A program made the position numbers and the translations under genes. The notes beneath the pieces were generated by a model. It was not told where the DNA came from and ran no database searches. It worked only from the letters and a program-made list of their open reading frames with translations. A stretch of DNA of 32,000 nucleotides from Candidatus Arthromitus sp. SFB-mouse-Japan (GTDB lineage Bacteria > Bacillota > Clostridia > Clostridiales > Clostridiaceae), in NCBI RefSeq assembly GCF_000270205.1, contig NC_015913.1, positions 90,001 to 122,000 of the forward strand, in the 5' to 3' direction. Below are positions 1 through 32,000 of the stretch, piece after piece. Positions within the stretch are counted from its first letter, which is position 1. Each line of letters begins with the position of its first letter.

Positions 1-2277
1 GGAGAAGTTTATGATTTATCAGAAGAAACTATAGATTTAAATAAAAACAAGAAACATACCATAGAGATTTTGGTTGATAGAATTGTAATTAAGAATTCAT
101 CAAGAGGAAGAGTTTTTGAGTCTGTTGAGAGTAGTTTGAAATTTTCTGATGGACTTGTAATTGTTGATGTTGTGGGTAGAGGAGAGATACTTTTTTCAGA
201 GAAATTTTCTTGTATTGATTGTCAAATAAGTATATCAGAGCTTGAGCCAAGAAGTTTTTCTTTCAATGCTCCTTTTGGTAAATGTGATGAATGTGATGGT
301 ATTGGTAGGAAGTTTGAGATAGATAAGAAGTTACTTGTAAATGAAGAACTTTCTATTTTAGAAGGATGTATAAATAGTATTGGAGAAAATGCCTTAAAAG
401 AGAGTAGTTGGAGTTTTAAGATATTTAAGGCTTTGAGTGAAAAGTATAATTTTTCTTTAGATGAACCGTTTAAAAATTTGAATGACGAGGTAAAAGATAT
501 AATATTAAATGGAGTGAAGGAGAAGGTATGCGTTAAGTATGGTGATGAAGGAAATACATATAATTATAAATTTGAAGGAATTATAAATATTTTAAAGAGA
601 AGATATAGGGATAGTTCATCAAATAATGTTAGACAAGATATTGAAAGATATATGTCAAATAAAGTTTGTGAGAAATGTAATGGTGCCAGGCTTAAACCTG
701 AAGTTTTAGCTGTTAGGTTTAATGGAATTAACATATATGAATTAACTTGTATGAGTATAGAAGATTCTATAAAGTTCTTAGATGGAATTGAGCTTCATGG
801 GAAAAATAAAATTATATCAGAAGCTATAATTAATGAAATTAGGAGTAGACTATCTTTTTTAAACAATGTTGGATTATCTTATTTAAATTTGGCTAGAACA
901 GCCTCCACTCTTTCAGGTGGTGAATCGCAGAGAATAAGACTTGCAACACAAATAGGATCAAGTTTAGTTGGAGTTTTATATGTTTTAGATGAGCCAAGTA
1001 TTGGTCTTCATCAAAGAGATAATGATAAGCTCATAGAGACTCTTAAAAATTTAAGAGACATTGGGAATAGTGTTGTAGTTGTCGAGCATGATGAAGATAC
1101 TATAAGAGAGGCGGACTTTATAGTAGATATAGGTAAGTTTGCAGGAGATCAGGGAGGAGATGTTGTTTATCAAGGAGATTATTGTGGAATTCTAGATTGT
1201 AAGGATTCTATAACAGGAGCTTATTTAAGAGGGGAAAAAGTTATTTTAGTTCCAGAGTGTAGGAGGAGCGGTAATGGTAAATTTATAGAAGTTTTGGGTT
1301 GTAGCGAAAATAATTTAAAAAATATTTCAGTAGATATACCACTTGGGACATTAACTTTAGTCACAGGGGTTTCTGGATCTGGAAAAAGTACTTTTGTAAA
1401 CCAGATTTTGTATAAAGGGATAAATAAAGAATTAAATAATTCTAAAGATAAGCCTGGAATATTTAAAGAGATAAAAGGTATAGAAAATATAGATAAAATA
1501 ATTGATATAGATCAGTCTCCTATTGGGAGAACTCCTAGATCAAATCCAGCTACATATATAGGAGTATTTGATTATATAAGAGAATTGTTTGCGACAACAA
1601 ATGATTCAAAGGTTCGAGGATATAAGCAGGGCAGGTTTAGTTTTAATGTTAAAGGGGGAAGATGTGAGGCTTGCCAAGGTGATGGAGTTATAAAAATAGA
1701 GATGCAGTTTTTATCTGATGTATATGTGAATTGCGAGGTGTGTAAGGGTACAAGATACAATAAGGAAACACTAGAAGTTAAATACAAGGATAAGAATATA
1801 TCTGATATTCTTAACATGACTGTACATGAGGCTATGGAATTTTTTGAATCTATACCTAAAATATATAATAAGATAAAGACATTGAATGATGTGGGATTAT
1901 CTTATATAAAACTTGGTCAAAGTTCTACTACATTATCAGGTGGAGAAGCACAGAGAGTTAAGCTTGCGAATGAGTTATCTAAAAAGAGTACTGGTAGAAC
2001 TCTTTATATATTAGATGAACCAACAACAGGTCTTCATGTATATGATGTAAGTAAGCTTGTAGAAATTTTACATATGCTGGTTAATAATGGGAATACTGTA
2101 ATTGTTATAGAACATAATTTAGATGTTATAAAGAATGCTGATCATATTATTGATTTAGGTCCTGAAGGTGGATCTTTAGGTGGAGATATTATAGCTAAGG
2201 GTACACCAGAAGAAATTTGTTTAGTAAAGAAGTCTTATACAGGTAAATATTTAAGGAAATATTTGAACATTGAATAG
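1..2277 (+). CDS. uvrA: Excinuclease ABC subunit A (5' end lies outside the window)
   Basis: Frame +1 is open from base 1 (GEVYDLSEETIDLNKNKKHTIEILVDRIVIK), so the TTG at 70 in the ORF track is internal. There are two ABC modules: signatures LSGGESQR and LSGGEAQR, Walker A GVSGSGKST, Walker B LYVLDEP and LYILDEP. CxxC zinc-finger pairs are present (CIDC..CDEC, CEAC..CEVC). Confidence 0.95.
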   Translation, partial: GEVYDLSEETIDLNKNKKHTIEILVDRIVIKNSSRGRVFESVESSLKFSDGLVIVDVVGRGEILFSEKFSCIDCQISISELEPRSFSFNAPFGKCDECDGIGRKFEIDKKLLVNEELSILEGCINSIGENALKESSWSFKIFKALSEKYNFSLDEPFKNLNDEVKDIILNGVKEKVCVKYGDEGNTYNYKFEGIINILKRRYRDSSSNNVRQDIERYMSNKVCEKCNGARLKPEVLAVRFNGINIYELTCMSIEDSIKFLDGIELHGKNKIISEAIINEIRSRLSFLNNVGLSYLNLARTASTLSGGESQRIRLATQIGSSLVGVLYVLDEPSIGLHQRDNDKLIETLKNLRDIGNSVVVVEHDEDTIREADFIVDIGKFAGDQGGDVVYQGDYCGILDCKDSITGAYLRGEKVILVPECRRSGNGKFIEVLGCSENNLKNISVDIPLGTLTLVTGVSGSGKSTFVNQILYKGINKELNNSKDKPGIFKEIKGIENIDKIIDIDQSPIGRTPRSNPATYIGVFDYIRELFATTNDSKVRGYKQGRFSFNVKGGRCEACQGDGVIKIEMQFLSDVYVNCEVCKGTRYNKETLEVKYKDKNISDILNMTVHEAMEFFESIPKIYNKIKTLNDVGLSYIKLGQSSTTLSGGEAQRVKLANELSKKSTGRTLYILDEPTTGLHVYDVSKLVEILHMLVNNGNTVIVIEHNLDVIKNADHIIDLGPEGGSLGGDIIAKGTPEEICLVKKSYTGKYLRKYLNIE

Positions 2278-2453
2278 GATTTTATATATGAATTTTTGGG
2301 AATTAATTTCAAAAGGTATATCTATATGTGGAGTGTTTTTGATTTTTTATATAGTTTTGACGCTCATAAAAAATTATATATTTAATGATTTTTGATTTGG
2401 AGAATTTTTGATATTAGGATTTTTTATAAAAATTTGGATTATGGGGAGTGAAG

Positions 2454-3662
2454 ATGGTAGAAAACGTAAATGAAAAGAAACTATACTTTGTACTTAACCT
2501 GATCTTATCTATTATAGTATTTTTAAATTTACTTGTAGGTAAAAGGAGCATAGATTTTTATCTATGCTTTATATCAATATCGTACATATTAATCATATCT
2601 ATTGTATCCTTATTGCAATTTTTAGTATTTAAAGTGGATAGTTCTTTAAACTTAATTGTGAATTTATTTGTCCTGCTTGGGCTCACTATTATATATAGAA
2701 TAAATCCAGCTATGGCCTTTAAACAGTGTATATTATTTTTGTTTGGATATATATTCTACTTGCTTATTATGTTTTTCGGGAGAAATATACATGAGTTTGT
2801 TAGATTTAAATGGATATACTTTTTTTTATCTCTTGTACTCATGAGTTTATCCTTTTTATTTGGGGAATACATAAATGGATCTAAAAATTGGATTTCTTTT
2901 TTTGGTATAACATTTCAGCCTTCTGAATTTGGTAAAATTTTTGTAATTTTATATCTTTCATCTATACTTAGAAATAACAGGGATAAGATAGATAAATATA
3001 TGGCTATATTTTTGATATTATTTAGTTTGATATTTTTAATACTTCAAAAGGATTTGGGTACAGCTATTATTATAATTTTTTTAAGCATGCTTATGTATTA
3101 TATAAGAACCTCTAAATATAAGTTTTTATTAATTATAATTATAGCTACTTTAATACTTGGAGTACTTGCGTATATTAATTTTCCTCATGTAAGGGTTCGC
3201 ATTCATGCTTGGCTAAATCCTGAAAGTGATCCTAATTTTACGACATATCAGGTTTTACAAGGATTTTTTGCTATGGGATCTGGAGGTTTTTTAGGAAGGG
3301 GATTATATCGAGGTAATTTAGAGCTTATACCTGTCAATTATACTGATTATATATTTGTTTCTATTGTAGAGGAGCTTGGTATATTTACAGGTATACTTAT
3401 AACTTTGTTGTATTTTTTATTTTTTATTAAGGTTATGAAAAATAGTATGAAAATGAAAGCTAAGGATGAGAGTAAGCTTCTTATGGTTGGGTTTAATATA
3501 ATAATTGCACTTCAGACTACAATTATTTTGGGAGGAGTGTTGAATCTAATACCTTTAACTGGAATAACACTACCTTTTATAAGTTATGGAGGGAGCTCAA
3601 TTATAAGCATGTTTATTATGTTTGGTATTATGCAAAAATTATTAGAAGGTGATTTTTTATGA
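2454..3662 (+). CDS. SEDS-family peptidoglycan glycosyltransferase (FtsW/RodA/SpoVE family)
   Basis: Polytopic membrane protein with the family's C-terminal motif LPLTGITLPFISYGGSS. The ATG at 2454 lies 5 nt after GGGGAG and is preferred over the GTG at 2448. Its stop overlaps the start of the downstream PBP gene (ATGA). Confidence 0.85.
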   Translation: MVENVNEKKLYFVLNLILSIIVFLNLLVGKRSIDFYLCFISISYILIISIVSLLQFLVFKVDSSLNLIVNLFVLLGLTIIYRINPAMAFKQCILFLFGYIFYLLIMFFGRNIHEFVRFKWIYFFLSLVLMSLSFLFGEYINGSKNWISFFGITFQPSEFGKIFVILYLSSILRNNRDKIDKYMAIFLILFSLIFLILQKDLGTAIIIIFLSMLMYYIRTSKYKFLLIIIIATLILGVLAYINFPHVRVRIHAWLNPESDPNFTTYQVLQGFFAMGSGGFLGRGLYRGNLELIPVNYTDYIFVSIVEELGIFTGILITLLYFLFFIKVMKNSMKMKAKDESKLLMVGFNIIIALQTTIILGGVLNLIPLTGITLPFISYGGSSIISMFIMFGIMQKLLEGDFL

Positions 3663-5065
3663 ATAAGAACTTGAAAATAATATCATTTATGTTTTCGTTT
3701 TTATTCCTAGTTATTATATCTTCTTTAATATATTTTTTGGTATTTAGATCTACATATTATTCGAATCATAGTTTAAATAAAAGAATATCACAAGAAAGAT
3801 CTAAGTTTATCAGAGGGAAAATTTTAGATAGAGATGGAAATGTGGTAGCGTACACAACTGAAGATGGACAAAAAAGGATTTATCCTTATGGTGAGGCTTT
3901 AGTACATCCAATAGGTTATGCAGATATTAAATATGGGATGTCTGGAATTGAAAATGATATGGATGAGTATTTGAGGGAACCAAGAGGATTTATAAGCAGT
4001 ATCAAATCTTTTTTTGGTTATGAGGATGTACATGGTAGTGATGTTAAATTAACTATAGATAGTGAACTTCAGAGTTACGCATATGAATCTTTAGGAAATA
4101 ATAAGGGAGCTATTGTTGTTATGAATCCTAAAACTGGGGAGATTTATGCTCTTGTGAGTAAACCATCGTTTGATCCAAATAATTTAAATGAGATTTGGGA
4201 TAGTTTGATAATGGAAGGGACTGCTCCTTTGTATAATAGAGCGATAAACGGTAAGTATCCACCAGGATCTACCTTTAAGGTTATAACATCAGCTTCATCT
4301 ATAGAAAATATTGATGGTGCACTTAATAGAAAATTTAAGGATGATGGTTTTATTGATTTTAATGGAGTAGATAAATTATATAATCAAAACAGGATAGCCT
4401 TTGGAGAGATGAGTTTGAAGGATGCCTTTATAAGATCTAGTAATGTTGTATTTGGAAATTTAGCGTTAGAACTTGGAAATAGTGAACTTAAAAAGTATGC
4501 TGAAAGATTCTATTTTAATAGGGATTTGGATTTGAAAGGGTTAAATGTTTCTAATAGTTATTTTCCGGAATTAAATGATCATGAGACTGGACTTATTGCA
4601 CAAACTGGAATTGGTCAGGGGTCTATATTAGTTACTCCGATTAATCTTGCTTTAATATCGAGTGCGATTGCAAATAATGGTATTATGATGAGGCCTTACA
4701 TAGTAGATGAAGTATTAAATTCATATGGAGATATTATAAACAAGTGTTCAAAGTTTATATTATCTAAGCCTATAAAATGTAAGACTGCATCTATTATATC
4801 TTCATATATGAGGGGCGTTGTTGAGAATAATTTATCTCATATAAGTGAATTTTCATCTATTAAGGCAGTTGGAAAAACGGGAACTGCAGATTATAAAAAT
4901 GGAGATGAAGATGGTGTTCCTCATTCTTTATTTATAGGTTTTGCCCCATATGATAATCCTAAAGTTTCTATATCAGTAGTAGTTGAAGGTGGAGGAGAAG
5001 GTAGAGGAATTGCATCTGAGATTTCTTCTAATGTTATGAAAAAAGCGATTGAATTGATTGAGTAA
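3659..5065 (+). CDS. Class-B penicillin-binding protein (transpeptidase), short PbpA/PBP2-like form
   Basis: N-terminal membrane anchor followed by transpeptidase motifs STFK (SxxK), SSN (SxN) and KTGT. Translationally coupled to the upstream SEDS gene. Confidence 0.9.
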   Translation: MNKNLKIISFMFSFLFLVIISSLIYFLVFRSTYYSNHSLNKRISQERSKFIRGKILDRDGNVVAYTTEDGQKRIYPYGEALVHPIGYADIKYGMSGIENDMDEYLREPRGFISSIKSFFGYEDVHGSDVKLTIDSELQSYAYESLGNNKGAIVVMNPKTGEIYALVSKPSFDPNNLNEIWDSLIMEGTAPLYNRAINGKYPPGSTFKVITSASSIENIDGALNRKFKDDGFIDFNGVDKLYNQNRIAFGEMSLKDAFIRSSNVVFGNLALELGNSELKKYAERFYFNRDLDLKGLNVSNSYFPELNDHETGLIAQTGIGQGSILVTPINLALISSAIANNGIMMRPYIVDEVLNSYGDIINKCSKFILSKPIKCKTASIISSYMRGVVENNLSHISEFSSIKAVGKTGTADYKNGDEDGVPHSLFIGFAPYDNPKVSISVVVEGGGEGRGIASEISSNVMKKAIELIE

Positions 5066-5090
5066 TATGTGAGTTTTAGGTGGTGTTTAT

Positions 5091-6956
5091 GTGTTTGATA
5101 TAAAGTATAATATTAGTATTTTGCCAGAATCTCCTGGGGTTTATATAATGAAAGATAGCAATACGAATGTTATATACATTGGTAAGGCTAAGAATTTAAA
5201 AAAAAGAGTTTCGCAATATTTTAGAAAAACTCAGAATCATTCAGAAAAAACTAGATCTCTTGTAAAAAATATATTAGAGTTTGAATACATAGTAACCGAA
5301 AATGAGATAGAAGCATTGATATTAGAGGATAGTTTGATAAAGAAGTATCAGCCTAAGTATAATATTTTACTTAAAGATGATAAGACATATCCATTTATAA
5401 AGATAACAACAAATGAGGATTTTCCAAGGATATTTTCTACGAAGAATTATATAAAAGATGGAAATTTATATTTTGGTCCTTTTACTTCTATGAATTCTGT
5501 TAATGAGATAATATCACTTGTTAAGAGTTATTTTTTAATAAGAAATTGTAAAATACATATAAAAGATGGAGTCATATCATGTAGACCATGTATTTATTAT
5601 CAAACTAAGAGATGCAAAGCACCTTGTTATGGACTTATATCAAAAATTGAATATAATGAAATGATAAAAGAAATTATTGATATATTAAGTGGTAAAAGTA
5701 AAGACTCTATTTTAAATTTATTGAAGAATCAAATGCTTAGACACTCTGAAAATTTGGAGTATGAGCAGGCTATGAGTATAAGAGATAAAATAGAGGGTAT
5801 AAAACTAATTTTTGAGAAGCAAAGCATTTTTTCTGGGAGAGAGAACTCTGAAGATTATATAAATATTTTTAGATATGATAATGAAGCGTGTGTACAGATA
5901 TTTTTTCTAAGGAATGGAAGAGTAGTTGGAAGAGAGCATTTTATATTTGAAAATATTATGGGTGATAATGATGAACATATAATTGAACAGTTTATTAAGA
6001 GTTATTATGGAGGCACCACTCAAATTCCCAATTATATATATTCACCAGAGTTTTTAGATAAAGATAATATAGAGAAATGGATTAATATAAAATCTAAAAG
6101 GAAAGTTTATTTTAAATCTCCAAAGAGTGGTGAAAAAAAAGAGTTATTTGATTTAGTAAGGAAAAATGCAAGAATTATGCTCGATAAATTTAAGAATAAT
6201 AAGTATTTATGTTCAGTTGAGAGAAAGAGTGAGTATTTGGATGAACTTAAAGATGTTTTAGGTTTAGAATTTAAGATAGATAGAATTGAAGCTTATGATA
6301 TTTCCAATATAAGCGGATTTGATTCAGTTGGTAGCATGGTTGTATTTAATAATGGAATACCTAATAAAACTCAGTATAGAAGGTTTAAAATAAAAAATGT
6401 ACAAGGTTCTGATGATTATAAAAGTATGAAAGAAATATTGAATAGGAGATTTGAGCATGCCTTGAAAGAAATTAAATGTATACAGGAAGGTGAATTAGAG
6501 CATACTTATGGGAAATTTTGTATATTTCCAGATTTGATATTAGTAGATGGTGGACGTGGACATATTAGTTCGGTAGAAGAGGTTCTTGAAAAGTTTAATA
6601 TAAATTTACCTGTTTGTGGAATGGTTAAGGATGATAGGCATAGAACTAGGGGACTTGTATATAAAAATCAAGAGTTGAATATTTCAAGTACATTGATTAA
6701 ATTTATTACAAGAGTGCAAGATGAAGTTCATAGATATGCTATAACTTATCATAGGAGTTTAAGAGATAGGAGAAGTTTGGGTTCTATACTAGATGAAATA
6801 CCTAATATTGGGAGTAAAAGGAGGAGAGAACTTTTGATGTATTTTAATAGTGTTGATGCTATTAAAAAGGCATCAATAGATGAGCTTTTAAAGGTCCCAA
6901 GCATGAATAAATCAGCAAGTGAATCGATATTAGAGTTTTTTAATAAGAGTAGATAG
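5091..6956 (+). CDS. uvrC: Excinuclease ABC subunit C
   Basis: GIY-YIG N-terminus (PGVYIMKD..IYIGKAKNLKKRVSQY), a UVR-domain region (EYEQAMSIRDKI) and a C-terminal HhH-like region. GTG start follows AGGTGG. Confidence 0.95.
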   Translation: MFDIKYNISILPESPGVYIMKDSNTNVIYIGKAKNLKKRVSQYFRKTQNHSEKTRSLVKNILEFEYIVTENEIEALILEDSLIKKYQPKYNILLKDDKTYPFIKITTNEDFPRIFSTKNYIKDGNLYFGPFTSMNSVNEIISLVKSYFLIRNCKIHIKDGVISCRPCIYYQTKRCKAPCYGLISKIEYNEMIKEIIDILSGKSKDSILNLLKNQMLRHSENLEYEQAMSIRDKIEGIKLIFEKQSIFSGRENSEDYINIFRYDNEACVQIFFLRNGRVVGREHFIFENIMGDNDEHIIEQFIKSYYGGTTQIPNYIYSPEFLDKDNIEKWINIKSKRKVYFKSPKSGEKKELFDLVRKNARIMLDKFKNNKYLCSVERKSEYLDELKDVLGLEFKIDRIEAYDISNISGFDSVGSMVVFNNGIPNKTQYRRFKIKNVQGSDDYKSMKEILNRRFEHALKEIKCIQEGELEHTYGKFCIFPDLILVDGGRGHISSVEEVLEKFNINLPVCGMVKDDRHRTRGLVYKNQELNISSTLIKFITRVQDEVHRYAITYHRSLRDRRSLGSILDEIPNIGSKRRRELLMYFNSVDAIKKASIDELLKVPSMNKSASESILEFFNKSR

Positions 6957-6981
6957 ACTTAATTATAAGGGGAAAATTTGT

Positions 6982-7902
6982 ATGTATAGTGATTATAAGA
7001 TTTTATTAGAACGGTTAAAATTTATTTTATCCTCTGAAAAAATAAGGATGGATGAGTTGATGAAAAAACATACAACTTTTAAATTAGGTGGAATTTGCGA
7101 TATTATGATTTTTCCATCAACTGAAGAAGAACTTATAGAATCTATAAAATGTATTATAAAGAATAAAGTTCCTTACTTTATTCTAGGGTGTGGATCTAAT
7201 ATTTTAGTTAAGGATAAGGGTATTAGGGGAGTTGTGGTAAATCTAACTAAATTTAATAAAATAGTTGTCGAGAATAATATAATAAGAGCTCAATCTGGGT
7301 CAAGTTTATCAGATATAGCTACGATTGCAAAAGACAACTCACTATCTGGATTTGCTTTTGCCTGTGGAATACCTGGAACTATTGGAGGCGCTGTAAATAT
7401 GAATGCGGGAGCATATGGTGGAGAAATGAGTAATATTGTACTTGGAGTTAGGGTTATTGATTTAAATGGAGAAGTATTTTATATATCTAGGGAAAATATG
7501 GAGTTCGGATATAGAACAACTACAATAATGAAAAATAAGTATTTAGTTATAAGTTGTGATATATCTTTAAAAAGGGGTAGAAAAGAAGAAATTTACGATG
7601 AAATGAAGGAATTAATGTACAAAAGAAAATTGAAACAACCTATTGAGTATCCTTCAGCAGGAAGCATTTTTAAACGTCCTGAAGGTTATTTTGCAGGAAA
7701 GCTTATAGATGATTGTGGTCTTAGAGGTTATATACACAAAAATGTAATGGTATCTGAGAAACATTGTGGATTTATTGTCACAAGAAATGAAAATGCCACA
7801 ACTAGTGAAGTTTTAGAATTAATAAATATAGTAAAAGACAAGGTATACAATAAATTTAATGTTATATTAGAGATGGAAGTAAAGGTTGTTGGAGAGGATT
7901 AG
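6982..7902 (+). CDS. murB: UDP-N-acetylenolpyruvoylglucosamine reductase
   Basis: 306 aa with an FAD-binding MurB signature (TFKLGG, GCGSNILV, GIPGTIGGAVNMNAGAYG) and the C-terminal SAGSIFKRP motif. Confidence 0.93.
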   Translation: MYSDYKILLERLKFILSSEKIRMDELMKKHTTFKLGGICDIMIFPSTEEELIESIKCIIKNKVPYFILGCGSNILVKDKGIRGVVVNLTKFNKIVVENNIIRAQSGSSLSDIATIAKDNSLSGFAFACGIPGTIGGAVNMNAGAYGGEMSNIVLGVRVIDLNGEVFYISRENMEFGYRTTTIMKNKYLVISCDISLKRGRKEEIYDEMKELMYKRKLKQPIEYPSAGSIFKRPEGYFAGKLIDDCGLRGYIHKNVMVSEKHCGFIVTRNENATTSEVLELINIVKDKVYNKFNVILEMEVKVVGED

Positions 7903-7903
7903 G

Positions 7904-8770
7904 ATGGAAATTATTATAGTTACAGGGCTTTCAGGAGCGGGGAAGACTCAAGTAATTAGAGAACTTGAAGATTTAAATTATTTTTGTGTTGATAATATGC
8001 CACCACAATTTGCACAAAAATTTGGTGAATTATGTAAACAGACGAATGGTAATGTTTCTAAACTTGTTTTTGTTATAGATATACGGGGCAGGGAATTTTT
8101 TGATTATATAGATAGTGTTTTAGAATGGTTTGAAAATAATTCTATAATTTATAAGATATTGTTTTTAGATTGTTCTGATGAAATTTTAATTAGAAGGTTT
8201 AAGGAAACTAGAAGGTTACATCCATTATCTTATGATGGTAAGATTTTAAGTGGAATATTGAAAGAGAGGAAAAAATTAGAATTTCTTAGGAAAAAGTCTA
8301 ATTTAATTATAGATACTTCGGACTTAAAAGTACAGGAATTGAAAAAGAGAGTAAGAGATTTTATATGTGGAGAGTATATAGAGAATGATTTTATAGTACA
8401 AATAGTTTCTTTTGGATATAAATATGGAATACCTTTAGAATGCGATTTAACATTTGATGTTAGGTTTATAGAAAATCCATTTTATGTAGCAAATCTAAAA
8501 AAGTTAACAGGAATTGATAAGGAAGTTAGGGATTTTGTATTAAAAAATTACGTGTGTAAGGAATTTTTGATAAAGTTAGAAGATATTATAAAATTTTTAT
8601 TACCAAATTATAGAAAAGAAGGCAAAAAACACTTAACAATTGGGATTGGATGTACAGGAGGACAACATAGATCTGTTGCTATATCAGAAGAATTATATAA
8701 TATTTTGTATAATTATAAAAATTATAAGGTTATTGTAGAGCATAGAGATGTTAGTAAAAATATTAATTAA
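7904..8770 (+). CDS. rapZ: RNase adapter / nucleotide-binding protein RapZ (YvcJ)
   Basis: P-loop GLSGAGKT at the N-terminus and C-terminal GCTGGQHRSV. The ATG at 7904 follows GGAGAGGA and lies just after the murB stop. The TTG at 7886 in the ORF track would overlap murB. Confidence 0.9.
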   Translation: MEIIIVTGLSGAGKTQVIRELEDLNYFCVDNMPPQFAQKFGELCKQTNGNVSKLVFVIDIRGREFFDYIDSVLEWFENNSIIYKILFLDCSDEILIRRFKETRRLHPLSYDGKILSGILKERKKLEFLRKKSNLIIDTSDLKVQELKKRVRDFICGEYIENDFIVQIVSFGYKYGIPLECDLTFDVRFIENPFYVANLKKLTGIDKEVRDFVLKNYVCKEFLIKLEDIIKFLLPNYRKEGKKHLTIGIGCTGGQHRSVAISEELYNILYNYKNYKVIVEHRDVSKNIN

Positions 8771-8795
8771 AACATAAAATTGGGAGATTTATAAG

Positions 8796-9785
8796 GTGGA
8801 GTTATTTAATAAATTTTGCAATAATCCTAAAGTTGTGGTTATAGGAGGTGGGACAGGCATTCCGACAATTCTTAGGGGAATTAAAAAGTTTACCAATTGC
8901 ATTACATCAGTAGTTACTGTCGCTGATGATGGTGGAGGATCTGGGATTTTAAGAGATGAGTTAGGGATATTACCACCTGGGGATATAAGAAATTGTTTGA
9001 TAGCACTTGCAAATACAGAACCTATAATGGAAGAACTTTTGAAATATAGGTTTAGTGATGGTAATCTAAAAAATCAAAGTTTTGGGAATCTATTTATAGC
9101 AGCTATGATAGGAATTACTAATAATTTTGAGAGTGCAATAAAGGCTATAAGTGATGTTTTAGCTATAACAGGTAAGGTATTACCTGTTACTAATGAGAAT
9201 ATAGTTCTTGAAGCTAAACTACATAATGGAATTATTGTTAGAGGTGAATCTAAAATTCCTGAAGAGGTAATAAAATATAATAGCAATATTAAGGAAATAT
9301 CAATAATACCTAGTGATGCAAAACCTATAAATGATTGCATTAATGAAATATTAAATGCTGATGCTATTGTTTTTGGACCAGGAAGTTTATATACAAGTAT
9401 ATTGCCTAATTTAAAGATAAAAGGAATTTGTGATTCTATAAACAAAAATAATGGAAAGCATATTTATGTGGCTAATATTATGACTCAATATGGTGAAACT
9501 CAGGGTTATACTCTATATGATCATGTTAAAAGCATATTTTATAATACGGATATTTTAAAACTAGATTATATTATTGTAAATGATGGCAAATTATCTAGAG
9601 AATATGAGAAAAGATATAAGATTAAAAATTCTGAGCTTGTATATTGTGATTATGAGAAATTTGAGAATATGAACGTAAAAATAGTTAAGGATAATTTGAT
9701 AAAAATAGAAAATGGTTTTATAAGACATGATGAAGATAAAGTATCTAAAATTATAATGAATATTATTAATCATGATTTCAAATAA
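8796..9785 (+). CDS. YvcK-like gluconeogenesis factor (CofD/UPF0052 family)
   Basis: N-terminal VIGGGTGIPTILRGIK and a GPGSLYTSILPNL motif. Sits in the conserved rapZ-yvcK-whiA gene order. GTG start after GGGAG. Confidence 0.85.
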   Translation: MELFNKFCNNPKVVVIGGGTGIPTILRGIKKFTNCITSVVTVADDGGGSGILRDELGILPPGDIRNCLIALANTEPIMEELLKYRFSDGNLKNQSFGNLFIAAMIGITNNFESAIKAISDVLAITGKVLPVTNENIVLEAKLHNGIIVRGESKIPEEVIKYNSNIKEISIIPSDAKPINDCINEILNADAIVFGPGSLYTSILPNLKIKGICDSINKNNGKHIYVANIMTQYGETQGYTLYDHVKSIFYNTDILKLDYIIVNDGKLSREYEKRYKIKNSELVYCDYEKFENMNVKIVKDNLIKIENGFIRHDEDKVSKIIMNIINHDFK

Positions 9786-9800
9786 GTAACAGGTGGTATA

Positions 9801-10703
9801 ATGACTTTTTCATATTTTGTTAAAACTGAGATACTTGAGAACTGTTTTAGATCATACAAACAAGCAGTTAGTGAATTAATGGGTGTGGTTTATGGTACAA
9901 GGTATACTATAAATAATAACGAGATTACTGTAAGAATAGATAATCATCTTTTAGTTAATTACTTGGATAATATGCTTAATATTATTAATGGATTTGGTTA
10001 TAGTGTAAATGAAGATAATGTAAAGTCAAATACATATATATTTAAGAGTTATTATATGTATAAGTTGTTATTGTATGTTGATAATGGAGAATTTAAACAT
10101 AATATTAATTTAATTATTGAAAATAAAATAATTGATAGAGCTTACCTTATTAGAGGATTATTTTTGATATGTGGGAGCATTATTAATCCAAATAATAGTT
10201 ATCATTTAGAATTTTGTTTGTATAATTATGATTTATCATATTTCTTAGATTTAGTGCTAAATTTTTTTTGTATTAAGAGTAAGATGATAAAAAGAAAAGA
10301 TAGGTTTATTATATATGTAAAGGAAGCAGAAAGTATATCGCAGTTTTTAAAGGTAATAGGGGTGCATAGATCTGTACTAGAATTTGAAAATATTAGAGTA
10401 TTGAAAGAGTATACTAATAATAAGAATAGACTTAAGAATTGTATTCAAGCTAATGAGGATAAATCTATAATAGCATCTGTAAAACAAGTTAGAGCTATTA
10501 TGTATATTGATAAATATATTGGTTTAGATAAGTTATCTAGTAAGCTTAAAGAAATTGCTATGGTAAGATTAAAATATAAGGAGGCACCACTTGGTGAACT
10601 TGGCAAATATTTAAATCCACCTATTGGCAAATCTGGGGTACTTCATAGATTAAAAAAGATAGAGAAAATTGCTAGTGAGTTAGAAGATAAATATGGCGTT
10701 TAA
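9801..10703 (+). CDS. whiA: Sporulation/cell-division transcription regulator WhiA
   Basis: 300 aa with a LAGLIDADG-like middle domain (RAYLIRGLFLICGSI) and a C-terminal HTH (LGELGKYLNPPIGKSGVLHRLKKI). Conserved position after yvcK. Confidence 0.9.
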   Translation: MTFSYFVKTEILENCFRSYKQAVSELMGVVYGTRYTINNNEITVRIDNHLLVNYLDNMLNIINGFGYSVNEDNVKSNTYIFKSYYMYKLLLYVDNGEFKHNINLIIENKIIDRAYLIRGLFLICGSIINPNNSYHLEFCLYNYDLSYFLDLVLNFFCIKSKMIKRKDRFIIYVKEAESISQFLKVIGVHRSVLEFENIRVLKEYTNNKNRLKNCIQANEDKSIIASVKQVRAIMYIDKYIGLDKLSSKLKEIAMVRLKYKEAPLGELGKYLNPPIGKSGVLHRLKKIEKIASELEDKYGV

Positions 10704-10731
10704 ATTTTAACTATTAGTTTGATTTTGGGGT

Positions 10732-11619
10732 GTGGTTATGGAAAAAGTTAATATTGCAGAGATTAATTATAAAAATTATAATAATTGTTTAAGGATTACA
10801 AATAATTTAGTAGAAGTGATTGTTTTTATGGAAAATACTATAAGAATTGTAAAATATGGGTATGTGAATGGTAATAATCAATTTGAGGATATTTTGATAG
10901 ATAATGATAGCAGAGACATAATAGGAGGAGGGCATAGTTTTAGTTATATACCACAAATAGATCAAAATGTTGATTTTATTGATAATCAAGGTATAACGTA
11001 TGAAAGAATATCAAGTGGTATTAGATTGATTCAAAATATAGAAAAGTGGACCCAAATAAGAAGAGTAATTGAGATAATATTTTATGAGAATTCTACTAAG
11101 ATTAAAGTAATACATAAAATACTATCTTTGAATGCGTTTGATATAAATATAGCAATATGTTCAAACACTGTAGTTAGAAATGGAGGAATAGAGATTATTC
11201 CATTTAGTATTGGGAATAATAGAGATGTACCAAATAAGTCATTAGTTTTTTGGCCATATTCAAATCTTAAAGATTCTAGAGTTTATTTAGGAGATAAGTA
11301 TATTGCTATGAAGGTTAATGAAAATATATGTGATAGATTTAGAATGGGTGTAAATACTGATTTAAGGTATGTGTTATACTATAATAATAATGAGATGTTT
11401 GTTAAAGAATTTGATGAGATTAAGGGTTGTTATGAGTATCCTAACATGGGGTGTAAGTATGAATCTTTAATTACTACTAATTATTTAGAAATGAAGAGTA
11501 ATTCTCCTATATATAAGTTAAGCACTAATAATTATATTACACATATTGAAGTTTGGAATATTTACAAAGATATAAATCTGGATTTTATAGATAAATTTAT
11601 AGATCAATATAATAAATAA
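10732..11619 (+). CDS. Hypothetical protein (function unrecognised)
   Basis: 295-codon ORF co-oriented with its neighbours and followed by a good terminator. The start is either GTG 10732 or ATG 10738. I recognise no motif. Confidence 0.6.
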   Translation: MVMEKVNIAEINYKNYNNCLRITNNLVEVIVFMENTIRIVKYGYVNGNNQFEDILIDNDSRDIIGGGHSFSYIPQIDQNVDFIDNQGITYERISSGIRLIQNIEKWTQIRRVIEIIFYENSTKIKVIHKILSLNAFDINIAICSNTVVRNGGIEIIPFSIGNNRDVPNKSLVFWPYSNLKDSRVYLGDKYIAMKVNENICDRFRMGVNTDLRYVLYYNNNEMFVKEFDEIKGCYEYPNMGCKYESLITTNYLEMKSNSPIYKLSTNNYITHIEVWNIYKDINLDFIDKFIDQYNK

Positions 11620-11625
11620 GTTATT

Positions 11626-11659
11626 CGCCCTATTTAGAAAAACTAAATATGGCGTTTTT
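11626..11659 (+). terminator. Rho-independent terminator after the hypothetical gene
   Basis: Stem CGCCCTATTTAG (11626-11637), loop AAAAA, stem CTAAATATGGCG (11643-11654; 1 mismatch), then TTTTT. Confidence 0.6.
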
Positions 11660-11731
11660 GTATCAAAATTTAATTATGTTCATAACATAAAAATATCAAT
11701 AAATTAAATTCTAATATATTAGGAGAAATAT

Positions 11732-13573
11732 ATGTGTGGGATAACTGGATTTTCCAATTTTAATAAGGATATAAGAAGTGAGTTTAATAATATATTAATG
11801 ATGAATGATTCGCTTTATCATAGAGGACCAGATGAATTTGATTATTATAAACATAAAAATGTGGTTTTGGGACATAGAAGGTTATCTATAGTTGACCCTA
11901 ATGGTGGGAAACAACCAATGCAAAGGATTGTAAATTTTCATAAATATACGATTGTTTATAATGGTGAAATATATAATACTGATGAGATTAGAGATGATTT
12001 GGTAAGTAAAGGTTATAGTTTTTATACTTATTCTGATACAGAAGTTGTCTTAATAAATTATATACACTATAAAGAAGAGTGTGTGAGTAAATTAAATGGT
12101 ATATTTGCGTTTTGTATATTTGATGAAGATAGGAATTGTTTATTTATGGCTCGAGATCAGTTGGGAGTTAAGCCCATTTTTTATAGTTTTAAAGATGGAT
12201 ATTTAATTTTTGGATCTGAGATAAAGTCTTTGTTAAAACATCCTAAAGTTAGTCCTATAGTTTGTGGTGATGGGATATTAGATCTTTTGGGTTTAGGACC
12301 AAGTCGTAGTCTTGGAGAAGGTATATTTAAAGACGTAAAGGAAATACCACCTGCACATTATTTATTTATATATAAAGATAGGATAACACTTAAAGAATAT
12401 TGGAGACTTGAGTCGAAGGAACATAATTTGACTCTCGAAGATACAAAAGAAAAATTATCTTTAATGCTTGAAAATGCTATAAAGAAGCAAATGGTATCAG
12501 ATAGGGGGATTTTTTCTTTTCTATCAGGAGGTATAGATTCATCTCTTATATCAGCTGTAGTATCAGATGAATTTAACAAAGAAGGTAAGATTTTAGATAC
12601 ATTTACTGTAGATTATGTAGATTATGATAAGGATTTTGAGGGTAATGAGTTTGAAGTTACAAGTGATAAATATTTTGTTAAAGTTGTTAATGAATCTATA
12701 AAATCGAATAATAGAATTATTACAATTAAAAATGAAGATTTATTCTATGCTTTAGAAGATGGGCTTTATTCAAGTGATATTCCTTCTATGGCTGACATTG
12801 ATACTTCCTTGTACTTATTTTGTAAAGGAATTAAAAATTATGGTACCGTTGGATTATCTGGAGAATGTGCAGATGAAATATTTGGAGGTTATCCTTGGTA
12901 TTTAAATGAAGAAGATTTGAAGTTAAATAAGTTCCCTTGGAATAGATTTTCGGGTATAAGGAAAGAACTTTTTAATGATAAGATTAAAAATTTAGACTTC
13001 GATTCTTATATTAAAAATAAGTTTGATGAAACTTTAAAGGATGTTTGTATTTTAGATAGTGATAGTGAACTTGATGCAAAAATAAGAAAGATGACTACTC
13101 TTAATGTTAAGTGGTTTATGGTAACTCTTTTAAATAGGAAAGATAGAATGAGTATGGCAAATAGTTTGGAGATAAGAGTTCCTTTTGCAGATAGAGAGCT
13201 TGTTGAATTTTCTTATAATATTCCTGCTAAATTTAAATTCCTAAATGGAAGAGAGAAGGGTATACTTAGAGAAGTAAGTAGAAAATTTTTACCAGATTCT
13301 ATAATAGATAGAAAAAAGAGTCCTTACCCTAAAACTCAAAGTGCTATATACACTAATCTTGTAGTAAATGAATTATCAAATATTTTGGATAATAAATCTA
13401 ATCCTATTTTTGAGATTATAGATGAAAAAAGTGTTAGGAAATTAATTGAGAGTAGAGGAAATTCTTATACGAAACCTTGGTTTGGTCAACTTATGAGAGG
13501 GCCTCAGCTTATGGCATATTTAATACAAATTAATATGTGGCTTAAGAAATATAATATAAATTTATCTTTGTAA
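11732..13573 (+). CDS. asnB: Asparagine synthase (glutamine-hydrolysing)
   Basis: Begins MCGITGF (N-terminal Cys nucleophile of class-II glutamine amidotransferases). PP-loop SGGIDSS in the synthetase domain. 613 aa. Confidence 0.9.
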   Translation: MCGITGFSNFNKDIRSEFNNILMMNDSLYHRGPDEFDYYKHKNVVLGHRRLSIVDPNGGKQPMQRIVNFHKYTIVYNGEIYNTDEIRDDLVSKGYSFYTYSDTEVVLINYIHYKEECVSKLNGIFAFCIFDEDRNCLFMARDQLGVKPIFYSFKDGYLIFGSEIKSLLKHPKVSPIVCGDGILDLLGLGPSRSLGEGIFKDVKEIPPAHYLFIYKDRITLKEYWRLESKEHNLTLEDTKEKLSLMLENAIKKQMVSDRGIFSFLSGGIDSSLISAVVSDEFNKEGKILDTFTVDYVDYDKDFEGNEFEVTSDKYFVKVVNESIKSNNRIITIKNEDLFYALEDGLYSSDIPSMADIDTSLYLFCKGIKNYGTVGLSGECADEIFGGYPWYLNEEDLKLNKFPWNRFSGIRKELFNDKIKNLDFDSYIKNKFDETLKDVCILDSDSELDAKIRKMTTLNVKWFMVTLLNRKDRMSMANSLEIRVPFADRELVEFSYNIPAKFKFLNGREKGILREVSRKFLPDSIIDRKKSPYPKTQSAIYTNLVVNELSNILDNKSNPIFEIIDEKSVRKLIESRGNSYTKPWFGQLMRGPQLMAYLIQINMWLKKYNINLSL

Positions 13574-13580
13574 ATTATAA

Positions 13581-13616
13581 ACCCAAGTGGACTATTCTTT
13601 CCATTTGGGTTTTTTA
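13581..13616 (+). terminator. Rho-independent terminator after asnB
   Basis: ACCCAAGTGG (13581-13590) pairs with CCATTTGGGT (13601-13610; one G-U pair), followed by a T-run. Confidence 0.65.
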
Positions 13617-13673
13617 ATTTTTATTATATGTGGTAAAATTCAATTATATATTATTTGATTAAGGAAATTTGGT

Positions 13674-16600
13674 ATGAATGATTTTGTTCATTTACATGTA
13701 CACTCAGAGTTTAGTTTGTTAGATTCTTCATGTAAGATTAGAAATTTAGTTGAACGGGCGAAAGAACTTGGTATGACATCTCTTGCTATAACAGATCATG
13801 GTGTTATGTACGGATGTTTGGAATTTTATAAAGCATGTAAAATGTATGGCATTAAACCTATAATTGGTTGTGAGATCTATGTTGCGAATAAATCTATGGA
13901 TATAAAGAATGCAGACAAGGATAATTTCACTAGTCATTTAGTTCTTCTTGTGAAAGATGAGATTGGATATAGAAATTTATTAAAAATAGTTAGTGACTCT
14001 TTTATCCGAGGATTTTATTATAAACCGAGGGTTGATATAGAATATTTGAAAGAACATTCAGAGGGTCTTATTGCACTTAGTGCTTGTTTGAGTGGTGGAA
14101 TTTCTAAATATATTTTAAGAAATGATATAGATGGTGCGAAAAATTTATCAATTATATATAAAGAAATATTTAAGGAAGATTTTTATTTAGAAATTCAAGA
14201 TCATGGGATAGAGGACCAAAAAAAGGTTAATAATTTGCTTTTGGAATTTTCATCAGAGCTTGATATAAAACTCGTTGTTACAAATGATGTTCATTACATA
14301 AAAAAAGATGATGCAAATGCCCATGATGTGCTTATTTGCATACAAACAGGTAGCAATGTAGATGAAGAAAGAAGAATGAAATACCATGGTGATCAGTTTT
14401 ATTTGAAATCAAAAGATGAGATGTATGAAGCGTTTCCTAATTATATGGATGGACTTTTAAATACCATTGAAATACGAGATAAATGCAATTTTGAGTATAA
14501 ATTTCATGAGAATATGCCTCCAAAATATATTATGGATAATTCACTTGAGCCTTTTGAGTATTTAAAGAGGCTATGTTATCTTGGGCTCATAAATAAATAT
14601 GATGAATTTTCACATGAGATTGAAATATTTAAAATTGAAGATATTTTAGATGACTCTAAGTTTGAAATATTAAAAGAAGAGATAGGTAAAAATATTACAG
14701 ATACTAAGAAAAAATTAGTAGATAGGGTTAAATATGAACTTAATTTGATAAATTCTATGGGATTTGTTGATTATTTTTTAATTGTGTGGGATTTTATAAA
14801 ATTTTGCATGGAAAAGTCGATACCAACAGGACCTGGAAGAGGAAGTGTTGCTGGATCTATCGTTGCATATGTGCTTAATATAACAAAAGTTGATCCTATA
14901 AAGTATAGTTTAATATTTGAGAGGTTTTTAAATCCTGAAAGAATTTCTATGCCAGATATAGATTCCGATTTTTGTAATGAGAGAAGAGAGGAAGTCATTA
15001 GCTACGTAAGAGATAAGTATGGTGATCAGAATGTGTCTAATATTATAACTTTTGGTACAATGGCTGCAAAAGCTTGTATTAGAGATGTTGGAAGAGCTAT
15101 GAATTACCCATATGGTGAGGTTGATAAAATAGCTAAGATGGTTCCCAATATGTTAAATATAACTATAGATTTAGCGCTTCTTTATAATAAAGAATTAAAT
15201 GATTTATATAATAATGATCTTAGAGTTAAGAAGTTGATTGATATATCAAAGAGGCTTGAAGGTCTTCCTAGACATACATCTATTCATGCTGCAGGTGTTA
15301 TTATCAGTCCTTATAATTTAACGGATTTAATACCCGTAAAAAAAGATGGCGATATGCTTGTAACTCAATTTCCTATGGCAAATCTTGAAGAGCTTGGACT
15401 GCTTAAGATGGATTTCTTAGGTCTTAGAACTTTAACTGTGATAAACGATTGCATTAAGATTATTGAGAAAAATAAAGGGATTAAAATAGATTTAGACAAT
15501 ATTGATTTTGATGACCAAAATGTATTTAATATGATTGGAGATGGCAAAACTTGTGGAGTATTTCAGCTCGAATCATTTGGAATGACTAGTTTTATGAAGG
15601 AATTAAAACCTAATTCTATTGAAGATATAATAGCAGGCATTAGTTTATATAGACCAGGGCCTATGGATGAGATACCAAATTACATAAAAAATAAAAATAA
15701 TATTGGAGATATAAAATATTTAACAAAAGAACTTGAAGATATATTAAATGTTACATATGGAGTTATTGTTTATCAGGAACAAGTAATGGAGATCGTTCAG
15801 AAGTTATCTGGATATTCTTTGGGAAGGAGCGATCTTGTACGACGTGCTATGGCCAAAAAAAAGCATGAGGAGATGGAAAAGGAGAGGAAGAAATTTGTTT
15901 ATGGATATAAAGATGGAGAAGAAATAATAAAAGGATGCGTAAATAATGGGATTGATGAAAAAATTGCTCATAAAATCTTTGATCAGATGGTAGATTTTGC
16001 CTCTTATGCCTTTAATAAGAGTCATGCTGCTGCATATGCGATTATTGCTTATGAAACTGCATATTTAATGAGGTATTATAAATCTGAATATATATGTGCA
16101 CTTTTAAATAGCGTTATAAATAATATGGATAAGGTTTGCTATTATATAAGATTTGGAGAAAGTATGAATATAAAGATTTTTCCTCCATGTGTAAATAATA
16201 GTCACAATAAGTTTATAGTTGAGGGTGAATATATATATTTTGGATTGTCAGCTATTAAAAATTTAGGAGAAGGTGCATGTGAAAAAATCGTTTATTATAG
16301 AGAAAAATATGGAAAGTTCAAGAATGAGTATGATTTTTTTAAGGCTTGTGTAAAATGTTCAATCAATAAGAAAGGCATAGAGAGTATTATAAAATCAGGA
16401 GCATTAGATGTTTTTAATATTTCTAGGTCATACCTTCTCATGAATTTTGAGAAGATTGTTGATGGAATATCTAAAGAATTTCGAGAAAATTTAGAAGGTC
16501 AAATGAATTTATTTGGATTAATTGGCAGGGAAGATGATAAAACATTTAAATTAAATAATCGTGATGATTTATATGATGATAGTGATAAGAATCTTTTATT

Positions 16601-17213
16601 TGAAAAAGAGGTTTTAGGCATATATATTTCTGGACATCCTATACACAAGTACAAAGAAATATTAGATAAAGTTTGTACAAATTCTATTTCTGATTTTTAT
16701 GATGATGATATGAAAATTAATGATGGATATGAGGTTGTAATAGGTGGATCAGTGAGAGAATTTAAGAAAATTATAACTAAAAATAATTCTATGATGTGCT
16801 TTTTATATGTTGAAGATAAGTATTCTTCAATAGAGTGCGTTGTTTTCCCTAAGGTATATGAAAAATTTAATTATTTAATAAATGATAATAGTATTGTTAT
16901 AATAAAAGGTGTGTTTAAAAAAAATGATGATGTATTTAAAATTATAGTAAATGAGATAATAGGAATTGAAGAATATGATAGGTTTAAGTTGTATATTTTA
17001 TGTAAAAGCTTGAAAGAGATAACAAATTCTTTTAATAAGGCTAAGGATATTTTAATTAGTAATAGGGGACATGTTAATGTTAATTTGTATTCCTTGGAGG
17101 GAAAGAAGGTTTTTAGAGTGAATGATTATGGTGTTAATTTAAGTAATAGTCTTATTTGTGAGCTGAACAAAGTATTTTCACAGGAATTTGTAAAGGTAAT
17201 TATTACTAAATAA
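13674..17213 (+). CDS. dnaE: DNA polymerase III alpha subunit (DnaE type)
   Basis: 1179 aa. N-terminal PHP domain (FVHLHVHSEFSLLDS), polymerase core (PDIDSDF, GLLKMDFLGLRTL) and a C-terminal OB-fold region. Confidence 0.95.
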   Translation: MNDFVHLHVHSEFSLLDSSCKIRNLVERAKELGMTSLAITDHGVMYGCLEFYKACKMYGIKPIIGCEIYVANKSMDIKNADKDNFTSHLVLLVKDEIGYRNLLKIVSDSFIRGFYYKPRVDIEYLKEHSEGLIALSACLSGGISKYILRNDIDGAKNLSIIYKEIFKEDFYLEIQDHGIEDQKKVNNLLLEFSSELDIKLVVTNDVHYIKKDDANAHDVLICIQTGSNVDEERRMKYHGDQFYLKSKDEMYEAFPNYMDGLLNTIEIRDKCNFEYKFHENMPPKYIMDNSLEPFEYLKRLCYLGLINKYDEFSHEIEIFKIEDILDDSKFEILKEEIGKNITDTKKKLVDRVKYELNLINSMGFVDYFLIVWDFIKFCMEKSIPTGPGRGSVAGSIVAYVLNITKVDPIKYSLIFERFLNPERISMPDIDSDFCNERREEVISYVRDKYGDQNVSNIITFGTMAAKACIRDVGRAMNYPYGEVDKIAKMVPNMLNITIDLALLYNKELNDLYNNDLRVKKLIDISKRLEGLPRHTSIHAAGVIISPYNLTDLIPVKKDGDMLVTQFPMANLEELGLLKMDFLGLRTLTVINDCIKIIEKNKGIKIDLDNIDFDDQNVFNMIGDGKTCGVFQLESFGMTSFMKELKPNSIEDIIAGISLYRPGPMDEIPNYIKNKNNIGDIKYLTKELEDILNVTYGVIVYQEQVMEIVQKLSGYSLGRSDLVRRAMAKKKHEEMEKERKKFVYGYKDGEEIIKGCVNNGIDEKIAHKIFDQMVDFASYAFNKSHAAAYAIIAYETAYLMRYYKSEYICALLNSVINNMDKVCYYIRFGESMNIKIFPPCVNNSHNKFIVEGEYIYFGLSAIKNLGEGACEKIVYYREKYGKFKNEYDFFKACVKCSINKKGIESIIKSGALDVFNISRSYLLMNFEKIVDGISKEFRENLEGQMNLFGLIGREDDKTFKLNNRDDLYDDSDKNLLFEKEVLGIYISGHPIHKYKEILDKVCTNSISDFYDDDMKINDGYEVVIGGSVREFKKIITKNNSMMCFLYVEDKYSSIECVVFPKVYEKFNYLINDNSIVIIKGVFKKNDDVFKIIVNEIIGIEEYDRFKLYILCKSLKEITNSFNKAKDILISNRGHVNVNLYSLEGKKVFRVNDYGVNLSNSLICELNKVFSQEFVKVIITK

Positions 17214-17241
17214 ATGTCTATATATTGGAGGTTTAATTATT

Positions 17242-18201
17242 ATGAAAAAGATAGCGATTTTAACAAGTGGTGGAGATGCTCCAGGAATGAATGCAGCTGT
17301 TAGGTCGGTTGTGAGATATGCTTTAAGTAAAGATATAGAGGTTCTTGGAATACATAGAGGATACCATGGACTTTTACACGGTGAAATAGAATCTTTAAGT
17401 AGAAGATCCGTTTCTGATATTATAGATAGAGGGGGAACATTCTTAAAAACTGCAAGATGTCTCGAGTTTAAACAAGAAGAAGTGAGAGCTCAGGCCTATG
17501 AGATATTAAAAAGTCATAATGTTGATGGACTTGTGGTTGTAGGTGGTGATGGATCATTTACTGGGGCTCATTTGTTATCAAAGTTTGGTTTATCTACAGT
17601 TGGTATACCTGGAACTATAGATAATGATCTTCCTTACACAGACTATACGATTGGATTTGATACAGCTCTTAATACAATATTGGATGCTGTGAGAAAATTG
17701 AGAGATACATCAAGTTCTCATGAGAGAGTTAGTATTGTTGAAGTTATGGGAAGAAATTGCGGAGATTTAGCATTATATTCAGCTCTTGCTGGTGGCGCTG
17801 AAGCGGTGATTGTTCCTGAGTATCCTTTTAATCGTGAGGGATTATGTAAAACTATATTAGAGTCTAAGAAAAATAAAAAGCTTCATAGCCTAATAATTTT
17901 AGCAGAAGGGGCAGGGAATGCAGAGGATCTTAGAAAGTATATACAACAGAAAATAGGACTTGATACTAGGGCGACAGTTCTTGGACATATACAACGTGGA
18001 GGGATACCGACTGGACGCGATAGAGTTTTAGCATCTGTAATGGGAAGAAAAGCTGTAGATACTCTTTTGAGCAATGAAGTTTGTGCAAAAGTTATAGGTG
18101 TTAAAGAAAATACAGTGTTTGATATGGATATAGAGGAAGCTCTAAAGATTGAGAAGAAATTTAATAAAGATTTATATGATCTTGTTAATAAATTGGTATA
18201 A
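17242..18201 (+). CDS. pfkA: ATP-dependent 6-phosphofructokinase
   Basis: ILTSGGDAPGMNAA, GGDGS, PGTIDND and MGR motifs. 319 aa. Confidence 0.95.
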   Translation: MKKIAILTSGGDAPGMNAAVRSVVRYALSKDIEVLGIHRGYHGLLHGEIESLSRRSVSDIIDRGGTFLKTARCLEFKQEEVRAQAYEILKSHNVDGLVVVGGDGSFTGAHLLSKFGLSTVGIPGTIDNDLPYTDYTIGFDTALNTILDAVRKLRDTSSSHERVSIVEVMGRNCGDLALYSALAGGAEAVIVPEYPFNREGLCKTILESKKNKKLHSLIILAEGAGNAEDLRKYIQQKIGLDTRATVLGHIQRGGIPTGRDRVLASVMGRKAVDTLLSNEVCAKVIGVKENTVFDMDIEEALKIEKKFNKDLYDLVNKLV

Positions 18202-18228
18202 GCTAAGATTTGAAAGGAGTTTTTTAAA

Positions 18229-19650
18229 GTGAGGAAGACAAAAATAGTATGTACAATAGGTCCTGCTAGTGATAAATATGATATTTTAAGAGAATTGATT
18301 GAAAAGGGAATGAATGTCATGAGACTCAATTTTTCCCATGGTGATTTTGAAGAGCATGGTAATAGAATAAAATTAGTTAGGCAAATTAGTGAGGAATTAA
18401 ACAAAAATGTAGGTATAATGCTTGACACAAAAGGACCTGAAATTAGAACTAAGAAATTTGAGGGTAAGGTTTTATTAAATCAGGGAGATAAATTTGTTAT
18501 ATATACAAAGGAGGATATAGTTGGTGATTCAACCAGATGTTCTGTTACTTATGAAGATCTTTATAAAGATGTAGAAGTTGGAGGTAAAATACTTATAGAT
18601 GATGGTTTAGTAGCCCTTGAAATTGAAGATGTGGAAGATGGTAAAATAAGTTGTATTGTTTTAAATTCTGGTGAGATTTCAAGTAACAAGGGTGTTAATT
18701 TACCAAAGTCTAAGATAAAATTGCCTGCACTTACAGAAAAGGATAAGAATGATTTGTTATTTGGTATAAAGAATGATGTTGAATATGTTGCTGCTTCTTT
18801 TATAAGGAAATCTGATGATGTTATACAAATCAGGAAATTTCTTGATTTAAATGGAGGAGATTTTATAAAAATCATATCTAAGATAGAGAACCAGGAGGGA
18901 CTTGATAATATAGATGAAATCATAGATAGTTCTGATGGAATAATGGTTGCTAGAGGTGATTTGGGAGTTGAGATTCCTATTGAAAATTTGCCTCATTGGC
19001 AAAAGTTAATTATAAAGAAATGTAATGATAGAGGAAAATTTGTAATAACTGCAACCCAAATGCTTGACTCTATGATTAGGAATCCAAGACCCACGAGAGC
19101 TGAAGCTTCGGATGTAGCTAATGCTATACATGATGGTAGCGATGCAGTTATGTTGAGTGGAGAAACTGCAAATGGTAAATATCCATTAGAGGCGTATGAA
19201 ATAATGGATAAGATTATAGTTACAACTGAACAGAGTTTAGATTATGAAGGGAAACTTCAGAAGAAATTATCTAAAATAGAATATAAAGATGTACCTAATA
19301 CGATTGCATTATTTTCTTGTACTACAGCAAATGAAGTTGGTGCTAAGGCTATACTTGCTTGCACAAAGTCTGGTGCTACAGCGAAGTTTGTATCTAGATT
19401 TAGGCCGGAGTGTCCTATTATTTCTATAACTCAAATGAAAAAGGTTGCTAGAATGTTGTCTATTTATTGGGGCGTATATACTCAAACAATAAGTGAGACA
19501 ATTGATAATACAGATATGTTAATTGATTTATCGGTAGATAAGGCTAAAAAAGAGTATAACTTTAAAGATGGCGATTTAGTAGTTGTTTCGGCAAGTGTTC
19601 CCGCAAATTTTAAAGGTCATACAAATATGCTTAAGGTTCATGAAATTTAA
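18229..19650 (+). CDS. pyk: Pyruvate kinase
   Basis: MRKTKIVCTIGPAS.., MVARGDLGVEIP, TQMLDSM. GTG start after AAGGAG. The dnaE-pfkA-pyk order is typical of clostridia. Confidence 0.95.
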   Translation: MRKTKIVCTIGPASDKYDILRELIEKGMNVMRLNFSHGDFEEHGNRIKLVRQISEELNKNVGIMLDTKGPEIRTKKFEGKVLLNQGDKFVIYTKEDIVGDSTRCSVTYEDLYKDVEVGGKILIDDGLVALEIEDVEDGKISCIVLNSGEISSNKGVNLPKSKIKLPALTEKDKNDLLFGIKNDVEYVAASFIRKSDDVIQIRKFLDLNGGDFIKIISKIENQEGLDNIDEIIDSSDGIMVARGDLGVEIPIENLPHWQKLIIKKCNDRGKFVITATQMLDSMIRNPRPTRAEASDVANAIHDGSDAVMLSGETANGKYPLEAYEIMDKIIVTTEQSLDYEGKLQKKLSKIEYKDVPNTIALFSCTTANEVGAKAILACTKSGATAKFVSRFRPECPIISITQMKKVARMLSIYWGVYTQTISETIDNTDMLIDLSVDKAKKEYNFKDGDLVVVSASVPANFKGHTNMLKVHEI

Positions 19651-19773
19651 AAATTCACTAAAAATTAACATATGTATAATAAATAATTAACAAATTAATT
19701 ACTGGGTAAGTATATATTATAAGTAGGTTTTACAAATTAAATATATTTTTATTGGGTAAACTGATTCAAAAAA

Positions 19774-19807
19774 ACATTAGTATCTTTTGATACTAATGTT
19801 TTTTTTG
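19774..19807 (+). terminator. Rho-independent terminator after pyk
   Basis: ACATTAGTATC (19774-19784), loop TTTT, GATACTAATGT (19789-19799), then a T8 run. It overlaps the N-terminal extension of the next ORF in the ORF track, which argues against that extension. Confidence 0.7.
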
Positions 19808-19831
19808 ATTAAGGAGGAAAATTTTTTAAGT

Positions 19832-21217
19832 ATGGTGGATGTTGCTAATAAGTACATAGTAAAGATTGAGGATTATGATAGTAAGGGAAATGGAGTTTCA
19901 CATATAGACGATTTAGTTGTTTTTGTACCTAATACCATAGTTGGCGAAATTGTTGAGATATGTATAGAAAAGGTAAATAAGAATTTTTTAAGAGGTAGAG
20001 TTAATGAAGTGCTTTCAGTATCTGAATCAAGAGTATTGCCTATATGTGAGATATATGAAAAATGTGGTGGATGTAATATTCAGCACATGAATTATAAGGA
20101 GCAAATTAGATTTAAAGAAAGTAAAATAATAAATACATTAAATAAAATAGGTGATATACGGAATATTAAGATGGAAAAATTCTATGCGATGTCTATTCCA
20201 TATGAGTATAGGAATAAAGTTCAGGTACCATTTGGATTAAGTGATTCTGGTGTTAAAGCTGGATTTTATGAAAAAAATACTCATAATATTATCAATATGG
20301 ACTTCTGTCATATACAGTTTCACGAAGGTAATGATATTGTTAAGGAAACTAGAGAATATATAAAAAAAAATAATATAAAGCCTTATGATGAGAGTGCTAA
20401 TTATAAAAAAGGTTGTGATTATGGTCTTGTAAGACATTTGCTCATTAGAAAGGGATATAATACAAATGAAATCATGCTTGTAATTGTGTTAACTAGAGAT
20501 GACGAGGAATTTTTAAATGGGTATATGGATTTTATATTAGAAAAATTTAAGAATATAAAGACAATAATAGTTAACGTAAATAATGAAATAACAAATGTTA
20601 TTCTTGGAAAATACGAGAGGGTATTGTATGGTGATGGTTATATAAAAGACAAGATAAATGATTTTATATTTAGAATACATAGTAAATCATTTTTTCAGGT
20701 TAATACAAAACAATCTGAGAAGTTATATTCGGCTGCAATTGAAATGTGTGATTTAAAATTTGGAGATATTCTTCTAGATGCTTATTGTGGGATTGGTACC
20801 ATAGGTATATGTGCAAGTAGAAAAATAAAGCAGGTCTATGGTATAGAGGAAGTTAAAGAGAGCATAGTTGATGCTAATGAAAATAAGATTATAAATAATA
20901 TTAAAAATATAGAATTTATACATGGTAAGGTTGAAGATGAAATATTTAATTTAGTAAATAGCGGGGTTAATATAAATGCTGTTATTTTAGATCCTCCAAG
21001 AAAGGGTGTAAAGGAGAGGGTCTTACATAAAATAAGAGATATTAACTGTAGAAAAATAGTTTATATTTCATGTGATGTATCGACTCTCTCTAGAGATGCT
21101 AAGATATTAAATTCCCTTGGCTATAAGATTGATAAAATTAGAGGAGTTGATATGTTTTGTCAAACATATCATGTAGAAACTATTGTTAGATTTACTTTGC
21201 GACCATCTGGATTTTAA
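19832..21217 (+). CDS. 23S rRNA (uracil-5-)-methyltransferase, RlmD/RumA family
   Basis: TRAM-like N-terminus, Fe-S cysteine cluster CEIYEKCGGC, SAM motif LDAYCGIGTIG and catalytic-Cys region VYISCD. The ATG at 19832 is preferred because the TTG at 19787 lies inside the pyk terminator. The start remains uncertain because the SD spacing is long. Confidence 0.85.
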   Translation: MVDVANKYIVKIEDYDSKGNGVSHIDDLVVFVPNTIVGEIVEICIEKVNKNFLRGRVNEVLSVSESRVLPICEIYEKCGGCNIQHMNYKEQIRFKESKIINTLNKIGDIRNIKMEKFYAMSIPYEYRNKVQVPFGLSDSGVKAGFYEKNTHNIINMDFCHIQFHEGNDIVKETREYIKKNNIKPYDESANYKKGCDYGLVRHLLIRKGYNTNEIMLVIVLTRDDEEFLNGYMDFILEKFKNIKTIIVNVNNEITNVILGKYERVLYGDGYIKDKINDFIFRIHSKSFFQVNTKQSEKLYSAAIEMCDLKFGDILLDAYCGIGTIGICASRKIKQVYGIEEVKESIVDANENKIINNIKNIEFIHGKVEDEIFNLVNSGVNINAVILDPPRKGVKERVLHKIRDINCRKIVYISCDVSTLSRDAKILNSLGYKIDKIRGVDMFCQTYHVETIVRFTLRPSGF

Positions 21218-21255
21218 ATATTTGTGAATCAAATTTTATTAGTTTTGACTACCTT

Positions 21256-21284
21256 TTGCCTACATAAAATTAATATGTAGGCAA
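21256..21284. repeat. 11-bp perfect inverted repeat at the chromosome/prophage junction
   Basis: TTGCCTACATA (21256-21266) and TATGTAGGCAA (21274-21284) around a 7-nt loop. The repeat spans the integrase stop codon. Confidence 0.6.
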
Positions 21285-22460
21285 TATTATATTTTCAAAT
21301 ATATCTACTGATTGTTTAGCTAACTTATCTGTATTATGGGTATAAGTATTAAGTGTAGTTTGAATATTATTATGTCCTAGTCTATGTTGTACATCTTTAA
21401 TGTTAGCACCATTTTCAACTAGTAATGTAGCGTGGGTGTGTCTTAATGAGTGGAAATTAAAAGGTATACCTAATTCATAATTAATAACACGCGACGCGTA
21501 TTTAAATGAATCTGGTGTTAATAACATTCCGTTACTTTTTACGCACACCATATTTAATAAATGTTCTTTTAAATTTAGAGAACTTGTTGTGATTTTATCA
21601 TTTATGTTGTATTGTTTTATATAATGTTCTCCGTATTCTAAGCGTTTAATATCAATATATCTTTTATGATACTTTAGTGCGTTTTTCAAGGTATTACCTA
21701 TATTAATTATTCTGCTAGAGGAGGTGGTCTTAGGTTCACCAAAATACCAAGACGTATCCTTTTTATATATTAGTTTGTTAATATTGATTGTGTTATTATC
21801 TAAATCAATGTCATCCCACGTTAAACCCATTGCTTCACCTATGCGACAACCAGTATGATAACCAATCATTAAAGGGATATAGAAAGATGATCTTTCGGGA
21901 AAGCGTTTTATTATAGCGTTAAAATCATCATTAGTTATAATTTTATGTTTATCTGTAGTTTTGGTATTATTATACTTAGGAATTTTAACATATTGCATAG
22001 GGTTATTCTTTAGAAAATTCATAGGATGTACTGAGTAGTTAAGGGAACCACTCAATAAGGATATTATATTATTTAGATGATTTTTTGATATACCAGTTAA
22101 ATATTTGCTATTTATAAAATCTTGTAATTTACCAGGAGTTAAAGAAGTTAATTTTAAAATGCCTAAAGAGGGTTTAATATGTTTATCTATTATTAATCTA
22201 TAAGAGCGTTGAGTATTGTATCTGCAATTTAACAGTACATAAGCATCAAACCATAAATCCATATAATCTGATACTGATATATTTGTTTTTTGAAGTTGTT
22301 CACCATTTTCGTAATCTTCCAAAGCCTTTCTTAAAGCTGCTTCAGCTTCTTTTTTGGTTCTACCTCCAACTCTTTCAATCCTTTTTCTTTTTCCGTCGAC
22401 CCTAGCTGCCTCAAACGAGTAATACCACTTGTCTCCTCGTTTTCTAACACTTCCGGTCAT
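21270..22460 (-). CDS. int: Phage tyrosine integrase
   Basis: 396 aa. Catalytic region GCRIGEAMGLTWDDIDL, HSLRHTHATLL, LGH....T...YTH (R..HxxR..Y). SD GGAGATATAAAA precedes the ATG. Confidence 0.93.
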   Translation of the reverse strand: MTGSVRKRGDKWYYSFEAARVDGKRKRIERVGGRTKKEAEAALRKALEDYENGEQLQKTNISVSDYMDLWFDAYVLLNCRYNTQRSYRLIIDKHIKPSLGILKLTSLTPGKLQDFINSKYLTGISKNHLNNIISLLSGSLNYSVHPMNFLKNNPMQYVKIPKYNNTKTTDKHKIITNDDFNAIIKRFPERSSFYIPLMIGYHTGCRIGEAMGLTWDDIDLDNNTININKLIYKKDTSWYFGEPKTTSSSRIINIGNTLKNALKYHKRYIDIKRLEYGEHYIKQYNINDKITTSSLNLKEHLLNMVCVKSNGMLLTPDSFKYASRVINYELGIPFNFHSLRHTHATLLVENGANIKDVQHRLGHNNIQTTLNTYTHNTDKLAKQSVDIFENIILPTY

Positions 22461-22522
22461 TTTTATATCTCCTTTTTGATTTAATTTTACACGGGATTAT
22501 ATATAAAAGTAAATATAATAGT
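22458..22522. repeat. Integrase start plus upstream region, copy a of a ~65-bp repeat (copy b at 25466-25532)
   Basis: CAT..TTATATCTCC-TTTTTGATTTAATTTTACA..GGAATT/GGGATT..ATAAAAGTAAA.ATAATAGT is shared between the two copies, by eye. Confidence 0.75.
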
Positions 22523-22694
22523 AAATGTGATAGTTTATGCTGCGAATTAATCATAAATAGTTAATTGATGCTTTGTTTAATTTTATAATATTCTGAAAAG
22601 CATATCAATTCCTATTAAATTGTTATAAAATATAACCATAATAATTGAATATATTTAATACTAAAATATTATAATATTAAAGGGTGGTGATCTT

Positions 22695-23999
22695 ATGTTT
22701 ACTGGTATTAAGCTTAAGAATTTTAAATCACTAGTTGATTTTGAAGTTAAATTCCCTAGAAATAGAAAATTAGTTATAATTTATGGAGAAAATGGTGTTG
22801 GAAAATCTAATTTTATAGATGCCTTTAGTATTTTGAGAAAACTAGTTACTGGTAGACCCTTTGATGTAGATGATTTTTTGGAATTGGCAAATCTTAAATT
22901 CAATCACGGTCTTAGTAATATAGACATGGATGCTGAAGTTATTACAGATTTGTTTAAGACATCTAACCTTAAAAGGATTATTGAGTCATGTAAGACTATA
23001 AACTCAGAAGGCGAAAATATGGTATTATCATTTGACTTTACTTTAAGAGGAAAAAAAGGATCGTATATTATAGAAACTGATGATAATAGGCTAATATCTG
23101 AGAGATTAGAATATGTATATAATAAGCAAATTGTTGAATTCTTTAATGTTAATAATGATGAAATTTATTTAAACGAAAAAGTGATAAAAAATAAAGAATA
23201 TTACGAAGAACTGATAAATAATTGTGAAAAGTATTGGGGTAAAAATACTTTGACGTCTATGATATTTAAAGATATACAGTCAAAAAACGATAAGTATATG
23301 TCTAAATCTCTGACTAAGAATATGATAGAGATAATCGATTACTTTAGTAGTTTAAATATTAGTGTCAGTGGTCAAATCTTATTTCCTGGTTTACATTTAG
23401 GTGAAGGAATTACACAGATGTCAAATCAGGCAGAACTAGATAAGAATGAAAAAATTTTGGATGATATATTCACTCGTTTATATCCAGATATAAAACAGGT
23501 GTATTACAAAAAAGAGATAATTGATGATGGTAAAATAAATTATAAGTTGTACTTTAAAAAGCTTGTAGGTAATAAAATTTTAGATATAGATATTGAACGA
23601 GAGTCTAAAGGTACCAAACAAGTATTAAATATAACGAAACAAATTTTATATGGTTTAGATAAACAAGTGTTAATCATCGATGAATTTGATACAGGTATAC
23701 ATGATATATTAGCTAAATCTATGTTGCAGAGTTTATATGATAGTTTAGATATGCAAATAATTATTACTACGCATAATACATTACTCATAGAAGCTAAAGA
23801 CTTATGTAAAAACGCATATGTACTAACGCATAATATTGATGGAAGTAAGGATATGATAGCTATATCTGATTTTGAAAAAAGAATCCATAGTAATTTAAAT
23901 ATTAGAGATAGATATCTAAGAGGAATGTATGGAGGTGTGCCAATCCCGCTCGATATAGATTTTTCTGATTATAGTGATGCTAATTTGGAGGATTGTTAG
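22695..23999 (+). CDS. ABC/AAA_21-type ATPase (COG1106-like; AbiLi / AriA / OLD-ATPase-like), defence candidate
   Basis: Walker A GENGVGKSNF at residues ~31-40, signature-like ESKGTKQVL, Walker B/D-loop VLIIDEFDTGIH, H-loop ITTHN and a C-terminal RDRYLRGMYGGVP tail. SD GGTGGTGA precedes the ATG. Confidence 0.8.
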   Translation: MFTGIKLKNFKSLVDFEVKFPRNRKLVIIYGENGVGKSNFIDAFSILRKLVTGRPFDVDDFLELANLKFNHGLSNIDMDAEVITDLFKTSNLKRIIESCKTINSEGENMVLSFDFTLRGKKGSYIIETDDNRLISERLEYVYNKQIVEFFNVNNDEIYLNEKVIKNKEYYEELINNCEKYWGKNTLTSMIFKDIQSKNDKYMSKSLTKNMIEIIDYFSSLNISVSGQILFPGLHLGEGITQMSNQAELDKNEKILDDIFTRLYPDIKQVYYKKEIIDDGKINYKLYFKKLVGNKILDIDIERESKGTKQVLNITKQILYGLDKQVLIIDEFDTGIHDILAKSMLQSLYDSLDMQIIITTHNTLLIEAKDLCKNAYVLTHNIDGSKDMIAISDFEKRIHSNLNIRDRYLRGMYGGVPIPLDIDFSDYSDANLEDC

Positions 24000-24587
24000 A
24001 TGGGAGGTAAGAAAGCACAAATACAGTATTTACGCTGTATACTAATTTGTCATGGCAAATCAGAAAAAGAATTTATGGAGACTATAAAGCAAAATTTACG
24101 TTTAAAGATACACATAGAGTCAGATAAAAAAGGAAGTAAGTCTATTCAGATAAATAGTCTGAATAAGACTTTGAAAAATCACAAGTATGGTAAACGTGAT
24201 AATTTTTTAAGATATTTTGAGGATATAGAATTAATAAAAGGTAAAATAACATCTGAGTTTAAAATTTTTACGTTATTGGATACGGATGATAAAGAAAAAG
24301 AAATAAACTTGATAAAATATTTGAATAAAGAAATGTTTAAAGAGCATCATCTTTATGATCATATAGTACCTATTTATAATACTCCTAATTTAGAAAGTGT
24401 TTTTGAAGAAATTGGTCATGTATTTAAGAATAAAGGCGAGGCAAGAAAAAGAGAGTATAAAGATTTATTGAAACCATATCCAACCCCTAAACTTGCTCGG
24501 AATTATTTAAAAGATTTATCGGGAAAATTTGAAAAGAGCAAAAACACTAATCTTAATCATGTTATTAATTTTCTCCTTAATATATAA
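24000..24587 (+). CDS. Small Toprim-like partner protein (RloB / DUF4276 / AbiLii-like), defence candidate
   Basis: The ATG abuts the ATPase stop (TAGATG) and is preceded by GGAGG. The N-terminal ILICHGKSEKEF resembles the CEGxxTE strand-turn of RloB-type Toprim proteins. A later LLDTDD resembles the Toprim DxD motif. Family assignment is from memory of motifs, not from a search. Confidence 0.6.
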   Translation: MGGKKAQIQYLRCILICHGKSEKEFMETIKQNLRLKIHIESDKKGSKSIQINSLNKTLKNHKYGKRDNFLRYFEDIELIKGKITSEFKIFTLLDTDDKEKEINLIKYLNKEMFKEHHLYDHIVPIYNTPNLESVFEEIGHVFKNKGEARKREYKDLLKPYPTPKLARNYLKDLSGKFEKSKNTNLNHVINFLLNI

Positions 24588-24602
24588 CCCTTAAATAATT
24601 GC

Positions 24603-24768
24603 GAAATATAAGCTTACATTAAATTTATAAGTGCTTCGCGAAGCTATATTAATACTTGATTGTAGTAGAATACTTGGTATTGCTATTCATAGATGAATTA
24701 TGTAGAATATTAGTGTTCGCAAAAATAGTATGTCTATTTATGATTAGCAGCTGTTTTTAAATTTAACG
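24603..24768 (+). promoter_or_regulatory. CRISPR leader 1 (166 bp) with predicted sigma-70-type promoter
   Basis: Near-identical to 26605-26770 (about 3 substitutions by eye). -35 TTGCTA (24680-24685), 17-nt spacer, -10 TAGAAT (24703-24708). Contains the palindrome GCTTCGCGAAGC at 24633-24644. Confidence 0.6.
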
Positions 24769-24999
24769 GTCGCACCTCACGCAGGTGCGTGGATTGAAAT
24801 GAGGATAAAGGAGTTGGCAATTTACATAGTGCATCGTCGCACCTCACGCAGGTGCGTGGATTGAAATTACGTAGTTCTATAACTTTACCAATTATGTGTA
24901 GTCGCACCTCACGCAGGTGCGTGGATTGAAATATATCTAATATTTTAGCTAACTCTAACTGAGTCAGGTCGCACCTCACGTAGGTGCGTGGATTGAAGG
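24769..24999 (+). CRISPR. Mini-CRISPR array 1: four 32-bp repeats and three spacers (35/33/35 bp); type I-C-like repeat
   Basis: Repeats GTCGCACCTCACGCAGGTGCGTGGATTGAAAT at 24769-24800, 24836-24867, 24901-24932 and 24968-24999. The last repeat is degenerate (C14T, terminal AT>GG). Internal hairpin GCACCT/AGGTGC. The leader lies upstream and the degenerate repeat is distal, which gives + orientation. Confidence 0.93.
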
Positions 25000-25014
25000 T
25001 GCCAGACATATAAT

Positions 25015-25048
25015 AAAACCCCACTTGAAATTAATCAGGTGGGGTTTT
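25015..25048. terminator. Bidirectional hairpin between array 1 and the truncated repressor
   Basis: AAAACCCCAC (25015-25024) pairs with GTGGGGTTTT (25039-25048), with A/T runs on both sides. Confidence 0.6.
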
Positions 25049-25434
25049 AAAATCTCCGTCTAAGTTCTACGACCTTTCCGATTATGTGTATAGGTTTATC
25101 TGCAATGTCATTTTTATCGTAGTACATAGGCTCATATCTAGGATTTAACGACACAAGGCTTATACCGTCCTTGTGTTTTATTATTTTTTTACACGTTGCC
25201 TCGTCACCATTAACGCAGACTATAGCTATGTCTCCAGAGTTAACGTCTTGCTGTTTCCTGACTATTACGACATCTCCAGCATCCATTGTGGGAGACATCG
25301 AATCACCCTTGATTACGAGAGCAAAATACTCTCCTTGAGATGCAAGTTTAGGTGATATCTCTTCCCAACCGATAATTTCTTCAATCGCCGTTATGGGTAT
25401 ACCAGCTATAACAGTACCTAGTATGGGTATTTTA
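25047..25434 (-). pseudogene. 5'-truncated copy of the LexA-like repressor (S24 peptidase domain only)
   Basis: Homologous to 27113-27499. Encodes KIPILGTVIAGIPITAIEE..GDSMSPTMDAGD..HIIGKVVELRRRF but has no HTH domain. The reading frame has no start codon upstream of MSPTMD. Homology stops at ~25434. Confidence 0.8.
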
Positions 25435-25465
25435 ATAGCTTTATTGGATTGATCAGATCTGGAAT

Positions 25466-25532
25466 CATTTATTATATCTCCTTTTTTGATTTAATTTTAC
25501 AAGGAATTAGACATAAAAGTAAAGATAATAGT
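25466..25532. repeat. Copy b of the integrase-start/upstream repeat
   Basis: On the minus strand GGAGATATAATAAATGA matches the int SD plus ATGA (GGAGATATAAAAATGA), and similarity continues upstream. No integrase ORF follows: the ATG opens only a 16-codon frame. Confidence 0.75.
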
Positions 25533-25604
25533 TTTATCTGACAAATTAATGGGCAATATAAGTTTAGAAATTGTAGTATATTTGGGTATACCTTGTTATA
25601 ATTA

Positions 25605-26375
25605 TTGGTGAAGAAGGAGATAATATGGGGGTGTTTAAACATGGAAGAAAAAGAAAAGTTGCTTAAAAAATCTAAAGAAATTTTTAGCTTAGTTAGTTGT
25701 ATGTATTGTTATTATAGTGGTCCTTATAAAATTGAAACTGTTTGTATTTTATTATGTAATGCTTGGGAATTAATGTTGAAAGCTTATATAATCGGTAAGA
25801 AGGGGAAAGAAGGAATAGTATATAAAAATAAACAGAATAAGGGTAGGACTATTGGATTAAATGAATGTATAAGTAAAGTATTTACGAATAAGCATGATAT
25901 ATTACGTAAACATTTGGAGTCTGTAATTAGATATAGGAATTCGGTTGTACATTATACAGTTGATAGTTTTGACTTATCTTTATACTCTAAAATAGAGTAT
26001 TGTATAGTGAATTTTAAAGCGAAAATGTGTGAACTTCACAATGTTAATATGTCCGATATGATAGTTAACCAGGCTAATGAAGAAATCTTAAAAAATGATG
26101 TCGATTTGTATAAGTATAGTAAAAAGAGTTTGTGTAGGGAAATAAATAATGTATTGAAATCTTTGGGGATTGAGTTTAAAATCGATAGTCAATCCTTTGA
26201 ATTGTTTGATAGGGTGTACGGAATTAAAGAAAATAAAGAGTATTGTCTTATAAGTAATGTTAATAACAGGCCATCTTATAGATATTCATCAAGAGTTTTA
26301 AATTTTATCGTAGGATTGATACAAAAAAATCCTAACAATATTAAAGAAGTCTTAAAGAATAAAATAAAAAAATAA
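25605..26375 (+). CDS. HEPN-like (Rx4H motif; DUF3644-like) protein, abortive-infection/toxin candidate
   Basis: The motif NAWELMLKAYII, then ~55 residues, then IRYRNSVVHY (R-N-S-V-V-H = Rx4H) matches my recollection of DUF3644/HEPN proteins. The start is ambiguous: TTG 25605 in the ORF track or ATG 25641. Confidence 0.6.
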   Translation: MVKKEIIWGCLNMEEKEKLLKKSKEIFSLVSCMYCYYSGPYKIETVCILLCNAWELMLKAYIIGKKGKEGIVYKNKQNKGRTIGLNECISKVFTNKHDILRKHLESVIRYRNSVVHYTVDSFDLSLYSKIEYCIVNFKAKMCELHNVNMSDMIVNQANEEILKNDVDLYKYSKKSLCREINNVLKSLGIEFKIDSQSFELFDRVYGIKENKEYCLISNVNNRPSYRYSSRVLNFIVGLIQKNPNNIKEVLKNKIKK

Positions 26376-26604
26376 GCTAACCCCAGGGGCAAAGGAATTC
26401 TTGGTTTAATTTATTAAATTAAACCTACTCCTATTTAGGAACCCAGCCTTATCCATCCCAAGTTAGCTTACATTTATATAATATGTACATATCGTGTATA
26501 TTATTCATATACACTTACATTGTACAATAAATAATTTATAAAATCAATATTTTGTAGGTAAAAATCTGTTTAACTAGGCTTATTTAAGCTGGTTATTTTA
26601 CTCG

Positions 26605-26770
26605 GAAATATAAGCTTACATTAAATTTATAAGTGCTTCGCGAAGCTATATTAATACTTGATTGTAGTAGAATAATTGGTATTGCTATTCATAGATGAAT
26701 TATGTAGAATATTAGTGTTCGCAAAAATGGTGTGTCTATTTATGATTAGCAGCTGTTTTTAAATTTAACG
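26605..26770 (+). promoter_or_regulatory. CRISPR leader 2 (166 bp) with predicted promoter
   Basis: Duplicate of leader 1. -35 TTGCTA (26682-26687), 17-nt spacer, -10 TAGAAT (26705-26710). Palindrome GCTTCGCGAAGC at 26635-26646. Confidence 0.6.
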
Positions 26771-27067
26771 GTCGCACCTCACGCAGGTGCGTGGATTGAA
26801 ATTTATTTGTCCAAATTCTAAGTTGTCAAATATTTTGTCGCACCTCACGCAGGTGCGTGGATTGAAATTAGTAGGCTTGTCCTCCTTACTTTTAAACTCC
26901 CGTCGCACCTCATACAGGTGCGTGGATTGAAATTAAGATTTTTTATTGATGTGTACATAATCACCCCTGTCGCACCTCACGCAGGTGCGTGGATTGAAAT
27001 CTTTATAATGGATTTGCTTTATGAGTTATTTAGATGTCGCACCTCACGCAGGTGCGTGGATTGAAGG
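26771..27067 (+). CRISPR. Mini-CRISPR array 2: five 32-bp repeats and four spacers (34/33/35/35 bp); same repeat family
   Basis: Repeats at 26771-26802, 26837-26868, 26902-26933 (loop variant CATAC), 26969-27000 and 27036-27067 (terminal AT>GG, as in array 1). Confidence 0.93.
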
Positions 27068-27082
27068 TGTCATACATATAAT

Positions 27083-27114
27083 AAAAACCACTTGAAATTA
27101 ATCGAGTGGTTTTT
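27083..27114. terminator. Bidirectional hairpin between array 2 and the repressor gene
   Basis: AAAAACCACT (27083-27092) pairs with AGTGGTTTTT (27105-27114). Confidence 0.6.
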
Positions 27115-27826
27115 AAAATCTCCGTCTAAGTTCTACGACTTTACCAATTATGTGTATAGGTTTGCTTACAATGTCATTTTTATCATAGTACATAGGCTCA
27201 TATCTAGGATTTAACGACACAAGGCTTATACCGTCCTTGTGTTTTATTATTTTTTTACATGTTGCTTCATCACCATTAACGCAAACTATAGCTATGTCTC
27301 CAGAGTTAACGTCTTGCTGTTTCCTGACTATTACGACATCTCCAGCATCCATTGTGGGAGACATGGAGTCTCCTTTAATTTTTAACGCAAAGTACTCTCC
27401 TTGAGATGCAAGTTTAGGTGATATCTCTTCCCATCCGATAATCTCCTCAATCGCCGATATTGGGATACCCGCTATTACGGTGCCTAGTATGGGTATTTTT
27501 ACGCAGGCTTGTACGTTTAGACCAAGACCATTTTTATATGATATTACTTTAGTAGAACTGGTAACTTGTATAGGTTGCTGTGCATTGATAAATTCAATAT
27601 GATCTTGATCATTTAATAGTACGGATTCATCGATTCCTAATGCTTGGGCAATTATTTTAATTTTGGACTGAGGAATATCGTTGATACCAGTCTCTATCTT
27701 ATTTATTGTAGACCTAGCTTTATAACCGCACCTTTTTGCCAATTCATCTTGCGACAATCCACGCATTAGTCTAATACGTTTGATTTTGTCGCCTAGTTTC
27801 TTTTTTTCAATATTATTAGTATCCAT
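27113..27826 (-). CDS. Phage repressor, LexA/CI-like (Xre HTH + S24 peptidase)
   Basis: The N-terminal HTH (LSQDELAKRCGYKARSTINKIETG) is followed by an S24 domain with the GDSM Ser and a downstream Lys (CKKI). It is divergent from a cro-like gene. Confidence 0.92.
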   Translation of the reverse strand: MDTNNIEKKKLGDKIKRIRLMRGLSQDELAKRCGYKARSTINKIETGINDIPQSKIKIIAQALGIDESVLLNDQDHIEFINAQQPIQVTSSTKVISYKNGLGLNVQACVKIPILGTVIAGIPISAIEEIIGWEEISPKLASQGEYFALKIKGDSMSPTMDAGDVVIVRKQQDVNSGDIAIVCVNGDEATCKKIIKHKDGISLVSLNPRYEPMYYDKNDIVSKPIHIIGKVVELRRRF

Positions 27827-27832
27827 GTATAA

Positions 27833-27862
27833 ATTATAGTAAGCAATATGTCAATCAGTCAA
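27833..27862 (-). promoter_or_regulatory. Predicted repressor promoter giving a leaderless or near-leaderless mRNA
   Basis: On the minus strand: TTGACT (27862-27857), 18-nt spacer, TATAAT (27838-27833). The repressor ATG begins 7 nt after the -10 element and there is no SD between them. Confidence 0.45.
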
Positions 27863-27890
27863 TAAAAACAGCCTTTTTAATAAAAAAATG

Positions 27891-27919
27891 TTGACTTTAC
27901 ATAAACAAGGTGGTAAAGT
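27891..27919 (+). promoter_or_regulatory. Predicted rightward early promoter for the cro-like gene
   Basis: TTGACT (27891-27896), 17-nt spacer, TAAAGT (27914-27919). The SD GGAGGTGA precedes the ATG at 27966. Confidence 0.45.
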
Positions 27920-27965
27920 GTGATTGTAGATTAATAATAAACATAATGGACATGGAGGTGAGCAA

Positions 27966-28169
27966 ATGGATAATATAAGGCTAGTGGATTGTATACACAA
28001 ATCAGGATTAAAACACAAATACATTGCAGGTCAACTGTCATTAAGTAAGCAGGGGTGGAGTAATAAAATCAACAACAGGACAGAGTTTAGGCTGTCAGAA
28101 ATTAAAAGATTATGCACATTACTTAACCTTGATAGTAAGCAGAGAGATCATATTTTTTTTGAGGATTAA
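27966..28169 (+). CDS. Cro-like small HTH protein
   Basis: 67 aa, divergent from the repressor. HTH-like segment (HKYIAGQLSLSKQGWSNKINN) and a strong SD. Confidence 0.7.
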   Translation: MDNIRLVDCIHKSGLKHKYIAGQLSLSKQGWSNKINNRTEFRLSEIKRLCTLLNLDSKQRDHIFFED

Positions 28170-28185
28170 GTAGATTTAAAATATA

Positions 28186-28258
28186 CAAAGTAATGATAAA
28201 TAACGATAAGTTACGCTAAGTTACAACTAGTTAAATAATAACGTAAAAATAGATTGAA
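28186..28258. repeat. Intergenic linker cassette, copy 1 (others at 28807-28866 and 30091-30144)
   Basis: TTACGCTAAGTTACAACTAGTTAAATAATAACGTAAAAATAGATTG resembles TTACGCTACGTTACAACTAAGTAAATAATAACATAAAAAGGAGATTG in copy 2. In copy 1 the SD is decayed (ATAGATT versus AGGAGATT) and no gene follows. Confidence 0.7.
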
Positions 28259-28287
28259 AAAAGAAAAAGGCAAGCCAATAACTAAGC

Positions 28288-28503
28288 TTACCTTCTCGTT
28301 GGGTCATCTGATCTACCGACCAAATAATCAATAGATATATTGTAATAATCAGCTAATTTAATCAACGTATCATATTTAGGTTTAGATTTCCCATATTCGA
28401 GATTTTGATATGATCTATCGTTGATTTTAAGATAATTGGCTATATCTAATTGTGTTAGATTATTAGATAATCTTAGGGTTTTTAGTCTATCTTTAAAATC
28501 CAT
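28288..28503 (-). CDS. Xre-family HTH protein (71 aa), leftward member of divergent pair 2
   Basis: MDFKDRLKTLRLSNNLTQLDIANYL..SIDYLVGRSDDPTRR. The GTG start at 28545 in the ORF track overlaps the + strand -35 box, so the ATG at 28503 is preferred. Paralogue of 29554-29772. Confidence 0.8.
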   Translation of the reverse strand: MDFKDRLKTLRLSNNLTQLDIANYLKINDRSYQNLEYGKSKPKYDTLIKLADYYNISIDYLVGRSDDPTRR

Positions 28504-28538
28504 AAAAACATACCTTATTAAAAAATAAATAAAAATAG

Positions 28539-28567
28539 TTGACACGAACTAAACCTCGTGATATAGT
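28539..28567 (+). promoter_or_regulatory. Promoter for the 63-aa HTH gene
   Basis: TTGACA (28539-28544), 17-nt spacer, TATAGT (28562-28567). The inverted repeat ACCTCGT/ACGAGGT (28553-28559 / 28579-28585) brackets the -10 element. Confidence 0.6.
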
Positions 28568-28614
28568 GTATCTTGTAGACGAGGTAAACACCGTATCAAT
28601 TTTAAAGGAGGCGT

Positions 28615-28806
28615 ATGAATAATTTAAAAAAAATTCGAAATAAAGCTGGTCTAACCCAGATGTATTTATCTAGTCTGATAAATATAAACGTGCGTAGCTA
28701 CCAGAGTATAGAGCTCGGTAAAAGTTTACCGAGAGTAGATAGAGCATTAGCAATAGCAAAGATATTAAATACAACTGTGGAAGAACTATTTGGTAAAGAT
28801 AAGTAA
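28615..28806 (+). CDS. Xre-family HTH protein (63 aa), rightward member of pair 2
   Basis: MNNLKKIRNKAGLTQMYLS..AKILNTTVEELFGKDK. SD AAAGGAGG. Paralogue of 29890-30090. Confidence 0.8.
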   Translation: MNNLKKIRNKAGLTQMYLSSLININVRSYQSIELGKSLPRVDRALAIAKILNTTVEELFGKDK

Positions 28807-28866
28807 TGCTAAATTACGCTACGTTACAACTAAGTAAATAATAACATAAAAAGGAGATTGAGACAA
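28807..28866. repeat. Intergenic linker cassette, copy 2
   Basis: Shares ..ATAATAACATAAAAAGGAGATTGAGACAA followed by ATGGCAAATGA with copy 3. The first five codons (MANDI) are shared by the two downstream genes. Confidence 0.7.
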
Positions 28867-28938
28867 ATGGCAAATGACATAAAAGTATTTGAGCATGATG
28901 AATTTGGACAAATAAGAACAGTTTTAATTAATGAATGA
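28867..28938 (+). pseudogene. Detached N-terminal fragment of the antirepressor Bro-N domain (frameshifted)
   Basis: A good SD is followed by ATG and MANDIKVFEHDEFGQIRTVLINE*. The tandem AATGAATG at 28930-28937 shifts the frame. Removing one AATG fuses this fragment in frame to the 28931 ORF (..IRTVLINDQTWFVGKDVARALGY). Confidence 0.65.
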
Positions 28939-29551
28939 CCAAACATGGTTTGTTGGAAAAGATGTAGCTAGGGCTTTAGGATATGCAAATGGAAGCAGAG
29001 ATATAAATAGACATGTTGAGATCGAGGATAAAGTTTTGAGAAAATTACCACAATACCAAAACGGTAGTTTGGTATCAAACACAGTATTAATCAACGAATC
29101 AGGATTGTACAGTTTAATTTTATCAAGCAAATTGCCTAAAGCTAAGAAATTTAAAAGATGGGTGACTAGTGATGTATTACCATCAATACGGAATACAGGG
29201 GCTTATATAGCATCTAACAGACTTGATGAGTTAGATGATAGGGTTAAAAAATTAGAATCTAAAACAGTAATTGGCAAAGCCCAAAAGCCGATTGTGGGGG
29301 TTAACACATCAGAAATAGCATTTAGTTTAGGGATATCGCCTAAAGCTTTATTTGAATTTTTGAGATCGACTGGAGTCGCTAATCGTAAATGGGATAAATA
29401 CGAGTTGCACGATGATTATGTTGGATTTGGTTATATCCAGAATGCAAGAGTAGCTTATGAGAGATGCTACGAAAAAAGAATTAAATTTTGGACGCTTAAA
29501 GGCGTTTGGTTTGTAATGGATTTATATAATAAAAGGCAAGCCAATAACTAA
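28931..29551 (+). CDS. Phage antirepressor (Bro-N + KilAC/ANT domains), 5' part split off by a frameshift
   Basis: WFVGKDVARALGY..INESGLYSLILSSKLPKAKKFKRWVTSDVLPSIR is a Bro-N domain. The C-terminal half is KilAC-like (IAFSLGISPKALFEFLRSTGV..). There is no SD before the ATG at 28931. Confidence 0.75.
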   Translation: MNDQTWFVGKDVARALGYANGSRDINRHVEIEDKVLRKLPQYQNGSLVSNTVLINESGLYSLILSSKLPKAKKFKRWVTSDVLPSIRNTGAYIASNRLDELDDRVKKLESKTVIGKAQKPIVGVNTSEIAFSLGISPKALFEFLRSTGVANRKWDKYELHDDYVGFGYIQNARVAYERCYEKRIKFWTLKGVWFVMDLYNKRQANN

Positions 29552-29553
29552 GC

Positions 29554-29772
29554 TTACCTTCTAGTTGGATTAGTAGTCTCGCCGACTAAATAATCAATAG
29601 ATACATCGAAAAACCTTGCCAAAGCTATTAGTATATCAAAAGTAGGTTTGCGAGCATTCAACTCATAATTTTGTATACCTCTTTCGCTTATCCCTATAGC
29701 TTTAGCTAAATCTTTTTGGGTTATATTATTTTTAAGCCTTAAACCTTTTAAATGATTACCAAAATCAAACAT
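29554..29772 (-). CDS. Xre-family HTH protein (72 aa), leftward member of pair 3
   Basis: MFDFGNHLKGLRLKNNITQKDLAKAIG..SIDYLVGETTNPTRR. The longer ORF in the track (to 29820) runs into the + strand promoter. Confidence 0.8.
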   Translation of the reverse strand: MFDFGNHLKGLRLKNNITQKDLAKAIGISERGIQNYELNARKPTFDILIALARFFDVSIDYLVGETTNPTRR

Positions 29773-29807
29773 TTTACACATCTCGCTAAAAATTTTATTA
29801 AAAATAG

Positions 29808-29836
29808 TTGACACGAACAATTGTTCATGTTAATAT
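29808..29836 (+). promoter_or_regulatory. Promoter for the 66-aa HTH gene, with an embedded palindrome
   Basis: TTGACA (29808-29813), 17-nt spacer, TAATAT (29831-29836). The perfect palindrome GAACAATTGTTC (29815-29826) lies in the spacer. Confidence 0.6.
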
Positions 29837-29889
29837 ATATTTGTAACACGAACAAACGAGTATCAAGTAAGTTGAGAAAGGAGAAAAAA

Positions 29890-30090
29890 TTGCATAATAA
29901 TTTAAAGCCAATCCGTGATAAATTGGGTCTTACCCAAAATCAGGTATCAGATATAGCGGAGATAACTTTGAGAAGCTACCAAAACTATGAATACAGTAAA
30001 CGGATACCTAAAGTAAACATCGCATTAGATATAGCAAAAGCTCTTAACACAACGGTGGAAGAACTATTTAGTAATGATAAATTACAATAA
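29890..30090 (+). CDS. Xre-family HTH protein (66 aa), rightward member of pair 3
   Basis: The TTG start lies 6 nt after AAGGAG. (M)HNNLKPIRDKLGLTQNQVS..AKALNTTVEELFSNDKLQ aligns with the 63-aa paralogue. The start at 29821 in the ORF track lies inside the promoter. Confidence 0.75.
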   Translation: MHNNLKPIRDKLGLTQNQVSDIAEITLRSYQNYEYSKRIPKVNIALDIAKALNTTVEELFSNDKLQ

Positions 30091-30144
30091 ATTACGTTAA
30101 GTAATGATAAGTAACATAATAACACAAAAAGGAGATTAGGACAA
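30091..30144. repeat. Intergenic linker cassette, copy 3
   Basis: AAATTACGTTAAGTAATGATAAGTAACATAATAACACAAAAAGGAGATTAGGACAA precedes ATGGCAAATGAT. Confidence 0.7.
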
Positions 30145-30363
30145 ATGGCAAATGATATTTTATACACTGTACCCGAGGTATCAAAATTGATTAAAACCAA
30201 TCCATCTTATGTTTACACATTAATAAGATTAGGATTACTACCAGCGCTAAAACTTGGGAGTTTAAAAGTAAGGAGGACAAGCCTATTAGATTTTTTAGAG
30301 AGATTTGAAGGCAAGGATTTAACAGATTTGGAACATATAAGAGATTTAGAAACAGGAGTGTAA
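30145..30363 (+). CDS. Excisionase/MerR-type HTH DNA-binding protein (Xis-like)
   Basis: 72 aa. YTVPEVSKLIKTNPSYVYTLIRLGLLPALKLGS.KVRRTSLLDFLE is typical of excisionase-family HTH_17 domains. Confidence 0.65.
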   Translation: MANDILYTVPEVSKLIKTNPSYVYTLIRLGLLPALKLGSLKVRRTSLLDFLERFEGKDLTDLEHIRDLETGV

Positions 30364-30367
30364 AAGT

Positions 30368-30547
30368 ATGATAAGAAAACAAATTGAATCTTTAATTGGA
30401 CAAGTTGATGATAGGACTTATGCCGAGGCTCTGAAAATGACCGAGGCAGATATTAAAGCTAACAGGTTAAGCTTTAATCTGAAAACACAAATAGAAGACT
30501 TTATTTTAATCCTTATTAACTCTATTAAGATAATAAGGAGAAAATAA
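30368..30547 (+). CDS. Hypothetical small protein (59 aa, below the ORF-track cutoff)
   Basis: ATG at 30368 lies 4 nt after the upstream stop, preceded by AGGAG. MIRKQIESLIGQVDDRTYAEALKMTEADIKANRLSFNLKTQIEDFILILINSIKIIRRK*. Confidence 0.35.
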   Translation: MIRKQIESLIGQVDDRTYAEALKMTEADIKANRLSFNLKTQIEDFILILINSIKIIRRK

Positions 30548-30632
30548 AATCTCCAAAAATAAAAAACCAATATGATTGTACCAAATATTTAATAATAAGA
30601 AAAGTTTTTTAACAAATAAAAATGTATGAGGT

Positions 30633-30899
30633 ATGGATCCGTTAACTGATGAGTTGGTAATAGCTTATAGTGTACAACCAAACGATACAGAGGTAAAAAT
30701 AGTCAAACTAAAACTAGAAGAATGGGACAAGGATGAATTAAAAGATATACTTGCGGGGGATTTTGTAACCTTTGAGACGTTAGAGGTAGTCACACCAGAG
30801 GAACTATCAGATGTAGTATCTGATTGGATAAGCTTTAATGATGATCTGACAGATGATGAGTTTATAGATTCTTGTGTAAAAAATATAACTAAACAGTAA
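30633..30899 (+). CDS. Hypothetical acidic phage protein
   Basis: 88-aa ORF, strongly acidic, co-oriented with the early operon. No motif recognised. Confidence 0.55.
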   Translation: MDPLTDELVIAYSVQPNDTEVKIVKLKLEEWDKDELKDILAGDFVTFETLEVVTPEELSDVVSDWISFNDDLTDDEFIDSCVKNITKQ

Positions 30900-30915
30900 T
30901 GGAGGACTGAAATTT

Positions 30916-31215
30916 ATGATATTAACTTTTAAGCTAGATTCTAATGATACTAACGGGATTAAAAAATTAATAACTTTATGTGAAAATTTACTAAGTTTTG
31001 AAGAAACAGCTACCCCGGAACTTGAATTTGTTAGGGAAGAACCTAAAACAGATATTAAAATTGATGACTTGAGGAATGCATTAATAAAGTTAGCAAAGGA
31101 TAAAGGGAAAGAAACTGCCAAAGAATTACTAAATGAATTTAAGGTTGAAAAACTTACAGATGTAAATACATCTGACTATGATAGATTATTACAGCGTATA
31201 CGTGAGGTGCAATAA
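30916..31215 (+). CDS. Hypothetical phage protein
   Basis: 99-aa ORF preceded by GGAGGA. Its stop overlaps the next start (TAATG). Confidence 0.55.
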   Translation: MILTFKLDSNDTNGIKKLITLCENLLSFEETATPELEFVREEPKTDIKIDDLRNALIKLAKDKGKETAKELLNEFKVEKLTDVNTSDYDRLLQRIREVQ

Positions 31216-32000
31216 TGTTACATGCTAAATTATCAGCAAGTGGTGCTAAAAAGTGGATTAATTGTCCTTTATCAGTAGTGCTGGAAAGTAAGATGCCGAA
31301 TGAAGAAACACCATATGCAAAAGAAGGAACTTTAGCCCACGAATTAAGTGAATTAAAGCTTAGAAGGGAATTAAATCTAATAGGTAAAGAGGCTTATGAT
31401 ACCGAAGTTAGTAAACTTGATTATGATGATGAGATGGACAAGTATACAGATTATTACTGTGATGTAGTGATGGAGATTGTAAATAAATATGATCGCAATT
31501 ATAGCACGGTCAGACTAGAGGAAAAGGTCGATTTTAGTCCATGGGTGCCAGAGGGATTTGGGACATCTGATGTAATCATTATATCGGATAACACCGCGGA
31601 AGTAGTTGATCTCAAATATGGTAAAGGTGTTAAAGTATCTGCAGATAACAACCCTCAATTAATGCTCTATGCACTAGGTGTATTAAACGATTACAATTAT
31701 ATTTGTGATATTAAAGAGGTTAATTTAACAATTGTACAACCTAGGCTGGATAGTATATCTAGTTTTAAGATAAATGTTTATGATCTGCTTGAGTGGGGCG
31801 AGACTATAAGAGTTAAAGCATTAAAAGCTTTTAATGGTGAAGGAGATTGTGTAGTAGGTAAGCATTGCGATGATGGATTTTGTAGAGCTCGCCCTATCTG
31901 TAAAGCCTACGCTGATGAGAGACTAAAGATAGCCAAATATGATTTTAAAGATCCAGCGGAATTAAGTGCTGATGATATAGCAGATATCCTCGGGACTGTA
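31215..32000 (+). CDS. DUF2800-like PD-(D/E)XK nuclease (Cas4-like, Cys cluster); 3' end lies outside the window
   Basis: Not in the ORF track because no stop falls within the window. Open for 262 codons: MLHAKLSASGAKKWINCP.., nuclease motif SDVIII..VVDLKYGKG, and C-terminal cysteines CVVGKHCDDGFCRARPIC. Confidence 0.75.
   Translation, partial: MLHAKLSASGAKKWINCPLSVVLESKMPNEETPYAKEGTLAHELSELKLRRELNLIGKEAYDTEVSKLDYDDEMDKYTDYYCDVVMEIVNKYDRNYSTVRLEEKVDFSPWVPEGFGTSDVIIISDNTAEVVDLKYGKGVKVSADNNPQLMLYALGVLNDYNYICDIKEVNLTIVQPRLDSISSFKINVYDLLEWGETIRVKALKAFNGEGDCVVGKHCDDGFCRARPICKAYADERLKIAKYDFKDPAELSADDIADILGTV

Follow-up and report, generated by a model that had tools for sequence, protein, structure and literature searches.

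How did a prophage of SFB (Candidatus Arthromitus), bacteria that are essentially unculturable, come to carry between its integrase and its repressor two consecutive units of the same architecture and of different contents? We address this question in a window of 32,000 nucleotides, the whole stretch of chromosome analyzed here, by comparing it with itself and with other SFB prophage loci (L numbers). We consider it highly probable that the tandem units stem from two heteroimmune sibling phages, A and B, fused at a microhomology between repressor A and int B, and that their arrays and cargos act as defense.

Two tandem units between integrase and repressor

The prophage in this piece of SFB chromosome has its left end at the integrase gene (int), which adjoins a RumA-like methyltransferase gene of the host and whose position is constant across all SFB loci examined. 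The pyruvate kinase of the window is identical to the copies in AP012209.1 and CP008713.1 (SFB-mouse-NL). The locus is laid out as follows:

21270-22460, minus strand: prophage tyrosine integrase (int), 396 aa; Pfam Phage_integrase (9e-27), Phage_int_SAM_3, and Arm-DNA-bind_4
22457-25477: unit 1, in the order U, AbiL-like ATPase, Toprim-like partner, leader, 3-spacer array of predicted type I-C, terminator hairpin, truncated repressor
22457-22522: U, where unit 1 begins on the left; comprises the start codon and SD of int and the sequence upstream of them; 89.7% identity to 25465-25532
25465-27826: unit 2, in the order U', putative HEPN-REase (PDC-S19), leader, 4-spacer array, hairpin, full repressor
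25465-25532: U', where unit 2 begins on the left; copy of the int-upstream sequence that lacks an int ORF; 98% identity to what lies upstream of int in the single-unit phages L030 and L032

A BLAST comparison of the whole window with itself, the kind of check suggested by the earlier note, recovered U and U' as 66-bp direct repeats (E 4e-17 over 68 columns). Every repeated element of the two same-architecture units described in that note was found where it had been placed, and profile matches and array calls agree with its view that the prophage stacks two defense cargos and two arrays.

Across SFB prophages the int-to-repressor region is a variable accessory locus, at which three different cargo sets were found; its basic unit consists of the int-upstream sequence, a defense cargo, a CRISPR leader, a cas-less type I-C mini-array, a bidirectional terminator, and a CI/LexA-type repressor. 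It resembles the P2/P4 defense hotspots in offering a fixed site between conserved phage genes to interchangeable anti-phage cargos, and differs from them in that each SFB cassette has its own CRISPR array and that two cassettes are stacked, apparently by illegitimate recombination, with half a repressor between them. Such hotspots in temperate phages and satellites, P2/P4 among them, were reportedly described by Rousset in 2022.

Predicted functions of the cargos

The two units carry different protein genes, whose identities and putative functions are predictions from HMM or fold similarity:

22695-23999, plus strand: cargo 1a, AbiLi-like ABC/AAA_21 ATPase, 434 aa; Pfam AAA_21 (9e-17), PADLOC AbiLi (1.3e-40) and AriA (2e-18)
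24000-24587, plus strand: cargo 1b, Toprim-like partner, 195 aa; HGKSE and DTDD motifs, weak fold matches
25641-26375, plus strand: cargo 2, predicted HEPN (DUF3644) plus REase (EC042_2821), 244 aa; Pfam 5e-29 and 3.5e-15, PADLOC PDC-S19 (5.6e-54)
26376-26604: 229-nt segment from cargo 2 to leader 2, absent from unit 1; 97-99.6% identity among all PDC-S19 units

The pair in unit 1, an AAA_21 ATPase and, 3' of it, a small protein whose E and DxD motifs are Toprim-like, recalls the "ABC ATPase + Toprim nuclease" pairs of AbiL, PARIS, and OLD. The motifs of the second protein are invariant across 13 homologues, and its AF2 model has a pLDDT of 89; in contrast to those pairs, however, it has no match in Pfam or PADLOC, the AbiLii, AriB, and DUF4435 models being silent, and its best PDB fold matches, to the C-terminal Toprim regions of OLD, are weak (E 0.009, TM 0.36). 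Cargo 2 combines DUF3644, assigned as a HEPN domain (PMC3710099), with a C-terminal REase domain and shows an RNSVVH (Rx4H) motif, as in the EC042_2821 family of HEPN-REase proteins (PDC-S19; Anantharaman 2013, PMC3710099); unlike that family, which is found in a restriction-modification context, the SFB member is phage-borne, and it is a candidate defense gene. The 229-nt segment 3' of it carries a terminator-like hairpin (26383-26404).

Cas-less arrays with targets in sibling prophages

Between cargo and repressor each unit carries the same kinds of element:

24603-24768, plus strand: leader 1, 166 nt; 98% identity to leader 2
24769-24999, plus strand: CRISPR array 1, 4 repeats of predicted type I-C and 3 spacers (24801-24835, 24868-24900, 24933-24967)
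25016-25051: hairpin 1, bidirectional terminator between array 1 and the repressor remnant; -22.8 kcal/mol, z -6.9
26605-26770, plus strand: leader 2; 98% identity to leader 1
26771-27067, plus strand: CRISPR array 2, 5 repeats and 4 spacers (26803-26836, 26869-26901, 26934-26968, 27001-27035)
27083-27118: hairpin 2, terminator; -17.1 kcal/mol, z -7.0

Promoter-like sites in leader 1 (24680-24708 and 24716-24744) are kept in leader 2, and the hairpins differ by compensatory CC/GG to AA/TT changes. The repeat is 32 nt long (GTCGCACCTCACGCAGGTGCGTGGATTGAAAT), with a degenerate last copy in both arrays (..GAAGG); repeat and PAM together point to subtype I-C. An identical 30-nt repeat core adjoins a Cas3-Cas5d-Csd1-Cas7-Cas4-Cas1-Cas2 operon in L022, and a repeat search of species-representative genome contigs gave no SFB match. 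Two cas-less prophage arrays have already been published: the portions of Kuwahara 2011 (PMC3158464) drawn on here describe prophage SFBMP01 with two such arrays of 3 and 4 spacer-repeat units, which share a 32-bp repeat and a ~160-bp leader with the cas-linked chromosomal CRISPR3, and they are our source for the host cas locus and the leader it has in common with the arrays. The arrays of the window are almost certainly CRISPR1 and CRISPR2 of SFBMP01. Those portions of the paper's main text (PMC3158464) contain no spacer matches, tandem units, truncated repressor, junction, or defense cargos. What appears to be new here is the scar left by the fusion, what the cargos are, and what the spacers target.

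The arrays of SFB prophages yielded 56 distinct spacers, which target sibling SFB prophages, chiefly in the genes for the repressor and for early HTH regulators. In 17 of the 23 pairs of spacer and protospacer allele with at most 2 mismatches, the protospacer has a 5'-TTC flank, against a background of 1.3% (nominal P 7e-28, the alleles being not fully independent). Spacer 2 of array 1 perfectly matches the 3' end of the L054 type II repressor, and spacer 4 of array 2 matches AP012209-type phages with 1 mismatch, both with a TTC PAM; spacers 1.1, 1.3, 2.1, and 2.3 had no good target among the sequences fetched. The window is itself matched at four sites:

27596-27630, plus strand: protospacer in the repressor gene of the window phage; perfect match of spacer S015 of L054 (type II, single unit), TTC PAM
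28399-28433, plus strand: protospacer in the 85-aa HTH gene; perfect match of L060 spacer S033, TTC PAM
29573-29607, minus strand: protospacer in the 88-aa HTH gene; perfect match of spacer S040 of L043 and L047, TTC PAM
30256-30288, minus strand: self near-match to array 2 spacer 2; 32/33 bases, inside the HTH_17 gene

Targeting thus runs in both directions for the window phage and L054, a type II phage. In the self near-match, position 3 of the spacer, within the seed, is mismatched, and the 5' flank reads ATC, not TTC. Among SFB prophage arrays the trailer-end spacers are held in common and the leader-end ones differ, and the L059 array equals array 2 of L053 plus one new leader-proximal spacer; this apparent turnover at the leader end is the pattern of polarized acquisition.

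Prophage-borne CRISPR arrays of Clostridioides difficile are reportedly the subject of work by Hargreaves in 2014 and Boudry in 2015, and virus-borne mini-arrays, with superinfection exclusion between related viruses, of work by Medvedeva and by Faure in 2019. The viral mini-arrays are likewise short and cas-less, with spacers against close relatives of their carrier; they mostly have 1-2 spacers and belong to archaeal viruses, whereas SFB arrays have 3-10 spacers with leaders, show signs of ongoing acquisition, and concentrate their targets in the immunity region. Those of C. difficile (Sebaihia 2006, as cited in the portion of Kuwahara 2011, PMC3158464, drawn on here) share with SFB arrays the lack of cas genes, the use of the host repeat and Cas proteins, and spacers against phages of the same host. 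They are, however, of subtype I-B, whereas the SFB arrays are I-C-like, lie between int and repressor beside protein defense genes, and appear to have been duplicated by phage-phage fusion.

A repressor remnant at the junction of two parents

What separates the two units is the remains of a second repressor:

25047-25477, minus strand: truncated type II repressor, about residues 63-204; Pfam Peptidase_S24 (1e-29)
25465-25477: recombination junction, 13-nt microhomology TCATTTATTATAT, from the alignment of the type II repressor with the int start region
27113-27826, minus strand: full type I repressor, 237 aa; HTH_3 plus Peptidase_S24, AG site, GDSM/CKK motifs

The remnant consists of the end of the linker and the whole S24 domain, lacks the HTH, and aligns colinearly, as far as 25477, with the full-length repressors of L054 and L064. 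The earlier note had recognized it and ended it at 25434; the 31 seemingly "unique" bases at 25434-25464 are coding sequence of the heteroimmune 204-aa repressor, and the end lies at 25477. The full repressor is 94% identical to that of L001, and the same 237-aa type occurs in L055; one S24 domain is common to three immunity types. The two copies match between 25047-25433 and 27113-27499. An exact recount over the last 83 codons gave 12 nt differences, the "about a dozen" of the note, and its 2 aa differences; over 129 codons there are 35 (of about 390 nt) and 5, with a dN/dS of 0.07. Against every comparator the remnant has a dN/dS of 0.04-0.16. Because remnants of different strains are up to 67 nt apart with a dN/dS still of ~0.1, we read these low values as partly the result of later gene conversion from functional repressor genes. 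This qualifies the claim that the copies had diverged as functional genes in two phages.

The microhomology (TCATTT[A]TTATAT) is common to the type II repressor and the SD/ATG region of int. The ATGA that U' was said to retain along with the SD is present as part of the microhomology, a stretch that both parents possess. Parent A's form is seen in L064 (GCA_949747785.1), where int and U are followed by the AbiL-like pair, leader, array, hairpin, and, in full length, the 204-aa type II repressor; colinearity of the window with it spans 22393-25477, at 95.8% identity, and homology ends at 25477. Parent B's form is seen in L056, L057, L061, and L054, where int is followed at once by U' and PDC-S19 and then by leader, array, and full repressor; in L030 and L032 the stretch just upstream of int matches window positions 25465-25660 at 98% identity. 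Single-unit relatives, for which the earlier note had advised a search, thus exist, and its proposal that a deletion or a recombination event linked the interior of repressor A to the start of int B agrees with the two parents, the microhomology, and the type II linker. At the level of sequence, these comparisons establish a fusion of two heteroimmune sibling phages by one illegitimate recombination. Phage A contributed the AbiL-like cargo along with a repressor of type II, and phage B the HEPN-REase cargo; a crossover in the microhomology, where codons ~62-66 of repressor A meet the int B SD/ATG, removed the DNA-binding domain of repressor A, all lytic genes of A, and int B. The route may have been either the collapse of a tandem double lysogen or an unequal crossover of two replicating phage genomes. 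Two junction haplotypes, TCATTTATTATA and TCATTTTTATA, are linked to two U' alleles and likely share a single origin.

Other explanations of the locus

It is barely conceivable that assembly merged two prophages or strains where leader, repeat, or S24 sequences recur. The locus is rich in such repeats (leader, CRISPR repeats, S24 copies), and the short metagenome contig L045, with identical spacers in both arrays, is possibly a collapse; the junction, however, lies in unique sequence outside the long repeats and recurs in at least 22 loci from ~20 independent assemblies, among them the finished chromosomes AP012209.1 and CP008713.1, four AFX* drafts, MAGs, and many metagenome contigs, with flanks up to 12% diverged. 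It is therefore neither a misassembly nor private to one strain: the event is an old one whose product is found widely among SFB prophages, not in the window genome alone. The earlier note had named an artefactual junction at 25434-25532, or an intact gene across it in related phages, as speaking against its reading; the junction is real, and no such gene was found. A tandem duplication in one phage, with later cargo replacement and decay of one repressor copy, is highly improbable. It would explain the direct repeats U/U', the leaders, and the S24 domains; yet the linker of the remnant (IINDSRSDQSNKAI) is of type II beside a full repressor that is type I in the window and type III in AP012209.1, which excludes a simple intragenomic duplication, the divergence of the S24 copies is not that of pseudogene decay, and natural single-unit phages match each half separately. 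Unlikely, rather than highly improbable, is an ancestral two-unit form from which single-unit prophages arose by later U x U' deletions, with no parents needed. The 66-bp direct repeats (90% identity) could mediate such deletions, and L059 is clearly a collapsed two-unit locus, but a truncated repressor presupposes a full one, the full type II gene lies in the colinear context in L064 and L054, and a U x U' deletion could yield loci of the L056 type, not L064.

Two further proposals concern function. We find it very unlikely that the S24-only remnant is a selected gene, for instance UmuD-like or dominant-negative against the type II repressors of competitors. In the window its reading frame stays open over 142 codons, it occurs in all two-unit phages, and its dN/dS is uniformly low; against this, the frame has no ATG, GTG, or TTG ahead of its catalytic Ser, the SD/ATG of int at the junction opens a 16-codon ORF in a different frame, and the remnant of L053 (AFXW01000069.1), the only AbiL-type two-unit relative in which it was translated, has an in-frame stop (ASQG*YF). 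Exchange with functional repressors accounts for the low dN/dS, since the full-length allele that a remnant resembles varies from strain to strain. The remnant would rather be a dead scar that still provides homology for recombination with other phages. It is also quite unlikely that the arrays are decoys (RNA anti-CRISPRs, or elements like solitary repeat units) shielding the phage from the host type I-C system, rather than anti-phage weapons. The arrays lack cas genes, lie on a phage, and have repeats identical to those of the host, and type-B relatives keep only a leaderless one-spacer remnant; a decoy role is nevertheless hard to square with full leaders, with several unique spacers of canonical length whose protospacers lie in siblings next to the correct PAM, and with the leader-end turnover.

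Meaning for SFB phages

The tandem units are ordinary phage mosaicism, real and well documented. In a fusion of heteroimmune siblings, the reading we prefer, the product keeps A's int, both cargos, both arrays, and the immunity and lytic genes of B, at a cost of ~3 kb. We infer that each leader would drive its own array, that type I-C Cas proteins of the host chromosome would process the transcripts, and that the resulting crRNAs would destroy incoming sibling phages of other immunity types, while the two protein cargos may supply extra defense of the abortive-infection or nuclease type.

Results

Setting and architecture of the two-unit locus

The window has a GC content of ~28% and a GC skew that is strongly positive up to ~21 kb; its pyruvate kinase gene (18229-19650) encodes a protein identical in AP012209.1 and CP008713.1, two 1.6-Mb chromosomes of the segmented filamentous bacterium (SFB), the latter from SFB-mouse-NL. 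In every SFB locus that we fetched, the tyrosine integrase gene (int) follows a RumA-like methyltransferase gene, which locates the left end of the prophage at this point. The RumA-like gene is intact in the window (19787-21217) and in other strains (461-476 aa), and is split into ORFs of 180/181 aa and 259 aa in AP012209.1 (locus L033, 11244-12630) and AFXU (L037). A megablast search of 21200-28200 against GenBank phages returned nothing but a 37-nt chance match to Staphylococcus phages, and a Rfam search of the whole window gave no family at threshold, CRISPR-DR families included.

An earlier note on this sequence had described two tandem units between int and the repressor, each with its own cargo, array and hairpin, and all the elements that it listed are present:

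21270-22460, minus strand: tyrosine integrase
22457-22522: U, the int-upstream sequence of unit 1
24603-24768: leader of array 1
25047-25477: S24 domain, remnant of a type II repressor
25465-25532: U', the int-upstream copy of unit 2, without int ORF
26605-26770: leader of array 2
27113-27826: full repressor

U and U' are 89.7% identical (E 4e-17) and the two leaders 98% identical. Array 1 has four repeats and array 2 has five, each closed by a degenerate GAAGG repeat. Both hairpins are strong (z ~-6.9) and differ by CC/GG to AA/TT compensatory changes, as expected for working bidirectional terminators. Over their last 83 codons the repressor copies differ at exactly 12 nucleotides and 2 amino acids, in line with the dozen or so nucleotides first counted, and over the 129 codons that they share at 35 nucleotides and 5 amino acids (dN/dS 0.07). 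A 229-nt noncoding segment between the unit 2 cargo gene PDC-S19 and leader 2 (26376-26604) is absent from unit 1; across all PDC-S19 units its sequence is conserved at 97-99.6%, and it has a terminator-like hairpin at its start (26383-26404).

Defence cargos

The ATPase of unit 1 has an AAA_21 domain and matches the PADLOC AbiLi profile at 1.3e-40 (profile positions 49-290 of 326). The gene in the AbiLii position encodes a 195-aa protein with no PADLOC or Pfam match even at E values up to 10. PARIS (AriA plus AriB) was rejected as an identity for the pair: AriA scored just 2e-18, below AbiLi, and neither AriB nor DUF4435 was matched. The HGKSE and DTDD motifs are invariant in the 195-aa protein, and the first PDB matches of its structural model, a confident one (pLDDT 89), are the C-terminal Toprim regions of OLD proteins, weak ones (E 0.009, TM 0.36). 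The earlier label "Toprim-like" is thus plausible rather than proven. The HEPN-like assignment of the unit 2 cargo, in turn, was borne out, as this protein combines DUF3644 with an EC042_2821 REase domain (Pfam, 5e-29 and 3.5e-15), matches PADLOC PDC-S19 at 5.6e-54 and contains the sequence RNSVVH for the Rx4-6H motif. DUF3644 is a HEPN domain, and the EC042_2821 family was defined in the same work (Anantharaman 2013, PMC3710099).

Related loci and the forms of the locus

We gathered ~40 SFB loci by exact-protein look-ups in finished genomes, AFX-series drafts, MAGs and metagenomes. At one attachment site, the int-repressor locus takes four forms (A to D), to which a further locus, L064, is added.

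Table. Forms of the int-repressor locus in SFB prophages
Form A, two units: int, AbiL pair, array, S24 remnant, U', PDC-S19, array, repressor. Window, AP012209.1, AFXS, AFXW, AFXU, AFXR
Form B, two units with other cargo: unit 1 has 163-, 199- and 311-aa ORFs and a leaderless one-spacer array remnant. CP008713.1, L058, L060, L043, L044, L001
Form C, single unit: int, U', PDC-S19, leader, array, full repressor. L054, L056, L057, L061; L030 and L032 (start only)
Form D, collapsed: deletion from the type-B cargo into the 3' end of PDC-S19. L059
L064 (GCA_949747785.1), single unit: AbiL pair and full 204-aa repressor

The deletion in L059 (6452-7256) brought a two-unit locus back to one array. In type-B loci, what is left of the array is a repeat tail, a single spacer and the terminal repeat; this remnant lacks a leader and lies downstream of the unrelated 163+199+311-aa cargo (L001, 12828-12900; L055, the CP008713.1 locus, 6104-6133; also L058, L060 and L043). 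From its sequence, it could be either a decayed array or an element resembling a solitary repeat. In phages with the type III repressor (see below), the stretch from array 2 to the repressor holds an additional 168-aa ORF where the window has its hairpin (L053, 7855-8361; L033, 4639-5145; L059, 7837-8343). Pfam and PADLOC searches gave nothing significant for these alternative ORFs (163, 199, 311 and 168 aa). Distant relatives of the repressor in viral contigs (L002-L011, 33-57% identity) have no CRISPR-like arrays, so that, among the phages sampled, the unit architecture seems confined to those of SFB.

Repressor types and the remnant

The full repressor joins an HTH_3 domain (3e-14) to a Peptidase_S24 domain (7e-29) and has the Ala-Gly site (VIAG/IP) and the Ser/Lys dyad (GDSM and CKK) of CI/LexA-type repressors. 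Among the repressors of these loci there are three immunity types, which have the S24 domain in common and unrelated N-terminal DNA-binding domains.

Table. Repressor types
Type I, 237 aa: window, CP008713.1
Type II, 204 aa, MPNIGN...: L054, L064
Type III, 204 aa, MYERFKK...: L053, L056, L059, L060

The AP012209.1 repressor also has 204 aa and lies in the same context as in the type III loci. The upstream copy (25047-25477), by contrast with the full gene, consists of the S24 domain alone (1e-29), with neither HTH nor start codon, and is the remnant of a type II repressor, not a repressor. Its frame has no ATG, GTG or TTG ahead of the catalytic Ser; the first Met comes after that residue (GDS/M), so that an 83-aa ORF starting there would be inactive. 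Translation of the remnant from the int SD/ATG at the junction was rejected too, this ATG lying in another frame and opening a 16-codon ORF. In L053 (AFXW01000069.1) the remnant has an in-frame stop. In CP008713.1 a 217-aa "LexA family protein" is annotated over the junction (L055, 6183-6836). It was rejected as a real gene, being this open frame read further upstream, with an overlap into the beginning of PDC-S19 and no plausible start codon identified, and is probably an annotation artefact. Across strains, remnants are up to 67 nucleotides apart with a dN/dS of ~0.1, and each is similar to a different full-length allele, a pattern that points to repeated exchange with functional repressor genes and not to selection on the remnant. 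The remnant appears best explained as a scar that still offers homology for recombination.

The fusion junction

The 31 bases at 25434-25464, which had seemed unique, are type II repressor coding sequence and read ...IINDSRSDQSNKAIKIPILG..., exactly as in the single-unit phage L054. Homology to the type II gene ends at 25477, and true int-upstream homology begins at 25465; the two overlap in a 13-nt microhomology, TCATTT[A]TTATAT, which in the alignment pairs repressor codons ~62-66 with the int SD-ATG. To the left, window 22393-25477 is colinear with L064 (95.8%) up to the junction, where colinearity ends; to the right, L030 and L032 carry the counterpart of 25465-25660 immediately upstream of int, at 98% identity. 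Both predicted parents, as well as the crossover point, are therefore observed, which supports the history put forward in the earlier note, in which two sibling phages were joined from inside one repressor to the int of the other. Misassembly, for which that note had asked a check, is ruled out by the presence of the junction in at least 22 loci from ~20 assemblies. The proposed collapse of a tandem lysogen is indistinguishable from an unequal crossover. The SD and ATGA said to be retained at U' are present; the ATGA is common to both parents and lies inside the microhomology.

The junction occurs as haplotype A/6T/AG in the majority of loci, as -/5T/AA in L001, L055 and L058, and as an intermediate, A/6T/AA, in L045 and L052, and the two U' alleles of junction loci are also found beside int in single-unit phages. 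On these sequences, a single fusion with later mutation or gene conversion is the reading that we prefer; recurrent fusion at the repressor/int microhomology may have occurred instead. The fusion is old and widespread among SFB prophages.

Array type, PAM and spacer targets

The 32-nt repeat (GTCGC..stem-loop..ATTGAAAT) belongs to the I-C family and has both a 7-bp hairpin and a 3' tail. Spacers are unique and 33-35 nt long; an AT-rich leader flanks each array at one end and a degenerate terminal repeat closes it at the other, features that identify these elements as CRISPR arrays. A 30-nt core of the repeat is identical beside a Cas3-Cas5d-Csd1-Cas7-Cas4-Cas1-Cas2 operon, a complete type I-C set, in L022, a Paenibacillus MAG. 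Among species-representative genome contigs, the exact repeat was found only in unrelated taxa with type I-C arrays, and in no SFB; the leader-repeat junction had no match in a metagenome contig collection that omits samples such as the JGI-derived L057, where the pattern is exact. A search of the prophage ORFs (21270-32000) found no cas gene, and both arrays are orphans in that no cas operon adjoins them.

Spacer targets were sought by blastn-short with 56 distinct spacers from SFB prophage arrays, and protospacers were located in sibling SFB prophages. A 5'-TTC, the canonical I-C PAM, flanks 17 of the 23 spacer/protospacer-allele pairs with at most two mismatches, against a background TTC frequency of 1.3% (nominal P 7e-28). 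Spacer 2 of array 1 has a perfect target, with TTC, at the 3' end of the L054 type II repressor gene; for spacer 4 of array 2 the target is in AP012209-type phages, again with TTC and with a single mismatch. Conversely, spacers of L054, L060 and L043 match the window phage perfectly, with TTC, at 27596, 28399 and 29573, sites that belong to the repressor gene and to two early HTH genes. Targeting between siblings, as judged from these matches, is reciprocal. Spacer 2 of array 2 (26869-26901) matches a conserved HTH_17 gene of all the phages, the prophage's own copy included (30256-30288, minus strand, 32/33 bases); in all of these copies position 3 of the spacer is mismatched and the flank is ATC in place of TTC, an "escape" allele that at least 18 siblings have in common, and no perfect target was found. 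These two changes would be expected to block interference.

Near-identical prophages differ in their arrays at the leader end and have trailer-end spacers in common, the signature of polarised acquisition: the L059 array equals array 2 of L053 plus one added leader-proximal spacer, and the last spacer of the window's array 1 recurs in L056, L057 and L061. In L045, a 4.7-kb metagenome contig, both arrays hold the same four spacers (2149-2380 and 4215-4446), through either gene conversion or assembly collapse.

A second tandem duplication (28265-28880 and 29531-30158, 67% identity) comprises two small HTH genes in divergent orientation, 85 aa (minus) and 63 aa (plus) in one copy and 88 aa (minus) and 89 aa (plus) in the other, with a Bro-N/ANT antirepressor gene between the copies (28931-29551). 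Sibling phages have one, two or rearranged copies of the pair, and in some the HTH_17 gene is duplicated too. Sibling spacers target these genes more often than any others.

Discussion

The matches suggest that host Cas proteins use the arrays to exclude heteroimmune siblings. A role as RNA anti-CRISPRs or solitary repeat units was considered and rejected, as both window arrays have leaders, and spacers whose targets are real and flanked by the PAM. A more far-reaching reading, which we advance tentatively and consider rather doubtful as a whole, is that SFB prophages use the host's type I-C Cas proteins against one another, mainly at their immunity regions, and that the int-repressor locus is a recombination-driven platform for stacking. 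Conserved boundaries (the int-upstream sequence, the leader, and the terminator with the S24 domain) would allow cassettes of defence gene plus array to be swapped, stacked and collapsed repeatedly, and stacking may recur at the repressor/int microhomology. The arrays may gain spacers in situ, in which case the phages themselves would carry and spread adaptive immunity.

The arrays as such have been published. In SFBMP01, an intact SFB prophage, Kuwahara et al. (2011, PMC3158464) reported two cas-less arrays of 3 and 4 units, whose 32-bp repeat and ~160-bp leader are common to the cas-linked chromosomal CRISPR3. With 3 and 4 spacers, a 32-nt repeat and a 166-nt leader, the window matches this description, and fits the strain of that paper better than does AP012209.1, with its 6 and 4 spacers (7 and 5 repeats). 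The main text of that paper reports that no spacer matches were found and leaves the unit structure unmentioned. New here are the fusion scar with both parents sampled, the identities of the cargos and the finding that siblings target one another's immunity regions. Known in kind are a cas-less prophage array using host Cas proteins, a defence hotspot between int and repressor, and ordinary phage mosaicism; since all three are established, what the locus offers is a well-resolved case of them and not a novel mechanism.

As a gut symbiont, SFB has a key part in shaping immunity; it is barely culturable, so that the biology of its phages is known from sequence only. The locus documents with unusual clarity how further defence is acquired by a temperate phage: both parental forms, the product, the exact crossover point and later decay products have all been sampled in nature. 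It also supplies targets for spacers left unmatched in the main text of the 2011 genome paper (PMC3158464), and these matches show the arrays to be aimed at heteroimmune siblings.

Follow-up and report, generated by a model that had tools for sequence, protein, structure and literature searches.

An ABC ATPase and a small Toprim-like protein with a histidine at the Toprim glutamate position: a candidate anti-phage module in a prophage of a segmented filamentous bacterium

Introduction

Can a two-gene cassette beside a prophage integrase be counted among the ATPase-Toprim systems with which bacteria resist phages, when the profile libraries recognise only its first gene? Pairings of an ABC ATPase with a Toprim protein (OLD, Gabija, PARIS, AbiL and MADS) are a major theme of anti-phage immunity, AbiLii and MADS both having been described as ATPase-plus-Toprim systems, and the known reach of this theme is limited by what those libraries recognise. 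The cassette comes from Candidatus Arthromitus sp. SFB-mouse-Japan, one of the segmented filamentous bacteria, gut symbionts of small genome size that are important modulators of immunity and are hard to culture. An earlier note had read it as an ABC/AAA_21-type ATPase coupled to a small Toprim-like protein, with a histidine where a glutamate is expected. Our analysis leads us to favour the view that the two genes form a self-contained, horizontally mobile 'ABC ATPase + small Toprim-type partner' module of the same general kind as AbiL, RloA/RloB and PARIS, which the prophage carries at a variable position beside its integrase, and that they are a candidate variant anti-phage system; we consider this probable.

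Results

A translationally coupled gene pair in a prophage

The window, by which we mean the whole 32,000-nucleotide stretch of DNA analysed here, contains the pair (genes A and B) in the following setting.

21270..22460, minus strand: prophage tyrosine integrase (Pfam Phage_integrase 9.3e-27, with SAM-like and arm-binding domains), divergent from the pair
22680..22689, plus strand: purine-rich ribosome-binding stretch of gene A, AAGGGTGGTG, 5 nt 5' of the start codon, read directly
22695..23999, plus strand: gene A, ABC/AAA_21 ATPase, an ORF of 434 aa
23987..23992, plus strand: ribosome-binding site of gene B, GGAGGA, within the 3' end of gene A and 7 nt upstream of the ATG
24000..24587, plus strand: gene B, small Toprim-like candidate, an ORF of 195 aa
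24769..24999, plus strand: CRISPR mini-array 1 (4 repeats and 3 spacers), directly 3' of gene B
27113..27826, minus strand: prophage repressor with HTH_3 and S24 peptidase domains (Pfam Peptidase_S24 6.9e-29, HTH_3 3.4e-14)

The TAG stop codon of gene A (23997-23999) directly abuts the ATG of gene B at 24000, as read from the sequence, and the two reading frames and their TAGATG coupling are thus as the earlier note had described them. The junction, AGGAGGATT(G/C)TTAGATG, is kept in two relatives (L092 and L093). Equally borne out is the placement of the pair between int and the repressor, an arrangement that recurs in the related prophage L093. The interval from the pair to the repressor also holds a second cargo gene and a truncated copy of the repressor, along with two CRISPR mini-arrays, none of which the earlier note had mentioned here; the first mini-array has been described for the SFB prophage SFBMP01 (PMC3158464). 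A second tandem cassette in the window carries, in the equivalent slot, a single gene of DUF3644 + restriction-endonuclease-like type, and no methyltransferase lies next to the pair in the window. A weak sigma-70-like match is present 5' of gene A at 22645-22672. In this AT-rich DNA the promoter and terminator scan is uninformative, promoter sites being no commoner than in shuffled sequence, and an Rfam search of the window gave no matches.

Gene B has 387 relatives at E<=1e-3 among representatives of 50%-identity clusters, spread over several phyla. In the search for related loci, which used a 13-sequence alignment of gene B, an ATPase homologue directly precedes the gene B relative at every genome locus that extends far enough upstream, and the gap between the two genes falls between -29 and +19 nt in 46 of 47 loci. 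The genes are co-inherited (Mantel r 0.93, a value reached in 0 of 2000 permutations) and both are under purifying selection, with dN/dS of 0.10-0.18. With this number of relatives, conserved adjacency and selection on both members, the pair is not a chance pair of open reading frames.

Gene A is an ATPase closest to AbiLi

The assignment of gene A to the ABC/AAA_21-type ATPases, already made in the earlier note, holds. It matches Pfam AAA_21 at 8.6e-17, and the best of 54 PADLOC families is AbiLi (PDLC02335; E 1.3e-40, 137.5 bits), which aligns with residues 1-421. The AriA models (2.3e-18 and 1.1e-14) fall behind AbiLi in PADLOC, as does mad3, which like the better AriA model scores about 2e-18; the Old and GajA models match gene A at the P-loop region only (E about 1e-8). 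The NCBIfam MAD3 model reaches 40.7 bits against a cut-off of 420, and the RecF, RecN and SMC scores lie far under their cut-offs, the RecF and RecN matches being weak and N-terminal. Homologues of gene A number 785 at E<=1e-10. Foldseek searches of the PDB with its AF2 model (pLDDT 80) are headed by Rad50/SMC heads and by two defence ATPases, Septu PtuA and that of retron I-A, at E about 5e-11. Residue conservation, scored on an alignment of 30 sequences (A5), gives the following motifs.

22785..22808, plus strand: Walker A or P-loop, GENGVGKS, aa 31-38 with K37; G31, E32, N33, G34, G36 and K37 invariant
23601..23621, plus strand: ABC signature-like ESKGTKQ, aa 303-309; E303, S304, G306 and T307 invariant
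23670..23690, plus strand: Walker B and catalytic Glu, LIIDEFD, aa 326-332; D329 and E330 invariant
23766..23777, plus strand: H-loop, TTHN, aa 358-361; T358, T359, H360 and N361 invariant
23913..23942, plus strand: C-terminal tail YLRGMYGGVP, aa 407-416, leading into an acidic end; Y407, G410, Y412, G414 and P416 invariant

It is because of its position that we take ESKGTKQ as the probable equivalent of the signature motif. The C-terminal tail is modelled at low pLDDT (50-65); in the form YLxGxxGxxP it is common to the ATPases of two RloB-partnered loci (L006 and L007), of an Enterococcus faecalis plasmid copy and of an Oenococcus phage copy. A search of the plasmid database PLSDB with the ATPase (E<=1) retrieved no record from Lactococcus.

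Gene B and the Toprim question

The product of gene B is a basic protein (pI 9.5, about 23 kDa). Searches of Pfam, PADLOC, NCBIfam and PHROGs with it returned no match (in PADLOC, none at E<=1), and hence none of significance to any Toprim, RloB, DUF4276, AriB or AbiLii model in those libraries; searching the gene B profile against the sequences of solved structures gave nothing meaningful. Column counts were made on 119 diverse family members, in which mean column identity is 26%. None of the 119 matches a Pfam Toprim-type family, and a Pfam scan of them yields scattered chance matches. In PADLOC, weak matches to AbiLii occur in 18 of the 119 (best 5.8e-5, 21.8 bits), partial and gappy and spanning about 60 of 170 profile positions; mad4 is weakly matched by four members and HEC-01B by two. 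The conserved segments of gene B, placed on its model, are these.

24045..24065, plus strand: motif 1, ICHGKSE, aa 16-22, at the end of predicted strand 1 (13-17) and the start of helix 1 (20-33)
24126..24152, plus strand: KKGSKSIQI, aa 43-51, with the Gly that follows predicted strand 2 (38-41); G45 in 102/119, I49 in 108/119, Q50 in 93/119
24273..24290, plus strand: motif 2, LLDTDD, aa 92-97, a DxD(D) closing predicted strand 3 (88-94), from model and conservation
24369..24401, plus strand: motif 3, PIYNTPNLESV, aa 124-134, predicted strand 4 and then a helix with acidic E132, from model and conservation

All of the elements quoted in the earlier note, GENGVGKS, LIIDEFD, TTHN and YLRGMYGGVP in gene A and H18, E22 and LLDTDD in gene B, are therefore present. 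Motif 1 is nearly fixed across the family, with H18 in 114 of 119 members, G19 in 117, S or T at position 21 in 109 and E22 in 117. H18 occupies the position of the Toprim glutamate, with E22 four residues on, and not one of the 119 members has Glu at position 18. In motif 2, D94 is found in 117, D96 in 112 (with Glu in another 4) and D or E97 in 103; in motif 3, P124 is found in 116, I125 in 113, N127 in 92 and E or D132 in 116. The acidic positions E22, D94, D96, D/E97 and E/D132 are in this way kept at 87-98% (103-117 of 119). Judged by these alignments, the 'HGKSE...DTDD' family, which carries no annotation, is real, with gene B as its founding example here, and histidine at the Toprim Glu position is a family-wide trait and not a local mutation.

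A Toprim domain is defined as a four-stranded parallel sheet sandwiched between helices, in which an invariant glutamate ends strand 1, a glycine follows strand 2 and a DxD ends strand 3 (PMC6755086, after Aravind et al., 1998). In gene B, G45 supplies the glycine, and D94 and D96 the DxD, whereas the strand-1 glutamate is replaced by His in 114 of 119 relatives. The AF2 model (pLDDT 89.1, pTM 0.86) runs strand-helix-strand-(helical insert)-strand-helix-strand-helix, an order that fits Toprim. Ranks 1, 2, 3 and 5 of its Foldseek matches in the PDB are Toprim regions of OLD proteins at weak E-values of 8.5e-3 to 5.3e-2, the top three being 6nk8_A, 6njx and 6njw (8.5e-3 to 2.2e-2); topoisomerase II and Ts OLD stand lower in that list, and DnaG and topoisomerase Toprim entries are among the weak BFVD matches. 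We therefore predict, from the model, that the fold of gene B is Toprim-derived. The earlier note had named the lack of a Toprim fold or of an acidic cluster as what would count against its Toprim-like reading, and that reading survives: the acidic cluster, the model order, the weak OLD fold matches and the weak AbiLii matches of 18 family members speak for it, and against it stand the missing strand-1 Glu and the absence of any match in the four profile libraries. The Toprim-like reading is supported, on evidence weaker than a clean family assignment.

The histidine has consequences for function that can be argued both ways. The metal site of the PARIS effector AriB consists of E26, D30, D88, E90 and E122, and its E26A mutant is inactive (PMC11464382); as the Toprim Glu is absent from gene B and an Ala at that place inactivates AriB, catalysis by gene B is not guaranteed. 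Conversely, in the OLD protein BpOLD single substitutions of metal ligands, E400A included, had no discernible effect on cleavage (PMC6755086), and the Glu would thus seem dispensable in some Toprim nucleases. Because His replaces the canonical Glu throughout the family, the prediction is that metal preference is altered or that the His acts as a general base.

The alternative that survives best makes gene B an adaptor or regulator of Toprim origin that is catalytically dead, loss of the Glu having ended cleavage and left the module to work through the ATPase alone; such a protein may bind DNA or the nucleoid in the manner of RecR, or may act on a toxic ATPase as its antitoxin or as a specificity factor. 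Non-nucleolytic Toprim proteins do exist, RecR being one, no nuclease-family HMM matches gene B, and the canonical Glu is missing in those 114 members, at the residue whose loss silences AriB. RecR is listed among the Toprim families (PMC6755086). We nevertheless regard a dead gene B as unlikely. The replacement is a single, near-invariant and chemically competent His and not the product of random decay, the other metal-site positions are retained at the high levels given above in a family of such low mean identity, gene B itself has the low dN/dS already noted, and the BpOLD mutant cautions against equating loss of the Glu with loss of cleavage.

Relation to RloA/RloB, AbiL, PARIS and the OLD family

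Distant homologues of the gene A product provide a second view of the partner slot. ATPase homologues on plasmids, at 21-26% identity, have an RloB or DUF4276-like partner in the same place, and the RloA/RloB pairs (AAA_21 with RloB, Pfam PF13707; common on small plasmids) have the same gene order as our pair and a similarly tight or overlapping junction. Their second proteins are of similar size to gene B and share its three-motif layout: a strand followed by x-G-x-[ST]-E, then D-x-D, then a strand and an acidic helix. At the Toprim Glu position, four RloB-annotated partners have (C/G/T)EG and the one from Persicobacter has DG, and two unannotated partners of distant homologues read VEGESD and GEGPSD; set against the histidine of the gene B family, these bear out the earlier note's remark that an expected CEG here reads CHG. 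In an RloB alignment (A3) E30, G31, T34 and E35 are invariant, giving E-G-x-x-T-E after the N-terminal strand, whereas the gene B family has His for the invariant E30, lacks that signature and is one residue shorter between the G and the S/T. Neither gene B nor any of the 119 family members matches RloB in Pfam. Comparing the gene B profile with a 32-sequence RloB alignment by hhalign gave a non-significant result (E 0.043, probability 1.2%), which is collinear, pairing HGK-SE with TEGxTE and MDTDD with FDKDD; comparisons of the profile with single RloB sequences were likewise non-significant, and HMM cross-searches between gene B and RloB, eight diverse plasmid partners included, stayed below 10 bits. 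By eye, motif 3 is reminiscent of the RloB motif W-S-N-x3-F-E-x-W (E123 and W125 invariant, S118 and N119 at >=90% in the RloB alignment), segments that hhalign left unaligned. In L093 an ATPase+RloB pair and an HGKSE-type pair flank one integrase, and because both coexist there we take them to be distinct systems and not variants of one.

The abortive-infection system AbiL of Lactococcus (AbiLi + AbiLii) resembles the pair in having an ABC/Rad50-like ATPase first and a small predicted Toprim/OLD-like protein second. The AbiLi match of gene A and the ATPase-first bicistronic order agree with AbiL, and gene B has no AbiLii match, so that rule-based tools that need both components would miss the pair. 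A superposition of AbiLii on the OLD Toprim structure 6NJV has been reported (PMC13064643), and 6NJV belongs to the same structure family that tops the fold search with gene B.

PARIS (AriA + AriB), often found on phages and their satellites, likewise combines an ABC ATPase with a separate Toprim effector. The metal-site residues of AriB and H18, E22, D94, D96 and E132 of gene B follow one another in the same order at nearly the same spacing, the first step of +4 being equal, and in both proteins an N-terminal helix begins just after the residue at the Toprim Glu position. AriB is a 35-kDa protein with Glu at that position, in contrast to the smaller, His-bearing gene B. PARIS serves below as a mechanistic template, with sequestration by the ATPase, trigger-induced release and tRNA cleavage. 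We rejected membership of PARIS itself, the AriA models scoring far below AbiLi on gene A and no AriB/DUF4435 match being found in gene B or its 119 relatives.

The OLD family (P2 Old, the class 2 OLD proteins of Burkholderia and Xanthomonas, and Gabija GajA) also links an ABC ATPase functionally to a Toprim nuclease. Its metal-binding residues, E400, E404, D455, D457 and E508, form an ExxxE...DxD...E two-metal layout (PMC6755086), which gene B parallels as HxxxE...DxD...E with the same +4 spacing (E400/E404, H18/E22), the Glu ligand of metal A being a His in gene B. The best structural matches of gene B are to the C-terminal regions of class 2 OLD proteins, and they are weak (TM 0.36). Assignment to OLD or GajA was discarded: the ATPase and Toprim parts of OLD are fused, and here a stop codon separates two reading frames. 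MADS (mad3/mad4) was set aside as well, given a MAD3 score below cut-off, weak mad4 matches in only four of 119 members and no adjacent methyltransferase.

Mobile and chromosomal copies

Besides the two prophages, copies of the pair are carried by the temperate Oenococcus phage phi9805, where it is frameshifted, and by a conjugative E. faecalis plasmid, where it adjoins a recombinase; a decayed remnant is found in another SFB genome. Around the pair in 66 genomes the nearest neighbours are mostly housekeeping genes, about 9 of 111 being of defence type, which is why support from neighbouring defence genes is modest outside mobile elements. The 111 neighbours include 141 Pfam families, so contexts are highly variable, and the distribution over phyla is patchy.

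This distribution bears on whether the pair is mainly an addiction or stabilisation module, resembling a toxin-antitoxin system and keeping its prophage, plasmid or island in place, with phage exclusion as a side effect at most. Such a role would suit the carriers on which the pair is found (prophage, temperate phage and conjugative plasmid) and its translationally coupled two-gene organisation, and PARIS behaves as a type II toxin-antitoxin pair (reviewed in PMC13064643). However, most family members are chromosomal and surrounded by housekeeping genes, their nearest neighbours including no genes of mobile elements, and the related AbiL and PARIS systems give phage resistance (PMC13064643). 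We think it improbable that stabilisation is the main function; since the two roles are compatible, this would in any case shift the emphasis more than it would change the mechanism. A housekeeping system for DNA repair or chromosome maintenance, in which an SMC/Rad50-like ATPase works with an accessory nuclease (compare SbcCD and RecF/RecR) outside any phage conflict, would accord with the Rad50/SMC-like fold and weak RecF/RecN matches of gene A, with the many loci amid core metabolic or repair genes (near uvrC in Fusobacterium, for example) and with the non-defence role reported for an archaeal OLD-family ATPase (PMC12796447), but it is very hard to reconcile with the patchy occurrence, the variable contexts, the phage and plasmid copies, the decayed and frameshifted ones and the far sub-threshold RecF, RecN and SMC scores.

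Discussion

If the pair is an anti-phage module of the ATPase-Toprim kind, as we favour, the PARIS analogy suggests how it may work. The ATPase would oligomerise and hold its basic 23-kDa partner inactive in a complex; a phage-derived cue, together with ATP binding or hydrolysis, would then release or activate the partner. To cleave nucleic acid, gene B would employ a metal centre formed by H18, E22, D94, D96 (with D97) and E/D132; its target may be tRNA or other RNA, which would liken it to AriB, or DNA, which would liken it to OLD. Either the infected cell or the incoming phage would be halted, and the lysogen, and hence the prophage, would be protected.

A bolder and more tentative proposal, which we would not expect to hold in full, is that the HGKSE proteins form a branch of the Toprim nucleases with a catalysis of its own and constitute a separate, so far undetected anti-phage system, in which His takes over the role of the Glu either as a ligand favouring Mn, Co, Zn or Fe in place of Mg or as a general base. 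Were this so, HGKSE chemistry or substrate would differ from those of RloB, AriB and OLD, which would account for the coexistence of RloB-type and HGKSE-type pairs at the L093 integrase, and the system would be widespread in gut anaerobes, among them Bacillota, Fusobacterium, Brachyspira, Mucispirillum and Melainabacteria.

Because Pfam, NCBIfam, PADLOC and PHROGs are all blind to this family, whose distinct members in gut bacteria number in the hundreds, censuses of defence systems probably miss HGKSE loci. The change from Glu to His also amounts to an experiment by nature on how Toprim proteins catalyse and use metals, since an Ala at the same place leaves AriB inactive. For the segmented filamentous bacteria themselves, the main prophage groups the pair with two CRISPR mini-arrays and another nuclease-like cargo beside its integrase, and would offer a compact case in which a prophage arms its host against competing phages.

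Results

The gene pair and its place in the prophage

The earlier note placed an ATPase (A) and a small partner (B) in a prophage, between int and the repressor. The flanking integrase and HTH+S24 repressor genes show this to be right, and every motif it named in A and B was found at the residue it gave.

21270..22460, tyrosine integrase gene, divergent from the pair
22695..23999, + strand, ORF A, 434 aa
24000..24587, + strand, ORF B, 195 aa
27113..27826, HTH+S24 repressor gene, followed by Cro-like and antirepressor genes

In the window sequence the TAG stop of A (23997-23999) directly abuts the ATG of B, and a GGAGGA lies inside the 3' end of A, 7 nt upstream of that ATG. The B protein is identical in Candidatus Arthromitus (segmented filamentous bacterium, SFB) mouse genomes such as AP012209.1, which is 99.5% identical to the window up to 24997 and diverges beyond. 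The gene adjoining the integrase, encoding a TRAM + U5-methyltransferase (RumA-like) protein, is a single 476-aa ORF in the window (19787-21217); its counterpart in the AP012209 strain (locus L078, 5832-7218) was called as two genes (180 + 259 aa), which may reflect a strain-specific disruption beside the prophage attachment site or a difference in assembly or annotation.

A is an AbiLi-like ATPase

A matches Pfam AAA_21 (E 8.6e-17), and 30 homologues all keep its residues of Walker A, Walker B/catalytic Glu, the signature-like motif and the H-loop. Among defence models AbiLi is best by far (1.3e-40) compared with AriA and mad3 (~2e-18). Membership of A/B in PARIS is not demonstrable. Scores against NCBIfam MAD3, RecF, RecN and SMC fall far under the cut-offs, and membership in MADS is likewise not demonstrable. 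The AlphaFold model of A (pLDDT 80) matches Rad50/SMC heads, the retron I-A ATPase and Septu PtuA (E ~5e-11). A conserved C-terminal tail, YLxGxxGxxP, is also present in the copies from the E. faecalis plasmid and the Oenococcus phage, as well as in both of the RloB-partnered distant homologues that were checked. A is acidic (pI 5.3), as is its C-terminus, and B is basic (pI 9.5; family median 9.0).

B represents an unannotated family with His at position 18

A word-index search with B found 14 relatives. When 1.84 billion cluster representatives were searched with a profile, 387 matched at E<=1e-3, 112 of them at E<=1e-30, and almost every one was 185-210 aa in length. B therefore belongs to a real, sizeable, unannotated family. 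Conservation was counted over 119 diverse members (mean column identity 26%).

Residues of B and the number of the 119 family members that keep them
H18, 114
G19, 117
S/T21, 109
E22, 117
G45, 102
D94, 117
D96, 112
D/E97, 103
P124, 116
E/D132, 116
Y153, 110
N184, 116

The His that the earlier note read in place of an expected first Glu is thus a family trait, with Glu at position 18 in none of the 119 members; B lacks the 'invariant Glu' of the strict Toprim definition.

B is very probably Toprim-derived

The proposal of a Toprim-like partner fared less evenly: fold order, weak OLD fold matches and conserved acidic residues speak for it, and B itself matches nothing in Pfam, PADLOC, NCBIfam or PHROGs at E<=1. 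The AlphaFold model of B is confident (pLDDT 89.1, pTM 0.86). It predicts strand 13-17, helix 20-33, strand 38-41 and a helical insert, followed by strand 88-94, helix 101-108, strand 122-127, helix 131-137 and a C-terminal helical region, and this modelled alternation of strand and helix is as expected for a Toprim domain. H18 lies after strand 1 and G45 after strand 2, and strand 3 ends with D94-x-D96. With Foldseek against the PDB, the C-terminal (Toprim) regions of class 2 OLD proteins take ranks 1, 2, 3 and 5, with type II topoisomerases and Ts OLD further down, and DnaG and topoisomerase Toprim entries are among the weak matches in BFVD; these fold matches are weak (E 8.5e-3, TM 0.36). 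The two-metal layouts of BpOLD (E400, E404, D455, D457, E508; PMC6755086) and AriB (E26, D30, D88, E90, E122; PMC11464382) are mirrored by the conserved residues of B, which also keep the +4 step from the first residue to the second.

Weak PADLOC matches within the family are to AbiLii (18/119), mad4 (4/119) and HEC-01B (2/119); AbiL (PMC13064643) and MADS have been described as ATPase-plus-Toprim systems. Plasmid-borne distant homologues of A (21-26% identity) carry an 'RloB family' or DUF4276-like protein in the B slot. All of these begin with a hydrophobic strand and (E/D)G-x-[ST]-(E/D), and later have a DxD-type motif (D-x-D or D-x-E) and then a helix with an acidic residue. One such pair, on Acinetobacter plasmid pNDM1_010055 (L087, 1501-3369), has a 245-aa DUF4276-like partner (LLLSGEGPSD…LFRDADG…SEAWLL) and sits within a BREX-1 locus, between pglX and pglZ. 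The hhalign alignment of B with RloB is collinear, pairing HGK-SE with TEGxTE and MDTDD with FDKDD. Membership in RloB (Pfam) is nonetheless not demonstrable, given an hhalign E of 0.043 (probability 1.2%) and Pfam Toprim-type matches in 0/119 members, and HMM cross-scores between B and RloB-type partners stay below 10 bits. B is very probably Toprim-derived and fills the RloB/AbiLii niche, a homology not proven by sequence statistics.

A and B form a self-contained, mobile module

A genome scan found 66 loci, in Bacillota, Fusobacterium, Gastranaerophilales/Melainabacteria, Mucispirillum, Brachyspira and one Bacteroidaceae bin. In every locus with upstream sequence the gene immediately preceding, in the same orientation, is an A homologue (31-48% identity); the intergenic distance is -29 to +19 nt in 46/47 complete pairs. 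The distance matrices of A and B are strongly correlated (Mantel r = 0.93; 0/2000 permutations as high). Against two relatives, dN/dS of each gene is 0.10-0.18 and the junction AGGAGGATT(G/C)TTAGATG is kept. Nearest neighbours (n=111) spread over 141 Pfam families, and no third gene recurs among them; ~11/111 are recombinases, integrases or transposases and ~9/111 are defence-type (type I R-M S subunits, Drt2, LmuA, SoFic and PDC candidates among them), only a modest enrichment of defence genes on chromosomes. Given this coupling, co-inheritance and variety of neighbours, the module is self-contained and mobile.

The pair also occurs on a conjugative E. faecalis plasmid, adjoining a recombinase, and in temperate Oenococcus phage phi9805, between replication genes and terminase. 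The phi9805 B homologue (L083 4985-5600; NC_023559.1 around 9013-9630) is annotated with too late a start, its true N-terminus MNLPNYCRALAIVHGKSE lying upstream, and its conserved C-terminal part (…KDYIKVFP…TNLTNLDVFINYCL) runs on in another frame, which means either a frameshift or a sequencing error in this gene. In a metagenome bin of Candidatus Arthromitus (L026, 100-630) a remnant is all that is left, namely the first ~21 ATPase codons (86% identity), a ~110 nt gap and partner residues 14-117 (72% identity); the module has decayed in that lineage.

Tandem cassettes, a second cargo and CRISPR mini-arrays

The int-proximal region consists of two homologous cassettes (22457-22522 vs 25465-25532, 90%; 24603-25433 vs 26605-27499, 83-85%), each comprising an int-upstream segment, cargo, CRISPR leader with mini-array, and repressor 3' end. 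The cargo of cassette 1 is the A/B pair.

24769-24999, CRISPR mini-array 1, 4 repeats/3 spacers
25605..26375, + strand, cargo 2, 256 aa, DUF3644 (5.2e-29) + EC042_2821-like restriction-endonuclease-like domain (3.5e-15)
26771-27067, CRISPR mini-array 2, 5 repeats/4 spacers

Cargo 2, in the equivalent slot, is a further candidate anti-phage gene. Such a layout suggests recombination between two related prophages, or between their lysogeny modules, that left two different cargos stacked. A truncated copy of the S24 repressor C-terminus (83 aa; 25047-25298) lies within the cassettes. The immunity/early region, near the Cro-like and antirepressor genes, holds three copies of a ~61-nt AT-rich element (28189-28249, 28792-28852, 30070-30130) in which TAAGTTAC/TAAATTAC units are repeated, together with a 197-nt repeat (28684-28880 vs 29962-30158, 72% identity); these may be operator or regulatory repeats.

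The mini-arrays, which Kuwahara et al. 2011 (PMC3158464) had described in SFB prophage SFBMP01, share a 32-nt repeat, GTCGCACCTCACGCAGGTGCGTGGATTGAAAT, and near-identical leaders (24603-24768 vs 26605-26770). The window and AP012209 (6+4 spacers) have no spacer in common despite 99.5% identical flanks, and spacer turnover between strains is therefore complete. Kuwahara et al. 2011 (PMC3158464) reported no spacer matches. We find that the second spacer of array 2 (26869-26901) matches the same prophage (30256-30288, - strand) at 32 of 33 positions, differing only at spacer position 3 (chance expectation ~1e-9), within a 72-aa HTH_17/excisionase-like ORF (30145..30363). The protospacer-strand 5' flank is ATC, and target and flank are identical in the AP012209 strain. 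The spacer appears to be directed against close relatives of the prophage that carries it, and either the flank or the seed mismatch would spare that prophage itself.

In a related metagenomic prophage (L093), counterparts of A and B (84% and 89% identity) also lie between int and the repressor, and arrays are absent. Across int from them, just past the lysis genes, is a canonical AAA_21+RloB pair, so that a single element carries both kinds of ATPase/partner module. The pairs lie at 2037-4029 and 6001-7896, with the His-variant pair directly adjoining the repressor.

Discussion

In PARIS, an ABC ATPase oligomer sequesters a Toprim effector until a phage protein triggers its ATP-dependent release, and the freed effector cleaves tRNA (PMC13064643, PMC11464382). 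By analogy, a PARIS-type model is the best supported for A/B, which would work like AbiL, RloAB and PARIS. What the sequence establishes is the set of components; an oligomer of A would sequester B in a putative complex, a presumed trigger would free it, and B would then act as a nuclease on its presumed substrate. The prophage, phage and plasmid context supports a conflict-related role. A is AbiLi-like, whereas B fails the AbiLii model; OLD/Gabija membership is rejected since those are fused proteins and A and B are separate ORFs.

The counterpart of B position 18 in AriB is E26, and E26A is inactive (PMC11464382); single metal-ligand substitutions in BpOLD, E400A included, had no discernible effect on cleavage (PMC6755086). 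His at this position could bind a transition metal or serve as a general base. Because H18 is near-invariant and the acidic cluster is preserved, the active site is predicted to be working rather than dead, and we hold with lower confidence that B is a dead adaptor. Lower confidence also attaches to A/B as an addiction module or as a housekeeping repair system.

The architecture of an ATPase with a Toprim-type partner is already familiar; the literature searched yielded no published description of the B family or of a His-for-Glu Toprim variant. The value of A/B lies in a widespread family missed by current tools and in a clean natural substitution at a key catalytic position.

Follow-up and report, generated by a model that had tools for sequence, protein, structure and literature searches.

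Cas-less mini-CRISPR arrays with type I-C repeats in an SFB prophage carry spacers matching immunity genes of sibling prophages

Previous studies have described several CRISPR arrays that are carried by viruses or prophages and lack cas genes of their own, and the concept of virus-borne mini-arrays in interviral conflict was established between 2014 and 2019. In the segmented filamentous bacterium of the mouse gut (SFB, Candidatus Arthromitus), Kuwahara et al. 2011 (DNA Res) reported the SFBMP01 prophage of SFB-mouse-Yit, with cas-less CRISPR1 and CRISPR2 of three and four units (PMC3158464). These arrays were presumed to be processed by the Cas proteins of chromosomal CRISPR3, which has six cas genes and a leader and repeat common to the prophage arrays (PMC3158464). 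Sulfolobales portogloboviruses carry cas-less, leader-led arrays of archaeal type I with 1-2 spacers and with mutual spacers among relatives, for which the authors propose heterotypic superinfection exclusion via host Cas (Medvedeva et al. 2019, PMC6858448). Prophages of another gut Firmicute, Clostridium (Clostridioides) difficile, also bear cas-less arrays, with host-system repeats, spacers against same-host phages, and PAM or protospacer escape variants (Hargreaves et al. 2014, PMC4173771; Boudry et al. 2015, PMC4556805). Canonical type I-C (Dvulg) systems, such as that of Bacillus halodurans, combine a GTCGC-hairpin-GTGGATTGAAAT repeat frame with Cas5 processing and TTC as the functional PAM (PMC7049708).

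The locus studied here lies in a window of 32,000 nucleotides from Candidatus Arthromitus sp. SFB-mouse-Japan (NC_015913.1, positions 90,001 to 122,000). It is almost certainly the CRISPR1/CRISPR2 locus of SFBMP01, and the arrays and their host-Cas interpretation have thus been known since 2011 (PMC3158464). That study found no spacer homology and named no subtype, for the CRISPR3 cas locus either (PMC3158464); in the present analysis, by contrast, targets with a TTC PAM are located in sibling SFB prophages for four of the seven spacers, and the repeat can be linked to type I-C. Unlike the portoglobovirus arrays, those of SFB belong to a bacterial temperate phage, have type I-C repeats, hold 0-10 spacers each, occur two to a genome, and are physically coupled to a repressor gene, their targets being concentrated in the immunity region. 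The CRISPR system of C. difficile is of type I-B, with other repeats and another PAM, whereas the arrays of SFB resemble type I-C and adjoin a repressor. They also differ from canonical type I-C loci, in which cas3-cas5-cas8c-cas7-cas4-cas1-cas2 stand beside the array, in being phage-borne orphans.

Anatomy and prophage setting of the arrays

The 32-nt repeat GTCGCACCTCACGCAGGTGCGTGGATTGAAAT has nine plus-strand copies in the two arrays, where shuffled sequences give an expectation of zero. The copies start at 24769, 24836, 24901 and 24968 in array 1 and at 26771, 26837, 26902, 26969 and 27036 in array 2 (Table 1). The repeat-to-repeat distance of 65-67 bp leaves spacers of 33-35 nt, all of them unique; repeat positions and spacer comparison thus agree with the earlier note on this DNA, which had counted three and four spacers with none in common. 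Regular, near-identical repeats, unique spacers of similar length, a conserved AT-rich leader and a degenerate distal repeat are the features of a CRISPR array. The degenerate terminal repeat that had been noted was seen at the ends of both arrays, and its 3' end is GAAGG or GAAGT once the siblings are included. In the minimum free energy fold of the repeat, positions 3-9 pair with 15-21 as a 7-bp stem that closes a 5-nt loop, and 11 nt remain as a tail; this corresponds to the stem-loop in the 5' two-thirds and the 11-nt single-stranded tail of type I-C repeats. Two divergent copies, the internal one at 26902 and the terminal one at 24968, are changed in the loop only, and folding showed that every repeat variant keeps the stem. 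The Rfam CRISPR-DR families gave no match at E<=1 over 21000-32000, a weak negative since Rfam spans few repeat families.

The identity of the two leader copies bears out the claim of a common 166-bp leader. Seven copies of the leader, taken from four prophage variants, show 93-100% conservation, with an abrupt start of homology at 24603/26605 and divergent flanking DNA. The leader had also been credited with a good promoter; the hexamers do occur in both leaders, but they show no clear enrichment over chance in AT-rich DNA, with 24 promoter-like sites in the stretch against 14.6 +/- 3.8 expected. Because the scan finds such hexamers to be common in the region, the promoter was dropped as a strong feature. 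Each array is followed by a similar trailer with a strongly folding hairpin (z about -5.5), as had been described, and the hairpin behind array 1 is likely a bidirectional terminator. A minus-strand match to Rfam NsiR1, obtained at permissive thresholds and below the gathering score, was rejected as terminator-like only and put down to the trailer hairpin. The array duplication reaches beyond the leader, array and trailer, the extent given by the earlier note: positions 25042-25341 and 27108-27407, in the 3' part of the minus-strand S24 peptidase/repressor gene, are 92% identical.

Table 1. Positions of the features of the prophage locus within the window.
Feature	Position	Strand	Remarks
Prophage integrase	21270..22460	-	Pfam; left prophage end, adjoins tRNA/rRNA U5-methyltransferase-like gene
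Cargo pair upstream of array 1	22695..24587	+	AbiLi-like AAA_21 ATPase 22695-23999; 195-aa partner 24000-24587
Leader of array 1	24603..24768	+	166 bp; TTGCTA-17-TAGAAT hexamers at 24680-24708
Mini-CRISPR array 1	24769..24999	+	4 repeats, 3 spacers; degenerate terminal repeat (..GAAGG)
Array 1 spacers	A1S1 24801-24835; A1S2 24868-24900; A1S3 24933-24967	+	
Trailer hairpin, array 1 / convergent S24 remnant	25014..25049	.	15-bp stem, -22.8 kcal/mol, z -5.48
S24 peptidase remnant	25047..25478	-	Pfam Peptidase_S24 1.9e-29, no HTH
Inter-array cargo gene	25605..26375	+	DUF3644 and EC042_2821 restriction-endonuclease-like domain; PADLOC candidate PDC-S19
Leader of array 2	26605..26770	+	98% identical to 24603-24768
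Mini-CRISPR array 2	26771..27067	+	5 repeats, 4 spacers; terminal repeat ..GAAGG
Array 2 spacers	A2S1 26803-26836; A2S2 26869-26901; A2S3 26934-26968; A2S4 27001-27035	+	
Trailer hairpin, array 2 / convergent repressor gene	27082..27115	.	-17.1 kcal/mol, z -5.75
CI/LexA-like prophage repressor	27113..27826	-	Pfam HTH_3 and Peptidase_S24; convergent with array 2
Diverged self-counterpart of A1S2	27124..27156	+	3' end of resident repressor gene; 27/33, flank TCC; 0/500 shuffles
Protospacer in resident repressor gene	27596..27630	+	L017 array spacer 5, 35/35, TTC PAM
Protospacer within 85-aa HTH gene 28288-28545 (-)	28391..28424	+	L017 spacer 3, 32/34, TTC
Diverged self-counterpart of A2S1	28882..28915	-	5' end of frameshifted antirepressor (Bro-N) gene; 27/34, flank TTC
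Near-self target of A2S2	30256..30288	-	HTH_17 Xis-like gene 30145-30363; 32/33, mismatch at spacer position 3, flank ATC

The window contains genes for an integrase, a CI-like repressor, an antirepressor (ant) and an Xis-like protein. Among the siblings, L022 encodes DNA polymerase A, a VapE-like primase and a terminase, and L016 a tail fibre, a holin and an amidase; in addition, a 45-kb IMG/VR provirus was found. The phage genes in the window, together with the DNA polymerase and terminase of the siblings, confirm that the arrays are inside a prophage, and they share this location within a proviral genome with virus-borne mini-CRISPRs. The junction between the integrase and the methyltransferase-like gene recurs in L015, L017 and L022. 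The first gene of the cargo pair matches Pfam AAA_21 and, in PADLOC, AbiLi (1.3e-40). The S24 remnant is the C-terminal portion of a repressor of the P0127 type, of which the HTH domain has been lost; the open frame starts DIINDSRSDQSNKAIKIPILG, agreeing with the P0127 linker. Among 50,697 isolate phages, a BLASTN search with the region yielded no relative, only a DUF3644 gene fragment in a Listeria phage and, in Staphylococcus phages, a short match due to chance.

Domain searches found no Cas domain in the sizeable ORFs of the 32-kb window, as the earlier note had stated, and none in the called genes of the sibling prophages. The arrays are therefore orphan arrays and not part of a complete CRISPR-Cas locus with adjacent cas genes. 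In other Firmicutes the identical 32-mer adjoins type I-C cas operons, which substantiates the proposed type I-C kind of the repeat: in a Lactobacillus johnsonii-like locus (L002) it lies beside Cas5c-Cas8c-Cas7/Csd2-Cas4-Cas1c-Cas2, where Cas1c scores 441.9 bits (cutoff 385), and in a Paenibacillus locus (L003) beside Cas3-Cas5c (labelled Cas5d there). The former, from a mouse-gut MAG, was ruled out as the SFB cas locus; its Cas1 is 98% identical to that of L. johnsonii and its leader is different. An exact-repeat scan of species-representative genomes matched other Firmicutes with no SFB among them, and a scan for the leader-repeat junction in JGI metagenomes gave no match. A Cas1c search from the L. 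johnsonii-like seed returned thousands of type I-C Cas1 sequences, and none of the best 120 was attributable to SFB. The proposed dependence of the arrays on a host Cas complex is taken from the literature, in which CRISPR3 has six cas genes (PMC3158464); in SFB-turkey, 7 Cas proteins are known.

Spacer targets among sibling prophages

Four of the seven window spacers match lysogeny genes of sibling SFB prophages. Siblings were encountered in CP008713.1 (Candidatus Arthromitus sp. SFB-mouse-NL) and in AP012209.1, to which the PFK of the present host is also identical, in line with its identity as SFB-mouse; the sibling phages stem from different samples. Spacer A1S2 matches the repressor gene of the heteroimmune sibling L017/L018 over 33/33 positions, and A2S4 matches L022, in the SFB-mouse-Japan immunity region, over 34/35, both with a TTC PAM. 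Matches of Japan and NL prophage spacers to L017/L018 range from 33/33 to 34/35, and two spacers of L017 find protospacers in the repressor gene and a small HTH gene of the window (Table 1), so that close relatives carry reciprocal spacers, as in virus-borne mini-arrays. Among the ten best spacer-target pairs across siblings the flank is TTC in seven (background frequency 1.5%, P=2e-11), TTT in two (both sibling spacers) and ATC in one; 5'-TTC beside protospacers is characteristic of type I-C. These sibling-prophage matches with the type I-C PAM support the proposal that the arrays are a phage weapon against competitors.

The window also holds counterparts of three of its own spacers (Table 1), none of them explained by chance (0/500 shuffles each). 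In the case of A2S1, the spacer encodes KIFDNLEFGQ and the resident antirepressor copy KVFEHDEFGQ. The same spacer matches the antirepressor of a C. difficile phage (28/31, E=0.1), the sole match of the seven spacers among isolate phages; this weak match was taken as a pointer, a hint that A2S1 may derive from an ant gene. In the comparison of all seven spacers with phage databases, which had been proposed as a check, isolate phages contributed only this weak match. For A1S1, A1S3 and A2S3 no target was found in isolate phages, viral contigs (first 24 nt) or siblings, and the 27-nt core of A1S2 had no match in the viral-contig scan. The target of A2S2, with its position-3 mismatch and ATC flank, is identical in all sibling prophages examined, and A2S2 itself is carried by window-type arrays only. 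Such a near match to the resident prophage would be hazardous if the ATC flank and the seed mismatch were tolerated.

Pamp 2012 counts CRISPR arrays with the features that vary most between SFB-mouse genomes. The sibling arrays contain 0-10 spacers after a near-identical leader, some of them in common, and spacer content differs between prophages that are otherwise 91-99% identical. For example, A2S3 is also the leader-proximal spacer in the 10-spacer array of L017, and at the array-1 position the NL sibling has no more than a solo repeat.

Probable function and alternative explanations

The anatomy of the arrays, the type I-C identity of their repeat, the TTC-flanked spacer-target matches and the spacer turnover among siblings are direct observations. 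Judged from these sequence comparisons, the locus probably represents functional cas-less arrays of the temperate phage SFBMP01 that use the host type I-C Cas proteins in trans and exclude rival phages. Each array would be transcribed in the lysogen from its own leader, and the host Cas5c would cut the pre-crRNA at the foot of the 7-bp hairpin in the repeat, so that each crRNA begins with an 11-nt 5' handle, UGGAUUGAAAU. Invading DNA in which a matching protospacer stands beside a TTC PAM would then be degraded by host Cascade and Cas3. The predicted targets lie in heteroimmune siblings with the same attachment site, in the region that controls lysogeny (genes for the repressor, the antirepressor, an Xis-like protein and small HTH proteins), and the arrays would add CRISPR exclusion of relatives beyond the reach of the resident repressor. 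Because the leader is reportedly that of the chromosomal array, host Cas1-Cas2-Cas4 may also insert new spacers into the prophage arrays.

Alternatively, the arrays might be inert relics, pieces of CRISPR3 (leader and a few units) that the phage caught by recombination and carries passively without function. The leader and repeat are reportedly equal to those of chromosomal CRISPR3 (PMC3158464), the NL sibling retains a solo repeat alone at its array-1 position, known targets are absent for three spacers, and decay is seen in the adjacent ant gene and in one copy of the repressor. A dead array would not be expected to have perfect or near-perfect TTC-flanked targets in the immunity genes of siblings; nor does a relic fit the conservation of the leader in seven copies despite differing flanks, repeat variants that alter loop bases only, and the turnover of spacers between closely identical prophages. 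We therefore regard a relic as improbable.

Slightly less probable still is self-regulation, in which the A2S2 crRNA would guide Cascade to the resident Xis-like HTH_17 gene without Cas3 cleavage and so damp excision-gene expression. The constancy of the 32/33 match and its flank in every sibling, and the position of the site within an early gene, are consistent with such a role. In type I systems, however, Cascade does not normally bind where a mismatch in the seed coincides with a non-consensus PAM, and the restriction of A2S2 to window-type arrays argues against a general regulator of the phage family; the simpler account is that the lineage which survived has fixed an escape scar. Least credible of all is a decoy, in which harmless crRNAs would occupy host Cascade and dilute the phage-targeting chromosomal crRNAs as an anti-defence rather than anti-competitor device: the leader is shared with the host array (PMC3158464) and the arrays are located in a lysogeny region expressed in lysogens, but the four spacers that map to sibling phages, the best of them with the correct PAM, are no harmless filler, the few units could dilute a 13-unit host array only modestly, and a decoy presupposes that CRISPR3 targets SFBMP01.

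Returning to the exclusion of rival phages, a wider joint reading can be offered tentatively, although we are slightly inclined to doubt it as a whole. The leader, array and terminator together with the convergent repressor gene might form one portable two-layer immunity cassette, with homoimmune phages held off by the repressor and heteroimmune ones by the crRNAs. Variants of one temperate phage, in competition for a common attachment site, would wage reciprocal CRISPR warfare on each other's repressor and immunity genes, driving mosaic diversification there. The invariant Xis-like allele with its ATC flank and seed mismatch would then be the scar of an escape that has become fixed; a crRNA site for self-regulation is the less likely alternative.

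SFB is an important immunomodulatory symbiont that is nearly unculturable and host-restricted, and most differences between its strains lie in their prophages and CRISPRs. The modest addition made here is that public assemblies make the spacers readable and thereby reveal a reciprocal aim at sibling immunity regions with a type I-C PAM, making SFB a natural bacterial counterpart of the archaeal mini-array case. This suggests a possible use of the prophage arrays as strain markers, and a relevance for attempts at engineering or phage-targeting SFB.

Arrays, repeat type and leader

Nine copies of the 32-nt repeat GTCGCACCTCACGCAGGTGCGTGGATTGAAAT lie on the + strand of the window (0 matches are expected from shuffles) and form the two arrays described in the earlier note, whose count of three versus four spacers, none in common, is confirmed. 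The repeat-to-repeat spacing is 65-67 bp and the spacers are 33-35 nt long. The leader and degenerate terminal repeat are indeed shared: each terminal repeat ends in GAAGG, the remaining two variant positions among the repeats fall within the loop of the repeat hairpin, and the leaders are 98% identical. Across seven aligned copies, taken from four prophage variants, the leader is 93-100% conserved and its homology starts abruptly at 24603/26605; two unrelated classes of sequence lie upstream of it. The TTGCTA-17-TAGAAT hexamers, taken previously for a good promoter, occur in both leaders and are conserved, but sites resembling promoters show no clear enrichment in DNA this rich in AT (24 versus 14.6 +/- 3.8 expected), which leaves the promoter plausible but unproven. 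A strong hairpin (z = -5.5 and -5.8) closes each array and separates it from a convergent S24 peptidase gene on the minus strand, into which the duplication runs on (25042-25341 versus 27108-27407, 92% identical).

The type I-C-like character of the repeat, also proposed earlier, is borne out by its genomic company. The predicted fold of the repeat has a stem of 7 bp, a loop of 5 nt and a tail of 11 nt, which is the type I-C crRNA architecture; no Rfam CRISPR-DR model matches the repeat. In a genome scan, the exact 32-mer was found to build long arrays in unrelated Firmicutes. In a Lactobacillus johnsonii-like locus (L002), the array comes after cas2, in an operon whose genes score as Cas5c, Cas8c, Cas7/Csd2, Cas4 and Cas1c (Cas1c at 441.9 bits, cutoff 385), with a Cas1 98% identical to that of L. 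johnsonii, and in a Paenibacillus locus (L003) it adjoins Cas3 and Cas5d. In type I-C systems Cas5 takes the place of Cas6, and the functional PAM is TTC (PMC7049708). The L. johnsonii-like genome, Paenibacillus sp. YIM B09110 and a Halanaerobiales MAG carry this repeat at 100% identity in their type I-C loci (L001-L005), although the L002 Cas1 is only 56% identical to the Cas1c of another Paenibacillus, sp. YYML68. Conservation of the repeat across distant Firmicutes is unusually strong.

Prophage setting

Coordinates of the arrays, neighbouring genes and in-window spacer counterparts
Feature	Position	Strand	Description
Chromosomal housekeeping genes	1-21217		uvrA, ftsW, PBP, uvrC, murB, rapZ, whiA, asnB, dnaE, pfk, pyk, U5-methyltransferase
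U5-methyltransferase gene	19787-21217		one 476-aa ORF, beside integrase
Integrase gene	21270-22460	-	start of prophage
AbiLi-like ATPase and 195-aa partner	22695-24587		between integrase and array 1
Leader 1	24603-24768
Array 1	24769-24999	+	4 repeats, 3 spacers
S24 remnant	25047-25478	-	no HTH domain; beside array 1
DUF3644 + EC042_2821 gene	25605-26375		restriction-endonuclease-like; between arrays 1 and 2
Leader 2	26605-26770
Array 2	26771-27067	+	5 repeats, 4 spacers
HTH+S24 repressor	27113-27826	-	complete; follows array 2
Small HTH genes, HTH_17 Xis-like gene			beyond repressor
Bro-N/ANT antirepressor	28867-29551		frameshifted; beyond repressor
A1S2 counterpart	27124-27156		27/33; 5' flank TCC; 3' end of repressor gene
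A2S1 counterpart	28915-28882		27/34; 5' flank TTC; 5' end of ant
A2S2 counterpart	30288-30256		32/33; 5' flank ATC; Xis-like gene

The arrays lie in a prophage without nearby cas genes, as the earlier note had it: integrase, repressor, antirepressor and Xis-like genes are seen, and no Cas domain was found across the window or among the genes called in sibling prophages. The PFK protein encoded in the window is identical to that of AP012209.1 (GCA_000284435.1), and prophages of this family occupy the same chromosomal junction in CP008713.1 (Candidatus Arthromitus sp. SFB-mouse-NL by NCBI label; the NL copy, L015) and AP012209.1 (the Japan copy, L022); the host is therefore a segmented filamentous bacterium (SFB) of the mouse. 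In AP012209.1 the U5-methyltransferase is called as pieces of 180 and 259 aa (L022 1-985), possibly a frameshift or a strain difference at the attachment-site gene.

The cargo ATPase (AAA_21) matches AbiLi in PADLOC (1.3e-40); its partner has no family match, and together they are probably an AbiL-like abortive-infection pair, which occurs also in L018 and L022 and, diverged, in L016. The DUF3644/EC042_2821 protein matches the PADLOC candidate system PDC-S19 (5.6e-54), and its gene is kept in sibling prophages and a Listeria phage (74% DNA identity). The frameshift leaves the antirepressor as a 26-aa N-terminal ORF (28858/28867-28938) and a 206-aa ORF (28931-29551), so that the gene is a pseudogene or else the sequence has an error there; the L017 copy, 96.7% identical in DNA, is intact (226 aa).

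Spacer targets

The proposed role of the arrays as a weapon against competitors gains support from reciprocal spacer matches between sibling prophages, which were retrieved via repressor homologues. Spacer A1S2 matches the repressor gene of siblings L017 and L018 (33/33, TTC) and the NL copy (32/33, TTC), and A2S4 the repressor-cro intergenic region of the Japan prophage (34/35, TTC). Conversely, spacers 5 and 3 of the 10-spacer L017 array match the resident repressor gene (27596-27630, 35/35, TTC) and 28391-28424 (32/34, TTC), and spacers of the Japan and NL prophages match L017/L018 at 33/33 to 34/35. Among the 10 best pairs (at most two mismatches) the PAM is TTC in seven, TTT in two and ATC in one, against a TTC background of 1.5% (binomial P = 2e-11 for 7/10). 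A1S1, A1S3 and A2S3 found no target in isolate-phage and viral-contig searches. A more distant relative (L021, Logan SRR33454233) has a homologous repressor and, next to it, a two-repeat array (2029-2125) whose repeats have diverged (GTCGCACCTTACGCAAGTGCG...) and which does not share the leader; A2S4 has a 32/35 match, with TTC, in this phage.

Most targets lie within the hypervariable lysogeny module, the sole region where siblings diverge enough to be targeted without a self-hit. Three spacers have counterparts in the window itself, each at a level reached by 0/500 shuffled spacers. The reading frame is preserved across these differences (A1S2 encodes HIIGKVIELR, the resident repressor HIIGKVVELR; A2S1 encodes KIFDNLEFGQ, the resident ant KVFEHDEFGQ), as expected if spacers derive from homologous genes of relatives. 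A2S2 is the exception: every sibling examined has the same 32/33 site, mismatched at position 3 of the spacer and flanked by ATC, which is read here as a fixed escape allele; that this site is regulatory has a low probability.

Turnover, origin and precedents

Sibling arrays with the same position and leader hold 0, 3, 4, 6 or 10 spacers (33 unique in 63 total); A2S3 is the leader-proximal spacer of the L017 array, and the trailer-proximal spacer is common to L017 and L018. Since spacers turn over between prophages otherwise 91-99% identical, spacer acquisition and recombination are probably ongoing. From its tandem layout, the region looks like two fused cassettes, an L018-like left part (22393-25477, 96% identity) and an L017-like DUF3644-leader-array part (25465-27065, 94%) joined at ~25465-25477. 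The open frame of the S24 remnant extends back to DIINDSRSDQSNKAIKIPILG, which is the linker of the P0127-type, heteroimmune repressor; the remnant is a stump of such a repressor, left beside array 1 by the apparent joining of two immunity cassettes. Where array 1 would stand, the NL prophage carries one solo repeat (L015 10702-10733, ...GAAGT) that lacks a leader and whose trailer hairpin differs; it is what remains of a collapsed array or else a repeat that stands alone. The first NL spacer (L006 1446-1479 / L015) has a 10-nt partial duplication of the repeat (GTCGCACCTC) at its end, and its first 24 nt are the end of Japan array-2 spacer 4; an aberrant deletion or recombination within an array seems to have left this trace.

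The closest precedents are the leader-bearing, cas-less mini-arrays of archaeal viruses, in which siblings bear spacers against each other, interpreted as heterotypic superinfection exclusion (Medvedeva 2019, PMC6858448), and C. difficile prophage arrays (Hargreaves 2014, PMC4173771). Type I-C-frame arrays of at least two units occur on 42 IMG/VR contigs and are not rare on viral contigs; 16 of the 41 other contigs have at most six repeats in an internal position.

SFB-mouse-Yit has three CRISPR loci: CRISPR3, with 13 units preceded by six cas genes, and two prophage CRISPRs without cas genes that share a 160-bp leader and the 32-bp repeat with it (Kuwahara et al. 2011, PMC3158464). Those authors suggested that the Cas proteins of CRISPR3 mature the prophage transcripts, cited the C. 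difficile precedent and found no spacer homology (PMC3158464). SFB-turkey has one CRISPR and seven Cas proteins (PMC9482736), and few features vary as much from one SFB-mouse genome to another as the CRISPR arrays do (PMC3371716). The 3+4 spacers of the published loci fit the window and not the Japan (6+4) or NL (0+4) copy; the arrays are real, and both they and their interpretation, supported here, were thus already in the literature. Host compatibility rests on the 2011 paper (PMC3158464) and the TTC signature. No report of targets for SFB prophage spacers was found in the literature searched. Newly visible here is the reciprocal targeting among sibling prophages, with spacer targets that go beyond the 2011 paper.

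Follow-up and report, generated by a model that had tools for sequence, protein, structure and literature searches.

Virus-borne mini-CRISPR arrays have been implicated in interviral conflict by Medvedeva et al. (2019; PMC6858448), and this has been modelled by Iranzo et al. (2020; PMC7099407), citing Faure et al. (2019). Examples are known from archaeal viruses and, as the literature states, from prophages (PMC6858448, PMC7099407). For the intact prophage SFBMP01 of SFB-mouse, two cas-less arrays with three and four spacer units have been reported, which have their 32-bp repeat and a leader of some 160 bp in common with a chromosomal array having six cas genes, and none of their spacers had a database match (Kuwahara et al., 2011, DNA Res; PMC3158464). 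The same authors noted the prophage-encoded arrays of Clostridioides difficile (PMC3158464), citing Sebaihia (2006). A dependence on type I Cas proteins encoded in the host chromosome would be common to the C. difficile prophage arrays and to those of SFB. The C. difficile arrays belong to subtype I-B and reside in a different host, and we know of no description of repressor-to-repressor reciprocal targeting for C. difficile prophages.

The window, i.e., the whole stretch of 32,000 nucleotides analysed here, consists of SFB (Candidatus Arthromitus) chromosome together with the lysogeny end of a prophage resembling SFBMP01, and its two arrays are almost certainly those of SFBMP01 or a close variant of them. 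Whereas the SFBMP01 spacers were left without targets by Kuwahara et al. (2011), four window spacers are mapped here and reciprocal targeting between prophages is found. Like the published mini-arrays (PMC6858448, PMC7099407), the SFB arrays are cas-less, bear leaders, are located on a virus and contain spacers against close relatives in the same host; in both cases the viruses target one another, and the copy in the carrier itself is a homologue with mismatches. The published mini-arrays, however, contain one or two spacers and the tested case concerns archaeal viruses, whereas 3-10 spacers and a type I-C repeat family are encountered here. Also unlike the published examples, the SFB arrays are physically linked to a repressor gene, and their mapped targets cluster in the immunity region of heteroimmune siblings that share one attachment site. 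As in superinfection immunity of the lambda cI type, a lysogen would exclude incoming relatives, and the array lies in a cassette with a cI/LexA-like HTH+S24 repressor; but repressor immunity acts on homoimmune phages alone, whereas the spacers would extend exclusion to heteroimmune siblings by DNA targeting. The arrays themselves (2011) and the participation of virus-borne arrays in virus-versus-virus conflict are already known, and no new mechanism is proposed. What sequence comparison adds is the identity of targets, their reciprocity, an empirical PAM and an association of the arrays with the immunity cassette in heteroimmune prophages competing for one attachment site. We consider it probable that the second spacer of a cas-less prophage array, which matches the repressor gene of a heteroimmune sibling, would serve to exclude this rival by means of the type I-C Cas proteins of the host, in a conflict that is reciprocal.

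Positions 1-21217 of the window carry genes for UvrA, FtsW, PBP, UvrC, MurB, RapZ, CofD, WhiA, AsnB, DnaE, PFK, PK, and TRAM methyltransferase. The integrase gene marks the left end of the prophage and adjoins the host TRAM/tRNA-U5 methyltransferase gene (19787-21217). The lysogeny region that follows is composed of these features:

21270-22460, minus strand: prophage integrase (Pfam Phage_integrase, Phage_int_SAM_3, Arm-DNA-bind_4)
22695-24587, plus strand: defence cargo of two genes, for an AbiLi-like AAA_21 ATPase (434 aa) and for a partner of 195 aa
24603-24768, plus strand: leader of array 1 (24603-24800 is 98% identical to 26605-26802, repeat family D4)
24769-24999, plus strand: CRISPR array 1, with three spacers (35, 33, and 35 nt) between four 32-nt repeats
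25014-25049, no strand: hairpin after array 1 (fold -22.8 kcal/mol, z=-6.97), with A and T runs around it
25047-25477, minus strand: truncated repressor remnant (Pfam Peptidase_S24), S24 domain plus a P0007-type linker, IINDSRSDQSNK
25605-26375, plus strand: DUF3644/EC042_2821-like gene (Pfam; PADLOC PDC-S19, E=5.6e-54), a candidate defence gene
26605-26770, plus strand: leader of array 2, repeat family D4, with promoter-like sites
26771-27067, plus strand: CRISPR array 2, five repeats and four spacers, the third of which is also present in the array of sibling locus L162
27082-27115, no strand: hairpin after array 2 (fold -17.1 kcal/mol, z=-7.70), with A and T runs around it
27113-27826, minus strand: resident cI/LexA-like repressor, 237 aa (Pfam HTH_3 and Peptidase_S24)

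Both arrays lie within the prophage, between the integrase and the repressor/cro switch, and the same layout is seen in an IMG/VR contig of the SFB-mouse-NL prophage. A promoter-like site for the repressor is located at 27862-27833 (11 of 12 matches), facing the promoter-like sites of a cro-like DUF739/HTH gene (27966-28169) on the opposite strand. The leaders of about 166 nt each are AT-rich, and that of array 1 contains promoter-like sites at 24680-24708 and 24716-24744. Each array is followed by a hairpin, beyond which lies the 3' terminus of a coding sequence for an S24 peptidase on the complementary strand; according to the predicted folds, the hairpins at 25014-25049 and 27082-27115 likely function as bidirectional terminators between the array and the repressor gene or its remnant. 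A match of the terminator hairpin to NsiR1 in Rfam was below threshold and this identity was dismissed.

The repeat of array 1, GTCGCACCTCACGCAGGTGCGTGGATTGAAAT, forms a hairpin of 7 bp followed by a 3' tail of 11 nt, and its fourth copy is degenerate, ending in ...GAAGG. It belongs to a family of the form GTCGC...stem-loop...GTGCGTGGATTGAAA[T/C] which, when the loop is left free, occurs in at least 120 genomic stretches, and among the matches listed these are mostly I-C arrays of Paenibacillus and Bacillus, with no entry for the cas locus of SFB. In Peptostreptococcus faecalis (locus L116), an array of this family directly follows, in the same orientation, genes for Cas8c/Csd1, Cas7/Csd2, Cas4, Cas1c, and Cas2. 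Twenty-two distinct spacers from the window and sibling arrays were mapped to the window and sibling loci, and TTC flanks the protospacer in six of the 10 mapped protospacer families, the remainder having TTT (twice), CTC, and ATC. The background frequency of TTC is 0.017, and the chance probability is 6e-6 already at four of eight. Repeat family and TTC enrichment together support an assignment of the arrays to type I-C and the orientation used here. No cas genes were found in the 32-kb window, and in the absence of an adjacent cas operon the arrays are orphans that must depend on a chromosomal cas locus elsewhere. A host cas locus of the matching subtype and competent to use these arrays is suggested by the repeat family and by the literature, in which seven Cas proteins are reported for turkey SFB (PMC9482736), while a literature search on the cas subtype of SFB returned nothing.

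Two sibling prophages, SFB-mouse-NL (L008 1579-1610, equivalent to L169 10702-10733) and L167 (1773-1804), contain solitary terminal-type repeats, ...GATTGAAGT, with zero spacers. In other siblings this site, immediately upstream of the terminator and of the 3' end of the repressor gene, is taken by an array of 3-10 spacers. The solitary repeats are either the remains of collapsed arrays or starting points for new ones. Arrays with a loop variant of the same repeat family are present in an Arthromitus-labelled MAG (L107 6600-7950), where, in the part of the contig covered, the neighbour is a type I restriction-modification system (HsdR, HsdS, HsdM) and not cas genes.

Spacer 2 of array 1, TACGTAGTTCTATAACTTTACCAATTATGTGTA, is flanked by two perfect 32-nt repeats. 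It and its partial matches within the prophage are the following:

24868-24900, plus strand: spacer 2 of array 1, with a perfect protospacer and TTC in sibling loci L162-L166
27121-27156, plus strand: resident counterpart of protospacer and flank, TCC at 27121-27123 and 27 of 33 identical positions at 27124-27156
25058-25090, plus strand: second partial self-match, 24 of 33, TCC flank, within the repressor remnant

Realignment bore out the 27/33 match to positions 27124-27156 on which the original prediction was built. The match lies, as had been claimed, in the 3'-terminal part of the resident HTH+S24 repressor gene, although not in its very last codons, stopping 11 nt before the stop codon (...LRRRF*). 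Spacer and gene differ at positions 1, 2, 4, 5, 13, and 14, so that four of the first five spacer positions are indeed mismatched, and the resident flank is TCC rather than TTC. The peptide reading is also correct: on the gene strand the spacer encodes HIIGKVIELR and the resident gene HIIGKVVELR, with the codon differences GTC/GTT, GTA/ATA, CTT/CTA, AGA/CGT, and CGG/AGA, of which the V/I change (GTA/ATA) alone is non-synonymous.

With a G+C content of 29%, the window is a place where a fortuitous similarity in AT-rich sequence might be expected. However, among 2000 shuffled versions of spacer 2, for each of which the best match in the window on either strand was recorded (mean 21.35, sd 0.84), none scored 27 and the maximum was 25. 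After the matches of 27/33 and 24/33, the next best match of spacer 2 itself is 23/33, and perfect matches exist at the homologous position of sibling genes. Chance, which had been named, together with the lack of a closer match in related phages, as the outcome that would overturn the relationship, is thereby refuted.

The same 27/33 complementarity, together with the convergent arrangement of array and repressor gene around a common terminator, could also be read as regulatory, i.e., a crRNA might bind the gene of the resident repressor or the 3' end of the corresponding mRNA and tune the repressor level. We regard this as very improbable. Interference by type I systems is seed-dependent, and mismatches at positions 1, 2, 4, and 5 in combination with a non-TTC flank should block R-loop initiation by type I Cascade; moreover, type I-C systems act on DNA and not on mRNA, and a perfect target exists elsewhere, in the siblings. 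That the resident gene is spared owing to seed mismatches and the TCC flank is a reasonable reading of the alignment. Some I-C systems may accept TCC as a weak PAM. Partial matches could prime adaptation against the carrier (PMC7099407).

The mismatches to the resident gene do not stand out from their surroundings. The S24 domains of carrier and target are 87.0% identical at the DNA level, their differences being mostly synonymous, and six or more mismatches occur in 103 of 352 sliding 33-nt windows across the S24 pair. No localized escape signature, in the form of a concentration of mismatches at the resident protospacer, was found by these sliding windows. The six mismatches of the resident therefore represent ordinary allelic divergence and give no independent signature of selection at this site.

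Direct searches returned little. Megablast of 24600-27900 and blastn of spacer 2 against GenBank phages gave chance matches alone, and a scan of IMG/VR for exact spacer 2 gave zero matches. With a back-translated pattern for HIIGKV[VI]ELR, ten loci were obtained from IMG/VR, one of them a 32/33 match with TTC in the SFB-mouse-NL prophage contig, and 29 loci from the metagenome collection, the closest at 25/33. Perfect targets were reached by a protein search with the resident repressor followed by an exact-protein look-up of contigs. This search distinguishes at least three repressor types, which have the S24 domain in common and unrelated HTH domains. One of them, termed P0007 (MPNIGNRIKLRRK...), is an HTH+S24 repressor of 204 aa, and the 3' end of its gene contains a 33/33 match to spacer 2 with 5'-TTC in five independent contigs, L162-L166, from one NCBI assembly and four ENA metagenomes. 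In L162, a metagenome contig of 95 kb, the protospacer (10572-10604) lies within coding sequence 10001-10615 and outside any array. Matches of 32/33 with TTC are present in L167, where the repressor has 235 aa, and in the truncated repressor remnant of the Candidatus Arthromitus SFB-mouse-NL prophage (CP008713.1; L169/L008), and the single mismatch of these alleles is at the PAM-distal position 29. Related prophages thus contain the perfect, TTC-flanked match that had been predicted, and the supposition that the spacer came from a homologous but non-identical gene holds as well, carrier and target being 87% identical in S24 DNA and non-homologous in their HTH domains.

The siblings come from different metagenomes, and their coexistence with the phage of the window in one animal is presumed. 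The carriers of P0007 are close relatives of the resident prophage. Over about 8 kb, the host flanks of the window are 99.7% identical to those of L162 and L169, and in all three the integrase adjoins the TRAM methyltransferase, PK, PFK, and DnaE genes; the same gene order at this identity marks the window as SFB chromosome with a prophage at that attachment site. The replication module of P0007-type prophages is 92-96% identical to that of the window, whereas the HTH domain and neighbouring early genes are non-homologous, so that these prophages are close but heteroimmune siblings. Window positions 22393-25477, comprising the AbiL-like pair, leader, array 1, and S24 remnant, are colinear with L163 at 95.8%, and L163 holds an intact P0007 repressor at the position of the remnant in the window. 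From this colinearity it follows that array 1 and the remnant are what remains of an older immunity cassette. The remnant lacks the HTH domain and has no start codon upstream, which shows that recombination brought in an immunity cassette immediately upstream of the conserved S24 domain. A second cassette, comprising the DUF3644 gene together with a leader, array 2, and the repressor of 237 aa, was added later beside the older one. Two haplotype blocks exist for the repressor 3' end together with the terminator and the terminal repeat: block A (TTC-TACGTAG...) is the target and block B (TCC-GTCTAAG...) is found in both window copies. The equivalent remnant in SFB-mouse-NL is annotated by NCBI as a 'LexA family protein' of 217 aa.

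This history also admits that the spacer is self-derived, an ancestor having possessed the TTC+TACGTAG... allele in its own repressor gene and having survived by recombinational replacement of the 3' end or of the immunity module. Array 1 is orthologous to the L163 array, which lies beside a perfect protospacer in the colinear segment, the remnant next to array 1 is a truncated P0007-type repressor, and the 3' end, terminator, and terminal repeat recombine as a unit. Self-acquisition followed by recombinational escape is therefore possible given the history of the cassette, but it requires a lethal self-targeting intermediate, while a perfect external source is already present in extant siblings. 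Other spacers of the same arrays match immunity types never resident here, and reciprocal targeting fits a conflict between phages. We judge a self-derived origin to be quite unlikely and less parsimonious than capture from a heteroimmune sibling.

Evidence that targeting also runs in the opposite direction comes from other spacers and their matches, for which the relevant positions in the window are:

27593-27630, plus strand: protospacer in the resident repressor, 35 of 35 (27596-27630) plus TTC, codons DESVLLNDQDHI
28391-28424, plus strand: near-protospacer for spacer 3 of L162, 32 of 34, TTC, inside HTH gene 28288-28545
24933-24967, plus strand: spacer 3 of array 1, 33 of 35 to L171 2738-2772, TTC flank
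30256-30288, minus strand: near-self match of array 2 spacer 2, 32 of 33, in HTH_17 gene 30145-30363

Spacer 5 of the arrays in L162, L164, and L165 matches the repressor gene of the window at all 35 positions with TTC, which is the reciprocal of the match of spacer 2 to their own repressor gene. In SFB-mouse-NL, one spacer matches the start-codon region of P0007 (33/33) and another the adjacent HTH gene (33/34). The target of array 1 spacer 3 is an HTH gene in the immunity region of L171, which represents a third immunity type, and the intergenic stretch immediately before the third-type repressor gene in the same locus is matched by array 2 spacer 4 (34/35, TTC). In total, four of the seven window spacers were mapped, three to sibling prophages and one to a near-perfect copy in the own prophage and in siblings; exact IMG/VR scans for five other window spacers gave zero matches. 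The apparent preference for immunity regions is partly an ascertainment effect, because target mapping covered 10-20 kb around the repressor of each sibling.

The spacer with a near-perfect copy in its own prophage is array 2 spacer 2 (26869-26901), which differs from the HTH_17 (excisionase-like) gene at seed position 3, where the flank is ATC. All siblings examined carry this 32/33+ATC allele or a more diverged one, a pattern that resembles either an escape through PAM and seed that has become fixed or the tolerance of a near-self spacer. The 35-nt spacer at 26934-26968 (array 2 spacer 3) is identical to the leader-proximal spacer 1 of L162, L164, and L165, and no target for it was found by IMG/VR scan or in the sibling loci. 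A spacer common to arrays of heteroimmune siblings suggests that array segments are exchanged by recombination rather than that it was acquired independently.

It might be argued that the arrays are inactive relics which recombined into the prophage from the host chromosome and are unexpressed or unused, the spacer match being a record of an old host infection. The window is without cas genes, five of its seven spacers have no exact match in IMG/VR, and some siblings retain a solitary terminal repeat alone. However, the repeats are perfectly conserved, the leaders of arrays 1 and 2 share 98% identity, and array content changes from one near-identical prophage to the next, with spacer numbers from 0 to 10. 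Furthermore, the mapped targets are TTC-flanked sibling prophages while self copies are mismatched in flank or seed, which is expected only if self-targeting spacers are purged. A small probability is therefore all that we assign to the relic explanation, although it is not negligible.

For the preferred explanation, an exclusion of heteroimmune rivals, the following course of events can be envisaged. The two cas-less mini-arrays, with repeats of a type I-C family and leaders of their own, would each be transcribed in the direction of a repressor-gene 3' end, that of the truncated remnant for array 1 and that of the intact gene for array 2. Spacer 2 would stem from the repressor 3' end of a heteroimmune sibling that occupies the same attachment site in this host species, or at the least it has the identical sequence. 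After transcription from the leader and processing by the chromosomal type I-C Cas proteins of the host, the crRNA would guide Cascade and Cas3 to sibling DNA bearing 5'-TTC and the protospacer, and a rival beyond the control of the resident repressor would be excluded. The resident repressor gene and the remnant would escape thanks to their TCC flank and the mismatches at positions 1, 2, 4, and 5. With the perfect, TTC-flanked spacer of the sibling array aimed at the repressor gene of the window, the conflict would be fought both ways.

A more tentative possibility, which we hold to be less probable than not, is that the array forms part of an immunity cassette composed of leader, array, bidirectional terminator, and repressor, and constitutes a second, programmable layer of immunity directed against the immunity genes of heteroimmune siblings in competition for one attachment site. 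If so, spacers that can be carried without self-harm would be restricted to the divergent immunity region or to diverged patches such as the S24 3' end. Outside the immunity region siblings are 92-96% identical, harmless spacers would be limited, and this would explain why repressor genes are targeted from both sides. The spacer of an incoming phage against the repressor gene of a resident rival could then kill the lysogen, or a Cas3-driven deletion could free the occupied attachment site. Such pressure would favour swaps of immunity cassettes like the one that left the remnant at 25047-25477.

SFB are key immunomodulatory gut symbionts that are not routinely culturable and whose phages are almost unstudied. 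The exclusion of heteroimmune rivals would give a concrete function to prophage arrays, and the empirical PAM for the SFB CRISPR system may be useful in SFB genome engineering. Prophages of this kind would also offer a natural system for metagenomic tests of game-theory predictions on mutually targeting temperate viruses.

Besides the arrays, the lysogeny region is a small defence island with the AbiLi-like pair and the DUF3644/EC042_2821 gene of candidate family PDC-S19. The ATPase of the pair is recognised by Pfam (AAA_21) and by PADLOC (AbiLi, E=1.3e-40), and the same pair lies beside the array in L163. Sibling prophages carry other cargo at the position of the island, namely RloB with AAA_21, RnlA/RnlB, or a KAP NTPase. 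Spacer 1 of the SFB-mouse-NL array (L003 1446-1479) ends in a 10-nt copy of the repeat start, GTCGCACCTC, before the next repeat and may have arisen by slipped integration or by partial duplication of the repeat. Right of the repressor gene, the early region contains AT-rich elements of 60 nt repeated at 28190-28249, 28793-28852, and 30071-30130, and duplicated pairs of HTH genes of about 1.27 kb (28684-28880 and 29962-30158; families D5-D7, D9, and D10 together with the 60-nt elements). These repeated elements and duplicated pairs may be iterated operator or regulator modules.

Follow-up and report, generated by a model that had tools for sequence, protein, structure and literature searches.

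Cas-less CRISPR arrays in SFB prophages: perfect targeting of immunity genes in rival variants, and a partial match of one spacer to the antirepressor of its carrier

The prophage variants that occupy a single chromosomal site in SFB carry CRISPR arrays which perfectly target the immunity genes of one another, and never their own. These arrays have no cas genes of their own and appear to be of type I-C, and it is likely that they serve in reciprocal exclusion between prophages, and that the partial match of array 2 spacer 1 to the antirepressor gene of its own carrier is a by-product of homology. SFB is a key immune-modulating symbiont of the gut, and is very hard to culture. The arrays of its prophages provide a natural record of CRISPR-mediated competition between prophages, which can be read from sequence alone, and they also yield strain markers and a PAM derived empirically for the SFB system. 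Both the locus and the kind of system were already known, and it is the assignment of the targets and the reciprocal pattern in SFB that are new.

The prophage locus and its two arrays

The window, that is, the whole stretch of 32,000 nucleotides that was analysed, consists of a part of the chromosome of SFB-mouse-Japan and the left arm of the prophage SFBMP01. Positions 1-21217 are occupied by housekeeping genes (uvrA, ftsW, a PBP gene, uvrC, murB, rapZ, a cofD-like gene, whiA, asnB, dnaE, pfkA, pyk, and a TRAM-domain methyltransferase gene), and the prophage begins with an integrase gene which adjoins the host gene of the TRAM-domain RNA uracil-5-methyltransferase family. The PfkA, Pyk, integrase, and S24 repressor proteins encoded here all match proteins of Candidatus Arthromitus sp. 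SFB-mouse-Japan exactly. Both arrays lie between this integrase gene and the repressor gene (Table 1), and the same position is found in all the variants whose loci span both of these genes (L009/L018, L021, L022, and L024).

The SFBMP01 locus and its two cas-less arrays, which are the same two arrays considered here, were described by Kuwahara et al. (2011; PMC3158464), who reported significant homology for none of the spacers. The statement that the spacers match nothing is revised by the present results, in which targets or partial targets in the SFB variants could be assigned to four of the seven spacers, and the PAM has been derived.

Table 1. Position and strand of the main features of the window.
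Feature	Position	Strand	Remarks
Prophage integrase (tyrosine integrase)	21270..22460	-	Left end of SFBMP01; protein an exact match to BAK55868 of SFB-mouse-Japan
Array 1 leader	24603-24768		Duplicate of the array 2 leader
CRISPR array 1	24769..24999	+	Four repeats, three spacers
Array 1 spacer 2	24868..24900	+	33/33, TTC PAM, in the 204-aa S24 repressor gene of the rival variants L009 and L011
Array 2 leader	26605..26770	+	98% identity with the leader of array 1
CRISPR array 2	26771..27067	+	Five 32-nt repeats of probable type I-C, four spacers of 33-35 nt
Array 2 spacer 1	26803..26836	+	TTATTTGTCCAAATTCTAAGTTGTCAAATATTTT; leader-proximal
Array 2 spacer 2	26869..26901	+	32/33 self-match at 30288-30256 (minus strand), HTH_17 gene; ATC flank
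Array 2 spacer 4	27001..27035	+	34/35, TTC PAM, repressor/cro intergenic region of L017 and L025
cI/LexA-like repressor	27113..27826	-	HTH_3 and Peptidase_S24
Protospacer for spacer 5 of the L009 array	27596-27630		Perfect, TTC-flanked, in the window repressor gene
Protospacer for a spacer of L019	28399..28433	+	Perfect, TTC-flanked, in the 85-aa HTH gene 28288-28545
Antirepressor, N-terminal fragment	28867..28938	+	23 codons, then TGA; translation MANDIKVFEHDEFGQIRTVLINE*
Partial protospacer in the resident antirepressor	28882..28915	-	27/34; spacer positions 1-16 perfect
TTC PAM (GAA on the plus strand)	28916..28918	-	Last two bases of Arg AGA and first of Thr ACA
Antirepressor body, 206-aa ORF	28931..29551	+	Bro-N profile positions 9-96 and ANT/KilAC domain, in another frame
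Frameshift site	28935..28939	+	ATGAC here, G in the L009 broB-type allele; net +4 nt; junction of the mosaic patch
Protospacer for the newest spacer of L026 and L029	29573..29607	-	Perfect, TTC-flanked, in the 88-aa HTH gene 29554-29820

The repeat of array 2 (GTCGCACCTCACGCAGGTGCGTGGATTGAAAT) begins at positions 26771, 26837, 26902, 26969, and 27036, the last copy being degenerate (it ends in GAAGG), and a total of nine copies of the repeat are found in the window. In its folded form, the repeat has a stem of 7 bp, closed by a 5-nt loop, and then an 11-nt 3' tail that ends in ATTGAAAT. The length of the spacers (33-35 nt, within the 33-37 nt range of the type) and the AT-rich leader, with promoter-like sites at 26682-26710 and 26718-26746 that are consensus matches only, are those of a type I-C array.

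No cas genes were found within the window. An identical 32-mer repeat lies directly downstream of the type I-C cas operons of two other genomes, represented by the contigs L001 and L002. In L002, the genes beside the repeat encode Cas5c, Cas8c, Cas7/Csd2, Cas4, Cas1c, and Cas2, and the two ORFs scanned in L001 encode Cas7/Csd2 and Cas4. Exact matches to the repeat in genome contigs came from the Halanaerobiales, the Eubacteriales, and Paenibacillus, and no cas genes adjoin the array of the Paenibacillus contig (L005). The assignment of the repeat to type I-C is supported by these comparisons, given that an identical repeat adjoins type I-C cas operons and that the hairpin carries an 11-nt tail.

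The account of the host cas locus is that of the 2011 description (PMC3158464). According to this description, the prophage arrays share a 160-bp leader and the 32-bp repeat with a chromosomal array of 13 units, CRISPR3. Six cas genes are reported ahead of CRISPR3, in comparison with the seven of a complete type I-C set. Seven Cas proteins were found in SFB-turkey. A scan of metagenomes for the leader-repeat junction, aimed at the host cas locus, returned no match, and a protein search with the Cas1c of L002 as the query returned no Arthromitus protein among the best 120 matches listed, the best of which was from Lactobacillus johnsonii (98%).

A number of other features surround the arrays. 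The leader, the array, and an S24 gene form a module that is duplicated in tandem (24603-25341 and 26605-27407, with 92-98% identity), and in the first copy the S24 gene is reduced to an 83-aa C-terminal remnant (25047-25298), which looks like a recombination scar between two immunity types. A hairpin at 27093-27124, composed of CCACTTGA, a 6-nt loop, and TCGAGTGG, with a run of A and a run of T at its flanks, separates array 2 from the repressor gene, which is convergent with it. This hairpin, which was read by eye and is absent from the list of the terminator scan, looks like a bidirectional terminator. A similar hairpin follows array 1, where there is a sub-threshold Rfam match to NsiR1 (25010-25072); the identification of this hairpin as NsiR1 was rejected, and the match was treated as chance. 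The region between the integrase and the repressor is also a small defence island, in which both arrays are accompanied (22695-24587 and 25605-26375) by the genes of an AbiLi-like AAA ATPase (PADLOC, 1.3e-40) and its 195-aa partner, and by that of a DUF3644/EC042_2821 protein, which matches the candidate system PDC-S19 (5.6e-54).

Targets of the spacers in the prophage variants

The survey of targets covered 20-odd contigs of SFB prophage variants at the same integration site, which were retrieved through the window proteins and a Bro-N homologue, and a population set of about 58 unique spacers from SFB prophage arrays. Because the related loci reach only ~6 kb beyond the immunity region in either direction, early genes are over-represented in the survey.

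A set of 15 spacers differ from their best non-self target in no more than one position, and the 5' flank of these targets is TTC in 12 cases, TTT in two, and ATC in one. The background frequency of TTC is 1.3% of the prophage trinucleotides, and the probability that 11 of the first 14 flanks would be TTC by chance is about 6e-19. The preliminary description had given TTC as the canonical PAM of type I-C, and the targets show it to be the PAM of this system. This agrees with the findings of Rao et al. (2017; PMC5602111), in which TTC is the canonical PAM of type I-C and TTT is an alternative, and the SFB arrays are also similar to that system in the range of their spacer lengths.

Perfect targets were found for 10 spacers, every one of them in a variant other than the carrier of the array, and no perfect self target was found for any of the roughly 58 population spacers or the seven spacers of the window. 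The self-matches that do occur are all degraded, either by altered flanks (ATC, CTC, TTT, or TCC) or by five to seven mismatches. The targets are concentrated in the immunity genes, that is, the repressor, the cro-like HTH genes, and the antirepressor. This targeting is reciprocal, in that the window and the variant L009 hit the repressor genes of each other perfectly, through array 1 spacer 2 and spacer 5 of the L009 array, respectively. In the S24 genes of the window itself, the same array 1 spacer reaches 27/33 at 27124-27156 and 24/33 at 25058-25090, and both these sites are flanked by TCC. Other genes of the window are perfect targets of the arrays of L019, L026, and L029 (Table 1), and a site that overlaps the L019 target, at 28391-28424, matches spacer 3 of L009 in 32 of 34 positions.

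Array 2 spacer 2 differs from its self-match in the HTH_17 gene by a single synonymous mismatch, at seed position 3. Judging by the sequence of the site, the seed mismatch and the ATC flank would spare it from this spacer, in an escape-like state. The same state was found in 19 of 19 related loci, and the source allele was never observed there. Scans of IMG/VR for this spacer, and for array 1 spacer 1 and array 2 spacer 3, returned no matches. The HTH_17 gene has an Asp codon (GAT) at the flank of this site, where a Glu codon (GAA) would give a TTC PAM. A flipped or slipped acquisition as the source of the ATC flank was considered and rejected, the other flank being CTT.

Degraded self-matches are also present in L009, one at 16671-16704, in a VapE-like primase gene (31/34, with a CTC flank), and another at 13226-13258 (28/33, with a TTT flank). 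The spacers involved have better, TTC-flanked targets in other variants, and these self-matches are consistent with self-avoidance through differences in the PAM or the seed.

The genomes of the SFB hosts are reported to be >98% identical (PMC3371716), and the wide differences in spacer content among the arrays of the variants indicate recent and active acquisition. Some of the SFB prophage arrays have at least 14 spacers, as in L029 (1354-2310), and in this array two adjacent spacers of 33 and 35 nt are near-duplicates, derived from the same protospacer. The first spacer of the arrays of L015 (1446-1479), L020, and L023 ends in GTCGCACCTC, which is the start of the repeat, and overlaps a spacer that is intact in L017 and L024, which indicates a deletion that joined an incomplete spacer to an incomplete repeat.

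In the proposed process, arrays 1 and 2 would each be transcribed from their own leader, and the transcripts would be processed and loaded by the type I-C Cas proteins of the host. The resulting crRNAs would then direct the destruction of related, heteroimmune SFB phages when these superinfect the lysogen. We infer the expression of the arrays and the use of the host Cas proteins, as well as the lack of both cleavage and priming at the resident site discussed below.

This pattern appears, from the sequences, to fit that of the virus-borne mini-arrays which mediate heterotypic superinfection exclusion (Medvedeva et al., 2019; PMC6858448; and the survey of phage and prophage mini-arrays cited there), and it would also be expected from what is known of the C. 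difficile prophage arrays. In both SFB and the mini-arrays, leader-bearing arrays without cas genes are located inside a virus, the repeat and the leader copy those of the host, and the spacers target related viruses rather than the carrier, with the variants targeting one another. The mini-arrays have only one or two spacers, however, whereas the SFB arrays have up to 14 or more, and the SFB arrays also differ in belonging to a temperate phage of a bacterium, in a gut symbiont, in their apparent type I-C, and in targeting immunity genes. The arrays of the C. difficile prophages (Hargreaves 2014 and Boudry 2015, as summarised in PMC6127314) are similarly located inside the prophages of a clostridial host. 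The C. difficile arrays depend on a chromosomal cas operon and are transcribed, according to the same source, whereas the SFB arrays are known from their sequence alone, and the former are of type I-B, with a repeat and a PAM that differ from those of SFB.

Spacer 1 of array 2 and the resident antirepressor

Spacer 1 is leader-proximal, and is therefore the newest spacer of array 2. The same array also occurs in a single independent contig from a metagenome (L006 and L028, which are one contig). Within the window, the best non-self match of this spacer lies inside the antirepressor gene (28915-28882, minus strand), and all the coordinates and counts given for this match in the preliminary description were confirmed, including the 27 of 34 identical positions, the perfect positions 1-16, and the TTC flank. 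The mismatches are at spacer positions 17, 18, 19, 20, 22, 23, and 31, and the 5' flank on the protospacer strand reads TGTTC. The 19-mer formed by TTC and the 16-nt seed occurs only once in the window. When read in frame, the spacer encodes the peptide KIFDNLEFGQI, in comparison with KVFEHDEFGQI in the resident gene.

The antirepressor gene is located among HTH genes of the cro/cI type, and encodes a Bro-N domain followed by an ANT/KilAC domain, interrupted by a frameshift. The stop codon of the N-terminal fragment (28936-28938) is 18 nt past the PAM, and the body of the gene scores 3.6e-25 against the Bro-N profile and 4.7e-06 against the ANT profile. When 4 nt are removed, Bro-N profile positions 1-96 are restored. 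A look-up of the 206-aa ORF returned no record.

The 16 perfect nucleotides and the PAM correspond to the codons GAA TTT GGA CAA ATA AGA A, which encode EFGQIR(T), the most conserved motif of the Bro-N N-terminus, and the PAM-distal half of the spacer covers variable codons (KIFDNL in the spacer, KVFEHD in the resident gene). The same 16-mer, adjoined by TTC, is found in the antirepressor of the C. difficile phage phiCD505 (28/31), in nine low-GC contigs of IMG/VR (29/34), and in both of the Bro-N paralogues of L009 (27/34). The resident gene is one of the poorer partial matches of spacer 1, and is not singled out by it, because unrelated phages match the spacer better. An intact seed and PAM are thus not special to the resident gene, but fall on conserved EFGQIR(T) codons which recur in phages of the C. 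difficile type.

A protein search with a chimeric query found the protein P0061 (MVNDIKIFDNSEFGQIR...) on the contig L008. The L008 allele, which encodes KIFDNSEFGQIR, matches spacer 1 in 30 of 34 positions, with a TTC PAM, and three of the four differences (AAA/AAG, ATA/ATT, GAC/GAT, and TTA/TCA) are synonymous and fall at the third codon position. A closer protospacer is thus present in a related phage, and the earlier suggestion that spacer 1 came from the homologous antirepressor of another phage is reinforced. On this comparison, spacer 1 probably derives from the antirepressor allele of a related phage, near that of L008, and the source phage itself is only inferred, because no perfect protospacer was found. 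The search for such a protospacer, which the preliminary description had proposed, covered the INPHARED phages, IMG/VR, the JGI metagenomes, and a protein-guided search of Logan/ENA, and yielded none. The best match of blastn against 50,697 phage records was phiCD505 (28/31), exact 34-mer and 20-mer scans of IMG/VR and a degenerate pattern in the JGI metagenomes recovered no perfect protospacer, and a 42-aa N-terminal protein query of Logan/ENA returned only seven short, unrelated matches.

The 27/34 self-match is a by-product of homology, a "homology shadow" left by a spacer that is directed at a rival, and not a special device for self-targeting, because the seed and the PAM fall on EFGQIR(T) codons that are common to low-GC Bro-N genes. 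A partial self-match of this kind is in itself ordinary, given that any spacer acquired from a conserved gene of a rival phage will also partly match the homologue in its carrier. Under this reading, spacer 1 would have been taken beside a TTC PAM from the 5' end of the Bro-N antirepressor of a rival phage, with an allele near that of L008, and the mismatches would stall the R-loop at the resident copy, which would be left uncleaved.

The number of effective mismatches depends on the pairing of the crRNA. Positions 6, 12, 18, 24, and 30 are flipped and non-pairing in type I-C (PMC10579709), so the seven mismatches are reduced to six, because position 18 does not pair, and five of the six lie at positions 17-23. 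The Dvu type I-C system loses its activity at two to six mismatches, in any position, when tested in plants (PMC10579709), and cleavage of the resident site would therefore be unlikely. The expectation that the mismatches should block interference is thus upheld, by comparison with a different type I-C system, assayed in plants.

Alternative readings of the resident match

The first alternative assumes that the resident gene once had an L008-like N-terminus that was targeted by the array, and that a short gene-conversion patch of the broB type then replaced the protospacer, left the 4-nt frameshift at its edge, and allowed the array and the gene to coexist. The window and L008 are identical in 81/81 positions upstream, in 54/79 positions across 28871-28949, and in 293/304 positions downstream. 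The divergence is thus limited to a patch of ~80 nt that holds both the protospacer and the frameshift, the latter at its edge, and this patch is nearer to the broB type of L009 (65/79). Other self-matches in the SFB prophages, moreover, show changes of the PAM or the seed (ATC, CTC, TTT, TCC) that are typical of escape. Mosaicism and the shuffling of modules occur throughout the immunity region, however, so a patch of this type is not unusual, and its first half (GAGCATGAT) is not broB-like. The comparison of the sequences gives no direction of change, and L008 is not itself a perfect target of spacer 1. In addition, the damage caused by the Cas3 of type I systems usually takes the form of large deletions, rather than conversions of 80 nt. 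Taken with these objections, the escape of a formerly targeted gene appears unlikely.

The frameshift is a net insertion of 4 nt at the mosaic junction, and no link was shown between the spacer match and the broken reading frame that the preliminary description had remarked on. The antirepressor copy of L008 is truncated by a separate 1-nt deletion, which suggests that the antirepressor genes of SFB decay repeatedly.

In a second alternative, Cascade would bind the resident site and recruit Cas3 and Cas1-Cas2-Cas4, new spacers would be taken from the prophage, and the lysogen would be exposed to an autoimmune hazard. The TTC PAM and the 16 perfect PAM-proximal bases would favour this process, the very different spacer content of near-identical SFB strains implies that adaptation has been active in the lineage, and type I-E systems are known to prime from targets with many mismatches. 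Priming in type I-C occurs at perfect targets and at targets with a single seed mismatch (Rao et al., 2017; PMC5602111), whereas the resident site has seven mismatches. Priming at six effective mismatches is not known in type I-C, and the Dvu system is intolerant of mismatches (PMC10579709). Spacer 1 is also leader-proximal both in the window and in L006/L028, with nothing newer beside it, and no perfect self target was found either for the seven spacers of the window or for the approximately 58 spacers of the population. All the spacers of the prophage arrays that map near 28.9 kb, the region in which the preliminary description had proposed to look for new acquisitions, are in the arrays of other variants. 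The absence of self-primed clones is in itself weak evidence, because such clones would kill themselves. The risk of self-priming that had been raised for the lysogen thus gained no support, and this process is considered distinctly improbable at the resident site.

In a third alternative, Cascade guided by the crRNA of spacer 1 would bind the seed and the TTC within the resident antirepressor gene (codons 6-17) with no recruitment of Cas3, and would block transcription of this gene and help to maintain lysogeny. Spacer 1 would then be both a weapon against rival phages and a lysogeny lock on its carrier, through the silencing of an anti-lysogeny gene. The site is 15 nt inside the ORF, with its PAM and seed intact, and there is a precedent in the CreTA modules of the haloarchaea, in which the seed-only binding of a type I Cascade represses without cleaving. 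Repeat-like regulatory RNAs have also been reported (PMC10120712). The antirepressor gene is already inactivated by the frameshift, however, and spacer 1 matches the allele of the rival better. The same seed and PAM are also found in variants that lack the spacer, and in unrelated phages, so the spacer and the site do not co-vary. A regulatory role of this type is thus very improbable.

A chance resemblance in AT-rich DNA can be discounted with near certainty: the best background matches of the other spacers do reach 20-24 of their 33-35 positions, but only one of 2000 composition-preserving shuffles of spacer 1 reached 27/34 in the window (with a mean best of 22.5), the reading frame of the match gives a homologous peptide, and other Bro-N genes match the spacer to varying degrees.

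The region around the antirepressor also contains an AT-rich element of ~60 nt, which is present in three copies with 78-85% identity (28190-28249, 28793-28852, and 30071-30130). The second copy immediately precedes the ribosome-binding site of the antirepressor gene, the third copy immediately precedes that of the HTH_17 gene, and the first copy is downstream of a 67-aa DUF739-like ORF (27966-28169). This element may represent the boundary of a recombination or regulatory module.

Follow-up and report, generated by a model that had tools for sequence, protein, structure and literature searches.

How can a lysogen keep a CRISPR spacer that matches a gene of its own prophage at all but one position? 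The question is raised by a 32,000-nt stretch of the chromosome of Candidatus Arthromitus SFB-mouse-Japan (hereafter the window, meaning the whole stretch that was analysed), in which the second spacer of the second CRISPR array (A2s2, 33 nt, TAGTAGGCTTGTCCTCCTTACTTTTAAACTCCC) nearly matches a small HTH gene some 3 kb away. The initial annotation, which was made from the sequence by itself, had placed a 32/33 match to this spacer in a 72-aa HTH gene, and the recomputed alignment is identical in every detail. The two elements are:

26869-26901, + strand: A2s2
30256-30288, - strand: the resident near-protospacer of A2s2, with 32/33 identity to the reverse-complemented spacer

The single mismatch lies at 30286, that is, at spacer position 3 (A on the phage strand, G in the spacer). 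Read in the codon frame that starts at 30145, positions 30286-30288 form codon 48, TTA for Leu, and CTA would be synonymous, as had been proposed. The PAM-side triplet, which precedes the protospacer on its own strand, reads ATC and is complementary to GAT at 30289-30291. GAT is codon 49 (Asp), and a GAA (Glu) codon here would give TTC on the opposite strand, a point of the initial annotation that the coordinates bear out. When A2s2 was shuffled 300 times and compared with both strands of the window, the best match averaged 20.2/33 with a maximum of 23/33; the 32/33 self-match is far beyond chance.

Starting at 21270 and continuing to the right, the window holds the left arm of the temperate prophage SFBMP01. 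The features of the window are as follows:

1-21217: housekeeping genes, including uvrA, ftsW-like, PBP, uvrC, murB, rapZ, whiA, asparagine synthase, DNA polymerase III alpha, pfk, pyk and a TRAM/tRNA methyltransferase-family gene
19787-21217: this last TRAM/tRNA (uracil-5) methyltransferase-family gene, which adjoins the prophage left end
21270-22460, - strand: tyrosine integrase, at the left prophage end
22695-24587: AbiL-like AAA_21 ATPase and its 195-aa partner
24603-24768: leader of array 1, a 98% copy of the leader of array 2
24769-24999, + strand: CRISPR array 1, with four repeats, three spacers and a degenerate terminal repeat
25047-25298, - strand: duplicated 3' fragment of a cI gene, located downstream of array 1 and limited to the S24 domain
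25605-26375: DUF3644/EC042_2821 protein, matching the PADLOC candidate PDC-S19
26605-26770, + strand: leader of array 2
26771-27067, + strand: CRISPR array 2, with five repeats, four spacers and a degenerate terminal repeat (…GAAGG)
26837-26868: consensus repeat bordering A2s2
26902-26933, + strand: variant repeat bordering A2s2 on its other side (loop CACGC>CATAC), which would give the A2s2 crRNA its 3' hairpin
27113-27826, - strand: cI-type repressor with HTH_3 and Peptidase_S24 domains (BAK55872.1)
28288-28545, - strand: HTH gene, containing the protospacer 28399-28433
30145-30363, + strand: 72-aa HTH_17 excisionase-family DNA-binding gene (Pfam PF12728, 8e-10), here called Xis-like

The junction between the methyltransferase gene and the integrase is the same in related loci wherever they include it. 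Array 1 lies between the defence cargo on the integrase side and array 2, and both arrays lie to the left of cI. To the right of cI come several divergent HTH gene pairs, a Bro-N antirepressor and then the HTH_17 gene, and the replication module follows. We call the target gene Xis-like on the basis of Pfam HTH_17, weak PHROG matches (PHROG 1877, DNA-binding protein; PHROG 66, excisionase/regulator) and the source annotation (excisionase family protein, BAK55879.1), and it should be regarded as a putative excisionase gene. When the prophage arm was compared by Megablast with 50,697 phage records, just a 37-nt chance match to Staphylococcus phages came back, and an Rfam search returned nothing.

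The two arrays are built from nine copies of a 32-nt repeat, GTCGCACCTCACGCAGGTGCGTGGATTGAAAT. The roughly 166 nt that precede each array are 98% identical duplicates of one another and contain promoter-like sites, at 26682-26710 and 26718-26746 before array 2, with an identical pair at 24680 and 24716 before array 1. Because of this duplicated upstream leader with its promoter-like sites, and because the last repeat is degenerate, the arrays can be said to run from left to right on the + strand. The repeat is predicted to fold into a hairpin (7-bp stem, 5-nt loop), after which comes …GGATTGAAAT; its length of 32 nt, its internal hairpin and its 3' end (…ATTGAAAT/C) are those of type I-C repeats. 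The same 31-nt repeat sequence occurs in two unrelated genomes (L041 and L045) in arrays that adjoin complete type I-C cas operons (Cas5c, Cas8c/Csd1, Cas7/Csd2, Cas4, Cas1c and Cas2), and the spacers in the window, at 33-35 nt, fall within the 33-37 nt of type I-C, with the leader on one side and the degenerate terminal repeat on the other. Both arrays carry a type I-C repeat. Gene and domain annotation found no cas genes within the 32,000-nt window.

The genome paper of SFB-mouse-Japan describes SFBMP01 as an apparently intact prophage with two cas-less CRISPR loci of 3 and 4 units (PMC3158464). According to the same paper, these loci have a leader (~160 bp) and the 32-bp repeat in common with the chromosomal CRISPR3, a locus of 13 units with six cas genes, and no spacer had significant database homology (PMC3158464). 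L041 is a mouse-gut MAG that has the identical repeat along with I-C cas genes, but it should not be mistaken for the SFB cas locus, as its leader differs and its GC content is 33%.

The repeat at 26902-26933 is the sole non-consensus internal repeat among 22 loci (the window and the 21 related loci described below). One might take it for a scar of autoimmunity. We consider this unlikely: its predicted hairpin and energy are the same as those of the consensus (-10.6 kcal/mol), and the last repeat in L013 has the same CACGC>CATAC loop. The presence of this loop at the end of the L013 array suggests recombination between arrays.

Two further spacers show weaker resemblance to the resident prophage. 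Array 1 spacer 2 (A1s2) matches the 3' end of cI at 27124-27156 in 27/33 positions, with the flank TCC and with mismatches at positions 1, 2, 4, 5, 13 and 14. Array 2 spacer 1 (A2s1) matches the Bro-N antirepressor gene in its 5' end, at 28882-28915 on the - strand, in 27/34 positions; here, the flank is TTC and positions 1-16 are identical. This 16-nt, TTC-flanked match might be read as a regulatory guide; the simpler explanation is that the corresponding Bro-N region, E-F-G-Q-I, is invariant in three aligned relatives. Apart from A2s2, A1s2 and the partial match of A2s1, the spacers of the window have no resident counterpart.

What, then, are the spacers aimed at? We collected 21 related loci, all from SFB genomes and gut metagenomes: L001 by a DNA pattern scan, and L002-L021 as contigs on which the Xis-like protein or its 99% relative is encoded. 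In 14/21 of them, including every locus whose sequence covers the stretch upstream of cI, arrays with the 32-nt repeat of the window occupy the corresponding place. With those of the window included, the distinct spacers number 42, with 3-10 spacers per array. Spacers at the trailer end are common to several loci and those at the leader end are unique, which is the pattern expected of ongoing, polarised acquisition. A2s2 and its neighbour A2s1 are found in the window only.

All spacers were matched against all loci, and the near-perfect protospacers in sibling loci were counted. TTC stands 5' of 18 of the 25 distinct protospacers, followed by TTT (3), CTC (1) and TCC (1); 5'-TTC is the PAM of this prophage family. 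The ranking agrees with the published type I-C hierarchy (PMC5602111). The protospacers lie in cI, HTH, antirepressor and replication genes that belong to the siblings themselves. Four of the seven window spacers have perfect or near-perfect TTC-flanked targets in siblings (A1s2, 33/33; A1s3, 33/35; A2s2, 33/33; A2s4, 34/35), and A2s1 has only its partial match of 27/34. The traffic goes both ways: A1s2 matches the cI gene of L013 (33/33, TTC), spacer 24 of L013 matches the cI gene of the window at 27596-27630 (35/35, TTC), and spacer 37 of L019 matches the window at 28399-28433 on the + strand (35/35, TTC). Targeting between sibling prophages is thus reciprocal, and across the family, perfect self-targets are absent from the carriers and present in siblings.

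The perfect target of A2s2 was found through the protein. The 90% cluster of the resident Xis-like protein contains two variants with D49E, P0144 and P0146, which are encoded on the metagenome contigs L047 (run SRR29367400) and L048 (run SRR25893102). Both contigs read …AAAAATTC followed directly by TAGTAGGCTTGTCCTCCTTACTTTTAAACTCCC, a 33/33 match to A2s2 with a TTC PAM, where the gene has AGC CTA CTA GAA against the resident AGC CTA TTA GAT. This is the CTA plus GAA allele that the initial annotation had predicted and proposed to look for. It had also claimed that the resident copy departs from a perfect target at seed position 3 and at the PAM, and compared with the site in L047 and L048, these are exactly the differences. 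Over the whole 219-nt gene, the resident differs at 6 positions from L048 and at 10 from L047, the seed and PAM changes being two of them. Around the Xis-like gene, the two contigs are 91-97% identical to the window, but they differ from it upstream, which is why we regard them as mosaic siblings.

Other sources for the spacer fit less well. Pattern scans for a perfect A2s2 target retrieved only L001, with the resident allele, from the viral DNA collection, and nothing from the genome and metagenome collections. A scan with the PAM-proximal 20-mer found nothing in the viral collection and gave a single chance match, to the unrelated, higher-GC contig L046. More distant homologues with E49 (P0002 and P0009-P0014) have a TTC or CTC flank, but match in just 29-30/33 positions and are rejected as the source of the spacer. 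As 36 loci have A at position 3, one might also suspect that the G arose in the spacer after acquisition; this was rejected, as L047 and L048 have G together with TTC.

As a whole, the observations are very probably best explained by heterotypic superinfection exclusion, in which the arrays of the prophage would be put to work by the type I-C Cas proteins of the host. The arrays would be transcribed from their own leader, host Cas5 would cut the transcript into crRNAs, these would load into the type I-C Cascade of the host, and Cascade with Cas3 would destroy incoming DNA that carries a matching protospacer next to 5'-TTC. The spacers would be taken from, and directed against, mosaic siblings, phages of this family that share one attachment site, so that CRISPR exclusion of siblings with a different immunity type would be added to repressor immunity against like phages. 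That the array is aimed at sibling phages had been suggested by the initial annotation, and it agrees with the perfect target in L047 and L048 and with TTC as the empirical PAM of the family. A2s2 itself would have been acquired from a sibling with the CTA plus GAA allele of the Xis-like gene; of the two histories that had been offered for it, acquisition from a near-identical competitor is the better fit, given that this allele exists.

Because of the mismatch at seed position 3 and the ATC PAM, the prophage would escape cutting by its own A2s2 guide. The placement of these differences is best explained by survivorship: among new spacers, a lysogen could retain just those for which the resident prophage either has no counterpart or has one with a disabled PAM or seed. 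Such a filter would act on the spacers taken from an invader that is about 95-97% identical, and it would call for no mutation in the carrier, which makes it the simplest account of why the differences fall in seed and PAM. By our own arithmetic, two random differences in the 36-nt site would both lie within the PAM or positions 1-8 with a probability of ~(11/36)^2, or ~0.09; the placement alone is, therefore, statistically not compelling. Across the family, the self-matches of carriers show no significant enrichment of mismatches in the seed (positions 1-8, 14/35 against 40/125).

How well would the resident site be protected? The initial annotation had stated that the two differences abolish type I interference, which is plausible for the pair taken together. 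Elsewhere among type I systems, primed acquisition is the usual response to such near-matches. In a study of type I-C in Legionella, a T1A change in the seed raised plasmid transformation only from ~1% to ~9%, protection was 95-99.5% with six non-TTC PAMs and >50% with a further eleven, and many PAMs that are one base away from TTC were partly active (PMC5602111). Since type I-C can be this permissive, ATC with one seed mismatch may not be fully safe.

The TTA plus GAT allele (TAATAGG… with ATC) is present in 21/21 related loci, and A2s2 in 0/21. Every more distant homologue has T at 30286 (A at spacer position 3), and we therefore regard this T as ancestral and the CTA of L047 and L048 as derived. 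At codon 49, the more distant homologues have GAA or GAG; polarised in this way, GAT (Asp) is derived in the resident lineage, and it is family-wide, not private to the carrier. The exact D49 protein is found on 150 contigs, and the two E49 variants on 1 contig each. In the wider family, codon 49 is variable (E 33, D 16, K 11, N 6).

One reading of these figures is escape at the level of the population, in which GAA>GAT (E49D) would have spread under A2s2-like spacers, whether phage-borne or chromosomal, and A2s2 would record the losing allele. A derived GAT that destroys the PAM, a D allele that dominates the sample and a 33-nt site that is otherwise invariant among close relatives would all suit it. 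The sample, however, consists mostly of closely related SFB from laboratory mice, D is common at codon 49 in unrelated homologues, and the 42 spacers of the prophage family include no other one against the A2s2 site. We consider this reading unlikely.

Escape by the carrier itself, in which the self-matching spacer came first and the prophage then mutated its own seed (C>T) and PAM (GAA>GAT), is very unlikely. The initial annotation had raised it, and it draws on the fact that both differences lie where escape mutations are expected; the part that stands is that GAT is derived relative to the GAA or GAG of more distant homologues. The rest does not: TTA is ancestral, the CTA of the siblings is the derived form, and the identical allele occurs in all 21 related loci without A2s2 and, as protein, on the 150 contigs, at a codon that varies in the wider family. 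With T ancestral and GAT in every sampled close relative, we conclude that the carrier did not mutate to escape its own spacer.

The absence of cas genes from the phage might lead one to see in its arrays inert relics, or RNA decoys that sequester the Cas proteins of the host, with the self-match being of no consequence; phage-borne repeat units that act as Cas decoys (RNA anti-CRISPRs) are known. Against this stand the conserved leader and repeats (67/69 non-terminal repeats match the consensus across the loci of the prophage family), the turnover of spacers at the leader end with shared trailer spacers, targets with the correct TTC PAM, and perfect targets that occur in siblings and in no carrier. 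Conserved repeats, spacer turnover, TTC-flanked targets and the lack of perfect self-targets together argue for ongoing acquisition and for selection for function, and we regard the relic or decoy reading as highly improbable.

It is just as doubtful, to our minds, that the near-self guide is put to use, with A2s2-loaded Cascade binding the resident gene weakly in spite of the ATC PAM and the seed mismatch, leaving it uncut, and cutting CTA plus GAA recombinants. If this were true, binding would damp excision or transcription of the early operon, and the arrays would amount to a CRISPR-based lysogeny lock and a recombination barrier separating prophage lineages. Least credible of all is outright self-regulation, in which a near-cognate crRNA would guide uncleaving Cascade to the Xis-like gene, or pair antisense with its mRNA, and damp excision or early lytic expression in the manner of CreA/CreR: type I guides with a partial match (CreA/CreR-type) can repress without cleavage, and this crRNA complements the coding strand of a gene in the early operon, but the perfect TTC-flanked external target explains the spacer as ordinary immunity, the resident site lacks the canonical PAM and has a seed mismatch (PAM and seed being the features needed for Cascade binding), and 21 siblings with the same gene and without the spacer indicate that it is not a conserved regulatory part.

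The proposed exclusion of siblings agrees with what has been put forward for the mini-arrays of archaeal viruses. The portogloboviruses SPV1 and SPV2 of the Sulfolobales carry cas-less mini-arrays that are engaged in interviral conflict (Medvedeva et al. 2019; PMC6858448), and in carriers of this type, the loci orthologous to the targets have point mutations that prevent self-targeting (PMC6858448). A comparative survey of virus-borne mini-arrays is listed there as reference 58. Several features that mark such mini-arrays are found here: a leader-bearing, cas-less array in a prophage, relatives as targets, reciprocal targeting, and a resident site that is mutated or absent. As in SPV1 and SPV2, the leader-bearing, cas-less arrays of the viral genome target close relatives reciprocally, and the targets lie near the array. 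Unlike these viruses, SFBMP01 is a temperate phage of a bacterium (a gut symbiont related to the Clostridia), its repeat is of type I-C and its PAM is TTC; the arrays of its family hold 3-10 spacers, compared with 1-2 in SPV1 and SPV2, and sit in a swappable cassette with defence genes next to cI, in siblings that compete for one attachment site.

Prophages of Clostridioides difficile, like SFBMP01, have cas-less arrays with the repeat of the host, in a host belonging to the Clostridia, and these arrays target other C. difficile phages. The arrays are of type I-B, as opposed to I-C in SFBMP01, and the repeat, PAM and host also differ. They were cited as a precedent by the authors of the SFB genome (PMC3158464).

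A third comparison is with CRISPR autoimmunity. Self-targeting spacers are tolerated by way of defects in the PAM or seed, and A2s2, which sits beside a near-identical target with a non-consensus PAM and a seed mismatch, resembles them. Unlike self-targeting that arises as an accident of acquisition, A2s2 has a bona fide external target, and its near-self match is a by-product.

The arrays themselves were published in 2011, and there are known systems of this kind, in which a phage aims a cas-less array at its siblings and has a mutated copy of the target itself. What is new is the assignment of targets to the spacers of an SFB prophage, the empirical PAM, the network of reciprocal targeting at one attachment site and the self-match with its perfect wild target. 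The self-match, sibling targets, TTC PAM and reciprocal targeting are absent from Kuwahara et al. 2011 (PMC3158464), and no report of them was found in the literature searched.

For those who work on CRISPR, the locus is a simple test case of how far ATC and one seed mismatch protect a site in type I-C, and it shows that a tidy pattern of seed and PAM differences can stem from a filter on which spacers are retained, with no need for the carrier to have mutated in escape. Among gut symbionts, SFB is a key modulator of immunity, and because it is very hard to culture, the biology of its phages is almost unknown. Targets can now be assigned to spacers that were given as free of homology in 2011, and they provide a natural example of phage-versus-phage CRISPR in this organism, complete with the guide, the TTC-flanked wild target, a disarmed copy in the carrier and reciprocal matches among the siblings.

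The two cas-less arrays of the prophage SFBMP01 (array 1, 24769-24999, and array 2, 26771-27067, both on the + strand) belong to a unit consisting of a leader, an array, and the 3' end of cI, which is tandemly duplicated at 98% and 92% identity. A PDC-S19-like gene, also found in most relatives, separates the two copies. The layout is as follows:

22695-24587, two-gene cargo adjoining the integrase: a 434-aa AAA_21 ATPase and a 195-aa protein
24603-25341, copy of the leader-array-cI 3' unit, with array 1
25605-26375, between both arrays: 256-aa protein with DUF3644 and EC042_2821, restriction-endonuclease-like
26605-27407, copy of the leader-array-cI 3' unit, with array 2

The ATPase has AbiLi as its top PADLOC match (1e-40) and its 195-aa partner gave no family match; the two genes are probably a prophage-carried AbiL-type abortive-infection pair. 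For the DUF3644 protein, the PADLOC match is to PDC-S19, a candidate defence family (6e-54). Related prophages possess one or two of the leader-array-cI 3' units, and the cargo in front varies, being AbiL-like, PDC-S19-like, or a set of three unknown genes. Together, the array and the 3' end of cI look like a recombination anchor for the exchange of defence cassettes.

The repeat at 26902-26933, between spacers 2 and 3 of array 2, is the sole non-consensus internal repeat among 22 loci (the window and 21 relatives), its loop reading CATAC instead of CACGC. Because the terminal repeat of the array in relative L013 (L013 6423-6454) has the identical loop variant, and the first spacer of L013 is spacer 3 of array 2, the sequences suggest that array 2 is two arrays fused. 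In three relatives (L001 1446-1479, L014, and L017), one "spacer" consists of TTATTTGTGAATTATTTGATATAA and, after it, GTCGCACCTC: the final 24 nt of a spacer that L012 (7737-7769) and L018 carry, joined to the initial 10 nt of a repeat. It resembles the product of an aberrant integration or of a deletion inside an array.

On contigs L037-L045, the exact 31-nt array repeat recurs in type I-C arrays. Most distant from SFB are the carriers among Halanaerobiales, Paraglaciecola, Colwellia, Providencia, Paenibacillus, and Peptococcaceae, all of them very remote bacteria. The repeat is present, too, in L041, a second MAG of mouse-gut Clostridia, whose leader differs and which brings a type I-C cas operon of its own.

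Spacers of sibling prophages match the resident prophage perfectly at two sites, and a resident spacer matches a resident gene in part:

27596-27630, in the resident cI: protospacer of an L013 spacer, 35/35, TTC PAM
28399-28433, in a resident HTH gene: protospacer of an L019 spacer, 35/35, TTC PAM
28882-28915, in the resident antirepressor gene: partial match to spacer 1 of array 2, 27/34, canonical TTC flank

Since spacer 2 of array 1 in turn matches the cI of L013 (33/33), targeting between L013 and the window is reciprocal. The partial match comprises 16 contiguous PAM-proximal matches with 7 mismatches beyond, and the matching part takes in the codons for E-F-G-Q-I, unchanged across the three aligned relatives.

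A 4-bp duplication (AATG, 28930-28937), not present in relatives L002 and L013, interrupts this Bro-N antirepressor gene, and the split is either a true frameshift or a sequencing error:

28867-28938, 5' reading frame: ATG at 28867, stop at 28936-28938 after 23 codons
28931-29551, remainder of the gene: restart at ATG 28931

The antirepressor gene and the Xis-like gene (30145-30363, + strand) share a common upstream region and common initial residues, MAND(I). The surrounding region is repetitive:

28190-28249, 28793-28852, and 30071-30130, three copies of a 60-nt AT-rich element, GTAATGATAAATWACG…TAAGT…AATAATAACA
28684-28880 and 29962-30158, longer repeat pair around the element

Every copy of the element lies downstream of a short HTH gene and directly ahead of the next start codon. 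The number and order of the HTH modules vary among relatives, some of which (L015-L017 and L020) have two Xis-like genes. The HTH-module region, with its 60-nt elements, is likely a recombination hotspot yielding mosaic siblings.
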